Shown piece by piece: positions 1 through 64,000 of a DNA stretch of 64,000 nucleotides. Both the position numbers and the translations under genes were made by a program. Position 1 is the first letter of the stretch, and every line of letters starts with the position of its first letter. The stretch covers positions 21,204,001-21,268,000 of the forward strand of contig CM022679.1 of NCBI GenBank assembly GCA_012295275.1, read 5' to 3'. The notes beneath the pieces are model-generated. The model was given only the letters and a program-made list of their open reading frames with translations, ran no database searches and was not told the DNA's origin. The stretch is from Chrysomallon squamiferum. Taxonomy: Eukaryota > Animalia > Mollusca.

Positions 1-716
1 GCTGCAGTATGTTACAAACTCTCCAGCTGGCTGATTCTAAACGACTGGGCTGAACAATGCCAGCGAGTATTCTGCAGCTATTTGATCCATGTCATCTTTG
101 TATGGACATCCTTGGATGACTGGCTCTCGTGTAAGGTGCTGTTGTTGAAAAAGATAAAAAAAAATAACACGTTCTTGGGCTAGAAGACGTTCACGTATGT
201 AACTATAAAAAGATTTCTTTATACAGCACAGATAAAAGAAAATGGTAAAAGCAACTCACGACACTGCTGTTTTGTCATGAAGTGACTTTGTGTAGGTTAC
301 GAAATGTAAATATTGTGATCGGGATTACTAGGTTTCTCTACATAATAATCACAGAATATTAATGTTAGCGGTTTGGGTCATCTGTGTTACCTAAGACGAC
401 GTACAACATCACACCTGTCAATGTCAAAGGCTTCTTAAACAGTTTGTTGTGGAACAGATCTGTCATAGTGTTTCCTGGTAGCTTATACAGTGGTAAGTAT
501 TTAGTAACAGTGTAACAGAAAAATATGTGTAGATGTCATACTTCTCATTATATTTCTTTATTCTTTAGTCTTGACCCTCTTTTTCTTTCATTTTTCACAT
601 AAAACAGATGATAAAATCATCTGGCATGAGGAAGTGAAAATGTAATAAAATGCTTGAATAATAATCATAGAGATAATATCTTTATTATTTACTTTCACTT
701 ACTACTTTAAAAAAAA

Positions 717-749
<33 letters not shown>

Positions 750-2839
750 TAATAATAATAATAATAAACAACATAGTTATGTTTCTTAATGATCTTTGCA
801 CTTTTAGCAAAATGTCTTCTTCTGAATCATTCCCAGAAAATAACCTCCCCCCTCCTGTTCTTATCCACTAACATCACTGCAGACAATGGCCATTTCAGAT
901 GTGTCTGATTCCTATGGAATGCTCTCTCTGTCTTTTAAACACATTAATTTTTCACTAATATTGATTTTAGTTTGAAATACTTCACCCCGGACGAAGACCA
1001 TCTTTGTTAATCTAAAAGCTGTTAGCATTTCGCATGCCACGAACGTCTTGATTTCTTCTCAAGGGATTTTCTGTTTTTGGAATCCCTAGAATGGACCAGA
1101 ATAAATGTGTTTGGCTAAAGGATTTGTAATTTGAAACCTAATGCATGCAATTGTGGATTGCATATTCATTGGTGTGTTCTGTTATTTTTACTTTCTTTTC
1201 TTTTCATTTTTTTTTTTTCTTCTTTTATTTTTTTTTGTCTTGAAAATGAATGCAGAAAATATGCTGCAGTAAAATTTCTTGAGAAATTATAAAGCCATGA
1301 TGTACCTGAAATTATTTGCTAATAAGAGTTAATTCTTAATTTATTTAAACAAGTGAAATTAAAATCTCATTCTGATCTTCATAATTAGTTTCATCCTAGG
1401 TTGTGATATTGAAAAAATAAAAAATAAAAAATGCCAATTATCAATGAACCTCAAGAATTACAGAGGGTTTTTTTTTTTTTTTTTTGTATTTGTGTATGTG
1501 TCTGATCTCCTTTTAATAATAATTTTAAATTACTGAATAAATCCTGATCATTTTATTTTTGTTTTTTTAATTTTAAAATGAAAGTGAAGATGATATCTAG
1601 CATACTTCATATTTAAGCACACACACAAACACACATGCACACACACACACACACATTTACATATAGTTATTTGCTGCAATAGTAATACAAAGCAAATCAT
1701 CACGAATGAGAAAAATGCTGCTGTTTATGAAGAGGTGATAAACTGATTGATTTGAAATTGGTATGTTGACTTCAGGTGTGAAAATCTGACATACTTCACT
1801 GACAAATGTTCTGATTGATTGAACAAAGTCTGCTACATGCAGCAAAGTAAACATCCTGTGTTTGGTATGCAGGGAATACCAGCCATGGTACATCTTTGAT
1901 TTCAGTACTGATTACCTGCTCTAAGGAGGCTAAGGTGTATGTTCCGATCACTGTTATTGAGGTGATACCCTTTAATGCTGGAACTGATCTCTAAACCAGA
2001 GAATGTCACACGTTATGCATGCATACACACAGACAACAAAATAAAGCTATCTTTTTCTATATGTGTGTATTGTGTTTGTATGTATGTGTGTTTGTATATG
2101 TTACCTTATGTATGTAAATGATTACAATAAATGTATGCATATACTTCTGTGACGTCATATGTTTGCTGGTGTTTGTGCTTGTAAATTGTATGTATGCATA
2201 TACATATGTACATACATCTCTGCTTTGATTGTATGTACATGTGAGTATGTGTATGAATATGCATAAATGTGTATGTTGGGTTTGTATTCATATGAATATA
2301 TGCCTGTACATATGCTTTTATATAGATGTATTCCTTTCTGTGAATGAATGAATGAAGTAAGCGATGATTATTCGTGAACGACTTATCTCTATAAGGAAAG
2401 CTTTTTATATTGCTCCTTTTTTAGACTATTGTAAATGCTTAATGACACAGAACCACTTTCAGCTGAAAATTTTTAATGGATACATATGCGTTTATGTATG
2501 TTTCCATAATATAAATGGTTAAATACATACAGTAATTCTTCAACAGTTTTAAAATATATACATACATGTTCACTGATGTTACAAATGTACCTTGAAATAC
2601 CAAAACAAAATATTTGGGTCCATTGACATATGGATATAAATTGTTCTATTGTCCTGGGTATAACGCTGTTTTGTTTTCTTATTTTTGTTGTTAATCTTAT
2701 TATAAAATATCTTGAGGTGTTTCTGTTGTTGTTTTTATATCTTTTTTTTTTTAGTTGTATGTTGTCACATTAAACAATTTTGACTAATCTTCTATTTACC
2801 AATATTTAAAGGATTTAAGTAAAAATGGACCAATCTTTC

Positions 2840-2877
<38 letters not shown>

Positions 2878-5800
2878 GAGAAACTCTTGTGCACATTATC
2901 TAATTTTTAAAACCAGGACATTCTGTGGATTACTACAGACAAACATAATTACAACAACTGGATGTTGATTTAATTAAAAAACCCAGTAAAAGCCTTTGTG
3001 ATTGTATCTGAAATGTACAAAAAAAATAAAATACAAATAAAATAAATAAACAATAATAATAATTAAAAAAAATAAATAAATAACAACATAAAAGTTTGGC
3101 ACTGTTAAGATAAAACATTTGATATTTCAAACCAGAGAATTTTTACCAAATTAATTAAAACCAGACCAGGCAGAATCATGTGAGACACACGAAACACTAA
3201 TTAGTTCTACCAGGAAACAGTTTGGATGTATGTATACGTGCGCATGATGATGATTTCAGACTAAAGCATTTTGATCTAATTAAGTAAAAGCAGGGGAAAG
3301 CCCTAGAGGTGTAATGCAGGTTTACAAGAGAGATACAAAGAACTAATTATTTTTGTCTCAGAAGAAACATGTCTGGGATTTCAGTGCAGAGAATCATCTC
3401 AGCTGCTGTTCTGCAGGGAAGCGTTTACTTAGCACATCTGTTATTGGTGTGAGTATTTGCTTGTCATCATCATCACACAGGAACTGACTTTCTCTCTCTC
3501 TAGATGTCTGTTAGTCAGCTCACCAGCTGTCCTCAGCTTCTTGCAAAAGCACATCACACAGAACTGCTACAGATCAAAGCTGTTTTTCCTTCATCTTCTT
3601 TACTCCCTTTTCGGAGAACATGAATAAAAATGGAGGCTGGTTGAGACTGATGCCTGCACTGAGCTGAGATTGTGTTTCACCAGCAAGGCGGCACACATGG
3701 CACAGGTGGAAAACAAACTCCAAAACCATAGTGATCTGTTTCCTTTGTCATTCCTGCTCCTGGAATCTTCTGCAGCCTGAATTTTTTCTGGCTTCTTTAA
3801 ATACCTGGCTTTTTCTGTGTTTTTTTTAAAAGACAGTTGTGAATAAAAATGAGAAGAAAACTTAATCTTGTCTTTAATAATCTTGAATTGTTTCACAAGC
3901 TGAACAATTTTACTGGTACCTTTTATATATATTTTTTTTATTTTCTTTTCTTTCTTCTTCTTTTTATCTCTTGATATAATGGCAAGACTGATAAAAATTT
4001 CTTACACTTCTCTGTTATAATTCCAAATTATTCTGTGAGAACAAATAATCAGCAATAACTGTTTTTAATGAAAAGATTTATTTTGATATAGGCGGCTTAA
4101 TTTGAAGTCACCACAAATTCCATATTAATGAAAATTTAAACCCTTTTTCTTTTCACTTTTGATGGCCCATCACTGTTGTTTGGAGGAATTTCTGATCCAG
4201 CTATGTCAAACACACAAAAGGTCTTGGTCAAGGATTGCAATGTTTGTTCAGACAGCTGATCCTAAAACAGAAAGAAAAGTCAATACTGGTCTTGAAATAA
4301 GGAATACATTGATGTGGTGAAGGATCTCTTACATGGAAATATGACCTATATTGCATAATATGTCAGTTTATGCTTATTATGAATTATGTAGAAAAGCTTT
4401 GGCAGTTTCATTATACAAATTATATGCTTGTACATATAAGAAAATTATGGACTAAGTTAATAAATCATGTTTTTGTTTTCTTTGGGTTTTTTCTTAAGCT
4501 TTTTTCCCTTTCATTTTCTTAGGCATAAATATTTTAATACAGTAAATATGGGATATTACATATACAAATGGGAGATTAAAGCATATTTCATAGGCTTGCT
4601 TTTCATTTTTATTTGTATACATTGCCTCTAACCATACAGTGTGGCATACATTAAAATGTCATTAAATAAATAATTTCTTCATTTTCTTCTTCTTAACTTT
4701 TCACTTTCATTTCTTTCATGACAACCTTTTTATTTTAATGAATACACAAACTTTAAAAGGGTTTTTCTTTTATTACTTTTTTTATTTGGTTTTTTGTTAA
4801 ATAGTACTTGTTAATGTACTGGATAAATCAGCCAGGGTCTGAATACACAAATATTACTTAGTCTAGCTGAATTTGCTTCATATACATTTTATATATATAT
4901 ATATACACACACACATACATATATACACACATACATACACATATTAGAATTTGTATACAAAGATGTATGTGTCTGTCTGCATGTGTATATATACAAATGT
5001 CTTTGTCAATGTGTATGTGTATGTATACATATATTTGTGTCTGTGATTATTTGTATGTAAGCATGAATGTGATTGTGTGTAAGTGAGATAAAAAAGACAA
5101 TATTTCTGTGTGTATGTGTGAGAAAGAGAGAGAAATGTCAGGGTATGCAAGCAACAATTATTATGTTACTGTCCACCAGTTTTCTGGTATGTTGATAAGT
5201 CTAGCTATTTGCTTAGATGATTTTTACAATCCATCATAAATTTGGCTAAGGGACAAGTTTTTAGTAAAATGACTAAGCTTTAGATATTTAACATTAAAAA
5301 AAAAAAAAATGATTTTCTGTCAACAACCATGTTTTAGTCATGTGTCATCAGTTTAATAATATTACTAGAATAATTGATTTTGAGCAGTTCCTGTAAAACT
5401 ATTTTGAGTTCAATAATCTTAACAGACTTGATATAACCTGCACTTGCACCAGAAGAGATAATGTTCTGTATTGAAAGCTTCACAACTTTGAGCACACTAA
5501 TTGGATTTCTGTGGAGATGTGAGTGGTGATGGTAGGTCACTTTGTCAGTTTGTGAATTCCTTTACAATTTGGATATTGTGTTTATCAGTTTGGTTAAAAG
5601 TCATAAGAATTTTAACATTCTTTGTTCATTAACACCCACTTTTAAATGTTGTTGCTGTCTTCATTTGATGGATGTTATCATTACAGGCATGACAGTGAAG
5701 AATTTTCACTATTTTTCTTTAATGGAACTTTTGGATAAGGTAAATAATGTGAAAAGTAAAGACTCTATAGGAAGCATTTGAAACCAAACAAACTATTCAA

Positions 5801-6349
5801 TGGATGCTTTCCATCTCTGAAATCATTTTGATTCATTTTGTAGCAAGTATTTGTAACCAAAATAGCAATGACTGGATGCTTTCCATCTTCAGAGACATGA
5901 TTTTAATTATCTGGTTCTTTATCAGCATATGACAAAATTTCAAATCAAAGAGTGTACCCATGACAGGTATATTGGAATAGTTTTCTGATAATCACATGAT
6001 TACAGTACACATACATGTAAATTTTAAGTTTCAATTTTGAAAAGTGGCATGTTGTCTTGAATTGTTTTTAAATACGTTTTCCTGAATGTAAAGTCAATAT
6101 GTTTCAGTAAGAAATGAGTAGTAATTTGAACAAGCACTGCTGATTATTGAAGGTCAGCCGTGGCTGTAATTACAGCCCTTACATGTTAAGCCATTACAGA
6201 ATTAGTTATTAATTATACCTCTACTTGACATTTGTTATAATAACTGAGAAACATAATTGAGGTTTTAATGTAGTCTGAAGGATACTGCTAATGTGACTTG
6301 TTACTTTATACTAATTTAACATGTTTATATACATTACTTTTAACATGCG

Positions 6350-6750
6350 TAATTATTAGCTGAATAACTATATTGCTAATTTGGCTTATTGTGACAGCAT
6401 ATACGTATATTTATTTCAAGTGTTGTGTATTTTAAAAGTATTTTATTAGCTAAATAGCCATATTGCTAAATCTTATTATGAATCATATCTCAATACTAAA
6501 TGTTTTTAGTTTTAATACTTTATTAAAAAAATAACTATACTGCTAACCTGGATTACTGTATAGAATTAGGTATATCTTTATATACATTTCAAGGTGTCTT
6601 TAGTTTTTAATGGTACTTTAAGACATTGTTAGCTAAATTATTGTCCTGCTAATTTGGATTACTGTGACAGTATATCTTTAAACTTAAGTCAAATGTTTTT
6701 AGTTTTTAATGGTACTTTATTAGCTAAATAACTGAAGACTGTGATTGATT
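6350..6750. repeat. Degenerate tandem repeat, unit about 90 bp, about 4-5 copies
   Basis: Recurring ttattagctaaataact...tgctaa..tggattactgt...tttttagtttt units starting near 6353, 6443, 6520, 6627 and 6717. Confidence 0.7.
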
Positions 6751-9700
6751 ACTGTCCATACCGGCAATGAAAAGGTAATTATGAAGATATAGATTTGTAG
6801 ACAAAGACTAGTTACTGAGATCAATAAGGGTCAAGTCAAATCTCTGGTAAGGATAACAACCAGATTTTTTTTTTTTTTTTTTTTTTACTTCTTACATTAA
6901 TCAGTTGATTGCTCTGAGGTTCATTCTTCCAGCATTCGATTTATTTCTCAGCATTTCATATCCAGCTAATTGGTCGCTTCTGAAATCTTCCAGTTCATAT
7001 AATTGAGCCCTGCGGGTAGACCTACAGCAAACCTGTCCATCTGTTTTTATGTTTGTGAGGGTTATACAAGCAAAATTAAATCATTTAATTACCTAGTTTC
7101 CTTCGGATGGAAATATAGCTGGATTAATCTTACACTTTACTGCACATAAACTAGCTGCACCGACCATAAGCCTGCCTAATCCCCATTTTGAGAAGTGGCT
7201 TTTTAATTTATTTATGACACTGATGACACAAAGGATAGCTGACCCCTTTGAATGTGGTGGGCTATTCTGACTAGTGCCCCTGTTTTCCAAATAGACTGGA
7301 CTTACTGGCTGCACAATAGACAGTGCTACTGTTTTTTAGAGGTGTGACAGGTTGTTGATTGTCTGGTGTGACTGTCTCACCTCCAGCTCACCCCAGTTAT
7401 CTGTTTACCTGTATGGGATATTGGACTGGATATTAATCAAAGGAAGGAAGCAGAATGCCTCCATAAAACACAATGTCTCTATTTAGCCTTTCTGTTAACA
7501 ATATACATGTGAAATTCACTGTCTTTTCATTTGACACGTGTGTCATTACTGTCAAGGCGTGACTAACAGACATTAAGCTGTAAGATTGTTTTCAAGGCAG
7601 CTGGCAAGCAAGCCTCTGTATGCAAACTGGTTCTTTCTAGAGCTAAATGTACCTCTTATGTATGTACTTTGCTGTTGTATGGTGGTCTTGTTTTGTTTGT
7701 CATTGATGTGTAGATGTGCTGTACTGTACAAGAAAGTCACAAATGTGTGTTCAGTATTAATGTGAGAGTTCGGTATTGTACTATAATTTATAGTAAAAGG
7801 AGGACAGAAAAGCTTAGCTATGCACTGTTTTTTTTTAGGTTGATTTTCTTTTTTTTTTCACTTTATGAAAACTCTTCAGTCTGCCAGTGTTAAATAACCA
7901 AATGCATGGACACAAAAGGAATTTACTTTCAGGAATTTAATACATGAAGTGTGGCTGCCTTTATTGTGTTGAAGATTACTGTGTTTTGGTCCTAGCACGG
8001 ACTTGTGAATTCTTCAAGAGTTTGTGACTTCCTAGTATCTACCAGTCTTTGTCTGGTATAGCAAACACAACTTAAAGATTTTGTGTGTGACTGAGAAGAG
8101 TTGGGTCGTGCCAGAACGAAGGACTGGAGAATCACTGATTTTTGTTCTTGTTAGTGTTGTGAACAGAACCGTTGAACCAAGATGTTGATATATGTTGTTG
8201 GTCAGTCTGTTGGCAGTGAAGGGATTATTTATGAACATGATGGTGATGATGATGAGGAAAAAGGCTGTGTAGATGACGATGTTGGTTCATTGGTGCCCAC
8301 CAGTTTTCCAGATGTGTGCCAGAATGAATTGCAGAAAAGGTTGAAAATTAATATCTGTATTGTACACATAGTCATTTTTTAATTCATATTTACCTCGATC
8401 TTTATTAATTTTTTTAAATTTGGAAACAAGGATAAATTAAAACATTAATATTTGATAAACATACACACACACACACACAAACACAAACACACAATATTAC
8501 TGGCTACAAGCCAGAGTAAAAACTATATCACTAGCTGAGCTGGACTAATTCAATCACGTGAATAACATTATGGATTTCATAAAAACTTGTATATTGAATA
8601 TCACTGAAAACACATTTGGTATTTTTTTTCCCCCAGTATATGTTTTAAACAAAAATATATATAAACTGGGGACTATAAATTCTATTACTTATTAATTTAC
8701 CTTGAGGGCATTAATATAACACACTTTCACAATGATGCACTTTACAAATAAATCACAAAAAACATTATATGGAGACAGTCACTAAAAGCTGGGCATACAT
8801 TTTACTGATTTCTTAGTTTTGCTTCATCTCTCTTGGTTTCATGATAATGAAATTCTGTGCAGTTTCTGTTTGTTTTCATTTAAAACAATAAACATTTTAC
8901 TGAGAAAAAAAAATCAAGTTGCCAATAATTATAATGTATTAATATAACAAAATACATGTATGCATTTTCAATTGTCTTTAGTATATTATACTAGTGTTGA
9001 AAAAAGAAATCACTGTCATGTATTGGTCTAATGAAGTGAAGTAGATAAATGCATATTTCTCTGAACTGGAAGGATCAATACTTTATTTATTATTTTATTT
9101 TATATTTTTTGTAAACACATCCTGAAGCAAAAGCTGAATGTCTTGTAAACCAGGACAGCTTCTATTTTAATGAATTTCTTAAAAAGTATTTAAAAAAAAA
9201 TTAAAAAATCATCTCTAATCATTAACCTTGCTGGCAAGTGTCATTTGAAAATGTCAACTTTAATTGGGATGTCAAGTATTTAGCATTTGTCAAGATAAAT
9301 AAGACTAGCAAATATCAGCTGGCAGTGTGTTAAGTCTCATACCTGGTCAATGTTTGATACACCTGACCACATGTTACTGTCACTTTGAGTGCCTTTAACT
9401 TTTTACCTTTTTTCTTTCTTTTTTTAACTGTTATTCTTATTCTTTCTCTCTCTCTCTCTCTTTATCTATCTTTTTTTTTGTTATTCTTTCTCTTTACTAA
9501 GTTTTTTCTCTCTGTAAATATTTTCCAGTCCCAATTTTTAAAACATTTTCTCTGTTTGCTCTTTTCATTTAATTTGTGTTATATATATATATATATTGTG
9601 TTTCCTTTTCTCTCTGCTCTGTAATTTGTTTCTAAAACGTGTCTACCACTCTTCTCTTTCCTTCTTCCTCCTGTTCTTTTTGTCCCTGTCTTTCCAATCT

Positions 9701-12000
9701 CTTTCTCAATTTCATCTTTAGCCCATTTTTTAAAAACAAAATTGGTCTGGTTTTGCTTTTGAGCTGTCACTACTTGTCACTTTTTCTCTCTCTTACTCTT
9801 TCTAATTCTATTTCTGACTCCTCTGGCACTTTTTTCTCAAACTATTTCTATGAATAAATGAATCTCCATTAGTTTTAACAAAAGTTCATTGACAGAACTG
9901 ATGAATTATTGTTCGTGTGCTGACAGTAACAAGGATTTAAGTTATAATCTATTTTTATAACCCACACCAGAACAGTGGGTTACAGAGTTCATTGATAGTT
10001 ATGCAACAATTCAGTTCACAGTCACAAGGATATAACCTGTTTATGCACTGTGTCTGTCTAAAGTTTGATTAGTTCATTCTGACGAAACAAACTCCAAACA
10101 GAAAATAAAATGATTTTTACTGTATGATTTACAGTACATAGGTTTATGTTGAATTAAAGATATAAAAAAAAAGGAAAAAAAAAGTATTAATACATTAATT
10201 AATATATAGGCCTGTGTCTGGTCATCGGCAGAATTATTTTGTACTTTACATTATTTGGAATGTAGCAATGGATCTAAGAAACAAATGATCTGTAATATAA
10301 CCCTAGACATTGCCCTCTGTAAATCACTAAATGATTTATGTATTATTTGGCCTAAGTCTTGCCAGTTATTAGTAATGATTTGTATCATACATATGTATTG
10401 GAAACATTTGCATTGCCCATAAGACATCATAATTTGTTATCGTCATTATTTGTAATATATGTCTAGATCTTGCTCATAGAAACAACAATAATGCTTTGCA
10501 TTATGCATCATCTTAAACAAGATACCATTTTCTTCCATAAATATTTGAAACAAAAGCAAAGATCATCATTAGCATCAAATGTTATTTGGAATAGAGGCTT
10601 AGGGTTAGGATCATAGGAATGTCGGTTTGGGGATTGGCTATAAATACACAATATATGAAATTTATAACATATATTTATAGCCTCTTATAATCTTATCAAT
10701 GTTTTTCAGGTGTCTAATCATAATGTTATTAGTGTCACAAGAAACATGTTGAATAATATTTAGTATTTTTCTGATGTTTCCTTGTCTGATTCTGTAATCT
10801 AGCTCAGCCAGAAGACTGTTCATACTTGAATGCTGTAACTGTTGATATCAACATGTCTGTGTGTTAATATTTGCCTCAGCTATAATCACTTGTCACTGCT
10901 ACACCTGTCATCATAATGTTTAAAACAATATCTACCTCAGCCTGGCCTTTGTTGTAAACACACATGTTTAAAGTAGACTAAATGGTTGTAATAACAGACC
11001 TACTTGTCTCACACCTGGGTAATCTCTCTGTCTTATGTAATATACAAGTTGGTAGTTTTTTTTATATATATATATATGTATATGTATGCATGTATATGTA
11101 TGTTTATATCTACACATATATATGCATGTATGTGTGATTGTAAATAGTTTATTAAATACACATACCTTGATTATATATTGCTTTATTTACATAATTTGGT
11201 AGTTGTCTTAATTTAATATATATATATATATGTTATGTGAACATATTTTTAGTGTTTCATTTTAAAGTGAAGTAGATGTGGAATACCAAATTCCTATAAT
11301 GTACTTAAAATTATCCAGTAATAATAACCAAAATATTTATTATAAATTGTTTCACTCCAGCCACTTTCAAAAACAAACTAAAAAATAATTTTCTTCATTC
11401 TTTCTACTTGTAACCAGTGTTACCAGTCCAGAAATTGTCTCCATGACAATGACCTCTCCCAACCCAGAACATAATGAATTCTAGATGTTCATATTTATAC
11501 TGAATCTTTATAAATTAAATGTATTGTCTTCTGTATTTCAAACTTATCAAGTACTGTACCAGTTGGTGATGTTATGAATTGACTTTGTGAAGATAAGAAT
11601 GACTTCCTTGATGACTGTCACACACATTTAATAATCAGGAAGTGGGATATTCGACATTATTGTACATCTTGGTATCAAAACTATCCATAGAACAGGATTT
11701 AAATTTATATTAATTCATTATTTAATTAAGCTAACATGTCTTACTTGCATTTTAGAGTATATGTTTGATGTCTTTTCATTATAAAGTATATGTCTGATGT
11801 GTTTTTAACATCTATATTCTGAGTCTTTCTTACACTGGACCTTCATGATAAACTCTAGACCATATGCTCACTAGCAAGATATGTCATACTGTGGTTGGTA
11901 GTTGTTGTGTTAATTAACCAGTTTGTTACATGACGCTGTAGTGGGTGTAGTTCGGCTCAGTACTGTTTCCTGTGACTCACGGCCAGCTCTTGTTTTTCAG

Positions 12001-12076
12001 TTTTGGTAAAAGGATGCAAGGATGTGCGCGCCGCACCAGCGAATGCCTCACACTCGAGCCTTCCGACATGATCGCA
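12001..12076 (+). CDS. RAPGEF2: PDZ-GEF exon: end of N-terminal cNMP-like domain, (S)[25 protein letters not shown]
   Basis: ttttcag acceptor, gtgagt donor, phase 2 to 0; resembles the SFGK...CLVLEPSEMIV segment of RAPGEF6. Confidence 0.88.
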
Positions 12077-13756
12077 GTGAGTTTCTTCTTTATTAATATT
12101 TGTTTATTTTTATTTAATTTTTAATTATTATGATTACTATTGTTGTTGTTGTTGTGGTGGTTATTTAATTTAATTTATCGATATTTTGTGAAATCAGAAT
12201 ATTATTGATACAAATGTAAAATAAATAAGGCATATATATTCAAAGAACTTTTGATTAAGTTTTTAATAAAAGAACAACCCCAAAACTTTAAAAAAAAAAT
12301 AATTCCTTCCCCCAAAAAAAAAAAAAAAAAAAAAAAAATAAATAATAATAATAGTAATAATAATAAATATAATCTTTAAAAATATTTTCAGAATTCACAA
12401 ACCATTTTTTTTTACCTGTAATTATACAATTGTTATTCATACGTACAGTTTGCATTTTGTTTATTTTTGTTGTATGTAAAGTCAAGGGTTTTTCAAAATT
12501 AACAAAATAGTAATTAAATGTTTATTTTTACTATCAAATGATAATAACAATAATGATAATGATAATAGTAATAGTAGCAGTAGTAAAACAAAAAACAAAA
12601 ACCCTTAAAATCCCCACCCCAAAAACGGGATTGATCCACACAAATCAGCGTAGTATATTCATCAACTACAACACTTTGCACTATACCTTTTTATTCATTT
12701 ACATAATAAACATTTTTGTCATTTGCATAATTATCTTGCAAGTACTACTTGATGAATAATTCAGCCATGATATGATCCATGTTTCCTCCATGTACAGGCG
12801 ACTTCCTCAGGCTTCCTGCCCCACTTGAGTCTGCCCCATTTTTCCTCCAAGTTTTAATCCCAGTTGCCAAAACAGGATCTGAATTCTGTTCAAGTTGAAT
12901 TTCAAATCTAAATTCTGACATTCAAATTTGAACATCTGTCAGTTTTTTGAGAAATCTTACACGATAGAATGATGTATCAGGTAAGGTAACTTTGAGATGT
13001 ACTGAAGTACTGCGTCTAATGAAATTGTTAAAATGTTGATGAATCAGCAACTACTTTTTTTTTTTATGGGAATTCGTTTTCTGAATGTGATATTGTACTG
13101 TAGAAGTATATTTTTGATGGAGGCAACAAACAGACCAATATATTTGGTGGTTTTCTAATTTATTGTTATTGTTATTATTGTTGTTGTTGTTGTTGTTTTG
13201 GGTGTTACTGATATTGAAATAAATCCTTGTTAACAGTAAAATATGATGATTATTATATCTGAATAAACAGGGAGCCTCCCATTTTACTTCCTTTGTAACC
13301 AGATTAATTTGTTTATGAATTTGTTCTATTTTTTTCTCATTAAATATTACAATAGTATACCATTTAAAATAAGTTTGATTAATAAATCAACTTGGAAAAA
13401 AGAAAAAAAAAATATTTAAAATAAAAATTTGTTGTAATGATACTACTTTAAGTTAGGCTATGGGTTCAGATAGCTTTACCAAACATTATAATATTTAAAC
13501 AATAAAAGACTTGTATTGTAACAAATACACCATTATTGCTACCAATTTTATCAGATGAAATTTTTTTTTTTTATTATTTAATTTTTTTTTTCATATGAAC
13601 AAAGAATTATTGTAAATCTTTTCGTATTCATCATAGAACTTACAAACTTACAGTTTTTGTTTTATTAGGGTTTATAGCTAACAAAGATCAATTGTTACTT
13701 ATTTTATATATATATATATATATGTGAATGTGTGTATATGTGTATATGTATGTGAA

Positions 13757-13847
<91 letters not shown>

Positions 13848-16467
13848 ATATGTGTATATATATATATAGGGAATTACTGGTTAGTGTCTTAAGATATCAG
13901 CTTGTGAGTGTTAGAATGCTGATCTGCAGTGAATTTGTGCTATACTGCATTCAGTATTCCAGCTGAGTAGGATAAAACTATTTCTTAAGACAGTAACCAG
14001 TTATTTTATCCTGCAGTTCCAAAAAATTCAGAAACAAAATTAAACAAAATTTACAGTTTTATTTCTGAACTCGCTGTTCTCAGGTGTAGTAGATTCGTGT
14101 GTACTGATTTCATTGTTCCCTACAAAAACTGCATATCAAGACAAAATAGTTCTTAGAAAACTGTTTTCAAAATGGTCAAGATCAGCAATTAAAAACCTGT
14201 GTGTGTGTGTATGTATATGAAGTAATTTAAAAGTCAAAATAGTTCTGTCAATATTTTTATTGTTGATCAACGCGTGAAAATATAGATATTTATTTAATCA
14301 TTAAAATGAATGCAGGATAATGTTCATGTGTTTGTAATTTGTGTGTGTGTGTGTGAAGTAATTTAAAAGTCAAAACAGTTCCGTCAGATTTTTATTGTTG
14401 ATCAATGCGTGAAAATATAGATATTTGTTTAATCATTAAAATGAATGCAGGATAATGTTCATGTGTTTGTAATTTGTGTGTGTGTGTGGGGGAGAGAGAG
14501 ACAGAGAGAGAGAGAGAGGAGGATAATTATTAATGTCTGGAATCAACTGTTATTAATGTTTATCTCTGCCCTGTGTTAAAAAACACCTGTTACTTGTCTA
14601 GCCTTGTTCAGTCTGGGAGTACTTGTTTAGTGCTGATATATTCAACTGTTTTCATACCTTCCAACTGAACCATCTTTGTTCTTCTGATTATCTGTCTTCC
14701 ACATCACAAAGTAAAGGTTTCTAGAACGTATTCAAACATTTGAGCTAAAAACCAGGAACCATGAAAAAAGATGATTGTGTATTTATGTATGTATTATTGT
14801 GTGTGTGTGTGTGTCTGTCTGTATGTATGTTTATGTGTTTATGTATGTATGTATGTATTTGTTTATACATATTATATATGTGTTTATATATGTATGTGTA
14901 TGTATGTGGTTGCTTGTGTGTGTGTGTGTGTGTGTGTGTGTAGACATGCATACATAAACAAATGATACAACTGCCCCAAAAAGCACTGTTTTTGTATTCT
15001 TTAAGTTAAAGATAGGTTTTTCATCGTTACCATAATAAAAGTGTGCACTGTTATTTTATTCTTCCCATAACACCCAAATACATGTTTTCATAAGAATGTC
15101 ACAAAGAAGTGAACATCATTATTTTATTCTCTACCTTGAATACCTGCTTTTCATATTTGTAATGCATATATAGTATTCACTTTTACTACAAGATACACAC
15201 AAAATCTGTGTTTTTGTATACAAGCATTAAAAACATGAGCATTGTTATTCTATTCTAATGTGTTTTTCATCTGCACAGTAAAGAAGCTAAGTGGTGTTAT
15301 TTTTTATATTTGACACACAAAATAAAGGTTTCTTTTTTTTTTTTTTACATACATGCTTTTGAAAAATGAGCATTTTTATTAGGTTCAGTGAATACCAGTT
15401 TTACACATAAAATAATAAAACAGTCTTTTTTTCATTTGACCATAAATATTTCCAGTAAAGAAGAATTGTTTATTTATTTTACTGTCTGAACAAAATGTAT
15501 GTTTATACACATGCACACAATGTGAAAACTGATCTATATTTATTCTATAAATTAGGCTAGATGCTTATTTTTACATGTGGACAGTCAGTAAGTGAATATT
15601 GAACCAATTTAACTAAATAACTTTGGGGATTTAATATTTTATTATTTTTTATTTTTTTCCATTTATGTAATAAAGAAATAAGTATTGTTAATTTATAGCA
15701 TCAGGCTAAATACTTTAAACCACATTTCTCATGAAAAGCAGAAATTAATGTCATTTGTATTAAGACACTCCTTGAATTTACAACAATCAGTCAACATAGT
15801 GTTTGAGGAAGAGGTTTGTTAGAGAAATAAATAAATAAATAAATAAATAAATACATAAATCTTTATTTCCCAAATTGTCACGTAATCCATTTTGTTGATG
15901 ATGATCAATTACATTTTTGTTGATTGAAGAATACAGTGTAAACAATCAGTTACCTGCTGAAAATACAGTAGACATGAATTATTTTCTGTTAAAATGGTAC
16001 TATTAAAAAAAAAAAAAAAAAATAAAAATATCAAACTAACATATGATATGTAACTCCATAACTAAAGATCAAATTAGAATATTGTTTTGATGTTTTTTAT
16101 TTCACATTTTCAACTGCAGTTTGAAGTGATGGATCATCTGACACATTTTGGTACAGATTTTGAAGGAAGTATTCCCAATGCAGGATCTTCCTCTTCATTG
16201 TCGATTGATGCATCCAGCATTTAAATGTATAATATAGGCAGATAAAACATGTCCAGCAAACTGAATAATAAAAAATGTTTTTAGAAGAACTGCCTGCATT
16301 GGCTTTAATCTGTTTATAGACTTAGTCAAAGCTTTTCATTGAGATAATTCATAAAACCAATTGTTATAAACTACTAATAAGATGATATGTTTTTTAATGA
16401 CTATCAAAAATTGAGGTTTGAATACTATTTACTTTCAAACAGTTTTTAAAAAAAATAATAATAATAA

Positions 16468-16509
<42 letters not shown>

Positions 16510-19395
16510 TAAAATAAATTAAACTAATAATAACAGTAATAAAATAAAAATAAATATAAGTAATAATAATAATAAAATAAAAAAAGAATAATAACAATAA
16601 GTATGTCTAGGTTGTTGACCCTTTAAGAAATACATTTTCTTTGTGTCTTTAGGAGATGTTTAAGAGCTTAAGAAAATAATAAGGAGCCACAATCTTATTA
16701 ACACACTTCCAGCTAAAAATAAATATAGGATTATTGATGTTTTCTTTGACCATGTATTGAACAGAAAGAAAAAATGGAAAGAAAAGAAAACAAAAACATT
16801 TGTTGATAACCTATATCTCTTTGCATAAAGTGATATATAAATTGAAATAATAAAGTTACTTTCTGTTCAGATTTCTTATCCTTTGGTATGATCACTTATT
16901 TTTGTAGTCTTTCAAGAGTGGTAGGCAAAAATTAAAAAAACAATAATGATAAATCAAATAAAATCAATCAAAATTATAAAGAAAACAAAATAATAAAAAA
17001 AACATTAGTATTTTGCCTTTGATAATCTTAACATGTAGAACAAATCTAAACAATTCCATAAGGCTGCATATTTAAAAGTGTTTAATATTTGATTTCAGGT
17101 TGACTATTTAAATAAAATCAAAACATAACATAACAAGCTGACTATTTAAATGAAAACAGTTGTATCAAGCTGTGTATTTTAATAAGACATGTATTTAAAA
17201 TAGTTTAATAAATAATTTCAAATTGACTACTTAATTTAAAACAGTTATATCAAGCTGTGTATTTAAATGAAGATATGTTTTTAAAAGTGTTTATTATTTA
17301 ATTTCAAACTATTTAAATTAAAACAGTTATATCCAGCTGTGCATTTTAATAAGACGTATTTAAAATTGTTTATTATTTAATTTCAGATTGACTATTTAAA
17401 TTAAAACAGTTATATCTAGCTGTGTGTTTTAATAAGACATGTATTTAAAAGTGTTTATTATTTGATTTCAGATTGGCTACTTAAATTAAAACAGTTATAT
17501 CTAGCTGTGTATTTAAATGAAGATATGTGTTTAAAAGTGTTTATTATTTAATTTCAGATTGGCTATTTAAATTAAAACAGTTATAACCTAGCTGTGTATT
17601 TTAATGAAGATGTGTGTTTAAAGTGTTTATTATTTGATTTCAGATTGGCTATTTAAATTAAAACAGTTATAACCTAGCTGTGTATTTTAATGAAGATGTG
17701 TGTTTAAAGTGTTTATTATTTGATTTCAGATTGAATTAAAACAGTTATATATAGCTGTGTATTTAAATGAAGATATGTGTTTAAAAGTGTTTATTATTTG
17801 ATTTCAGATCGACTATCCTGAGGTACAGGTGATGAAATCAGGGCCACGCGTGCCCTGCTCTCATAGAAATCTTGAACGCTTGCTAGTTCTCGACTCCCAA
17901 GAAGATATTTGCATACGAAGAATGAATTCTGACAGTGTCATTGATCAGGTATAAGTTTGTAGAATATATTTTACATCTCAACTCTTACAGGTGAAACTCA
18001 TTAGTAACCGACATCAATTATGCATGAGCCAAATCTGTAAATGTAACTGTGCATGTTTGAATATTAACCCCTTCTATAGACATTGGCTCACATCAGTTCT
18101 TACCACTGGAAATTAAATTTCATATAATTAGGATTGTTGTGTCAAGGATTTAAAATCCTAAGATTTTTTGCTGACAACCTGATATTTTCTGACACTCAGA
18201 GCTCTTAAATCGTTTAGAAATTTCTATGTGCATTCACTCAGTTTTGTTTATTCTCACAGTCATTTTTAAGGAGGTTAATAAAGCTGTTGATTGATTTTAA
18301 ATGACTGTTACAGTGTTATGTTAAGTGAGGCATAGATAAGGTTATTTAAGCCGATAATTATTTTTGTTTCTGACAGAAGATAAACAGTTGTTATGATGTA
18401 ATGAAAATCTTTGGGGGTTTTTGTGCTAAGATAATTGGAGCTTATGATGTTCAAATTATCTAAAGAAAAATGTCTTTGTATTATGTAACCATAAAATTGT
18501 TTCTTATAAATCTTCATACATAATTGTATCTCCTTGCTGGCATATGGCCACACACTGAATATTATTATTATCATTATTTTTTGTTTTGTTTTCCCTCTCA
18601 CTGGTTTTTGGGGCTTTCTTTCTTTTTTTTTTTTTTGTGTGATTTTTAAAATGAATTTGTACATAAAAATATTAGATTAGAGAGAGAGAGACCCACCACG
18701 TTTTTCTTTTATTGTTTTTCTTGTCATATTTTTGTATCACCAGCTTGTAAAATGTTTATTATTTATTTATTAGTAATATGAGATGATTTGTTTTTGTTTA
18801 TTTATTTATTTATTATTATTATTTTATTTTTCATGGTTTGTTTTTTATTTAATTTATTATTTAGAAAGAATAAAAATATTTAAAAAGTAATTTACTAAAA
18901 CCAAAAAAAATATCTTAAAAATTAATATTATAATTTTTTTTTTTTTTTTTTTTTTTCCAGTTACCGGCAGATTTACAAGCCTTGCAGCCCCTTTATCAAG
19001 GTGACCAGTACATGCGAAATGAACAGTTATTTAAACGGAGTTCTCGCGCCAGTGATACTTCTAGTGCTTATTCTGGGTCTGACATGATGCAGTCGTCCAT
19101 TGATGACCAGGATGTGGCTGACATGGACTACAGTGGACTTGTGGAGAGTCTTGTTGATTCCGATGAAGAAGAAGGATATGCTGAGTCCACCGAGGTAAAT
19201 GTTCACTCGTAAAATGTTGTTCTGCTCAAATTTGTATTTTAAAATTTATTTGTTTAATTATTTTATCCCTTTTTTTTTCTTCTTAAATCAGCAATTTCAG
19301 TTTTAATATTATGTTTATGATATAGAATTTTTAAAATAAAATGCCAAAAACAACTTTTGATTTTAATTTTTAGTTCTTAAATTTTCTTTCAGCAG

Positions 19396-19438
<43 letters not shown>

Positions 19439-20980
19439 ATTAAAATATATGTTTATCTTATTTTCTCTTTTTCGATCAACAACTGATTAAAATTCAGAAT
19501 TTTTCTGCAGTCCCTATCCATTTATATCTCTATATATGTTTTTCTGACTGGCTATTTTATCTTTTTATTTATCTATCTACATTACTCCTGTGGTATTTTC
19601 AAAGTATGCGTATTAAAGCATGTTAAATGAAGACTAGCATCAGCTGTTAGGAAGAAGAAACAAAGAAATTTAATGAACTAGTTTTTGTTAGCACTAGACA
19701 GGCTGTCTACAATCTCAGCTAGGACTTCCTTGTTTTAAATATCTATTCTCATTTGTCATTAAAAAAAAATACACTCATCTTTCAACTTAAATGTAGTATT
19801 ATATGGAAAAACATTTAGAATGCATTTTCAAATGATAAACCCAATATTACGATAAATACTGTGAAACAGTGATTATAAATCAGGACACTGCATGTGTTCC
19901 TTCTTGGGAAATTTCACACTTTTTAAAAACAGGTATTTCTTAATGTTGACCATTATTATTTAGTAAAAACTGTCTTATTTAATATTTCTTAACAATTTCA
20001 TCTAACAAAAAAATCTTCTTTTTTAATAATTCATAACTCTGTCAACTTTTTCATAAAATATTTCTTCATTTAGAAATTACAGAAGGGTGGTCTATAGTTC
20101 AGAGAGAGAGTTGTTTGCTTGAGGAATAATAGGTCAAAAGATCAGTCCTCCTCAGTGTCTATGATTCAGTTTATTATACCTATCAGTCTGTCATTATTGT
20201 TTATTAAACAAAACCATGGTTTGTGTTTTGTTATCTAGATTATGAAATTCTGTGTAAAAGATCCTTTTGTGGCAGTCAGTAAAAAAAACAACAAAAAAAA
20301 CAACATATAGTGTGGCAGTCTCATGTTTCTTCTTTTATACATATAATTGTTAAAATTACATGATACTAATATTAAAATGATATGTTGAAATTCAGAAAGC
20401 AAATATTCATTAAAATTATGAAGATGAATTACAGTCATCAAAATAATGAACATGAATTACAGACCACACACTTACATAAATAAAGAATGTTGCCAATGCT
20501 CACTGGATGATGTTGGTGATGCTGTTATTATATTACTATTATTGTTGTTTTTATTTATTATTATTTATTATATTACAGTTATTACTGTTTTTTTTATTAT
20601 TTATTATTATTACTGTTGTTGTTGTTGTTATTATTGTTGTTGTTGTTGTTGTTGTTATTTTATCTTCGTCAGTTTAATATATTTATTTCTCTATTTTAAT
20701 TACTTTGCAGTCCTTGCCACTTCGTGATACAGTTAGAGAGTGTTTGGAAAAAGATCCGTCTGAAAGGACAGAGGATGATATTGAGACATTGCTGGACTTC
20801 ATGCAGCATTTCAGGGTAAACTGTAGTTACATTGAAAACATAGACATACACACTAAGCCAGACAGTCCTTGGCTCAGCAGTTTACACAATATTTAAAATA
20901 AATATGTTTTTGCTCGGGACAACGTATGCATAATCTTTGTATGGTTTTTATTTTCAATCCATTGTTTGTATTTTCTGAAC

Positions 20981-21038
<58 letters not shown>

Positions 21039-21752
21039 AGATAGAGAGATAAACAGATAGATAGAAAATTGTAGATATATCTATGTATGTATGTATGTAT
21101 GTATGTATGTGCATATGAATATAATTATCTGTTTAGGTATTAGTATGTCGAATATAAGTATCTACATGTCTTTGAGATCTGAATATAACCCAGAAACTAT
21201 TTAAAGTTACTAGTTAAGACATTGAATCTTTTTCTTTTCCTTCTTTTTTTTTCTTTTAATGGCAGCTAAACTTGTAGCTATGGGTTGTGAATATAAACTT
21301 TGTTATTTAGCTTTTATATCCATAATGTCCACAGAAACTGACATTTATGAGAACAATGGAAAAATTGTCAAATACCTGAAATATCCAGTTTGATATTAAT
21401 GTACAGTAATGTGCCTCTATATTGATGACAGATGGTATAGTTTCTGCCTTTGTTTTTTTAAATATTTTTTTACTCGGCTGTATTTTTATTTTATTTTTTC
21501 TGTTAGGACATTTACCTATGCAGTTCACATGTTGTTAATAATGTCAGCACTGCAGTTAAATAACTATATATAGACATGGATATTCCAAGCGTGTGTGTGT
21601 GTGTGTGTGTGTGTGTAATTATGAGTCTGTAAATCATACATGCCCATGCACACACACCCTCATAGACAAATATATAGTTATTAAGATATATCATGATAAT
21701 GAACAATGACACACCTACACACACACACACACACACACACCCCTACATACAA

Positions 21753-21797
<45 letters not shown>

Positions 21798-21933
21798 CAT
21801 ACAAACATACATGCATACACACACATCTACATACATACACACATACATACACACACACACACACACAGCCACACATTTAAATGCACAAACATGTAAATGC
21901 AAACATACGCACACATATTTACCTACACTTGTA

Positions 21934-21968
<35 letters not shown>

Positions 21969-24900
21969 CTCACATACAATATCCATAAAAACACACTGTA
22001 CAATTAAAGATATCATATAAAACCAGTTACATTAACCCAAATAATTCATACAAAAACAAACGATGACAAATGTTATTGCTTCAAATTAGCTAAACCTTTT
22101 CTAACAGGTTGCCTACATAAAAGTTATCTCGTTACTCAAATGTTACAGCTGCTGCAATGTAAAATAAATAACAGAAATTGCAGTAATCTAAGAATGAAGA
22201 AAAACAAATTTGTTTACACTTTAGATAAGAATAGCTATTAGGAAGAAAGTAATTGAGTTTGATGGTGCCAGAAATAAACAGACTATCACGAGATTTAATT
22301 TAAAAGGTTTAATTAATTCTAGGAATTTCTGTAAATAAAACAGGGAACTGATAGTGTGGCTAGATTTGTCTTTGCAGATAATGTTGTAAACATAATTTTT
22401 CATTTGATGATGAATTTAAAAAAAAAATGCTTGATTGATTTTGAGAATATCTATAAAAGAAAGAAGTAATTGATAATGTGGTTAAGTTTATCTTGGTGGT
22501 AATTTCGCAAAACAAATTTAATTAATTTGGTTAATTAAAAAGTGTTTAATTTTTTTAAAATAAAAGCAGTTTATATCTTGGCAAAAGAAAAGTGCAAATT
22601 CATTTTGAAAATTGCTTTAAATAGAATAATGTATTTAGTGGCTGTATATTTGTCATGATTAATTTCATTAAAACTAAAAAAAATAGAAAATAAGTAACTC
22701 GATTTCTTTGACTAAAATTAATTTATTTGAAAAATTGCTTAAATCAAACCAGTTGTGTTGACCTTGTTAACTTTGGATACAAAATTACTGATTTTATTAT
22801 TTTATTTTATTTATTTTTTTAAATTTATTAATTTTCTGAATTTGCTTAAAACCAGTGTGACCTGTTTTACAGTCATCTCCTGTTTCACAGCACATAATGG
22901 CAGTGAAGTGCACTAATATCAAACATGTTTACATGTATGCTTTGTGTGTCTTTTATTTATTTTTTTATTTTTATTTTTATTTTTATTTTTTTTAAAGTTT
23001 AAGAGTAGCTCAAGGGATGGGAGTATACTACTTGTATCTTAATTGTTCCTATATGAGTCAGTCTGGTTAGGTTTGACTTAATCCTTAAATTCTGTTTAGA
23101 TTTTGAAGTTAATAAATGTATTTTTAATGTTACTGTAAATTAATTTGAAAATTTAATTTCCTGTCGTAGATATTTATTGAAGAAAAAAAAATTGTTAACT
23201 GTTTATATATATATAGTAATTATTTCTAAATCAGATTTTTGAAAAAAAAAGGTATGATTAAAATATATGAGAAAACAATTTAAATTATTTGATTTTAGCA
23301 TTAACTGTATTAGTTTGTGTGACTTCGTGTATGTATCCATCTCTCTATTTGTGTGTAGGTGTGTCTGTATGTGTGTGTATGGGTGCGTGTATGTCTTTGA
23401 TTGGATTTATATACACAGTTTTACAACATTTTGTAAAATAAAACAAGAATTTTTATTTACATAACAATATCAAAAATTGATACTTCAGTTCTTTAATTCC
23501 TTGAATAATGTTATTTTAAGGACTTGAATGTTGAAATTTTTCTCTTACATTTATTACAACAAATGATATATAAAACAGGCATTTGCCAACATGACCCTGG
23601 CGACAAGGCGTGCCCTGACTGCGGTGATGGTGTTTGCGGTGGTGGAGAAAGCGGGTACTGTTGTGATGAAGGATGGAGAGGAGCTGGACTCCTGGTCTGT
23701 CATTCTCAACGGGGAGGTGGAAATAACCCGCCAGAGTGGGCCACCGGAGAGACTCATCATGGGTGACAGGTAGAAATATTAAGTTTTAAAGAGTGAAAAT
23801 GAGTTTTTAGAATTGTTAAAATAAGTGGAAGCAGCATGTATGAATGAATTAATCATAGAGGATAAAGTAATACATGTACAGGAAAATGTTTGGTTTCTCT
23901 CTTAGAAGGTTAGAATGCCAAACTGCAGCGAGGCTCAGAGCCAGGCTGCATTAATCCATTCAACATGAGCAGGTTAAAATTGATGTCTTAAACCAGTTTT
24001 TTCTTTTATCCTGCAATCCTAAATAACACAAAAATAAATTAACTGTTTTATTTCTCACGAGAGTAGCAGATTCATCCATGTTGATTTTGTTGTTGCCTAT
24101 GAAATCTACACATCAAAACAATATAGTTCTTAAATGACAACAATTTTTTTGTTATTTTTTTTATGAAAGCTGTTTTTAAAAAATGGCTCTTAAGATCTAA
24201 ACCACCAGTTAGCACTAAAGAAGTGACTTTGAGCAATTTATATGTAAATTTAATTCTGAAAGTTCCACTACATACATTGATTGCAGGATATGTAAAGTAA
24301 AATCAAATCAAATAATTATCTAATACATCTAAATAACTTGTTAAGAAGGACAGATAAAAATTAATATACAGAAAACAATAAAATAACTGATAAAGAAAAG
24401 CTGCTTCTGAATGATAAATTAAAAATTGGATAATTATTAGGACAAAACTATTATTAAATACATTAACTAATAACTCAATAACTTGACTAAATGAATATAA
24501 ATAAGCTTTATTCTTCTGGAATATTTTATTTACTGTTAGGTTTGTAATGAGAGAGAAATGTTTTTGTGTCTGTTGCAGTTTTGGAATCACCCCGACTATG
24601 GAGAAGTTGTACCACCATGGTGTGATGCAGACTATGGTGGACGACTGCCAGTTTGTTTGTATAGCACAACAAGATTACTACAGAATTTTGTCTCAGGTAA
24701 CAATCTGTTTCACATGTAATTAGCAATATGATATTTATTAATAAACTGTTAAACATGAAAGGTAATCTCTTAAGTAATATGATATTTATTAATAAACTGT
24801 TAAACATGAAAGGTAATCTCTTAAGTATGCATGTAAATATAAAAATAAACTGATGAACCAGTTAGAAGGGAAAATGAAAGGTTTATTTTTTTTTAGAAAT

Positions 24901-27900
24901 AAATTTTGATTATGATGCTTTTATTTCTTACTAATTATATATATATATATAAATATATATATTTATATATTTTTTTTTTTCATTAGTATTGGAACCCTAT
25001 CGTAATGAGCTTTGCAGAACTGTGAATTAAAAACAAATACTGTCAAAAACAAAGAAACAAATAATTAATTTTTTTAAATTTTATTTTCTAATTTTGAAGT
25101 TTTAAATATTCGTTTGTAACCCAGTAATATATTTTAACATTTTATCTTCAGGGTGAAGAAAACACAAAAAGGCATAAAGAAGAAGGTCAGGTTGTCATGG
25201 TAACTGAGCACCGAGACCTGGATGGGGGAAACAGAAGAGGACATATTGTTATTAGGGTACATATTTGTCAGTGTTGTTAAACTAACTAATATTATTTCTT
25301 TTTTTATTACTTGAAGTAATTAATAATTGTGAAAGAAGTTATGTGTAAAAATTATTTAAAATTTTTTTAGATGTAAAAATACTGTTTGATACTAATGATA
25401 ATTTCTGGTTAGCAGGTCAGTCTGTTTTAAATGTTCATTCCTATAAACAGGAAAGCATATACCCTATACATTCATGTATGTAGGTCTTATAATTGCTACA
25501 GTGAACAAGTGCATTTAATAAACTTGTTTATTTACAAAAATAACATCATCTACTTTGAAATTATTTACATAAAGCATTTTGATTGTTTCAGGGAACACCT
25601 GGACGTCTGATGCAGCATTTAGTTGAAGATCATTCAGCCATTGACCCGACTTACGTGGAAGATTTTTTAATGACCTATCGGACATTTCTGGACAGTCCAC
25701 TCGTCCTTGCCAATAAGCTGTTAGAGTGGTTTGAACAGCCCATGTTACGCTCAAAAGTGAGTTTTGGTTTGCTCCAGCCTGTTTTTACATTGTAGCTCAA
25801 TAATTTATACTGTAATTTAGTAGTTCATAAATTATAAATTATAAAGATACAAGCAGAAGATGTGAGATTCAAATATGGATGGATAAAGACAGCAGAACTG
25901 AAAAATAAAAAGGAATGAATGAGTGCTGTAGAGAAAAAGGGAAATGAATGAAGGACAGATTGGTGTAGAAAAAGAGATGGAGGACTATAGTGAAAGAGAA
26001 GATGATGAGAAAAACATACTGGATTAATACTGTAAATAAAATACAAGAATATACACATATTTATCAAATAAATGGCTGTAATAATAAACCTCAGAAAAGT
26101 TGCAGACGTAAACAAATTAGAGCTTATTTATATACAGTTAATATCATGCAAGAATTAAATTACAAAGTCAAAAATATTTTTATTTTCTTTCTTTGATCAG
26201 TATTAAAAAGAAAAATACAACCTGTTTTGAATTTATTTTTATAAATAGTCTAATTTAATGAATTTACCATCAACTGTTTTTTATTTAATATTTAGTAAGT
26301 GAAGTGAGGATTATTTATGTGTTAGTTATTTATTTCAGTCTTCTTTCTTCTTTTTTTTTTCTCTCTTTCTTGATTTGATTTGGTTTTGTTTTATGTATTA
26401 TGTAATTTATAACATATGGACAAACTATCAGTAGTGAATTGCTTCCTTTTCAATTATGTGGTAATAATTAGCAGATAAAAAACAAAAACAAAGTATCAGC
26501 ATAAGAAAGAATTCAGCCAACACAAATTACCACCATAATGAAATAATGGGCTGTCAAAGAAAATTATCTAGAACTGAAATTAAGATTACCTATCAAACAG
26601 AAGCTTTTGTTTCTTTACAGTTTCACAGTTATTATTATTATCATATATTTACATTGTTGTTTTGTTTTTTTAAACAAAAGCATCCATGTTTCATTTACAT
26701 ATTTATTTTATTTTGAGAAAAGATCAAACTGGATTCGTCTTTTTTTGTTCTCTTTTAAACAGGGTTTTAAATACAAATGCAGATAAATAGCTATTTAATT
26801 CAACTTTATTTTCATTTTATTAATAAATTTTATTTTTAATATGTAAAAATTATTATCATTACTTTTTAAATTTATTCATTGTTACTGTTATCATTTAAAT
26901 TTATTTCAGTACATTTTGTTTATTTATTTATTTATTTATTTATTTTCAGGTTACCAGAGTTGTCTTGCTGTGGGTAAACAATCATTTCAATGATTTTGAG
27001 ATGGATGCAGAAATGTGTGAATTTTTAGAACATTTTGAAGACTTGTTGGAAAAAGAGGTACATTAATTAATTTAAAAAAAAACAATTAATGAATGTACAT
27101 AGTTAAGATTATATATTCATTAGTTTTCATTTTTCTGTTAGTTCACAGATTAATTAGGATTGCATGGTATTAACCTTGCTTTATTATATTTTAATTCTTT
27201 TATTATTTTTCTGGAATGTTCATTAATTAATATTTAGTTATCAAAAATTTCTAAATATATTTTTATTATATATATTACATGAGTATATGGGTTCTTGTCA
27301 TTTATTATTTTGTATTTATGTTTTTGTTCACGGTTGAATAACAAACATAATGAATTTTTATTTATTTCTAATCTCTTCAATTTTTTAATTTGTTCATCTT
27401 TTTTTCTTCTTTTTTTAATATATTTATTTACGTTCAGCAATTTTTTTGTTTTTATTTGTTTTGTTTGGTTTTATGAAATGACTGACAGAAATGGTGATGG
27501 TTTAGTGTACGGAAACATTTTCCCTTATTAATACCTAATCCAAATAACTAGGCTGTGAATCTTTGTCAAAAGATTTACCCAGCGTTTTCACTCAATCATT
27601 CACATGTATTTTCCAGCCTGAGGGTCTAGATGAGGTAAGACTGCTTATGGTGAGGGGTATCAGTAGCTTATCACATCACACATTTATAGGCTGGAAGGGT
27701 GGAATGTATACTTTATGTGCAGCATAAAAGAAAAAAAAAATTTGAATTAATTTTTAAATTAAAAAAATATATAATAATATAAACATTAATTTATATTTTT
27801 ATTTTTGTTTTGTTTAGAAATAAAAATAATTAAAGTGGAAAAAAAGAATAATAATAAATAAATAAATAAAGATATTAAAAGAATATATCATTAAAAAAAT

Positions 27901-30840
27901 AATAAGTATGTCATTTTTTATTTTTTACAAGTAGAAGGAAGACGAGAATTTTGTTTTTAAACTATTTTTGTGTGGAAATAAAGTGACGTTATTATTAATT
28001 AACAAACCATTTTATACATTTATAAATAATTCTCTTTAATATATATTTATATATTCATTTACATAACTTAGTAGTATATTCCATTACTCAATAACATTTT
28101 TTTTTTTTTAAACTGTTATGCTAAATGCTTTTCTAATACAAGCAGAAGTCCATGCTGCGGAAGTTTTACACATGTGCTGAGAAGTGAAACATTTTACACA
28201 CAGCTTTTAACCAAATGCATGTTTAATGTGGGCATATTATTGTGAAGTATTATTCAAAATGGGATTTTTTATTACTCTAGGGATATAGATCTTTTTAACT
28301 GGCTGTGGGGAACATGAATATTTTATAGTAAAATGTTGTTTTAAAAAGAAATTAGGCACGAGAGTGTATAAATACTGGGGTTATTTTTTTAACAGCTTTA
28401 AAGCAATGATGAATTTAGAAATTAGATGACATATAGAAAAGGAATTGTGAAATGTGTATGAAGATGAATATCTGTTATGTGCAGAACCAGCTGACTAAAA
28501 CATTATAATATAGAAGTGAAATGTATACCTTTGTTAATATTCCATTATTTAGTTTTTAGCAAACAGCTCTCAGTTTCTAAAATTAATCTTTACTAATGTT
28601 CATGTTTTAAACATAGCCTGTAATAGGGTATTTTGATTTGTAAAACAGAATTTGTATTTGTAAAAAGAGTATTTTGATTTATAATACAGTGTTTTTTATT
28701 TGTAATGGGGTGTTTTGATTTGTAATAGGGTATTTTGGTTTATAATAGGTATTTCAATTTGTAATAGGGTATTTTGATTTGTTCAAGAGTATTTTGATTT
28801 ATAATAGGGTATTTCGATTTGTAATAGGGTATTTTGATTTATAATAGGGTATTTCAATTTATAATAGGGTATTTCAATTTGTAATAGGTTGTTTTCATTT
28901 GTTCAAGAGTATTTTGATTTATAATAGGTATTTCAGTTTGTAATAGGGTATTTTGATTTGTTCAAGCGTATTTTGACTTGGGGAAACAGATTGTTATCTT
29001 TTCATTCCTGAATCATTAACAAACATTTCTCTTAACATAGTGTGTATTAGTAGTGATAACAGTACTTTTAAATTGTGAACATTTGTAACAGTAACAGTTC
29101 AAAGCTTTAAGACAAGTTGCTTGGACAGCTTTCTAACCATCAGTTCACCAGGCACTCCTCAGTACACCATTAATCACTAATGTTAACATTTAAACAAACA
29201 CACAAGTGCATTTTAAAAACTAGCTGAAATTTTTTTTTTTAAATGCTTATGTTTTAAAAATAACCCTATCTGTCCATTTTGTCCCTCCTGCCAAAGAAAA
29301 AGCCGTTATCATTTCATTTAAAGGCATAAATATTTTTATTAATCCAGCATATATCACATATATTTTATAATATTTGTCATTAATTTCTTTTTTAAATGAT
29401 TATTTGTGTATCTATATGTTGTTCAACACAAAAGGATTCAAATTTAAATATAGAAATATTTTTTTTTAATATTTACCTAATCAAGTATAGATAATACAAA
29501 CTGAAAAAATACAAGTTTAAATAGATAAAAAAAACTGAAAAAAAAGTGACTTCTACATTTTGTTATTATTTATATTCATTAAGATACATTATTTCATATA
29601 TTATTTACAAAATTAACAATGTTATATTATATTTCAAACTGTTACAAACTGCACTGTTTATTATTATTATTATTATTATTATTCATGAATAAAAGTAAAA
29701 TATACACATCTATTTTTCACTTACTATAATGCTAAATGTCATATTTATTTAATTCAAATACATATTTCCATATTTTTAAAAATTACCATGAAATTAATAC
29801 AAATGATATTAAATGTGTTTCATAATTGAATATTTCAGAGGATGATAGGACAAATGAGGCTCCTAAACATAGCCTGTGCAGCCAAAGCGAGGGTCCGTAC
29901 GATAACCCTCACACGTGCTACCAGAGAGGAAATTCTTCACTTTCAGATTCTTGGAGGTTTGGAGCGTGGCCATGGCATCTTTGTTACCAAAGTGGAAAAG
30001 GGATCAAAAGCATTTGATGCTGGTTTAAAACGTGGGGACCAGGTAAGAGGTTTTTTTTTTGTTAAATACATTCTAACCATAAAGCAAATGAATTTTAATA
30101 TGCAACAAATTAAAAAATAAATAAAAAAATAAAAAATAAAAAACAGTCAAAAAATTTATTTGTAGAATATTCATTTTACATTTGATTAACTTAAATTTTA
30201 GAAATATTTTTAATCTTGTAATTATTTCAGATTTTAGAGGTAAACGGGCACAATTTTCAGCACATTTCACACAACCGGGCCCTGGAGATCCTACGAGGAG
30301 CAACCCATCTCTCCATCATGGTCAAATCTAATCTCCATGGTACGTACTGTCATTTTAAAAAAAAGTGTTTTATCCTGGCAGACAGGTTTAATCAATAACT
30401 TCTATGACCAGTTACATTGTTAGTGTGTTAATAAAAACTATGTCCTTGATCTTGATGAATATTTTTTCACTTGTAATTATGTAAACTAAAGTGTGCATTA
30501 GTAATGTTTTGTTTTTTTATGAATTAGAGTGCAATAATTTTTAATTTATTACTATGAAAACATAATTAAATATTAAAATGTTTTCAGATATTAATGCTAA
30601 AACATTAAAAAAAATAATTTAAAAAAAAATGAAAGAAAGAAAATAAAAATAATATATTTATTTATTTATAAGACAATCTTGGATTAAGATTTGTTTGAGA
30701 ATTTTTTTTTTTTAAATTAATAAATTAATTCATTATTATTATTGTTATTGTTTTTGTTATTATCATCAGCATCATTATTATTAAATAATATTTTTATTAT
30801 TTTATTAATGAATTATTTATTTATTTATGTATTTATGTAT

Positions 30841-30875
<35 letters not shown>

Positions 30876-33800
30876 TATTGTTCTCCATTCAGACTTCAAA
30901 GAAATGCTGCTAACAGCTGAGAAGGGAGCTCCAAGGAAAATGAAATCTCAGGATTTCATTCAGCCACCTCCTCCATTAAAACAGAGGTTGTCTGCCCCTG
31001 ATTTGGATATTCAGATTCCTGTAATACTGAAAGACAAGAAGATAGAAAAGAAGGATAAAGGCTTTACAATGTTTGGAAACAAACCAAGATTGAAAAAAGC
31101 CTTGATGAAAATGAATTTGTTACCAAAAAATTTAAATAGCAGGTATGTAAGTAAAAAAAAAAAAAAAAAAAAAAAAGTATTTTTATTTACACACATACAT
31201 ACATACATACATACATACACACATATACACACACATATTGTCTGTTTTATTTTTGTTTTTAGTTTATTATTATTTTTATTAATATTTTATTGTTATTGTT
31301 ATTAATATTATTATAATAAATTTTTACAGGATAATAGTTCTATTTAGTTAGTTATGGACAGATGTTGATTATTTTGTTTTCTTTTTGCCTTCTTAAATTA
31401 ATACATCTAGTGGAAGTAATATAATGTTAATAATTTATCTGTATTTATAATAAGTGTTATTTTATTTTTGATATTTACCTATTTCAAATGTTTTATTAAC
31501 ATTCATTATGTTATTTTTGTTATTGTTTGAATTATTTATTTATTTTGTATTTTTTACTCAATAAGATATAACTTATAAATAATTACCTGCATCAATGCAC
31601 TCATAAACTCACACTTTCTTTCCACATGTAATCTGTCTTTTTTTAAAATATTTTCATCTATTAAATTACATTTATTTCAGTGATGGCAATAACATGAATC
31701 ATTCAGATGAAAGCTTGTACACGAAGCCGTCGCGCAAATCATCAACATCGTCTACCTCATCATCGAATGCGGGATTGTCAAATCATCTGAGTGCTAGTAA
31801 CCCTGATCTCTCCAGCCTCGCCGTGCTGTCGGTGAACGACGTTGCCAACGATCTGCCAGACCACGTCATCAAAGTGTACAAAGCTGACCAGTCTTTCAAA
31901 TACCTTCCTATTCACAAGGTCAGTTGTCGTTTTTCAGTCTTTGTTGATTTTTGTGAAGGATTATTATTTAAAAAAAAAATTGTTAAGATAAATTTGTTTG
32001 ATATATATTTTTTTATAATGTGTAGTCATTATTATCATCATCATCATCATCATCATCATTATTAATTATTTTTAACATTATTCAGGAAACTACTGCCAAA
32101 GAAGTTGTAATGCTGGCTCTACAGGAATTTGGAATAACAGATCCTAGCTGGTAATTAAATATTTTAGTTTTATCTCTGTAGTATTATTTTTTAAATTTTT
32201 TTATATAGTTCAGATTTTAGGATATTAATAAAGTTTAAATTAAAATTAATTTTTTATCTTCCTGCTTCTGAATTATTAACTTTAAAGAACACATTCATTT
32301 CCATATTCTTACCAAAGTAATATTGATTTTTATATCAATTAATTGCTCAGAAGCTGTTTATATATATATTTAATTACTTATGGTACCAAAAAAATTATTA
32401 ATTACCAATTTTTTTTTATATCTAATATTACAGAAATTACTTGCTGGATATTAATTGTTATTACTAATTATTATTTATTATAGTAACTGCACAATTTTTT
32501 ATTAATCATTTATGGTATAATTATCATTGTTAATTTGTTATTAAACTATAAAATTATTCATTGGATTTTAAATTATTAATTACTTAATGAACATTATAAT
32601 TTATTTGTTAACTGAAATGTTATAAATAAATATTATTTATTGCATTACAGTAATTACTCAGTTGATATTATTAATAATTACTTAATATTGTAATTTATTA
32701 ATCAGATTTTATATTATTTAAGTAATTATATTATTTATTTTGATACTAATTGTTATTATTCACTAATATTGATATTTACTTTGTAAAAACAATTTCTGAA
32801 TGCATATCGATTATTAATTAATATTATAGTTTATTAGTGAGAAGTTTTGTTATTAAATTATAATTATAATTTGTTAGTTTAAATATAATACTCTTTGTTA
32901 CACTCACTGGCTATTACTTATTAATTAGTTAATTGTAATATTACTGTTAATTACTGATTTAACTGTGATGTTGTTTTTACAGTAACTACTCGCTCTGTGA
33001 GGTGACTGTTCAGAACGAGAAGGTTATCAAACAGAAGAGACTTCCTGACCAGCTACAGAATCTGCAGGAGCGTCTGGCTATAAATGGCCGGTATGTAACC
33101 TAACAGTGTTGAGTTTGATCTGTCTCTTTGTCTCAGTCTCTGTCAACTTCAAATCAGCAAACTTAGAAACTGATACAATCTGAGAATTCAAGCAGTCTTA
33201 AATTTTGACTACAAGAAACATTTTTTAGAAACTTGATTAAGATACGAAACTTCAGCCAATTTTGAAATTTTGACTACAATGAAAATTTTAGAAACTTTAG
33301 TTATATATATATATATATATATATATAAAACCCATTCTTTATTTCCAAATGTGTATTTTGAAATAATAGAACAAATTTATCTATTTTCAAACCCGTGTTT
33401 TTTAAAGTGGTGAAAAAAAAAAATTTACAATTAATAAATTTAAGATAAATAAAATTCACCATTATTCCTGCAGAAATAATTAGCATATATTAACATTTTT
33501 AATCTCAGTATCAGTTTCTCAGTTTGATGATTTGTTTTTTTAAATGTAATCAGGTAGTTGTGTTATGCTGTGTACTGAAAATGTCTAAATGTAGATGACT
33601 TATTATATTGTGTGTATATATATTAAACAGTATATATTTATATATATTAAAAACAAATATTTCTAAATATCTATATTTATTTAGTAAAATGTGTATTCTT
33701 TACTTACTAGCCTGTTGTGCATTCATGTTTGCAAGTAGATTATAATTTGGTGTTTCTAATAATTTTTATTTCCATAAAGAACAAATGAAAGAAGAACATT

Positions 33801-34857
33801 AATTTTCAACTAAATTAGAAATTGTTATTTTTTAAGATTAACAAAAAATAAATTATTTAATTTTACACAGCACAAAAAAAATAAAAAAAGTAAATAAATA
33901 AATAAATAAAAAGAAAAAAGAAGATATTATATTTTGTAAATCCCACAATTATTAATTACTTGGGATTTTTTGTTTTTCTCTTGGATTTAAAAAATAATAA
34001 TAATAATGTCAGGTTTAAAATGCACTTAATTTGACTAAAAATAAAAATAAAAATTTTAATATGATAAAACTGTTGTGATATTTTAATACTGAATACACGT
34101 GTGCTTGTGGTTCTTTTTTTCTCAGAGCACTGAAAACTTGCACACCATCAGATTTCAAAATACAAGTAAAATAAATTATAAAAAATTTTAAATACAAAAT
34201 AATTTTAAGATAGTCCACAAAAATCAAAACAAAAATCTCCAAAATTCAAAGATTTCATTCACTGAGATAAAAATTTAAAAAATTAAACCTTAGTAACAAA
34301 ATAAAATAATATAAAATGAAATAAAAAACAAATAAATAAATAAATAAAGACAAAAGATGAAACTAGTTGTAAAGCCCAGTATATATATAACATTTTGCAG
34401 CAAACATGAATCATCAAATCTGTCTTTTGTTTTTACTTTTTTTTATTTTTACTTTTTTTTATTTTTACTTTTTTTTATTTTTATTATGTTCTTAATTCTA
34501 AATTCAAATTTTAAAATTGTTTTTTTCTTAATTGTAATTTTAATTGTTAATAGTTCTGTGTAATTTTGAATAATCTGACAAAGTTGCTTTTGTCTGCATT
34601 GTTGTTTATGAGAACACAGTTCTACTTTTTCACACTGTTACTGAATTATCTGTACATGTTTTATGTTATTATTTCTCTTTTTAAATGTTTCATTGAACAC
34701 AGAATTGTGTTTTCTGGTCAGTCAGGCATCTTAGTAGGATGTTGTATTAAGGTTTACCAAGGCCTCAAAACTTTTCAATCTTAAATTTTTTTTAAATGTT
34801 TTAGTGAAATTACCAACAGAAATAGTACATGTAGGTATTTAAAATTTGAAAATTTGA

Positions 34858-34898
<41 letters not shown>

Positions 34899-36560
34899 TT
34901 AATTTCACTGTTTAAATTATTTCCATGAAAAAAAAAAAAAAAAATATATATTAATTTAACATTTCAGAATTATATAAATGGAAATAACTGTCAACAAATT
35001 TCTTTTTAAAAATTCAGCAGTGAAAACATAATTTTGTTGTTTTATTTTTAAATTATCAATTTAGTTTGATTTCAATACTGTCTTACAAAAAGCTTAAAAA
35101 TAAACCTTTAACATTGAAAACCGGACTTGGTAAGCCTTAAAAATATAATATCTGGTTTTGCTATTTAGTAAAAGAAAATGAAGTCAGGAATAATAAATAA
35201 TGTTTGAAAACTTAAAAAGAATTTTGCAGATGTATTACTTTGCCCAAAAGCCCCGAGCAGACAGCCCAACAAGATGAATTCTTTTCAATCACGGATCCAA
35301 AGATTTCAAACATTGAGATCATCACTAGTAAAGCTTTCAAAAAAAAAAAAAAATTAATAAATTAATAATAACAATTAAATTTAAAAAATAAGCATGCACT
35401 CAATGGCCCCATTGTTTTGCCGCTTTGACCCTGCAGGGTACTGTGTGCGCATGGGCTTTTTCATTTACATCATCACATTTTTAAAAACCCATAAAATTTA
35501 ATATTTTATTATTTAAATATATACATTTTTTTTTTTTTTTCATTCCTTCCTATTTAACCCCTCACTTTTGTTGCCATGGATACTTACAAATAGGGAGATG
35601 GTTTTTCTTTTCACGGGCCAAGACCTGACTAACCTTGGAAAGTTTTTTTTTTCTTCATATTTTTTTTTTTTTTTTTCCTTTCTTATGTGTGTTGTGAGGT
35701 GGTTTTACTTAATTTCTGTTTTATTTGCCTTAATTTCTGTTAAACTTACTTATCTCATTGTTTTATTGTTTTAAAACATGTTTGTAGAGTTTTCTGTTTA
35801 TATAGCTGCAGTGATGCATTGGGGGAAATTGATTTTTCAAACTTTATAACATATTCATCGGAGTGGGAAATTAAAAATTTAAATAAATGGATTGTAATGG
35901 AGAATTCTGTTTCACTGCAGTTGCTGTAATAAAAAAGTCTCATTTTGGTTTATTTATATTGATTCAAGTATGTGTATTCTGTCAGGTTCCATAAAGCTAA
36001 AATAAAAATGTGTTTTTTAGTACAAACTGAAATGCACATACTTGTTTAAATAATGAAAGTGATTTCCTAAACTGCTCAAGAAAGAAGTATTAGATTAAAA
36101 TCCTAGGCATTTCAACATAAAATAAACTGTTTTAAATTTAGTAATCGATAACTGTTGCATGGTAGAAATATTTTAAATTTTATCTCGACATTACTATTTA
36201 ATTGTGTGTGTTTTGTTTTATTAATTGTGTGTGGTTTTGCAAAGAGCATGAGCATTTTCAAGCTGTGTTGAAATTTGAAGTTTCTTTGTGTTCACCAATA
36301 ACATTCTAACTCAGCATGGAGAAACATAAATACAGTTTGTCATGAAATATTCTTTCTTGAAGCTTTAAGAAATACACAGTTGTATTAAATGCATGAGAAA
36401 ACTTGGCTGGAATTGTAAACACTATTTCATGTTCCTAAATAAGAAATTAAATAGAGAATTTTACGTTAAATAAAACACACAACTACATACAAATAATACC
36501 TAGCTGTATATATCCATACATTTCAATCCTTCCTCCCACCTGTCTCTCTTTCTTTCTCTA

Positions 36561-36619
<59 letters not shown>

Positions 36620-39600
36620 ATCAGACACATACATTATATCCTGCATCTGATTCACATAAAAACACACAATATTATCAATCAAATCATTGCTGTTGATAAA
36701 TTAACTGATATAATTAAAACAATTTAGTTTACCTCCAGCCAAGTTATAAACTTATTTAAACTCTTTTTTTTCCTTGTTTCAGTTTATTATTTGTTGTTCT
36801 GGAATGACTAATTCTCCTTTCATTTTAAAAACATGCATGATCCGTGTGATCTCCATTCCTCAGAATGTTTTTTTTTTTTTTTTTTTTTTATTATTTCTTT
36901 ATGTTTTAGCTTCAGTTTTCATTGTTGTCTTGCATGCTACATCCACAGCTATGGAGAAATTAGACTGCACCACAAAAATATTGGAAATGAAAGAAGAATT
37001 GTTTTTTAAATAAACTTTTTATTATTATTTTATCTTTTTAAATTCATTCTTAAGTTGAAATTTGTTAACTTTTTAAAGACTCCTTTATTTTATTATTATT
37101 ATTTTTTTTAATTTTATTTACAGATATAAGATAATAGAAATTAATAAATACATACTTGTAATTTAAGCACTTAGTTAACTTAACAAATTCAGTTAGATCA
37201 TAAACATTAATGGTAATGATGCTAAAGCAAAGCACAGTTAAATGAAACTATATATTTTAGTTACATTAGATATTAGTACCTAACTTACTTTAGATTCACT
37301 GGTAGGCACAATTCTAATTTCTCTGTGGGACAAGTTTCAGAATGTACGTTGTGTAATTCATATTAACAGAAAATATTTAAAATTTTCAATTTTCAGTTCA
37401 GTTGTATATGCCATGTCTAATATACAGAATTTTCATTCAGTTGTTAGGAACTGTAAACTTCTTTTCAAAATTTGTAAAAATTATATTATTCTTAAAACAG
37501 CTGCATAAAATACTATGGCTGTTTCTTTTGTGTCCTTTTGATTGACTGAAGCCTTTTAATATTTAAGATATTATTTATTGATATATATAAATTCTGTCAA
37601 GACAGATATCGTGTGTATTTATCCTTATATTTATAATTAAATAAATAATAATAATTTTAGCATAAATAATATTAGTGATAGAAAAATGATTAAGGAAAAA
37701 TTATACTGTTAACTGATTACACATGTACATTCTGAGCTTAATATTAATCATTATTCATCATCCATCCGCATGAAATAGCATGCAGATCAGATTAAAAATA
37801 ATAATAATAATAAAATAAAAGACATATTTTATTGTCTAACAATTTTTTTATAATGAATTTGAATTGAAATTTTGGTTGTTAAATCTGATCTGCATGCTGT
37901 ATTATTAAAGATTTTGGGAACAATACATTTTAGAAATTAAAAATTAATTCATTAACAAATATTTAAAAAAATAAAATAAAATAAAGAAATAATAAAAAAA
38001 AAAAATGTCCAACAATAATAATTATAATAATAACATAAATAATAACATGAACTTTCTGAAATGAGTTTCCCAAATTCTGTAGCAAACACACATACACATA
38101 CCTCATCAGTTATCCAAGCATAATGTGTGCGACACACAAAACAATCCCCTTGTAAAATGTTAGAAACTGGGACACCAGTCGGTCAGCTCGGGGCTAACAA
38201 TGTGTTAATTCTCCACTTGACTCAGGCGATCTTGTCCTCGTGTGCTCAGGTATTACCTCAAGAATAACCTGACTACGGACACCCTCGTTCCCGACGAGCT
38301 GATGGGAGAGCTGCTGAAGGAGAGCCAGATCAGCTTACTGCAGCTCAATTCAGGCGAGGTGGCATCCCAGCTCACCTTGGAGGACTTCAAGGCGTTTCGA
38401 GAGATGGAGCCCACGGAATACATCGACGATCTCTTTAAAATTGACTCCAAGTTTGGATGTCCTAATCAGAAGAAGTTTGCTGAGGTGAGGGAATGTTTTT
38501 CTTTCATTAATTTTATTTTATTTTATTCTGTTGTACTCTATTCTATTCTATTCTATTTATTTATATATTTATTTTATTTATTTATTTATTATGAAATTTT
38601 ATTTCATTAATATTATTTTTGATGATTTTAATTTAAAATGTTGGTAATATGTAGTTTGATTTTAATGTTCATAAACAAACGGAGTAGGCCAAACCACTAT
38701 AACTGAGCAGTTACATCACTTTGGTTTGATTTTAATTATGCTGACTTTTAATCAAAGCTTTTGTTACTATTGTGAATTTTGAATTTTGAATTTCTTTACA
38801 TAGAAGAAAGTTAATTCTGTCATTTAAAGATGTGATAAGTGTCAAAATCTGATCTGAATTACAGTGATTACATTTTTAAATATATATAAAAAAATAAATA
38901 AATATATAAATAAATAAATAAAAAGTGAACTGAATTTGGTAATAAGTTCTGTAAAATATACTTATTACCAAAAAAAAATAACAAACAAAAGTACAAATAA
39001 ATATGTCTGGGTTTTTTTTTCTAAATTATAATTTTAATTTCTTATTATTGTTGTTTTTCAAGTATTGGTTTTAATTGTTGGATTTTTTGTTGTAGCTGGT
39101 CAACCGAGAGATGTTCTGGGTAGTGACAGAGATTTGTTCAGAAACCAGTCTAGTCAAACGTGCAAAACTCCTCAAACATTTCATTAAAATAGCAAGTAAG
39201 TAAAACCAGCTCACACATCTAAAACTAATTTCAGCATATATATATATATATATGGATGTATGTTTCTAAAACGTAAATAAATATTTTGTCATTTTATTAT
39301 ATTTTATTTTATTTTAACTAATTTATTTATTTATTTATTTATTTATTATAAAATTTTATTCCATTAATATTATTTTTAAAGGTTTTAATTTAAAAGGTTG
39401 GTAATTGTTTAACTGTTTTATTCCACAGAACACTGTAAGGACTGTAAGAACTTCAATTCACTGTTTGCTATTCTCAGTGGTCTTGGACATCAGTCAGTGA
39501 CCAGGCTACACAACACATGGGACAAACTGCCCAGCAAATATCTCAAAATGTTTCAGGTAGTCAGTCACCTTCTCTCATTCACTTATTTTAACTTAGTTTT

Positions 39601-41730
39601 TCACTTACTCCTTTGACTAATCATTAATTTACTCCTGACTCAAGTGTTTGAGTTACTCTTGATTCATTTACTGTGAAGTAATTTGATTTGTTCTGTTTGA
39701 ATCAATTGATTCATTTACTGTGAAGTAATTTGATTTGTTCTGTTTGAATCAATTGATTCATTTACTGTGAAGTAATTTGATTTGTTCTGTTTGAATCAAC
39801 TGATTCATTTACTGTGAAGTAATTTGATTTGTTCTGTTTGAATCAATTGATTCATTTACTATGAAGTAATTTGATTTATTATCTTTTATAGTTTTTGGCA
39901 GTTGACAGGTTAATTTTATTACAAGAAGACAAACACATTTCATTAACTGAGTTTCTGAAATTATTTTTTATATTATTTTATTTTATTACATTCACTGAAA
40001 CAAACTTGTTATTGTTTTATTAATTTTATTTTCTCTTTGTTTTTACTGAAATAGTGATAAGCAATAACAGATGTAATTACTTTTGTTTTTTCTTTTAAAT
40101 CATTATTTTAGTTCTGTTTTTCACCATTAATTTTTGAATGACATTATTATTATTTTTATATATTTAATTTTTTTAAAAGAAAAATCTTAAAAAAATATCC
40201 TTACTTACTATATTTGTTTATAATATTACTGATATAATAATATTTTATATTTTTACTTTTTAAAACAGGATCTTCACAATATTATTACACAAAATATTAG
40301 ATATAATATTTTACATTTTTTTCCAGGCTCTTCAGAGTTTGATGTTTATTTGTATTTCAAACAGTATTACTGATAAAATGTTTAATATTTTTCAGATTTT
40401 TTCAGGATAATAATATTTTACATTTTTAGTTTTTAAAACAGGTTCTTCAAAGTTTGATCTTTTTTTTTTTTTTTTTTTAATGTACATAATATTGCAGATA
40501 TAATAATGTTTTTTAATTTTTACTTTTTTCATAACAGGATCTTCAGAGTTTGATGGATCCATCAAGAAACATGGCAAAATATCGCAGCCTTATTAACAGT
40601 GAACACACACAACCTCCCATGGTGTGTCATAAGTTTATTTATTTCCTGTGATAAATCCTATTTTCTTGTTAATCATTTATTAATTACTGAAGTGTACAAT
40701 ATGAATATTAAAATTTAATAGTAATCAAATAGCTTATTTTATTTCAAAAATATGATTTATTGGTTTCTGTTTATTATTGAATATATGCTGTAGAATGAAT
40801 CATTGCAGTGATGACAAAATAAATTAAAAGTGATATATTGGATGTATGGATAGATGGACAGATAACCAGATAGATATATTTTAAACTGGATGTAGTTGAT
40901 AGAAAGAAAATTGGTTTGGAAAACTAAACATTTTGTTTTGTATCTCCAGTAGCAATGCAGAATAATTTTCCTATTACCCCAATTTTTTTTTTTATAATTA
41001 ATAGATTTATTTTAAATCGTTTTTCTAACAAACACAACATTAACAAAAATTGGACTGCCTCAGAAAATCGTTCATAATGGGAGTTAATTTCTATTTCTGT
41101 TTCTCTCAGCTTCCATTTTTCCCACTGGTCAAAAAGGATTTAACATTCATTCACCTTGGTAATGATTCCATTGTCGATGGACTGATTAATTTTGAAAAGC
41201 TCCGAATGATTGCCAAAGAAATCCGACATGTGTGCAACATGTGTTCTGCTCGTTACGTAAGTAAATTTATCAGTTTTTAATCTCCTATCAGTCGGTTAAT
41301 GTAGAAAGTTGTTAGTGTAGCCCAATTTACCATTACTTTGTGTTTTGTTACTGTTAAATTTTGTTGTATATGTTCTGTGGGTGCTTTGAAAGTAAATTGA
41401 AAATGTTTTAAGAATTATTATTTCTGTTTCAGTCCAGGGATATAGATAGATAACTGTACAAACTGATTGAAATTTACTGTATTTTTAAATCTTTTTTTGT
41501 TTTTTTGTTACTGATATATTTAGCTGAGTTTGTAATAAAATGAATTGAGAACTAAAACACGGTAATAAAATGACTTGTATTACTTTAGATTTATTGTTAA
41601 AAACTTGAATAGTTTAAAAATAACTTATTCTACATATAGTGATAAAAACTTAAACACAGTTTTAACATGACTTACTTTACTGTAGATATGTGGTTAAAAA
41701 CAGTTTTAAAACAACTTACTTCACTATATA

Positions 41731-41777
<47 letters not shown>

Positions 41778-44700
41778 ATTGTTTATTTTATTAAGTTGTA
41801 ATAAAAACTAAAAACAGTTATTTTTTTGATTATTATTATTATTTATTATCATCAAATAATAATATTAAGATTTTGTCCTTTGGCATTCACTAGATGCATT
41901 TCCATGTTTGGTGCAGATTTTTTTTTTTTTTTTCACTTTGTTAATACAGAACTAAGCTGTGTTGTTGATATCAGTAACACAGTATTGATTATTTGTCTTA
42001 ATGGATATTTGAAAAGACTTCAGTCAATCTCAACATGTTCTGTTAACGATTTCTTCATTAGAAATTAGTTGATTTTTTTTTTTCCCAGCCTATCTTGTGA
42101 TTAACCCTTGAGCATTTGAAAAATTGTGTTTTATCAATAGTAGAATCTAATATATATTTCTGGTAATATTATTTTTTATTTTATTATTATTTTTTTAATT
42201 TCATTTAATATTATTATTATTATTATTTTCATGTGTTTATTTATTGTTATAATTATAATTAAGAATTAATTGATTGATTTATTGATTTATCAATAGTGGA
42301 ATTTTAAATATATTTTCAGTAATGTTACTAATGTTTTGGGGTTTTTTTTTTTTTTAATTTCATTCATGATTATTATTATTATTTATTTTAAAAAATCTTT
42401 ACTTTTATTATTATTTTCATTTATTTATTTATTATTATAATTATTTGTCATTATTAATTGACTGATTTATTGATTAATTAATTAGTAATAATAATTTTTT
42501 TCTATTTTTTTCTTTCTCTTTTCTTTTCTTCTTCCTTTTTATTTGGTTTCTTTTTAAATCCTACAACTTTATCCAGAGACTTATTTTTATCTGTTTGCCT
42601 TTAGAAATTATAAAAGTGTTTGATAAACTATTTTTATTATTTTTATTTTTCTAGGATGTAAGCAACATGTTTCTAGGATCCTCAGGAATGTTTTCTAGTT
42701 CTTTTGTTTCAAGTGTCGCAACATTAAAACGATCAAAGAACCGACGAGCTTCAACTCTTCCAAACCTGAAAAAAATGTATGAAGAGGTAGGTTGTCATGA
42801 AAATATGTGTCTCTCAGCTTTAAACTTATTTACTGTCTAGTTAGAAGTATTTGTGTTTATTAATATGTATTTGAAACAGGCAAGAAGATAACTGCAGGTG
42901 CAGTGATTAAATTTTAATGCAGTTTTAACTTGACTGGACTCTAGTTTTATTAGCACACCTCTCTGATATCTCATATTTTGCATTATTACAGTTTTATAAT
43001 AAGAAATTCATTAAACTGAAAATACTTAATATTAAAAATAAATCTAACTTTTTAACTTTTTTTAATTAACGTTTGATGATGCATACAAATAAATTAAATA
43101 TGTATTGCAAACATTTTAGTTAATGTTTTTGTCAGCCACATTCTTTATAATAAATTATTTAAATCAGTTTAAATTGAAAAATTATGCAGGTTAATTTTGT
43201 TCAGCCTATTTTTGTAACTGTTGGAAAATAAAACTAAGATAAAATTTGGTATTTGTTGTTACAGGCTCAGATGGTTCGGCGAGTGAAGTCTTATCTCCAG
43301 AACATGCAGATTACAACAGATGAAGAGAAACTGAAAGACATGTCCCACAGATGTGAACAGCCAGGTGTGTGTAATAACAGTAACAACCTGATGTTGCTAT
43401 TATTATTACTATTATTATTATTGTTACTGTTATTATTAATGTTGTTTTTTATCTTTAACATATGATTTTATTATTTTTGTTATTTTTAAATTACTATTAT
43501 TAGTGTTACAATTAATGTTTTATTTTTATATTAATAATAGATATGTGTTTATTGTTGTTATTTATAAAATTATTATTTTATTATACTGTGTCTGTTGCTG
43601 TCATAATCAAAGGTGTTTCTGTTTTACAGTAATTATCAGTAATGTACATTTTTATTATTATTTTTAAATTATTACAATTTTTTTATCACACTGTTATTAT
43701 TACTGTCATTATTATTAATGTTTTTTTGTCTGTTTGTTATTAATTTCAAAGTATGTTATTAATCATCCTAGTTAATGCTTTTATTTAAATCAGTATTGGT
43801 TTTTTTTTTATTGTAAAAGAAAAAAATATTTCACAATTGTGAAACCATTCTTAGACAAATTAAAATATATATATATAAAAAAGAAAAAAAAATATAATAA
43901 GAAGAAGTTAATAACTTTCAGTTTGTGCAGAACTAACTGCCATTGATTATTTTAATTGTGATTACTGATTCTGTTGTTGTTAATATTTGACTAAATAACT
44001 TTATATTTTTTGTAATTATTGTTGTTTTTTATCTTCAGCTCGTCGAAGAGACACCTCACCAAACATCCCTCAGGGCTCTCCTGGCCACAAGATAGACGAG
44101 ACTAAACTACTGCAGTCTGGACCCAAATTCGGTAAACACAACTAAATACAGTGAAACATGTTTTAACAGCTTCTGTTGCTAGAGTTATCTCATAACCCGT
44201 TTCTTTATTTCAGTAGAAAACATCTGCGATGGTTGCCCACTCCATTCAGCTAATAACAACTTTCGTTTTAAACAGTGCTGTATTTGTTATTGTTTCTATG
44301 AATTGTCAATGAATAGTGTTTCTTTTTCTTTCTTTTATTTTTTTTATTTTTTTTTTACTCCCAGAGCATGGATATTTTTCTTTTTAATCTAAAGTTCATA
44401 AATTAAAACTTCTGTTTTATTTTAATTTTTTTCTTTATATATTTTCTGCGATTGATTGTTGAATGATTTATTTATCGGTATTGTATCCCAGTAACCTCTG
44501 CATGGTTGTCATAGTAACCTATCAAGGGATTATTGGGGATTATCCAGCTTGAGGTTTATTTTACAATATGTGTACAATGTAAACAAAATGGTGGCAAGGA
44601 TTGTTTTGAAATGTTTGGCTGATTTTTGCTTCGTATTTTATCATTGTGTCATAAAATTATTTATTTTGATAAATAAACATGCATTTTTTTAATTTCATGC

Positions 44701-47700
44701 TGACAAATTGAAATTGGTATTTTTAAGGAATAATATTCTCTTATTAAAAATATTGTGTCCTGGTAGCAGACAATATCAATTCTGTTACACACAAAATACA
44801 AAGTTCTTACATTAAAGTGAAATTACACAGAATACTTTAATTCAGCTTATACACATAACACAAAACTGAAATCACACTGGTGTAGATCATTTGACAATAA
44901 AACAAATTGTGCACCACTTGTGAATACAGTTCTATTCTGTATTACATGGTAAATTAGGTACCCAAACTGCCTTAATAATACCAGTTATATTTTTGTAGTA
45001 TTTGTTACATTATAATATATTTTTATAGGTGAATGTGGCAAAAATATAAAGTAAAATACTCACGTTACATGAATTATGCATATTACAGTAATTCTGTTTA
45101 ATTTACTGCATTTGATCAGAAAAATAAAATAGTTTATTAATACTGCAATAATAATAATAATAATAAATAAATAAATAAATAAAATTTAAAAAATTATTAT
45201 TCTTTAATAAAGGACTTTAAAAAAAGAAAAGAAATAGTAATAATAATAATTATGAATAAATAGAGATGTAAAAAAAAAAAAAAAAAAAAAAAAATTACTG
45301 TATTTTAATAGTAACAGATTTCAAAAAAAAGAAGAAAAATATCAATTCAGTTACAAAATTATTGCTAATAATAAATATAAAATTGAGAAAATGAATCTAC
45401 ATATTTAGTGCCTGTTATTAACAATCTCTGTGTGTGGAATGATTAAAAACTATCCATCATCATCATTACCACCACCATCATCATCATCATCATCATCAAC
45501 TACATTAACTCAAGTTTGTGCTTTTTCTAAATTCTGTACAATTAATAACGAGATTTCAAAACTAGTCACAATGTCCAACAGAAACACATTGACGCCGACG
45601 AGGTTGCTGAAAATGTTAAATGCTGATGTCGCTGATCTTTTACCATCAGGTTCAGAGTCACCAGGGGCAGTTCGCAAGATCATGGCTTTGACGGACAAAG
45701 TTCGTCCTCATAACCCCAAAATTCCCGTTCCAGCAGTCACTAGCCCCATCTCGGGGCGCCGGGGCCAGACTTCACCCCGCCACGGGGCGAGGCTGCAGCA
45801 CATGGTACACCTGTCTCCTGAGAGCTCCTCCGTCATCAGTCTTAGTAACATGCATATAGGCAAGCCCATTCGAACGGGTAAGAATGGCCGCCACGTTTTA
45901 ACAGGCTTTCCCCTTGTTGTCAGTGGATGAAATTTGTTGTGTAAATATTTGAATGCTAATAGGAAAAGTAATAGGAATTTAGGATGTTTTTTTTTTTTTT
46001 TTGTGAATTAAATGTAAGAATGGTTTAATTATTGAAGATTTGAAATTAATATATTTATTTAATTTCGTTATGTTTTATTTATAGTTATTTCGTTCTTTTA
46101 TTTCATTTTATTTTTTTAAAATTTTAATTATTATTATTGTTGTTATTTTTGTTTATTTATTTAGTATTAAAAAAATCACAAAAACATTTGGGTGGTCATT
46201 TATCCTTTCCTTTAATGGAAAAAAACTAAAACTATTAATAATTTGCAAATGTATTACGAAGCCTTTCAATTTGATTGATATAAAAACTTTGATTCAGAAA
46301 TTAATTTTGAAAACAAAATAAACAAAAATAAAATAATTTTCATTTACACAAGGGAAAGCCCAGGCCAGTGCATGCATGGGGGATGCATGCTATGATCTGT
46401 TTTGTGTCGCTTTTGTGTTGCTTTGTGAATGTTTAGCTTGTTCTATCATTTATTTTCATTCTCTTATTGATTTTATAAAGCATTATTTTTTTTTTTTTTT
46501 TTTTCTAATTTCTGAAGTCATATTTGTGAGAAAGCCTGTCATTTACATTTGCTTTATGAATTTGAGAGCATTCCATTAATCACTGGATTTGGTACATTGA
46601 TTTTGTTTTTTTGTTTAGCCGAGAGAAAAATATCGACAGAGATTTGTTACAGATGTATAATAATGTCTGAATATTAATAATTTTTATAATAATAATAATG
46701 TTGCATCTGTTTAAAAAATATTTTTAATAATAATAATAATAATGAATAAAAGATAACAAAAAAAGAATAAATTAATTTTTAAACATATGAAAAATAATAA
46801 TATTACAAATGAAAAAAGATAATAAGATACACAAAAAATATTAAAATTAATAAATACTGTAAGAAAATAAAAGACAACAAAAAATTACATTGTAATTTTT
46901 TTTTTTTTTAATTTTAATAATTTCTGTTTATTCTGTATTATTTTCTTCTAATTTTTCAATTTCTGTCAGTTCATAGACATAATAATAAAAGTAATAGTTA
47001 AATAGTTTTATTTTCCTAATTTATTTGTATAATTTCTCAATATTTTATATAAGTATTATTTTTTTTCCTTCTTCTTTTAAAAAAAAGCAGGAGAAAGGGA
47101 TATAATTTGTGTCTGTGTCTGTGTCATATTTGTATTGTTCTACATAATATCTGTATATTAAACCAGTGATGTTTGTAATTCAGCATCTATAGGTTCTACT
47201 GACTCAGCGAGCCCCACAAACAGTGTGAAAAGTTACCAGCAGCAGAGCTCCTCCGAGACAGACTCGGGTCACTGCTTCGACAGCCACAGCAGCAGTTCCA
47301 TTGGCTCCTACAACTCTCCTCCAGAACTGAGAAAGGCTGGACAAGCAGGTACACACCGTTTCATAGTTAATTTTCCCATCTTTACATTTATATTTAGTTT
47401 AATATTTAATGTCGAAATAGTAGACACCACCATATGTTAGCAGGTTCACTGTATTTAATGCACACATTAGTTAAAGATATTTATTTAACTTTAAATTATT
47501 TACTTCAGATTTATATTTGGTTAATGTTTACTAATATTAAAACAGCAGATGCTCATACCTTGATTTGGAATAAAGTAGAAATTAGAAAATATTTTCTACA
47601 CTTACAAATTATGTATATCTTTTATTAATATTTATTGTTGAAACAGTAGATGACTCATACTTCTTAGATGTATGTTGTGTTGTCTGCATGTTTACATAGA

Positions 47701-49022
47701 ATTATTCAAGTTTGTTGTGGTCATGTTGTTACACAGATATGACATATGTTTTTAAAATTGTTAACAATTATGTTAAATATAACAGTTATGGAAACACTGC
47801 CAGTTTTGCATAATGAATGACACTGTAATTTAAATATTATTTATGTTATAATGTAAGTTAATATATTTAATTCTAAAATTATTCCTTGTCTAGAGATTAA
47901 AGGGTCTCATCTACCTAATGTTCATTATGCATTATTCACATAATATGTGATATATATAATATATTATTTTATTTATGGGTCCTGGTTAAATGTTGTTTTG
48001 TATTGAAATGGACAGTTATGCATGTTTTCTACAACTAACATGGAATGTTGAATGAAAATGAAAAAATATTAATTTATACTTATACAAGATTATGATTATT
48101 ATTATTATTATTGTTTATTTATTTATTATAAAAATAGTGACAACATTTTTATTTCCATTTCTTTTACTTGTATAAAAATAATTTTAATACATAATTTGTA
48201 TAAAATTATATTGTTATTTAAAAAATAATAATAATATGAATAATAACAAGCAAAGTCTCTTTGAAATAATTAAATTAAAGAAATCATGTATAAGCATGTA
48301 TGTCTGAAAATATTGATGTGTGTAATTATTATATTTTTTATTACATGCATGTTGTGGTTTTTATACATGCAGAGTCTGATCTAACATTTTCTGAAATTTT
48401 CATATTTATTACATTCAACTTGCATGTGTTTGATAAATTTACAGCAGTATCTTCTCTTTTTTTCGTTTTTAATTTTCGTTCACATTTCTCTGTGCTGTTT
48501 TTAAAACAGTTAAGTAATTGAAAAATTTCTTTTGTTGTTTTTGAGTAAGCATTTCTTCAATATTTCTTCAAATAGTAAAATAAATTTAAAATGAAAAAAA
48601 AAAAAAGAATAAAAAAAGAATAAACATAATAATAAGAAAAAACCCAATAATAAGAAACATTAATAAATTGTAAAGACTTTCTATTTTCTCTACAGGAAAC
48701 TAATTATATAGTTCAGCTTAAAAAAAGTAATATAGCCATAGTAACAAACAGTAAGTTGTTAAAAAATAAAAAAATAAAAATAAAAATAAAAATAAATAAA
48801 TATTTCAAAAAAGGAGAGGAAACAAAAAGAAGAAATGTGTCCCTGAATCAGTGAGAGAATGGAATAAAAAAAAAATATTTTTGTTTATTAGGTCAGAATG
48901 TTTCTTAATTAACAGTTAATTAATATGAGACATGTGTTTTGATATTAGTAATTTAAAAAGGGTGAAAACAAATAATACATTAAATATGCTACTTAAGTTA
49001 ACAACAACAAAAAAAAAAATAA

Positions 49023-49053
<31 letters not shown>

Positions 49054-49389
49054 ATGATAAAAAATTTAATAATAATAATAAGTTATAAAGTAAAATAATT
49101 ATTTACAGTTTTGTTATGCTGATATTTTTTCAACAGTATACAATAGCTTCCAGCACCATAGTTCTTCATTTCCTCAGTTACGTGGACGGCCACGCCCGCC
49201 GTCATACCACATCGTCATGCAAAACACAGTAATGTCTGCCCCCACAGGTGAGAGAGATTCACTTCTGTAAATAAAAATAAAAAAGTTGAAAGAAATTTCA
49301 AGAAATTAAACTTTATAAAATACCCAATAGATTTTTTGGTAATTTGTTTTGTGGATGATGAAATTGGTAAAAAAAAAAAAAAAAAAATA

Positions 49390-49432
<43 letters not shown>

Positions 49433-51358
49433 TTTATTTATTTATTTATTTATTTAATAGTAATAAATATAAGTAATAATACTGTTTTTCAATATCTTAA
49501 AGTTTCTTATTTTATGGTTCATACTTAAAAAAAATATTTTTATTATTTTTTTTTTTTTTAATCTCAACAGTAAGAGAAATAATTTTATTTTTTTAATTTT
49601 TTTTTTAGTTCTATATTTTATGTAAACCTGGTCATAAATAACAAAAACAGATATATTAAATTTTTTTTTATCATTTTATTGAAATGAAATGCAAATTTGT
49701 ACTACAGAATTGTAGAAAATATGAAACGAATTGAAATAAATAGCTAAATCAACAAAAATATATATATTGAAAATTAATATTGTATCCTGAATATGGAACT
49801 GAATGAGATTAATTACTTTAATCAGCCATACTGTATGAAAAGGAAATAGCAAAATAAAAAGCTAAAAATAATAATGAAGTTAATTTAAAGAATAATAAAA
49901 AATATATATATATATATATATATGTATCATTATATGAATCTAATTTTTGCTTTTTGCATGTATAACTAACTGTTTGATTGGGCATATATTTATGGTTTGT
50001 CTAAATATATGTGTTGTGTTTATACATTAGTTTTGTAACAGAAGAAAATGTAATGCATTTATTTTGCATGTTTGGCTGGAATGCATATTTTAATAACCAT
50101 TGTAAAAACCCACATTTAATGTACTATAATCTGATACGAGTTTTATATGTGTTTTCTTACATAAATATTTATGTAAAATTCATGATATATTGCTGTTTGT
50201 CATTTAAATAGAAACAGACCTGTTATTATTTGATAGCTATATTTTAATGTCCAGTTGTTGTTGTTTTTTGTGGGGGGATGTATTGTTTTTGTTTTAAAAA
50301 TGTATTGGTTTTTTGTTCAGCTATATTAGTCTGTACTTATATAACAAAAACAAATATTTATTACTTAAGCAGAAAATCAGTTTGATAAAAACTTTGATAC
50401 TCGGAAATTATAAAATAAATGAAACAGATATTTACGTTATGTTAATTTATTTTTATTTGTTTATTATTATTATTTTTTTATTATTGTTTACTTCTTTTTT
50501 TTTTAATTATTATTTATTTATTTATTTTCTTTGTAACTGATAATATTTGGGATAATAAATTTGCAGGGACATAACTGAAAGCATAAGTTTTAACATAAAA
50601 AAACAAAAACAAGAAAGATAAAGTTATAATATTTGGAAAAAAAGGTGTTTTACATAGTTCGATTAAGTTCTTATTATTATTATTATTATTATTACTGCTA
50701 TTGTTGTTGTTATTATTACTATTATCTTTGTTGTTATTATTGTTGTTATTGTTATTACTATTATTATTGATTAAAAAAATGTGATATTAAGGATGATTGA
50801 GTGTACATGTTAAAACTTCAGCAATGAAGTAATAATAAAAACTACTACTACTACTAATAAAAATAAAATATAAAGCCCAGCAAAAACAAAAGAAGATACT
50901 TCACTAAAGCTCGTTATTATAAATTTTGTACTAGCTCCAAGTCAGTTCATTGCCCCTGCAAGCTTCCCAGGACCTCGGCCACCTCTTCCCGACTACCAAG
51001 CAGCTACACAGATGGCACAACTGGCAAGACAGAAACAGCTGTGGAAGATGGAACACTTGCAGCCAAATGAAGCCTGCTATGCAAAAGGCAGTTTTATTCC
51101 TCAGGATGGAGAAGGTTGGTAAATACATTTGTGGAAATGTTTCAAAATTAAAACTGTCTGTAACTGCTGTGAAGATTAAAAAAATAATAATAATTTTCAA
51201 GTTCATTTCTTAACTATTGTTTTATTTTACAGTATTTTCAGTTTTTATTAATATTATTATTGTTGTTGTTGTATATGTGTGTATGTGTACATATATTTAT
51301 TTATTTATTTATTCATTCATTTTCAGATGTTGACCAAGAACAAGTGTCTGCTGTTTGA
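12001..51358 (+). CDS. RAPGEF2: Rap guanine nucleotide exchange factor 2/6-like (PDZ-GEF); spliced gene, 28 coding exons in window, 5' partial
   Basis: The exon chain has consistent phases and encodes family motifs: [128 protein letters not shown], and the C-terminus EQVSAV*. An invertebrate copy would be co-orthologous to vertebrate RAPGEF2 and RAPGEF6. Confidence 0.96.
13708..13867. repeat. (TA)n / (TG)n microsatellite
   Basis: Direct inspection. Confidence 0.95.
14198..14488. repeat. Tandem duplication, 136 bp x2, bounded by (GT)n
   Basis: gaagtaatttaaaagtcaaaa... starts at 14219 and 14355; copies are near identical. Confidence 0.92.
17065..17817 (+). repeat. Minisatellite, unit about 86 bp, about 9 copies, each containing a copy of the splice acceptor
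   Basis: Unit contains ttattatttgatttcag|attg(a/g)ctat; AGs end at 17098, 17386, 17471, 17557, 17643, 17729 and 17807 (the real acceptor). Confidence 0.93.
17808..17948 (+). CDS. RAPGEF2: PDZ-GEF exon IDYPEVQ...DSVIDQ
   Basis: tttcag acceptor, cag|gtataa donor, 141 nt, open, phase 0-0. Confidence 0.82.
18961..19194 (+). CDS. RAPGEF2: PDZ-GEF exon LPADLQ...[12 protein letters not shown]...[14 protein letters not shown]
   Basis: Long poly-T plus ccag acceptor, gtaaat donor, 234 nt; LPAD and VDSDEE motifs. Confidence 0.92.
20711..20815 (+). CDS. RAPGEF2: PDZ-GEF exon [16 protein letters not shown]...FMQHFR
   Basis: tttgcag / gtaaac, 105 nt, conserved motif. Confidence 0.95.
21715..21970. repeat. 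(CA)n / (CATA)n microsatellite cluster
   Basis: Direct inspection. Confidence 0.92.
23579..23769 (+). CDS. RAPGEF2: PDZ-GEF exon, cNMP-binding-like domain AFANMT...LIMGD(S)
   Basis: aaacag / gtagaa, 191 nt, phase 0 to 2. Confidence 0.95.
24579..24696 (+). CDS. RAPGEF2: PDZ-GEF exon FGITPT...[19 protein letters not shown]
   Basis: ttgcag / gtaaca, 118 nt, phase 2 to 0. Confidence 0.95.
24725..24826. repeat. Tandem duplication, about 51 bp x2
   Basis: aatatgatatttattaataaactgttaaacatgaaaggtaatctcttaagt occurs twice. Confidence 0.9.
25152..25256 (+). CDS. RAPGEF2: PDZ-GEF exon GEENT...RRGHIVIR
   Basis: cttcag / gtacat, 105 nt. Confidence 0.95.
25592..25756 (+). CDS. RAPGEF2: PDZ-GEF exon, REM domain GTPGRL...PMLRSK
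   Basis: tttcag / gtgagt, 165 nt. Confidence 0.95.
26950..27057 (+). CDS. RAPGEF2: PDZ-GEF exon, REM domain [17 protein letters not shown]...LLEKE
   Basis: tttcag / gtacat, 108 nt. Confidence 0.95.
27617..27634 (+). CDS. RAPGEF2: Candidate 18-nt alternative microexon PEGLDE
   Basis: tattttccag|cctgagggtctagatgag|gtaaga; phase 0-0 matches the host intron; no stop codon. Confidence 0.55.
28619..28980. repeat. 20-bp minisatellite (gtaatagggtattttgattt), about 18 copies
   Basis: Direct inspection; a variant unit gttcaagagtattttgattt is interspersed. Confidence 0.92.
29839..30042 (+). CDS. RAPGEF2: PDZ-GEF exon [17 protein letters not shown]...GLKRGDQ (PDZ domain, first part)
   Basis: tttcag / gtaaga, 204 nt. 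Confidence 0.95.
30231..30339 (+). CDS. RAPGEF2: PDZ-GEF exon ILEVNG...VKSNLH (PDZ domain, second part)
   Basis: tttcag / gtacgt, 109 nt, phase 0 to 1. Confidence 0.95.
30893..31142 (+). CDS. RAPGEF2: PDZ-GEF exon DFKEMLL...LPKNLNS
   Basis: cattcag / gtatgt, 250 nt, phase 1 to 2. Confidence 0.9.
31681..31918 (+). CDS. RAPGEF2: PDZ-GEF exon DGNN...SASNPDLS...[21 protein letters not shown] (start of RA domain)
   Basis: tttcag / gtcagt, 238 nt, phase 2 to 0. Confidence 0.93.
32086..32150 (+). CDS. RAPGEF2: PDZ-GEF exon [21 protein letters not shown] (RA domain)
   Basis: attcag / gtaatt, 65 nt, phase 0 to 2. Confidence 0.94.
32983..33090 (+). CDS. RAPGEF2: PDZ-GEF exon NYSLCEVTV...[20 protein letters not shown](R) (RA domain)
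   Basis: tttacag / gtatgt, 108 nt, phase 2 to 2. Confidence 0.95.
38250..38484 (+). CDS. RAPGEF2: PDZ-GEF exon YYLKNN...[10 protein letters not shown]...KFAE (start of RasGEF domain)
   Basis: gctcag / gtgagg, 235 nt; a second in-frame acceptor AG ends at 38225. Confidence 0.95.
39096..39195 (+). CDS. RAPGEF2: PDZ-GEF exon [12 protein letters not shown]...KHFIKIA
   Basis: ttgtag / gtaagt, 100 nt, phase 0 to 1. Confidence 0.95.
39429..39556 (+). CDS. RAPGEF2: PDZ-GEF exon [18 protein letters not shown]...KMFQ
   Basis: ccacag / gtagtc, 128 nt, phase 1 to 0. Confidence 0.95.
39660..39877. repeat. 47-bp minisatellite, about 4.6 near-perfect copies
   Basis: gattcatttactgtgaagtaatttgatttgttctgtttgaatcaatt starts at 39661, 39708, 39755, 39802 and 39849. 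Confidence 0.95.
40225..40555 (+). repeat. Degenerate tandem copies of the acceptor and exon start
   Basis: acag|gatcttca (40268), ccag|gctcttcagagtttgatg (40326) and acag|gttcttcaaagtttgat (40441) versus the true acag|gatcttcagagtttgatg (40537). Confidence 0.85.
40538..40621 (+). CDS. RAPGEF2: PDZ-GEF exon [16 protein letters not shown]...QPPM
   Basis: taacag / gtgtgt, 84 nt. Confidence 0.95.
41110..41256 (+). CDS. RAPGEF2: PDZ-GEF exon [13 protein letters not shown]...[16 protein letters not shown]...SARY
   Basis: tctcag / gtaagt, 147 nt. Confidence 0.96.
42655..42786 (+). CDS. RAPGEF2: PDZ-GEF exon DVSNMF...[15 protein letters not shown]
   Basis: ttctag / gtaggt, 132 nt. Confidence 0.92.
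43265..43364 (+). CDS. RAPGEF2: PDZ-GEF exon [11 protein letters not shown]...RCEQP
   Basis: ttacag / gtgtgt, 100 nt, phase 0 to 1. Confidence 0.93.
44039..44131 (+). CDS. RAPGEF2: PDZ-GEF exon ARRRDTSP...GPKF
   Basis: cttcag / gtaaac, 93 nt, phase 1-1. Confidence 0.85.
45650..45877 (+). CDS. RAPGEF2: PDZ-GEF exon [14 protein letters not shown]...LSPESSSV...KPIRT
   Basis: catcag / gtaaga, 228 nt, phase 1-1, GC-rich and open. Confidence 0.87.
46619..46654 (+). CDS. RAPGEF2: Candidate 36-nt cassette exon [12 protein letters not shown]
   Basis: ttttttgtttag acceptor, gtataa donor, phase 1-1, open. Confidence 0.4.
47184..47348 (+). CDS. RAPGEF2: PDZ-GEF exon ASIGSTDS...[14 protein letters not shown]...AGQA
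   Basis: attcag / gtacac, 165 nt, phase 1-1; a second in-frame AG lies 9 nt downstream (exon start 47193). Confidence 0.86.
49137..49247 (+). CDS. RAPGEF2: PDZ-GEF exon containing a PPSY (PY) motif
   Basis: caacag / gtgaga, 111 nt, phase 1-1; encodes [10 protein letters not shown]. Confidence 0.85.
50935..51114 (+). CDS. RAPGEF2: PDZ-GEF exon containing an LPDY motif
   Basis: tactag / gttggt, 180 nt, phase 1-1; encodes [11 protein letters not shown]. Confidence 0.85.
51327..51358 (+). CDS. RAPGEF2: Terminal coding exon [10 protein letters not shown]
   Basis: tttcag acceptor; EQVSAV matches the conserved class I PDZ-binding C-terminus of RAPGEF2/6; TGA is followed by TAA. Confidence 0.95.
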
Positions 51359-52090
51359 TAAGCTGTGAGCAGATTAATAACAAAAGTTTTAATAATAATA
51401 GTAATAATATTTATACTGGTGCAGTTGTATTGCAAACTGTGATAACATGACTGTCTTACCCATCTGGCATCCAGAAGACAACAATAATCCATGAGGAAAC
51501 ACAAAATAATATGACAACACAATACCTGAAACAACACATTAGATGTTTGTGACAACATAAAATATATCTAAGACCACAGAAAATATATCTGAGACAACAC
51601 AAAATCAATCTAAAAGATAGCAAATCTCATGAAGGATGTATAAATCATAAAATGTGGAATATATCAAAAAAATGTAGTCTAGGATACTACCAGAAAATAA
51701 AAAAAAAATCAAGTAAAAAAAATCAAATTGTGGAGACAATATAAAAACAGCAAGAAGAACCGCACCAAATAGTCCTGGACAAAACATAATACTGACTGCA
51801 AGACAGAATAATTGAGGGTGACAGTACAAAATGAAGTTGTGGAGTAAGCACAAATACAGGATACAAGATAATGAGAAAGACAAGTCATGGAAGGTTAAAA
51901 AAGAAAATCCTGGAAGCTAGTGTGACTGGTTGTTCTTCTGGAAAAATTTGGATGTTTCGTGACAGAAACGAAAAAGGAAAAACCAAATTGAAGTTTAAGT
52001 ATCAGGAGAATAGTTGATTAAAAGGAAAAGAAAAAAGAATACTTTTTAGTAATGTACAGATTGTTTTGTGAGGGTTTTTTTTTCTGGCAT

Positions 52091-52680
52091 AGGAGTGAAA
52101 TAAGCTGTTTGAAAATGAATTTTTATGATAAAGGAGTGAAATAAGCTGTTTCAGAATTAATTTTATTCTGACAAAGGAGTGAAATAAGCTGTTTCAGAAT
52201 TAATTTTATTCTGACAAAGGAATGAAATAAGCTTTTCAGAAAGAATTTGTCATTGCCAGGAATGAAATAAGATGTTTCAAAATTAAATTGACAATTGTCA
52301 GATTTGAAATAACATGTTTCAAGTGTAACTTGATTATTTCACAGAATGAAACAAACTCTCTTATGAAAAATGTGAATTGTCAGGAATAAAACAAACTGTT
52401 AGAATAATGAACAAATGTTGCCTATAAGGATCTGAATAGTTTTATTGATAACCTGATATTGACAGGAAAAAAAAAACAAAAACAATGTTTTAATGGTAAC
52501 TCCAGGTTGCTACAAAGAAACAAAACTGTTTTAATGACATTGCCAGATATGAAAGAATCTGGGTTTTTTTTACAATAACTTGACTCTGATAGGAATGAAA
52601 CTAAACATTTTACTGGAACAGACACAGTTTAGTGACTGAAGATTTGTGATAGAAAGAAATTGTTTTCAAAAGTGTGAAGC
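52091..52680 (+). repeat. Tandem repeat of 40-43 bp in the 3' UTR, decaying toward the 3' side
   Basis: aggagtgaaataagctgtttcagaatt... starts at 52091, 52132, 52175, 52218 and 52258, then degenerates. Confidence 0.8.
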
Positions 52681-54716
52681 AGAACAGATTTATCATTAGA
52701 AGTAATGTTATTTGGATTGATGATACGTGAATCCAGGTGAAGGACATGAAGCTTTGATTGGTCACATATTTTTTAAGTTTATTATCATTATTATTATAAA
52801 ACAAGGTTTTTTTAAAACAATTTTAAAATATGTGACTTGCCTATGTGTTAGAGATTTTTATTTGGTTTAAACACATTTGACGGTTTTGTAATTCTGAAAT
52901 GTCAAAAGCCTCCTGAAAGTATGTTGTCATCAAAATGATGAAAGAACTTTGAAAAATGCTTCGACTTTTGAGGCATAACGGTGCTATGTATAGTAAACAA
53001 ACAACTGAAGTAGACACTTGACAGAGTGTTGATACTGGCTTCTGAAGAAATTTAATTTAATTTTTAATTTTATTTCATTATTATTCCATTTAAAAAAAAA
53101 AAAAAATAAGCAAAACAAACAACTAAACAACAATCCTGCAGCCAAAATTAATGGTTTTTTTTTTTTTATCTAGTAGTTCACTGTGTGTTTCAGATTTCTT
53201 CTTCTTCTTTTTTTTTAATTATCATTTTAATTCACTAATATCCTACACGAAATGATGTGTACTGCAGAATAAGGAATCTCAATACATTTTCTGTGTGTTA
53301 TATTTATCTGAGATGATCTTCTATAAATGTCACTTATCATTAAATGTTACCAAGCAATAGCAGAATTTGACTGTGATTTGAGTCAAGTTGGTAGATAGGT
53401 GTGTTGATAGTTACATACTCACATCATTTTTAATACACAGTAAATAAACAATACACCTTTCTTCATAACACTTTTATATATATATATATGTGGAAAAAAA
53501 ATTCTAGTTACAGTATGCACTGCTGGTTTTTATAAAAAAAATATAATGATTTTTTTTTTTTTTTTAATAAGTGGTTTAAGTAACGCTATATATAAATAAA
53601 GGACATTTAATAAATAAATAATTTAGTAACTTTTTTATTATTACTTTTTCAATTTTATAGTAATAACTGTTTCATAATATTATTATTTCAATATAAAAAT
53701 AAATATTCAATGAAGCCTAGATCTTTTAAAAGAGCAAAACATTTATCCATATTCAGTTATGTTGCAAAATTTATTAATTGATTTTATTAAGTTCTTACTT
53801 ATTTTTATTTTTTATCTTCTGTCATCTTTTTTAAGATTTATAGTTCAGAATCAGTTTGAACTGGAGCCTGAGAGCTAAGAAAAAGTAAAGCCTGTCTCAC
53901 ACATGAATTGTTTAAGTAGTATAATTATTTTTCACATCTTTACAGATTTTAATACGTTCTATAGTAATTTAGAAAAACTTTTTAATTTAAATAAAAGTTT
54001 AAAAAAATATATATATATCTATATTAAAAATAAAGATGTACTTAAAGCGCATTAATTAATTTTTTTTTTTTTTTTCAATTTTAATTTTTTTTTTTTTAAT
54101 GTCTATTTTGAATGAACTTTATAATATTTACTGATGGAATATAACATGGGAGGCATATTATTGTATTTCACCTGGAAATTTAAAAATAAAATAAAAAATT
54201 TACTATGACTAGACTGATTATAATTTTGTGATGAAGGTTAGTCCTTAAAAAAGAATAGCAATAATTAAATAAAATTAATTTTACGAAAACCAAACTGAGT
54301 TTGTGTAAAAAATATTTTAATTGTGGTTTTTTTAAATCTCATTCCATTTTTATTTGTACCATCACCCTCTCATTTAAACTGTATTTAAATAATTTTCTCA
54401 ATTTTAACACTTTGTCATTCAGATCTCACTTTTATTACATCTTACTCTGATTTAACCTTTCTCTTTTTAATCAAATTTAAATTAAATCAAAAAAAGGAAA
54501 TGATTTTTTAATTTCTTCTCACCAATTGTAAATGACGAGTGTTTTAATTTAATCTTGTTTTATTGTTTACGTAAATACCATGTTAACTAACCTAATTCTC
54601 TCTCTCTCATTTGTATGTGTTCATTACCTTTCATTATCTACAAGAATGGCATAGTAGTTTTCCTTAGTTCTCATTAAATTGTCTATTTTGTATTAAATGT
54701 GTTGGCTTTGTTTGTG

Positions 54717-54722
54717 AATAAA
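54717..54722 (+). terminator. Probable polyadenylation signal of the PDZ-GEF gene
   Basis: AATAAA, then a CA about 15 nt downstream and a GU-rich element (ctggtgttgttttt). Other AATAAA hexamers also occur in this AT-rich UTR. Confidence 0.5.
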
Positions 54723-55454
54723 TCATTGAATATATACATAATCTGGTGTTGTTTTAATTTATACAGTTGTGATAAAGTTAAATTTGTAAATCTCTGTGCT
54801 GTTCAGTCAAGTATTATAACTGGTTTTTTATTTTTATTTTTTTAAATCAACAAAAAAAAACTGAGTCTTCCTCTTTTTGGTTTGTTTATTTATCTTATTT
54901 TAATTTATTTTAATATAATTTAAAATTTATTATTATTTTTATTATTATTGTACTTTATTATATTTTGCTTTATTTTATTTTATTTTGTTTATTATATTTT
55001 ATTATATTTTTGTTATTTTTTTATTATTATTTTTTTTATATATTCTTTATTTTCTTTATTATTTTATTTTATTTTATAAATGATACAAATTGTTTTAAGA
55101 ACTTTTTTGATTATATGATGAATTTTTTACAATTCTGTTTCGTTCAGAAAGACAAGATAATGAAGTAATTATTATTAATAAATCTGAAATCAGATTATCT
55201 TAATTAAAAATTGTTTATTCATTAGATTTCCAAGTGATAGAAATAAAAAAATAAAACAATGAAAAAACACATGTATTTGTCATTTCTGAGATATATAGAG
55301 CCAATTTTAAAAAAATAAAATAGTAATACAAAAAATAAAAGATACCATTGTACACAAAAAACATATTCACAATTTATTTAAAGTAATTTTAATAAAGCCA
55401 TATTCTTTGTAACTGTTGGTACACTACATTACTTAAATGGGACATATTAACCAA

Positions 55455-55779
55455 TGGCCAGGCCTCTAGGTTTTCAGATATTTTGGGGTCCCCCATAATA
55501 ACAGCTAATAGTGATGCTGTACCTGGTGGTACTTGGCCAGAAGGATCCAGTCCAGGGACAGGACAGGTTTGTGTTGGTTAGGGGCTGGGGTCGGTTATGC
55601 ATGTCCTAGAGGTGTTGGAGAGGGTGGAGTGGATCAATATGGTGTGGGTCCAGGTGGTGTAGAACCCAGAGGTTACCCAGGTGCAGTTCCTGGTGCTGGC
55701 CTGGAGTTGTCATGGCAGGAGGTCCAAAACCAGGTGGTACACCACTGTAATCAGGTCCCTAGGCTTGTGACTAATGCAG
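55455..55779 (-). pseudogene. Decayed Pro/Gly-rich coding fragment
   Basis: GC-rich island. The minus strand reads GPDYSGVPPGFGPPAMTTPG / PAPGTAPG*PLGSTPPGPTPY*STPPSPTPLGHA*PTPAP / PVPGLDPSGQVPPG across two frameshifts. Minus-strand ttcacag acceptor at 55780 and AATAAA at 55373-55378. The strand is not certain. Confidence 0.45.
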
Positions 55780-56518
55780 CTGTGAACAAATAATGTGTTT
55801 TATCACAGTGAAAATGTTGACTTACTTCATAAACTATTTCCAGTTTCATGTGTCACTCTGGTTTTTTCAAAAGCCATGGTAAGTATATTCATGACAATAT
55901 GAAGCTGCTTATAAAATATCCATTACTATCAGTCTGTAACAACACTAATAATAATAATAATAATAATTAAAAGTCAGACATTCAAGATAACTTAAGTAAA
56001 AGAAAGAAAAAATAAATAATTTCATCATTGCAAATAAACATCTAATTACAAGTGTAAATGTAACGAATCCATGATCTCCATATCAGAGCAATTTTGTCAG
56101 TTGAAGCGTTCATCAATATCATTATACCAATAATAATAATATCACCACCACTACAAAAAAAAAACCCAGCAAAACAACAAATAAATTTAAAAAACAAAAC
56201 AAACAATACAAAACAAATAAACAAAAATATTAATTTACGTTCTTTTCACAGTGCTCGTTTTTCACATGAAGCTGCCATTAAAAATATTATAATAAATAAA
56301 TAAAATAAATATTTTCACGATCATCAAAGGTGTTCATTTATTAAGTATTCTTTTCATCTCAGCTCAAATGAAGAAAGATTTTACTTGATACAGGAAGTGA
56401 ACACAAGGCAGGGACAGATTTATTTGCATTTATCAGAACACGAGGCAGAGATATACGATATTACAAGACTTATTACGTAATTTTCTTCATGAGCTGTTTC
56501 TCGTCTTTTTTCTTTATT

Positions 56519-56555
<37 letters not shown>

Positions 56556-57280
56556 AGGCTACATCTTCTTAGATGCGTTTCAAATTACTTCATCAAAGTG
56601 ATTTATTAATACAAATTTCCACTTTGATGAAGATTATTTATCATTTTTTTTCTTTCTTTTTTTTTTTTTTTTTGTTTTTGTTTTTGTTTTGTTTTTTGTT
56701 AAATTTGTAACGAAAAGAGAAATAAATAATACGCCGGCGGCCATCTTAGAACATGGAATACGATTTAAAATTAAATTATGTGCATAAAATGAACTCGTAT
56801 GTTTTGTTTTTGTTGGTATTGTTTACTGGTGTTGTTGTTGTTGTTGTTGTTATTTTGTACAGATATAGAGCTAATTGTTTCGGTTTTTATTCGGTCTATC
56901 TTTTTGTTTTTACATTTTTTATTTTTTTATTTTTTTTTTTTTTAATGCATGTTCGACTGGATGGGATGCAGGTATATTTTGCTTTAATTGATTACTTAAT
57001 TTAATATCATCATCATCATTACTTTGTTGTTAATATTATTTTATTTTCTTCGTCTTATTGTTGTTGTATTTGTTGTCGTTTTTGTTCTTCATATTCTCCT
57101 CCTCATTTTTATTCATATATGGTACGCAGTGTGAGTGTGGTGTACGTATGGTCTACATATTTCTAAATATTTAAGACTATTAACGTTTTCTTCCAATCCC
57201 AAATCACGTTACGAAATCTTCAACATGACACAAACTCGCTGTTACAAATGACAGTAAACAAATCGACTTATTCTTAAACC

Positions 57281-57360
57281 ACTTACCAGTTATTTTGCCA
57301 TTTCAGTTTTTATCGGTAATTCCCTTTGAGACAAAAAGATGGCCGTGAATCCACGTGCGA
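57281..57360 (-). promoter_or_regulatory. Possible first exon / promoter-proximal region
   Basis: YY1-type GCCATCTTT and CACGTG in CpG-rich DNA; strong minus-strand donor CTG|GTAAGT at 57281-57286. Confidence 0.3.
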
Positions 57361-58818
57361 TTATTAAATTCTCGTCTCTTGATCGTAGGGATTTGTCGTA
57401 AAACCAGTAAATCTCTTGAACAAACTGCAGCAATAAATCACGAATGAATAATTAAGAAATTCTGGCACAAATCTTGAATTCTCGTAAACTTTTGTAAATT
57501 TGAAATAGTTAAATCTAAACTGAGAATTAGTAATTTAAAATAGGAATATGCTATTATAACTCGTTTGGCCGCAAAATAATAGAATGGAATAAATTAATAT
57601 TCATGTATCCATCCATGTACGTTCTTTAATTTCTTTTTTTTTTTTTTTTAAATGAATTTCAAATTTAATGTATTTGTTAGATGAATATCAGGTACAGTTT
57701 AACTAAATAAAAATCTATTTGTCTGTATAATATGATTGCATTTCACGTAATAACATAAATATTTGATATATTATAGACACAGTATTTCGTAACTCTGTTT
57801 TCACATTTGGTAAGTACAATACTAAGTTTTTAAGCCCATCTGTAAAGTATCAAATAAAATAAAAAAGATAATAATTTTTTATTTATTGAAAAACATTATG
57901 AAAACGAAAAACGAAAATTTGTAAATCTCAGGAGTGAGCAGTAAAAAACCAATAAAAACATCCACAAACAAACAAAGAAAACAACAACAAAAAACAACGA
58001 AAAGCCAAAATGATAATAAGAAGAAGAACAAAAAAATAATAGTAATAAAGAACAAACAACAGCAACGAAAAAAAAAAAAAGAAGCTATAAACGACAAAAA
58101 AAAAAGAAGCTAAAACGCCCCCCCCAAAACTTTGAAATCTTCTCATAAAACTTACAGTTCAGTACTTTTGAATAGAGGAAAATATTTCTGAAGAGATTCA
58201 GACGTCAAAAATGTGTTTTACCTTGGAGCAGACTAGACGTTTACGTAACTGGAACCAAAAAGCGGAGCAAACAAAATCAAGCCAGTCGATTTGGGAGCCG
58301 TGCATTAGAAATGTTTACTTTTGTATTCTTGCCTCTTGTAGTGCGTCGTCATCGAACTTCGTAACAAATCAAAAGGTCAGTTTTGGCTGCTGAGAGATGT
58401 GAAGTTCGATTCACTGATATTATAGAACAAATGAACATTAAAGAAACATGATGAAGTTTTGATGGAATTATTTTGATACGAGGCCTGCTAAAAAAATATC
58501 TTGTCTCGGTTATATTTGTGTTGGCCCACTTCAAAACCGAAATATTTTATCGTAGACTAAAAATGATTATTTCAGAAAGATGAAGGAAACTTTGAAAATG
58601 AAAGTAAACTACCAAAAGACTGTAAATATTGCAAGAGTTTGGATTAATATTGAAATACGTTCTGTGTAAACAATTTTGAATAAAATCATTTAGGATAAAA
58701 TTTAAATAGAACTATTAGATGATATATTATTTATTAAAAATGTTAATAAGTTTCCTTATTCTTTATTGCTGTTTCTTGGTAGATTTATCGTTCTAACGTT
58801 CACACACAAACACACACA

Positions 58819-58866
<48 letters not shown>

Positions 58867-58939
58867 CTCCTTTATTTACATCATATCGAAGATAATGCAG
58901 ATAATGAAGATGATCATAACGGAAAAAACATATCAGCAA

Positions 58940-58985
<46 letters not shown>

Positions 58986-59317
58986 GTAGTAGTAGTAGTA
59001 GTAGTAACAGTAGTACGAATAGTAGTAATTCTGATTGCGACACAGAAGGAAAGTACTCAGTTTTCTCGGCACAGTTATTGTTCTGTTGATGATTGTAATA
59101 ATATCTTTGTTTACCTTGAATAAAAATCTGCATTGTGGAATTCGCGAAATCAGAACCGATATGGAACAATGTGTTGTGTTTTGCTGTGAGCCTTTGTGTG
59201 TATGTAAAAGCGTGTGTGTACGTGCATTTGTGTATATTAACAATCTCAGATCATTAATCAGTGTATCTTCTAATTTGTTTTGATAAGTATATGTACTGTT
59301 TTACTAAAATAATAAAA

Positions 59318-59370
<53 letters not shown>

Positions 59371-59864
59371 TATTATTATTATAATTTTAAAAATATATTA
59401 AAAAAAATAATAATAATAATAAAAATAAAAGATACAAGAAGGAAAAGAAGAAGAAAAAAAAAGCCATTATTTTCACGTGATTGATTGCGTTAGGCCCATG
59501 ATTTGACTTGTATACACACAAGATTCAAAACGCCATGAATAAAGTGGTGACACAATTTCGAAAGTCATCAAAAACTACATCCACGATTTTGATTGCGTGC
59601 GACGTATCTTCGCCAGCAGCCAATGCTTTATCGATTGCTGACGACGACAGCCACAACAGGTTCGGCTTGGAAGTGAATAACAACACACTGGACTTTTACG
59701 ATCCACACATACAGCATCTGTTTGTCACTTCACTACGTCTACACACACACACACACACACACGGAGTTTCTGTTTGTTATTGAATAAACATTTCGATGAC
59801 ATGCGGACACCCAGAAATGATTTCCAGATAAAAGCAATGCGCTTTTAATGTCGGGTAAGTCTGT

Positions 59865-59903
<39 letters not shown>

Positions 59904-60300
59904 TTCTTGTGCATTCATCCGTTCATCTTTTCTTCTTCTTCTTACTTACTTTTATTATTATTTTTTTTTATTTATAGACAAATTATTCTGGTTTATAGTT
60001 ATGTTAATTTTTGGAAATGATCTGATTTCTGAAATATGTATTATATATATATGTATATATATATATGCAAAGGAGTTTCGTCAGGTTGAATTTTCTTATT
60101 TCCGATATGTTTTAACATTAAATTTAAATTCAAAAGCGATGTAGCTGAGAAACAAAATTCAGAGTATATATACATATAGATTCACACACACGTGCATGCA
60201 TATGTATATATATAGATAGATTTAATATTGAATATATATATGCATGTATTTCTGTCAAAAATTATTTGTTATTTAACATACGCATTGATGATAATAATAA

Positions 60301-60344
<44 letters not shown>

Positions 60345-60917
60345 ACAGTAATAGTAATAGAAATAATAACAATTATAATAAATAACAACAACAATAGGAA
60401 CAATAATGATAATGATAATACCTTGTTATTTTGTTAACAAACACTCCACTGATATTGAACTGTTTTCTTAACAAAACTCAGTTCATATTAAATCCATAAC
60501 TGTTTTCTTAACATCACTCAGATGTGTTATTTTTTATTATTATTTTCTTTACAAAACTCACATGGTGTTAAATCCATTACATTTTCTCTCTCGCTTGACT
60601 TTTATTAATATTCACCAGACCGTGTAAACCGCAAAGCTGGTTCTTCGCTATTTCTGTCTTTCATCATTGTTTGCGTCGTGTCAGAGTTGATTGGCAAAAC
60701 CAATGTATATTCCGTCAAAGAAAACTCTCGTTCTAATACAAATGTGTTATATACACACTGTATGTATAACTATGTGAGTATGTGTATGAGTATATGTATG
60801 TATATGCGTACTTACATTTGTATGAATGAATATATGTACATGTTTTTGTATTTATATAAGTATTTGTATTTGTTTTATGCAGTATAAAGCAATGATCTAT
60901 GCATGTTTGACTGTATG

Positions 60918-60956
<39 letters not shown>

Positions 60957-61508
60957 TACGTATATAATGTATGAATGTATGTATTTATGGACAAATATAT
61001 ACGATAAACGTGTGACTATGTATGTATATGTGCATATTTCTATTTCTTTCTCTGTTTATGTATGCACCTAAGCATACCTGTAAGTATCTATGGGCATATA
61101 TTTGAGTCTGTCTCTGTTTGTCTGTCTGTCTATCTATCTGCATTTGGTTATCGTGACATAACTGACACAGGCAACCGTTCACGTGAAATGCCTTTAAACA
61201 AAGAAGCGACCAGGAACGTTATTCCGGCTAATGCTTATACAAAAAACGGCTGCTCTGTAAAGCGATGTCGTACTGCAAGACGTACTTTATTTCTCTTTGT
61301 CTTTGTAAATGAGATGTTTGCCCCGGCTTGTGAAGGTTTCAAGCACGTATAGCTCTGGGAATTGGAGGCTGCAAACTAGGAGAGCTGATACATTTTTCTA
61401 TTCCTTTGATTTCGTTGTCTTTGCACAGATACTGAATTTGATTTAACGTTCGATTTGCGCAGCGTATAAAAATTGCATGCAGGTTGGACGAGAATTAGGG
61501 GGCGTGTA

Positions 61509-61546
<38 letters not shown>

Positions 61547-61638
61547 GTGTGTGTGTGTGTTTGTATTAACGTGTGTGTGTTTATAGAGAAGGAATAGAAT
61601 AGAATTTTTTTATTAACAGATATACGGTCAGATTGTCA

Positions 61639-61683
<45 letters not shown>

Positions 61684-61684
61684 T

Positions 61685-61687
<3 letters not shown>

Positions 61688-61767
<80 letters not shown>
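61688..61767. repeat. (GA)n microsatellite; many further (CA)n, (TAA)n, (TAG)n and (CATA)n tracts lie between 58800 and 63310
   Basis: Direct inspection. Confidence 0.95.
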
Positions 61768-61771
<4 letters not shown>

Positions 61772-62157
61772 ATATATATATGGCTGGACATACAGACAGA
61801 AAGAGAGATATACAGACAAAAACGTCCCCCAGAGTCTATTCTGTTACCTATATAAACTTGATATTTTCATGAATAATGGATCAGTGTCTCTGCACTGTTT
61901 GATACAAGGAAAGCGCTGGAGAAGGGACATTATTCTGGAGATGTCAGCACATTTGTTCTTCAGACAGAACGTAAATCAAAGGCGAATTGGAGATTGGTCA
62001 GAAACGTTCGTCCAAAAGGGCAGACGTTCTGGAACATTCTTTTAAAATCGTCTTGATTGTGTAAAGGTTGGGAAAACGTTTTAAATTATTTAGTTTAATC
62101 TGTTTCAGTCTTCCACTGGCAATTGATGAAGGAGGGTGGTATTAAAAACAATTAACC

Positions 62158-62189
<32 letters not shown>

Positions 62190-64000
62190 TTAAAAGATTG
62201 TAGCAACCTTAACAACAACAGCAACAGTGACAGGAAATGATGTAGAAATATAATATTGAAAAAGTATTTAAACAGAAAATGATATATAGGTAGATAGATA
62301 AAGAGATAGCTAGAAACAGCTGTTAGATAGATAGTTAGAAAGATGGATGGATGGATGGATGGATGGATAGACAGATGGGTAAATGAATGAGAAGAGAGAG
62401 ACAGAGAGAGCCTAAAAAAAAACCAAGAACCTTCCCCACCCACAAAACAACCCCCAAAGAAAAATACTACAAACAAACAATAACAACAAATAAGTTAAAA
62501 CTCTTACATTTTAATCAACAGTCTGAAGCGATGTTTTTTACGTATTTTTAAAAAACGACTGCATCTTTCACGTTACGTGCAAGTGAACAGTTTGCGAGGC
62601 GAGCGAGGACAACAAAATGCTGGAACACAGGAGTCTGAAAACGGAGATCCCCGTGGGAACAATAACTGTGCCGAGTTACTGATTGAGTGCTTTCCTCCTG
62701 CACCGCAATCAGAATTTCTAACTAACCCAGCCGAAGCCAAATAAAGGATCCTCGCAACTGCCAGTCGCACCTACTTAACAGCGCTGCCGTCTGTTTTTAC
62801 TGCAGCCGTCGCTAATAAACGCTTCTAATCGACTCTCTGTTGAGTGTTTATGATGTCATATATTTCATTATCGGCCGAATAATAGAACAACATCTGCAGA
62901 GAGGCTGCTTGACGTAAAACTTTACAGTTGCGTCTTCTCATCACGGTGAAGTGATTTTGAAGTTCTTGCTGATGATCATGGTTATGTCAGAGATTATTTT
63001 TTTTTATAAATGTCTGTGTAGTTGTTACGTTTGTTGCTGGGGTATAATCTTTCCTAAAAATAAAATATGACGACTGTAAAGCAACACTACGTAGAAACAT
63101 ACCTGCATCCAGACAGAGAGGTGTGTACACTGGTACAAATATCAGTCCATCGATAGATCATCCATGTGTACGTACATATACATACGTACTTAATTAATAC
63201 GTACACGCCAAACATAAATATATACATACACACATACACTCACATACATACATACATACATACATACATACATACATACACTCACATACATACATACATA
63301 CATACATACACAGTTAGACAGACACAGACTACATTATATTAATGATAGGATAAACCTACGTTATATCTGTACAGCAAAGCCTTTTTCTTGTTATAGATTG
63401 AGAACGCCAAGAGCGATGATGTATTTAATATGAAATGTAAATGACAAGAAACGAGTCAATTTCTTGTATGTTGGGATATTGAACACCGTTATTGATTGTT
63501 TGGTTCCTTTTAGCGTCCTTTGTCACGGCTTGGATTAAAGACACAAGCTGAAAACTGTCGCCTCAAATGTCCATTGTGTTCAGCGTCGAGTCTGTTTGCG
63601 AAATACTTTTCAAGAAAGACCACATAGCACGCATCGTTTAAAAAATAGAAATAGGAAATGCTACAACAGACAATTCGTGAATTTTGCATTGTTGTTATTT
63701 ATTTATTTACTTATTTATCTTCATTATTTTAAAAATTCTATCAAATTCCGATATGCATATGTTTATGCTGTGTGTGTGTATTTAGATATGTCTTTATGTG
63801 TATTTATTATTAATTTATTTTTAAAAATAATATTCTCATTTTATCTCTAGGGATTAGAGCTGATTTAGAGTTCACATTGTATGAATAATACAATATGTTT
63901 GGTTCTAAAGTTAATTAGCTTCTGCAGTATCTATTTATGTATGTTTGTATGAATGTATGTAGGTACGCATGTACGTACTGTATAAATAAGAATGTATTAC

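Follow-up and report, generated by a model that had tools for sequence, protein, structure and literature searches.

The intron considered here, which lies in a PDZ-GEF (RAPGEF2/6) gene of Chrysomallon squamiferum, ends in two in-frame AG dinucleotides 24 nt apart (ending at 38225 and 38249), and the tandem acceptor that they form is, to judge from orthologous proteins and loci, an old and conserved feature of gastropods and bivalves. In addition, a predicted long-range helix (H1) lying against the first of two branch-point-like sites (BP1) may act as a clamp that shifts acceptor choice toward the second site, at 38250, a proposal that in our estimation stands about evenly between right and wrong. 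Coordinates throughout refer to the forward (+) strand of the window, i.e. the whole 64-kb stretch of DNA analysed.

The tandem acceptor and the RA-domain insert

Exons homologous to those of PDZ-GEF map in order along the window, and the exon sequence at 38251-38484 has 94% identity to Gigantopelta XP_041363202, a protein with the domain order cNMP, REM, PDZ, RA, RasGEF; on sequence, the gene belongs to PDZ-GEF. The upstream exon (32983-33090) encodes most of the C-terminal part of the RA domain and ends NG-R in phase 2, the donor GTATGT following at 33091, while the downstream exon (38250-38484) encodes the last RA strand (YYLK), a linker and the start of the RasGEF domain. Splicing to 38250 in C. 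squamiferum is seen directly, 33090>38250 being the sole junction in the contigs of all three RNA runs examined (four are known). The sequence-only reading of this DNA had proposed weighing this junction against 33090>38226; the latter was not seen in the contigs of the three runs, which drop rare forms and in which minor forms are thus invisible, nor did those contigs contain a joint to any intronic exon.

Splicing to 38226 would add the alternative segment 38226-38249, which codes in frame for RSCPRVLR, just as had been read from the sequence. The further claim that this insert falls at the junction of the RA and GEF regions is, however, wrong: it would be placed after residue 839 of protein P0001, and the RA domain (Pfam PF00788, residues 762-845) encloses that site. 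In a predicted structural model, the insert sits in the loop ahead of the last RA strand.

The identical peptide occurs in 8 of 10 Gigantopelta isoforms. A wider census covered the 261 proteins with a recognisable RA-end motif, from 303 fetched: 164 lack an insert, 91 have an 8-residue insert of the RSCPRVLR type, four have a 9-residue insert and two have both. (Truncated isoforms ending at the RA domain, also considered, are found in none of the 261.) Judged by gene-model annotations, as opposed to counted reads, forms with and without the insert are both present in Gigantopelta, Haliotis, Patella, Littorina, Babylonia and Aplysia, and likewise among bivalves in Mytilus, oysters, scallops, Mya, Dreissena and venerids. 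The listed isoforms of cephalopods, chitons, brachiopods and nemerteans showed no 8-residue insert, and the vertebrate proteins fetched all lack an insert at this point. Two clam genomic loci, L001 and L002, have an AG pair with identical 24-nt spacing plus a branch-like motif. These orthologues suggest that use of both acceptors extends across gastropods and bivalves; they also bring to notice an RA-domain isoform, hitherto unstudied, of a Rap1 activator.

The predicted helix at the first branch-point-like site

Ahead of the AG pair lie two motifs whose use as branch points would follow from their sequence: BP1 (GGCTAAC, 38192-38198), with its branch A at 38197, 28 nt ahead of AG 38225, and BP2 (CTTGACT, 38215-38221), with its A at 38220, 29 nt ahead of AG 38249. 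Both motifs, and their distances to the AGs, read as had been claimed. The consensus GG(C/T)TAA(C/T) is found 28-33 nt upstream of the first AG in the snail, L001 and L002; the two clams share 86% identity over the 60 nt leading up to the branch point, as compared with 49% at 300-400 nt upstream.

The sequence-only reading had picked out a docking element (35246-35267) with two mutually exclusive complements, a local one at 35436-35460 and a distant one at 38182-38195, and these elements and both complementarities are present in the sequence as described. In H1 the upstream arm D1 (35249-35262, within the docking element) would pair with the downstream arm E1 (38182-38195), which ends 2 nt before the branch A, giving a duplex of -26.8 kcal/mol. 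The proposed mechanism is that this helix lies over the 5' side of the putative BP1, pairing the GCT directly ahead of the branch A in competition with U2 snRNA, so that use of 38226 would be lowered and splicing shifted to the second AG; the helix would also loop out 2.9 kb. Where H1 was absent or unwound, BP1 and AG 38225 would be used, making the loop that precedes the last RA strand longer by eight residues. This explanation does without the local pairing. The direction of the effect is nevertheless uncertain, since the snail BP1, in a fold lacking H1, is predicted to lie inside a short hairpin of its own, in which case H1 could expose it.

Taken alone, the snail helix goes only moderately beyond chance. 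With the branch-adjacent 25-mer held fixed, the compact-helix score of the distant pair was equalled in 13 of 1000 trials when the intron was block-shuffled and in 23 of 1000 when the target was shuffled, although this score was adopted only after the result of a looser one was known (6 of 60 shuffles equalled that) and the pair itself was a post hoc pick of the sequence-only reading. The test may also be lenient, because 4 of 27 other acceptors used as controls scored at or below 5/100. Among the 704 seeded duplexes spanning up to 5.2 kb across the window the pair ranks fourth, and two of the three stronger ones lie outside the PDZ-GEF intron; helices of this strength thus occur elsewhere in the window. 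The shuffling that had been suggested for both pairings speaks moderately for the distant one under the compact score; the loose score and the strong duplexes elsewhere speak against it. A multi-helix test was weak in the snail (best -18.0 vs a reversed-sequence minimum of -15.2), 15 of 70 shuffles matching the window that holds both D1 and D2 (the local complement). On the other side, H1 appears unforced in the minimum-energy fold of 35200-38300, with BP2 left unpaired; windows containing D1 rank first of 79 on cofolding; and the intron has four duplexes at or below -22, a number reached by none of 150 block shuffles. As regards a possible origin of the arms from transposon inverted repeats, the 10-mer core of H1 occurs once per strand in the 64 kb, and a DNA-like run gives no repeat pile-up at D1 or E1, though its coverage there is patchy. 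Against Rfam, 33000-38500 gave one match, at E 2.9 and far under the gathering score, and no known family.

Two other kinds of structure were tried and set aside. Unusually stable local folding was found neither in the snail (z = -0.92 for 35200-35480 and -0.29 for 38100-38280) nor at the two clam intron ends (z = +1.79 and +0.88). A pairing of E1 with the downstream exon at 38290-38303 (-24.5) appears by eye to covary, but does not rise above synonymous recoding, being equalled by 51 (window), 74 (L001) and 33 (L002) of 300 recodings.

Independent support for the snail pairing comes from L002, the sole informative orthologue in a comparison of orthologous helices that comprises three loci (the snail window, L001 and L002); viral and prokaryote collections yielded no further orthologous DNA. 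There the best partner of the branch-adjacent 25-mer lies 2.5 kb upstream (-28.1; matched by 0 of 60 and 6 of 1000 shuffles), and the predicted duplex again extends to 2 nt before the branch A. When the last 115 nt are cofolded, five nested helices are predicted in antiparallel order with a cluster of partners 2.3-2.5 kb upstream, at an energy of -50.4, where the median of 76 windows is -9.9; in the corresponding shuffle test (-51.8) none of 70 shuffles did as well (mean -10.8, best -25.0), and two other L002 acceptors gave -18.4 and -15.0. L001 amounts to 837 nt only, with two different candidate partners and shuffle counts of 112/1000 and 7/70; its partner at -852, equalled in 39 of 250 and in 112 of 1000 shuffles, was dropped as support. 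Because similarity between the snail and clam arms is no more than about 50%, with no alignable sequence, homology of the helices rests on position and not on an alignment showing covariation. Comparison of these orthologues suggests that the position of the helix has been kept from snail to clam though its sequence has turned over. Of the conservation looked for, the tandem acceptor and, in L002, a predicted helix at the matching position were found, and the arm sequence and the local partner were not.

One rival to the clamp accepts that the tandem acceptor is real but takes the snail duplexes to be random matches between GC-rich islands, branch-point strength and proteins setting acceptor choice and the clam structure being clade-specific. 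The three stronger duplexes, the loose and multi-helix shuffle counts, the low-scoring control acceptors and the unalignable arms all favour it; given that the L002 structure occupies the position predicted from the snail and that H1 is present in the global fold, we consider it unlikely.

Other possible roles for the pairings

The local complement, D2 (35436-35460), starts at an acceptor-like AG (35435-35436), and part of it (35443-35454) has a second, weak complement at 38124-38138 (-17.0). Its duplex with D1 has an energy of -24.9 to -26.5 kcal/mol, equalled by 16 of 500 and 20 of 1000 shuffles for a pair chosen post hoc. On these figures one could envisage a two-state switch, in which D1 and D2 pair first during transcription: persistence of this pair would free E1 to fold onto the signals of the second acceptor, leading to 38226, while its displacement would give H1 and 38250, the ratio depending on elongation rate. 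When the local pair is forced, E1 is indeed predicted to pair with BP2, and in both clams the 24-nt segment is a stronger partner for E1 (-21.3 and -20.7) than each of 35 exon 24-mers. However, forcing the pair costs 11.8 kcal/mol relative to the unconstrained fold of 35200-38300; in neither L002 nor L001 was a local partner comparable to D2 found for the upstream arm; and the pairing of E1 with the 24-nt segment is absent in the snail, where 822 of 1000 synonymous recodings equal it, and is of modest strength in the clams (152 and 50 of 1000). A back-translation test of that pairing in Mytilus ranked 4 of 25 and was uninformative. We therefore doubt the switch, while regarding the local pair as a possible kinetic intermediate. 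It is similarly improbable that such a switch has been kept since gastropods and bivalves split, with an element beside BP1 toggling between a far upstream and a local partner. If it has, the far partner would hide BP1 and the local partner the signals of the second acceptor, transcription speed would set the length of a loop in the Rap-binding RA domain, clams would couple loop length to inclusion of a microexon, and all the arms would have been rewritten between the classes.

Somewhat less probable again is that the helices serve mainly as a bridge that loops out 2.5-3 kb, hiding pseudo-exons or bringing an internal donor near the acceptors, the overlap with BP1 being incidental and the donor being that of a clam microexon or, in the snail, GTAAGC (35130-35135). 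That candidate donor is the sole GTAAG(T/C) in the snail intron and lies 116 nt before D1; in L002, the donor of a candidate 18-nt microexon lies some 135 nt before the upstream arm; isoforms of Mya, Dreissena and venerids have a 9-residue insert at this intron; and the H1 loop contains acceptor-like sites (35436, and CTGACTAAC at 35625). Against this, the contigs of the three RNA runs have no intronic exon joint, none of 10 Gigantopelta isoforms has an in-frame microexon, and in the snail and L002 alike the helix stops exactly at the branch site. The clam microexon peptides have no match in the snail intron, and an in-frame cassette exon at 35230 or 35437 was rejected (in-frame stops, and no RNA joint in the contigs examined), the sole suitable in-frame donor for the latter giving 6 nt and being weak.

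Further stems are predicted within the H1 loop: one at 35798-35930 (-22.8), absent from the 3.1-kb minimum-energy fold, one in which 36400-36411 pairs with 36734-36745 (-23.2), and a hairpin at 37774-37900 with a stem of 18-19 bp. A long hairpin whose core resembles that of the last is present in both clams, upstream of the branch point. That the helices are mainly ADAR substrates, undergoing A-to-I editing near splice signals, is very improbable: position 36401, within a predicted stem, reads G for A in one RNA run though not in the DNA-like run, but this sole difference comes from a single contig and could be an allele, and no A>G is seen in the H1 arms or at the branch A where these are covered.

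Comparison with known systems

Most documented cases of splicing directed by long-range RNA structure come from insects and vertebrates, and none was found in the open-licence literature for a mollusc or a PDZ-GEF. The split between gastropods and bivalves dates from the Cambrian. If the clamp over BP1 is functional, it would be a structure kept across two mollusc classes with no recognisable sequence identity, of a type missed by screens based on sequence conservation, and one that acts on the branch site rather than the AG; it would also offer a small, tractable system for the regulation of acceptors a few codons apart.

The sequence-only reading had likened the intron to Drosophila Dscam1 and 14-3-3zeta and proposed a switch or loop of RNA. 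The conserved second acceptor and the predicted long-range helix are what survives of that proposal. As in those genes (PMC6071210), one snail element has two mutually exclusive complements in one intron, but there is no duplicated cluster of mutually exclusive exons, and the partners are not repeats set before each exon, the second not having been found in the clams. By tblastn no second copy of either flanking exon lies within the intron, and none of 10 Gigantopelta isoforms has a mutually exclusive exon insert. Because the local pair has no counterpart in L002 or L001 and costs 11.8 kcal/mol, and because duplicated exons are lacking, this is not docking and selection of the Dscam type. For the doubtful two-state switch the model would be human ATE1 where competing local and ultra-long-range pairings have an outcome tied to co-transcriptional folding and govern two mutually exclusive exons (PMC7797038); in the snail they would govern tandem acceptors. 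As regards the insert itself, RAPGEF6 exon 21A is another alternative 24-nt segment in a PDZ-GEF, a cassette exon downstream of the RasGEF domain that is reported to be regulated by NOVA2 and to lower interaction with Rap1 (PMC10178952); the mollusc segment, by contrast, arises from tandem acceptors and lies within the RA domain.

The closest parallels are the long-range intronic stems of Atrophin (Grunge) and Nmnat in Drosophila, which were proven by compensatory mutation, that of Atrophin suppressing a proximal acceptor whose use adds in-frame residues (Raker et al. 2009, PMC2724269). Here too a distant intronic helix would bear on the choice between proximal and distal acceptors. The Atrophin stem, however, contains the proximal acceptor, and most stems in that account avoid the branch point (PMC2724269), whereas the predicted snail helix would mask the branch site on its 5' side; and the snail and clam helix, itself a prediction, spans 2.5-3 kb and is not conserved in sequence between the classes. 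With these differences allowed for, the PDZ-GEF intron appears to resemble that of Atrophin, in which a stem balances the use of two acceptors.

A tandem acceptor within the RA domain

The PDZ-GEF (RAPGEF2/6) gene lies on the + strand, and its phase 2 intron at 33091–38249, between NG-R and YYLK, precedes an exon (38251–38484) showing 94% identity to the Gigantopelta aegis protein and 82% to that of Haliotis, so that the animal is in all likelihood a gastropod closely allied to Gigantopelta; an Rfam search of the intron region returned no family. Tandem arrays were noticed by eye in other introns of the window (units of ~41 nt at 39660–39880 and ~20 nt at 28680–28970). Comparison across sequences shows the second acceptor (AGs ending at 38225 and 38249, 24 nt apart) to be a genuine conserved feature. 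Of 303 proteins fetched, 261 carry the RA-end motif, comprising 91 with an eight-residue insert (e.g. RTVPCVLR, RALPRVLR or RTLPPVHR), four with a nine-residue insert, two with both and 164 with none, such isoform counts being no measure of abundance. RSCPRVLR, which use of the first AG would add, occurs exactly in 8 of 10 Gigantopelta isoforms, while no insert was seen among the entries listed for octopods (16), chitons (7), Lineus (13), Lingula (5) or Tubulanus (2), each cluster being listed to no more than 15 members. The sequence-only reading had put the insert at the RA/GEF junction; it falls instead inside Pfam RA, and an AlphaFold model of the Mytilus form (mean pLDDT 57) places it within a low-confidence loop directly before the last RA strand.

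A metagenome scan yielded two genomic loci, L001 and L002, clam-like by protein similarity, and in each both AGs are present, 24 nt apart, with GGTTAA(C/T) 31–33 nt upstream of the first. In Mytilus-like contigs the called reading frames cross from intron through insert into exon, so that there, too, insert and exon form one uninterrupted stretch. L002 also holds a candidate 18-nt in-frame microexon (10744–10761, − strand) that ends NAR and resembles the nine-residue inserts of Mya and Dreissena; nine- and eight-residue inserts never occur together among the 15 Dreissena isoforms listed, but do so in Mya and Mercenaria.

Four RNA runs, all from a single study, contain the region, as does an unlabelled run that resembles DNA; joints were examined in the assembled contigs of three of the RNA runs and of the unlabelled one. 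Splicing 33090>38250 appears in all three RNA runs (depths 88.8, 37 and 37.5); this short form is present, and is probably the major one. The rival joint, 33090>38226, is not listed in these contigs, nor is any intronic-exon joint, but since assembled contigs drop rare variants this does not show the long form to be lacking. Unspliced contigs, which may derive from nascent RNA, retention or DNA, cover much of 34960–36531 and, in one run only, 37830–38278 (depth 12–16 in run X1, against 86–89 for exons). Depth in X1 rises from ~5 to ~12 near 34900, and at 36401, inside a predicted stem, one RNA run has A>G where the DNA-like run does not (editing or an allele).

Candidate internal sites were also noted. 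At 35065–35135, GTAAGC at 35130, taken with one of two AGs further upstream (last bases 35064 and 35092), would define a frame-breaking exon of 65 or 37 nt, possibly a poison exon, with no joint seen in RNA contigs. At 35392–35494, CTCAAT, a pyrimidine tract and CAG make up an acceptor-like site, with its last base at 35436, that opens an 18-codon frame to a stop and, with AATAAA at 35928, could form an alternative terminal exon without the GEF domain; no matching truncated homologue was found among the fetched proteins.

Predicted pairings in the snail intron

All coordinates in the sequence-only reading proved correct. Its distant duplex (35249–35262 with 38182–38195) has 13 bp at −26.8 kcal/mol, stops 2 nt short of the branch-like A at 38197 and comes fourth among the window's 704 seeded duplexes. 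When shuffles were compared with the branch-adjacent 25-mer fixed, 6/60 were as good on a loose score and 13/1000 on a compact-helix score, picked after the loose-score result; taken alone, this pair is suggestive only, and chance is one explanation of it. Four duplexes at or below −22 occur in the intron, a number reached by none of 150 intron shuffles (twelve fixed 5.2-kb window tiles hold 0–2 each), and three of them lie inside the loop that the distant pair closes. In multi-helix cofolding, windows containing the upstream arm rank first of 79, but with only −18.0 where the lowest null value is −15.2, and one main helix is kept; a window also holding the local partner (35436–35460) is not significant (15/70 shuffles as good). 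An unconstrained fold of 35200–38300 forms the distant helix and leaves the second branch-like site (A 38220) open.

Separately, a perfect CTGACTAAC branch/QKI-like motif at 35625–35633 can pair near 34720 (about 34716–34730, −17.3), crossing the distant helix, and inverted matches of 19–21 bp (59033–59090 with 62655–62720; ~60800 with ~63960) are possibly dispersed-repeat copies.

The predicted helix in the clam loci

From the snail one would expect the 25 nt preceding the first branch point in orthologues to pair with an element far upstream. In L002 (gene on the − strand, branch-like A at 8076) the top-scoring partner is 2.5 kb upstream at −28.1 (strand null −17.2, reversal null −18.5) and is equalled by 0/60 and 6/1000 shuffles; here too the duplex stops 2 nt short of the branch A. 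Two more clam-conserved blocks each have a predicted partner within that 260-nt cluster, arranged so that the helices nest, the upstream arms being 10583–10610, 10518–10534 and 10351–10370. Cofolding gives five helices at −50.4 against a median of −9.9 (76 windows), and −51.8 against a mean of −10.8 and a best of −25.0 in 70 shuffles; two other L002 acceptors give −18.4 and −15.0. This multi-helix result is the strong evidence for the helix. Single-helix p-values are soft, as calibration on 27 other acceptors put four at ≤5/100 shuffles (three orthologous sites gave 5, 3 and 19/100). L001, with only 837 nt of intron, was matched by 112/1000 and 7/70 shuffles. Because snail and clam arms are only ~50% alike and give poor duplexes when combined between classes (−13 to −16; −21 to −28 within a class; a comparison biased by selection), any homology is positional.

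Two further window segments, 45584–45608 and 43957–43981 (before acceptors 45649 and 44038), have upstream partners ~1.05 kb off that 0/100 shuffles matched. All three loci have a predicted long hairpin upstream of the branch point (37774–37900 in the snail, ~690–782 in L001 and ~8180–8255 in L002), and its TGCA(A)GAT core is similar in each; 12 nt of the snail hairpin's 3' arm are repeated at 38846, within the following intron.

Possible mechanisms and known systems

The site is a conserved tandem acceptor, at whose branch point a long-range RNA helix, conserved in position, probably forms. U2 pairing at the branch site is established splicing biochemistry, and the most likely model, which we put at about even chances, is one in which the helix would compete with that pairing at A 38197, so biasing splicing to 38250, and would loop out 2.9 kb. 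The sign of its effect is uncertain, since this A is also predicted to lie in a short local hairpin when the helix is absent. Alternatively, the helix may be purely a bridge or a pseudo-exon shield.

A two-state switch, in which local and distant pairings of 35249–35262 alternate and reciprocally free or cover acceptor signals, seems rather unlikely, and the competing local pairing itself is doubtful. Both complementarities do exist in the snail, and the local pair (−24.9; its internal loops are large) might be the earlier to form as transcription proceeds; forcing it in 35200–38300 attractively frees 38182–38195 to fold onto the second branch-like site, but costs 11.8 kcal/mol. The clam arms have no comparable local partner, and the clam alternative, pairing of the branch-adjacent arm with the 24 nt between the two acceptors, is no more than modest (152 and 50 of 1000 synonymous recodings as good) and absent in the snail (822/1000). 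That the helices concern editing is a further, very unlikely rival.

Among the matches listed from the accessible open literature, none describes this site, whether for molluscs, for PDZ-GEF or under related mechanisms, though supplementary splice-event tables could list the isoform. RAPGEF6 exon 21A (PMC10178952) is a different event from the mollusc tandem acceptor, and ATE1 (PMC7797038) serves as a model for the two-state switch. The docking/selector reading fails: having neither a duplicated exon cluster nor a conserved second partner, the site is not of Dscam type as defined in PMC6071210. If it acts as proposed, the helix competing at the branch point would resemble in its working the stems of Drosophila Atrophin and Nmnat (PMC2724269).

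What the first reader, a model, noticed from the sequence alone, without database searches (positions are those of the whole stretch)
45885..46654. RNA bridge delivering a triple-TGCATG cluster to a 5' splice site, with a competing second partner
Seen: ggctttccccttgttgt (45904-45920), 26 nt after the donor at 45878, is complementary to acacaagggaaagcc (46346-46360; 15 bp, two 1-nt bulges). tggcc (45885-45889) can also pair with ggcca (46363-46367). Three TGCATG follow immediately (46369, 46373, 46384) and themselves form a gcatgcat/atgcatgc hairpin. The overlapping acaggctttc (45901-45910) alternatively pairs perfectly with gaaagcctgt (46530-46539), which would loop the TGCATG cluster out and bring the donor close to the candidate exon at 46619. 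Known: Rbfox binds UGCAUG, and distal sites can act through RNA bridges. Inference: a two-state switch acting on the symmetric C-terminal exons.
Basis: partly seen in the sequence, partly recalled or inferred. Interest (0 to 1): 0.78.

Follow-up and report, generated by a model that had tools for sequence, protein, structure and literature searches.

The report
Candidate Rbfox RNA bridge in snail
In a snail RapGEF2/6 signalling gene, three Rbfox-type motifs lie about 500 bases behind an exon that gene models of ten mollusc and brachiopod species sometimes skip, and a predicted RNA helix would bring them next to that exon, a likely but untested invertebrate case of a splicing device known from mammals.

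Summary
The gene is a gastropod RapGEF2/6. The donor at 45878 ends a 228-nt in-frame exon (45650-45877). That exon is skipped in 14 of 141 homologous protein models, from 10 species including a chiton and a brachiopod. The TGCATG cluster (+491 to +506) is therefore in the classic Rbfox enhancer position. Helix A is longer than reported (28 bp, -30.5 kcal/mol). It is reached by 1 of 491 shuffles with the motif hairpin masked, 32 of 459 unmasked, and 9 of 98 GC-matched real windows: suggestive, not proven. Partner B is at chance level, and the tggcc/ggcca pairing is not predicted. The 46619 exon is absent from 3 of 3 RNA runs and from 123 of 123 clear homologous junctions. The hairpin is predicted to hide all three motifs. 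No close orthologous intron was obtainable, so covariation is untested. Verdict: a plausible single Rbfox bridge for an ancient cassette exon (about 40%); the two-state switch onto exon 46619 is not supported.

The parts
44039..44131 (+). upstream exon (93 nt, phase 1-1) of RapGEF2/6
   Evidence: tblastn to Gigantopelta isoform X1; RNA contigs X1-X3 join it to 45650
45650..45877 (+). cassette exon, 228 nt = 76 codons, phase 1-1, proline/serine/basic-rich C-terminal segment; likely target of the element
   Evidence: GT..AG joint from 44131 and direct continuation into exon 47184 in 3 of 3 RNA runs; skipped in 14 of 141 homologous protein models from 10 species
45878..45886 (+). 5' splice site of the cassette exon; strong for this gene (10.7 bits, range of 20 donors 2.2-12.1)
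45904..45938 (+). 5' arm of predicted helix A (bridge), starting 26 nt after the donor
   Evidence: duplex and ensemble folds
46332..46360 (+). 3' arm of predicted helix A, ending 8 nt before the first TGCATG
   Evidence: not repeated elsewhere in the window
46369..46390 (+). three TGCATG (two overlapping) around a run of five G; predicted 8-bp hairpin that pairs the motifs
46398..46430 (+). GU-rich tract directly after the cluster; predicted local alternative partner of the 3' arm when helix A is absent
   Evidence: sequence; folds
47184..47348 (+). downstream exon (165 nt, phase 1-1)
   Evidence: its first 30 letters follow 45877 in RNA contigs of X1, X2 and X3; tblastn

Best explanation
The TGCATG cluster is likely an Rbfox-type splicing enhancer for the upstream 228-nt exon 45650-45877, and a predicted 28-bp helix would bridge it to that exon's donor. 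Shown: the exon is spliced in (RNA contigs) and is skipped in gene models of ten related species; three UGCAUG, a G-run and a GU-rich tract lie 491-550 nt downstream. Predicted: while the intron is being transcribed, 45904-45938 pairs with 46332-46360 (probability about 1.0 in folds that end before 46530), which cuts the path from donor to first motif from 491 to about 35 nt. Inferred: Rbfox, probably with G-run and GU-binding cofactors, must open the local hairpin (about 8-11 kcal/mol for one site, 11-13 for two), which would make the enhancer respond only to high Rbfox levels, as in nerve or muscle. Binding then promotes inclusion of the 76-residue segment; without it the exon is skipped in frame.
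For: Exon identity and inclusion. Conserved skipping in 10 species. Cluster beyond block shuffles, 0 of 2000, and the only triple in the window. Helix A ranks first (25-nt query) or second (35-nt query) of 26 donor-proximal searches in this gene. It is reached by 1 of 491 shuffles when the hairpin is masked. No shuffle both matched its energy and ended just 5' of the cluster (0 of 459; 3 of 709 at 25 nt). The sense strand pairs better than the antisense strand (-31.6 vs -26.8). [quoted passage not shown]
Against: No covariation or conservation test was possible. The only orthologous DNA found, an annelid contig, has an intron of about 120 nt with no TGCATG. 9 of 98 GC-matched intronic windows of this same window hold an equally strong duplex. 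With the cluster unmasked 6-7% of shuffles match helix A, and 88% pair at or near the cluster, because both ends are the only GC-rich islands in an AT-rich intron. The masking and the 35-nt query were chosen after seeing the data. The motifs are predicted paired (unpaired 0-0.17 in 10 of 11 folds), and structure inhibits Rbfox binding (PMC4872098). In longer folds helix A falls to 0.01-0.47. Skipping was not seen in this species (0 of 3 RNA runs, contigs only, 32 loose ends not shown). The donor is strong. TGCATG is frequent on both strands. Rbfox itself was not looked up in this animal.
Confidence: 0.4

Rival explanations
1. The cluster is a real Rbfox enhancer of exon 45650-45877 but acts without a bridge; helix A is a chance pairing of two GC-rich islands.
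For: About 9% of GC-matched windows have as strong a duplex. At +491 to +506 the sites lie at the edge of the 500-nt range in which Rbfox maps are drawn (PMC11874969). Known bridges span far more (over 10 kb in the passage of PMC6027157).
Against: The helix avoids the motifs and ends right beside them (0 of 459 shuffles do both); 1 of 491 with the hairpin masked.
Confidence: 0.3
2. Nothing here is functional: the cluster is a by-product of palindromic TGCA/GCATGC words (a 4-nt tandem copy plus an inverted copy) and the helices are chance; the exon is regulated by something else.
For: TGCATG is 2-4 times commoner than words of like composition on both strands (23 and 16 vs 4-10). 7 of 33 copies in the window overlap an antisense copy. 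The local fold has z -0.61. The hairpin follows from the palindrome. The annelid intron has no motif.
Against: The only triple cluster in 64 kb sits behind the exon that relatives skip, with a G-run and a GU tract beside it.
Confidence: 0.17
3. The structure is real but inhibitory: the hairpin and its local extension over the GU tract lock the module shut, and helix A mainly shortens the intron or hides donor-proximal elements, which would favour skipping or tune kinetics.
For: Hairpin probability 0.98-1.0 in 10 of 11 folds. Without helix A the 3' arm closes over the GU tract (0.9). In SCN9A a bridge with Rbfox2 suppresses an exon.
Against: The exon is included in all three RNA runs; downstream position usually activates.
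Confidence: 0.08
4. One reading: a two-state switch in which helix B loops the cluster out and brings the donor to a 36-nt exon at 46619-46654.
For: A and B are exclusive and within about 2-3 kcal/mol in ensemble energy, B slightly ahead in longer folds. The 36-nt stretch is one of only 2 such open symmetric candidates in 27.8 kb of intron, though the thresholds were set by the candidate itself. Contigs drop rare isoforms.
Against: 45877 is followed directly by exon 47184 in 3 of 3 RNA runs. 0 of 123 clear homologous junctions carry an insert, including 9 Gigantopelta isoforms. Its donor scores 2.3 bits, at the bottom of the range. Helix B is at chance level. B's share depends strongly on window ends and temperature (0.01-0.83).
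Confidence: 0.05

Closest known systems
Rbfox RNA bridges of mammalian ENAH exon 11a and KIF21A (Lovci et al. 2013; known here only through passages of PMC6027157, PMC10790352 and bioRxiv 10.1101/2025.08.16.670673)
   Same: Distal downstream UGCAUG beside one arm of a long-range duplex whose other arm lies near the donor of a cassette exon.
   Different: The span is about 0.45 kb rather than kilobases; the animal is a mollusc; conservation and function are untested; the motifs here are predicted to sit in a hairpin.
SCN9A exon 5b ISRE1/ISRE2 bridge with Rbfox2 (bioRxiv 10.1101/2025.08.16.670673, passages)
   Same: Complementary intronic elements with an Rbfox site immediately beside the distal arm.
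   Different: There the exons are mutually exclusive, Rbfox2 suppresses, and compensatory mutants proved the pairing.
Rbfox/LASR multipart modules (PMC11874969, passages); C. elegans egl-15 ASD-1/SUP-12 element
   Same: [quoted passage not shown]
   Different: The cofactors are not identified in molluscs; no binding data.
Competing docker/selector structures (Dscam, 14-3-3zeta, ATE1; PMC10790352, passages)
   Same: One arm with two possible partners.
   Different: No duplicated mutually exclusive exons here; the second partner is at chance level and its supposed exon has no support.

Membership tests
RapGEF2/6 (PDZ-GEF) gene | orthology and exon order along the full protein | tested here: met
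   93% identity to Gigantopelta RapGEF6-like over the matched exon; 28 collinear matched segments to the end of the protein
Rbfox RNA bridge | target is an alternatively spliced exon | tested here: met
   met in relatives: skipped in 14 of 141 protein models from 10 species; read support for those models not seen; skipping not seen in this species
Rbfox RNA bridge | distal downstream UGCAUG site(s) | tested here: met
   three sites at +491, +495 and +506; at the edge of what counts as distal
Rbfox RNA bridge | long-range duplex with one arm near the exon and the other beside the site, stronger than chance | tested here: inconclusive
   geometry met; chance rate 0.2% to 9% depending on the control
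Rbfox RNA bridge | evolutionary conservation or covariation of both arms | not testable with these tools
   no genome held; scans gave one annelid locus with a short intron and no motif and nothing else
Rbfox RNA bridge | motif accessible to the Rbfox RRM (single-stranded) | tested here: not met
   prediction only: unpaired probability 0-0.17; opening costs 8-11 kcal/mol per site; Rbfox can break pairs near its motif, so this lowers but does not exclude function
Rbfox RNA bridge | Rbfox binding and dependence of splicing on the pairing (CLIP, knockdown, compensatory mutants) | not testable with these tools
   needs experiments
competing-structure (docker/selector) switch | second partner stronger than chance and tied to a used alternative exon | tested here: not met
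known RNA family (Rfam) | covariance-model match | tested here: not met
   0 matches at E up to 1 in 46200-47183, which holds the 3' arm and cluster but not the 5' arm

The most novel reading that the evidence does not exclude
A co-transcriptional, Rbfox-gated RNA switch in a mollusc. Helix A forms first and parks a hairpin-locked Rbfox/G-run/GU module 35 nt from the donor. If Rbfox opens the hairpin in time, the ancient cassette exon is included. If not, arm B (46530-46539) emerges, takes the 5' arm, and frees the 3' arm to close over the GU tract (predicted 0.9), sealing the module. This would be an Rbfox bridge outside vertebrates, with a built-in timer and threshold, controlling a skipping event shared by molluscs and brachiopods.
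Probability: 0.1. Interest if true: 0.72.

Novelty: new member of a known kind. Interest (0 to 1): 0.4.

Why it matters
The Rbfox bridges in the papers read here are all vertebrate. A short (0.45 kb), compact case in a gastropod would show that the device is older or arose again, and it would fit in a small minigene. Independently of the bridge, the session shows an in-frame skipping event of a RapGEF2/6 C-terminal exon shared by gastropod, cephalopod, bivalve, chiton and brachiopod gene models. That points to an old, so far unexplained isoform switch in Rap1 signalling. Ten searches (listings only) showed no paper on this exon or on a molluscan Rbfox bridge; the library lacks most subscription papers.

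Tried and rejected
No whole genome is held. Orthologous intron DNA: the metagenome scan gave 1 locus of 29 pattern matches, an annelid with a short intron; the prokaryote-genome and viral scans gave 0 of 15 and 0 of 20. An acceptor at 45566 was first assumed for the cassette exon and rejected (homologues and RNA give 45650). A transposon origin of the arms: no other copy in the 64-kb window, not testable genome-wide. An alternative register in which 19 nt of the 3' arm pair perfectly with two separate 5' segments exists but has probability 0.0 in the folds. Rfam: no match. The Gigantopelta 12-residue segment after exon 47184 was sought in 47341-49250 and not found. The donor positions in 39 and 64 are approximate for a few exons, and one wrongly placed donor was dropped (27 rows, 26 counted). 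A local alignment of the 36-nt candidate's peptide against homologues was not run. Lovci et al. 2013 is not held. No paper on Drosophila dizzy splice forms was found. Earlier-findings look-ups were empty.

Full report
Setting. The window is AT-rich animal DNA (GC 0.20-0.34) and holds a RapGEF2/6 (PDZ-GEF) gene on the + strand. The exon before the finding matches Gigantopelta aegis RapGEF6-like at 93% and Haliotis at 82%. The Gigantopelta protein maps collinearly from about 12000 to the stop near 51358. The animal is therefore a gastropod close to Gigantopelta (inference). No whole genome is held.

Observation. All coordinates check out. The energy model extends helix A to 28 bp, 45904-45938 with 46332-46360, -30.5 kcal/mol with three G-U pairs. 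The three TGCATG lie at +491, +495 and +506 from the donor, around a run of five G and before a GU-rich tract. The tggcc/ggcca pair has probability 0.07 or less in 11 of 11 folds.

Which exon is regulated. The exon that ends at 45877 starts at 45650 (228 nt, phase 1-1). In RNA runs X1, X2 and X3 a GT..AG joint links 44131 to 45650, and the letters after 45877 are the start of exon 47184 in 3 of 3 runs. These are contigs, which drop rare forms; 32 loose-end rows were not shown, and the laid stretch ended at 46050. I examined 141 full-length homologous protein models by eye (50, 91; the clusters were listed in part: Haliotis 15 of 30, Mytilus 15 of 84, Octopus 15 of 17, one scallop cluster 15 of 26). 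Fourteen skip exactly this exon: Gigantopelta aegis (1), Haliotis rufescens (2), H. asinina (1), Littorina saxatilis (1), Aplysia californica (1), Patella caerulea (1), Octopus bimaculoides (3), Mytilus edulis (2), the chiton Liolophura sinensis (1) and the brachiopod Lingula anatina (1). No skipping was listed for scallops, Babylonia, Lineus or Tubulanus. Three rows were uninformative (P0119, P0153, P0158) and one has a garbled exon end (P0011). The other 123 join the cassette directly to the next exon, with no insert. These are annotation models whose read support I did not see. It is one of 2 such candidates in 27.8 kb of intron under thresholds set by itself, so a rare, species-specific microexon is not excluded, but nothing supports it.

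Chance tests. Cluster: 0 of 2000 block shuffles of the intron give three sites within 21 nt, and it is the only triple in the window; but TGCATG occurs 23 times sense and 16 antisense in the gene region against 4-10 for words of like composition. Helix A, 25-nt query: 46 of 709 shuffles of the donor-proximal 65 nt and 15 of 503 block shuffles of the target reach it. 35-nt query: 32 of 459, of which most pair onto the GC-rich cluster itself (399 of all 459 do), and none both reaches it and ends just 5' of the cluster. With the hairpin masked, 1 of 491. Among 26 donors of this gene it ranks first at 25 nt and second at 35 nt. Against this, 9 of 98 real GC-matched intronic windows hold a duplex as strong (12 of 92 at 25 nt), and the favourable controls were chosen after the fact. 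Helix B: a perfect 10-mer arises in 8-13% of shuffles and in 21 of 159 GC-rich real windows. The best duplex left once arm A and the hairpin are masked is matched by 245 of 491 shuffles.

Folding behaviour (prediction only). In folds that end before arm B, helix A has probability about 1.0 (5 of 5). When arm B is included, at 37 C A is 0.01-0.47 and B 0.15-0.83 depending on the window ends; at 5 C A returns to 0.98. With B forced, the freed 3' arm closes over the GU tract with probability 0.9. The motif hairpin has probability 0.98-1.0 in 10 of 11 folds. Opening one site costs 8-11 kcal/mol and two sites 11-13. The local 116-nt fold is not unusually stable (z -0.61).

Mechanism. Best reading (0.40): an Rbfox-type downstream enhancer of the cassette exon, brought from 491 to about 35 nt of path by helix A during transcription and gated by the hairpin. 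Shown: exon structure, inclusion, motif layout, and skipping in relatives' models. Predicted: the helices. Inferred: Rbfox binding, direction of effect and tissue pattern.

Conservation. Not testable. The one orthologous locus, L001, whose exon reads like the named annelid protein P0085, has an intron of about 120 nt without TGCATG or arms. It is too distant to refute a gastropod element, but it shows the element is not universal. Other scans were empty.

Literature seen. [quoted passage not shown] Lovci et al. 2013 was not available. Ten searches (listings only) showed nothing on this exon or on molluscan Rbfox bridges. No supplements were read. That Rbfox is enriched in nerve and muscle of molluscs is an extrapolation from other animals and comes from no call.

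Verdict. It works like an Rbfox RNA bridge in layout. Membership is not established: conservation and function are untested, and accessibility fails in prediction. Candidate new member of a known kind, interest 0.40.

Noticed in passing
window 45409-45659: Run X1 has a contig over 45510-45659 at depth about 27, well above other intron cover (about 5), and the reading frame is open from 45409 into the cassette exon; X2 and X3 lack it. It may be an upstream extension or an internal start. The X1 allele differs at 45564, within the in-frame AG before 45566. Octopus, Mytilus and Lamellibrachia models carry extra segments just before this exon.
   Followed up: no
window 27058-29838, about 38224-38250, 49137-49247, 50935-51114: Further segments are alternative in several molluscs: a 6-residue and an 8-residue segment and the two exons before the last. 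Their flanking introns hold 2, 5, 4 and 2 scattered TGCATG.
   Followed up: partly
window 18021 and 18050; 11087 and 11123: Pairs of TGCATG, the first 72 and 101 nt after the donor at 17949.
   Followed up: no
window about 21000-21790; about 61105-62390: Very strong long-range inverted matches (-67.5 and -44.9 kcal/mol for 35-nt queries), possibly transposon remnants; the first lies in the intron after donor 20816.
   Followed up: no
window about 52090-52400: Imperfect direct repeats of roughly 40-45 nt after the stop codon, seen by eye.
   Followed up: no
L001 1150-1272: The annelid orthologous intron is only about 120 nt and has no TGCATG.
   Followed up: yes
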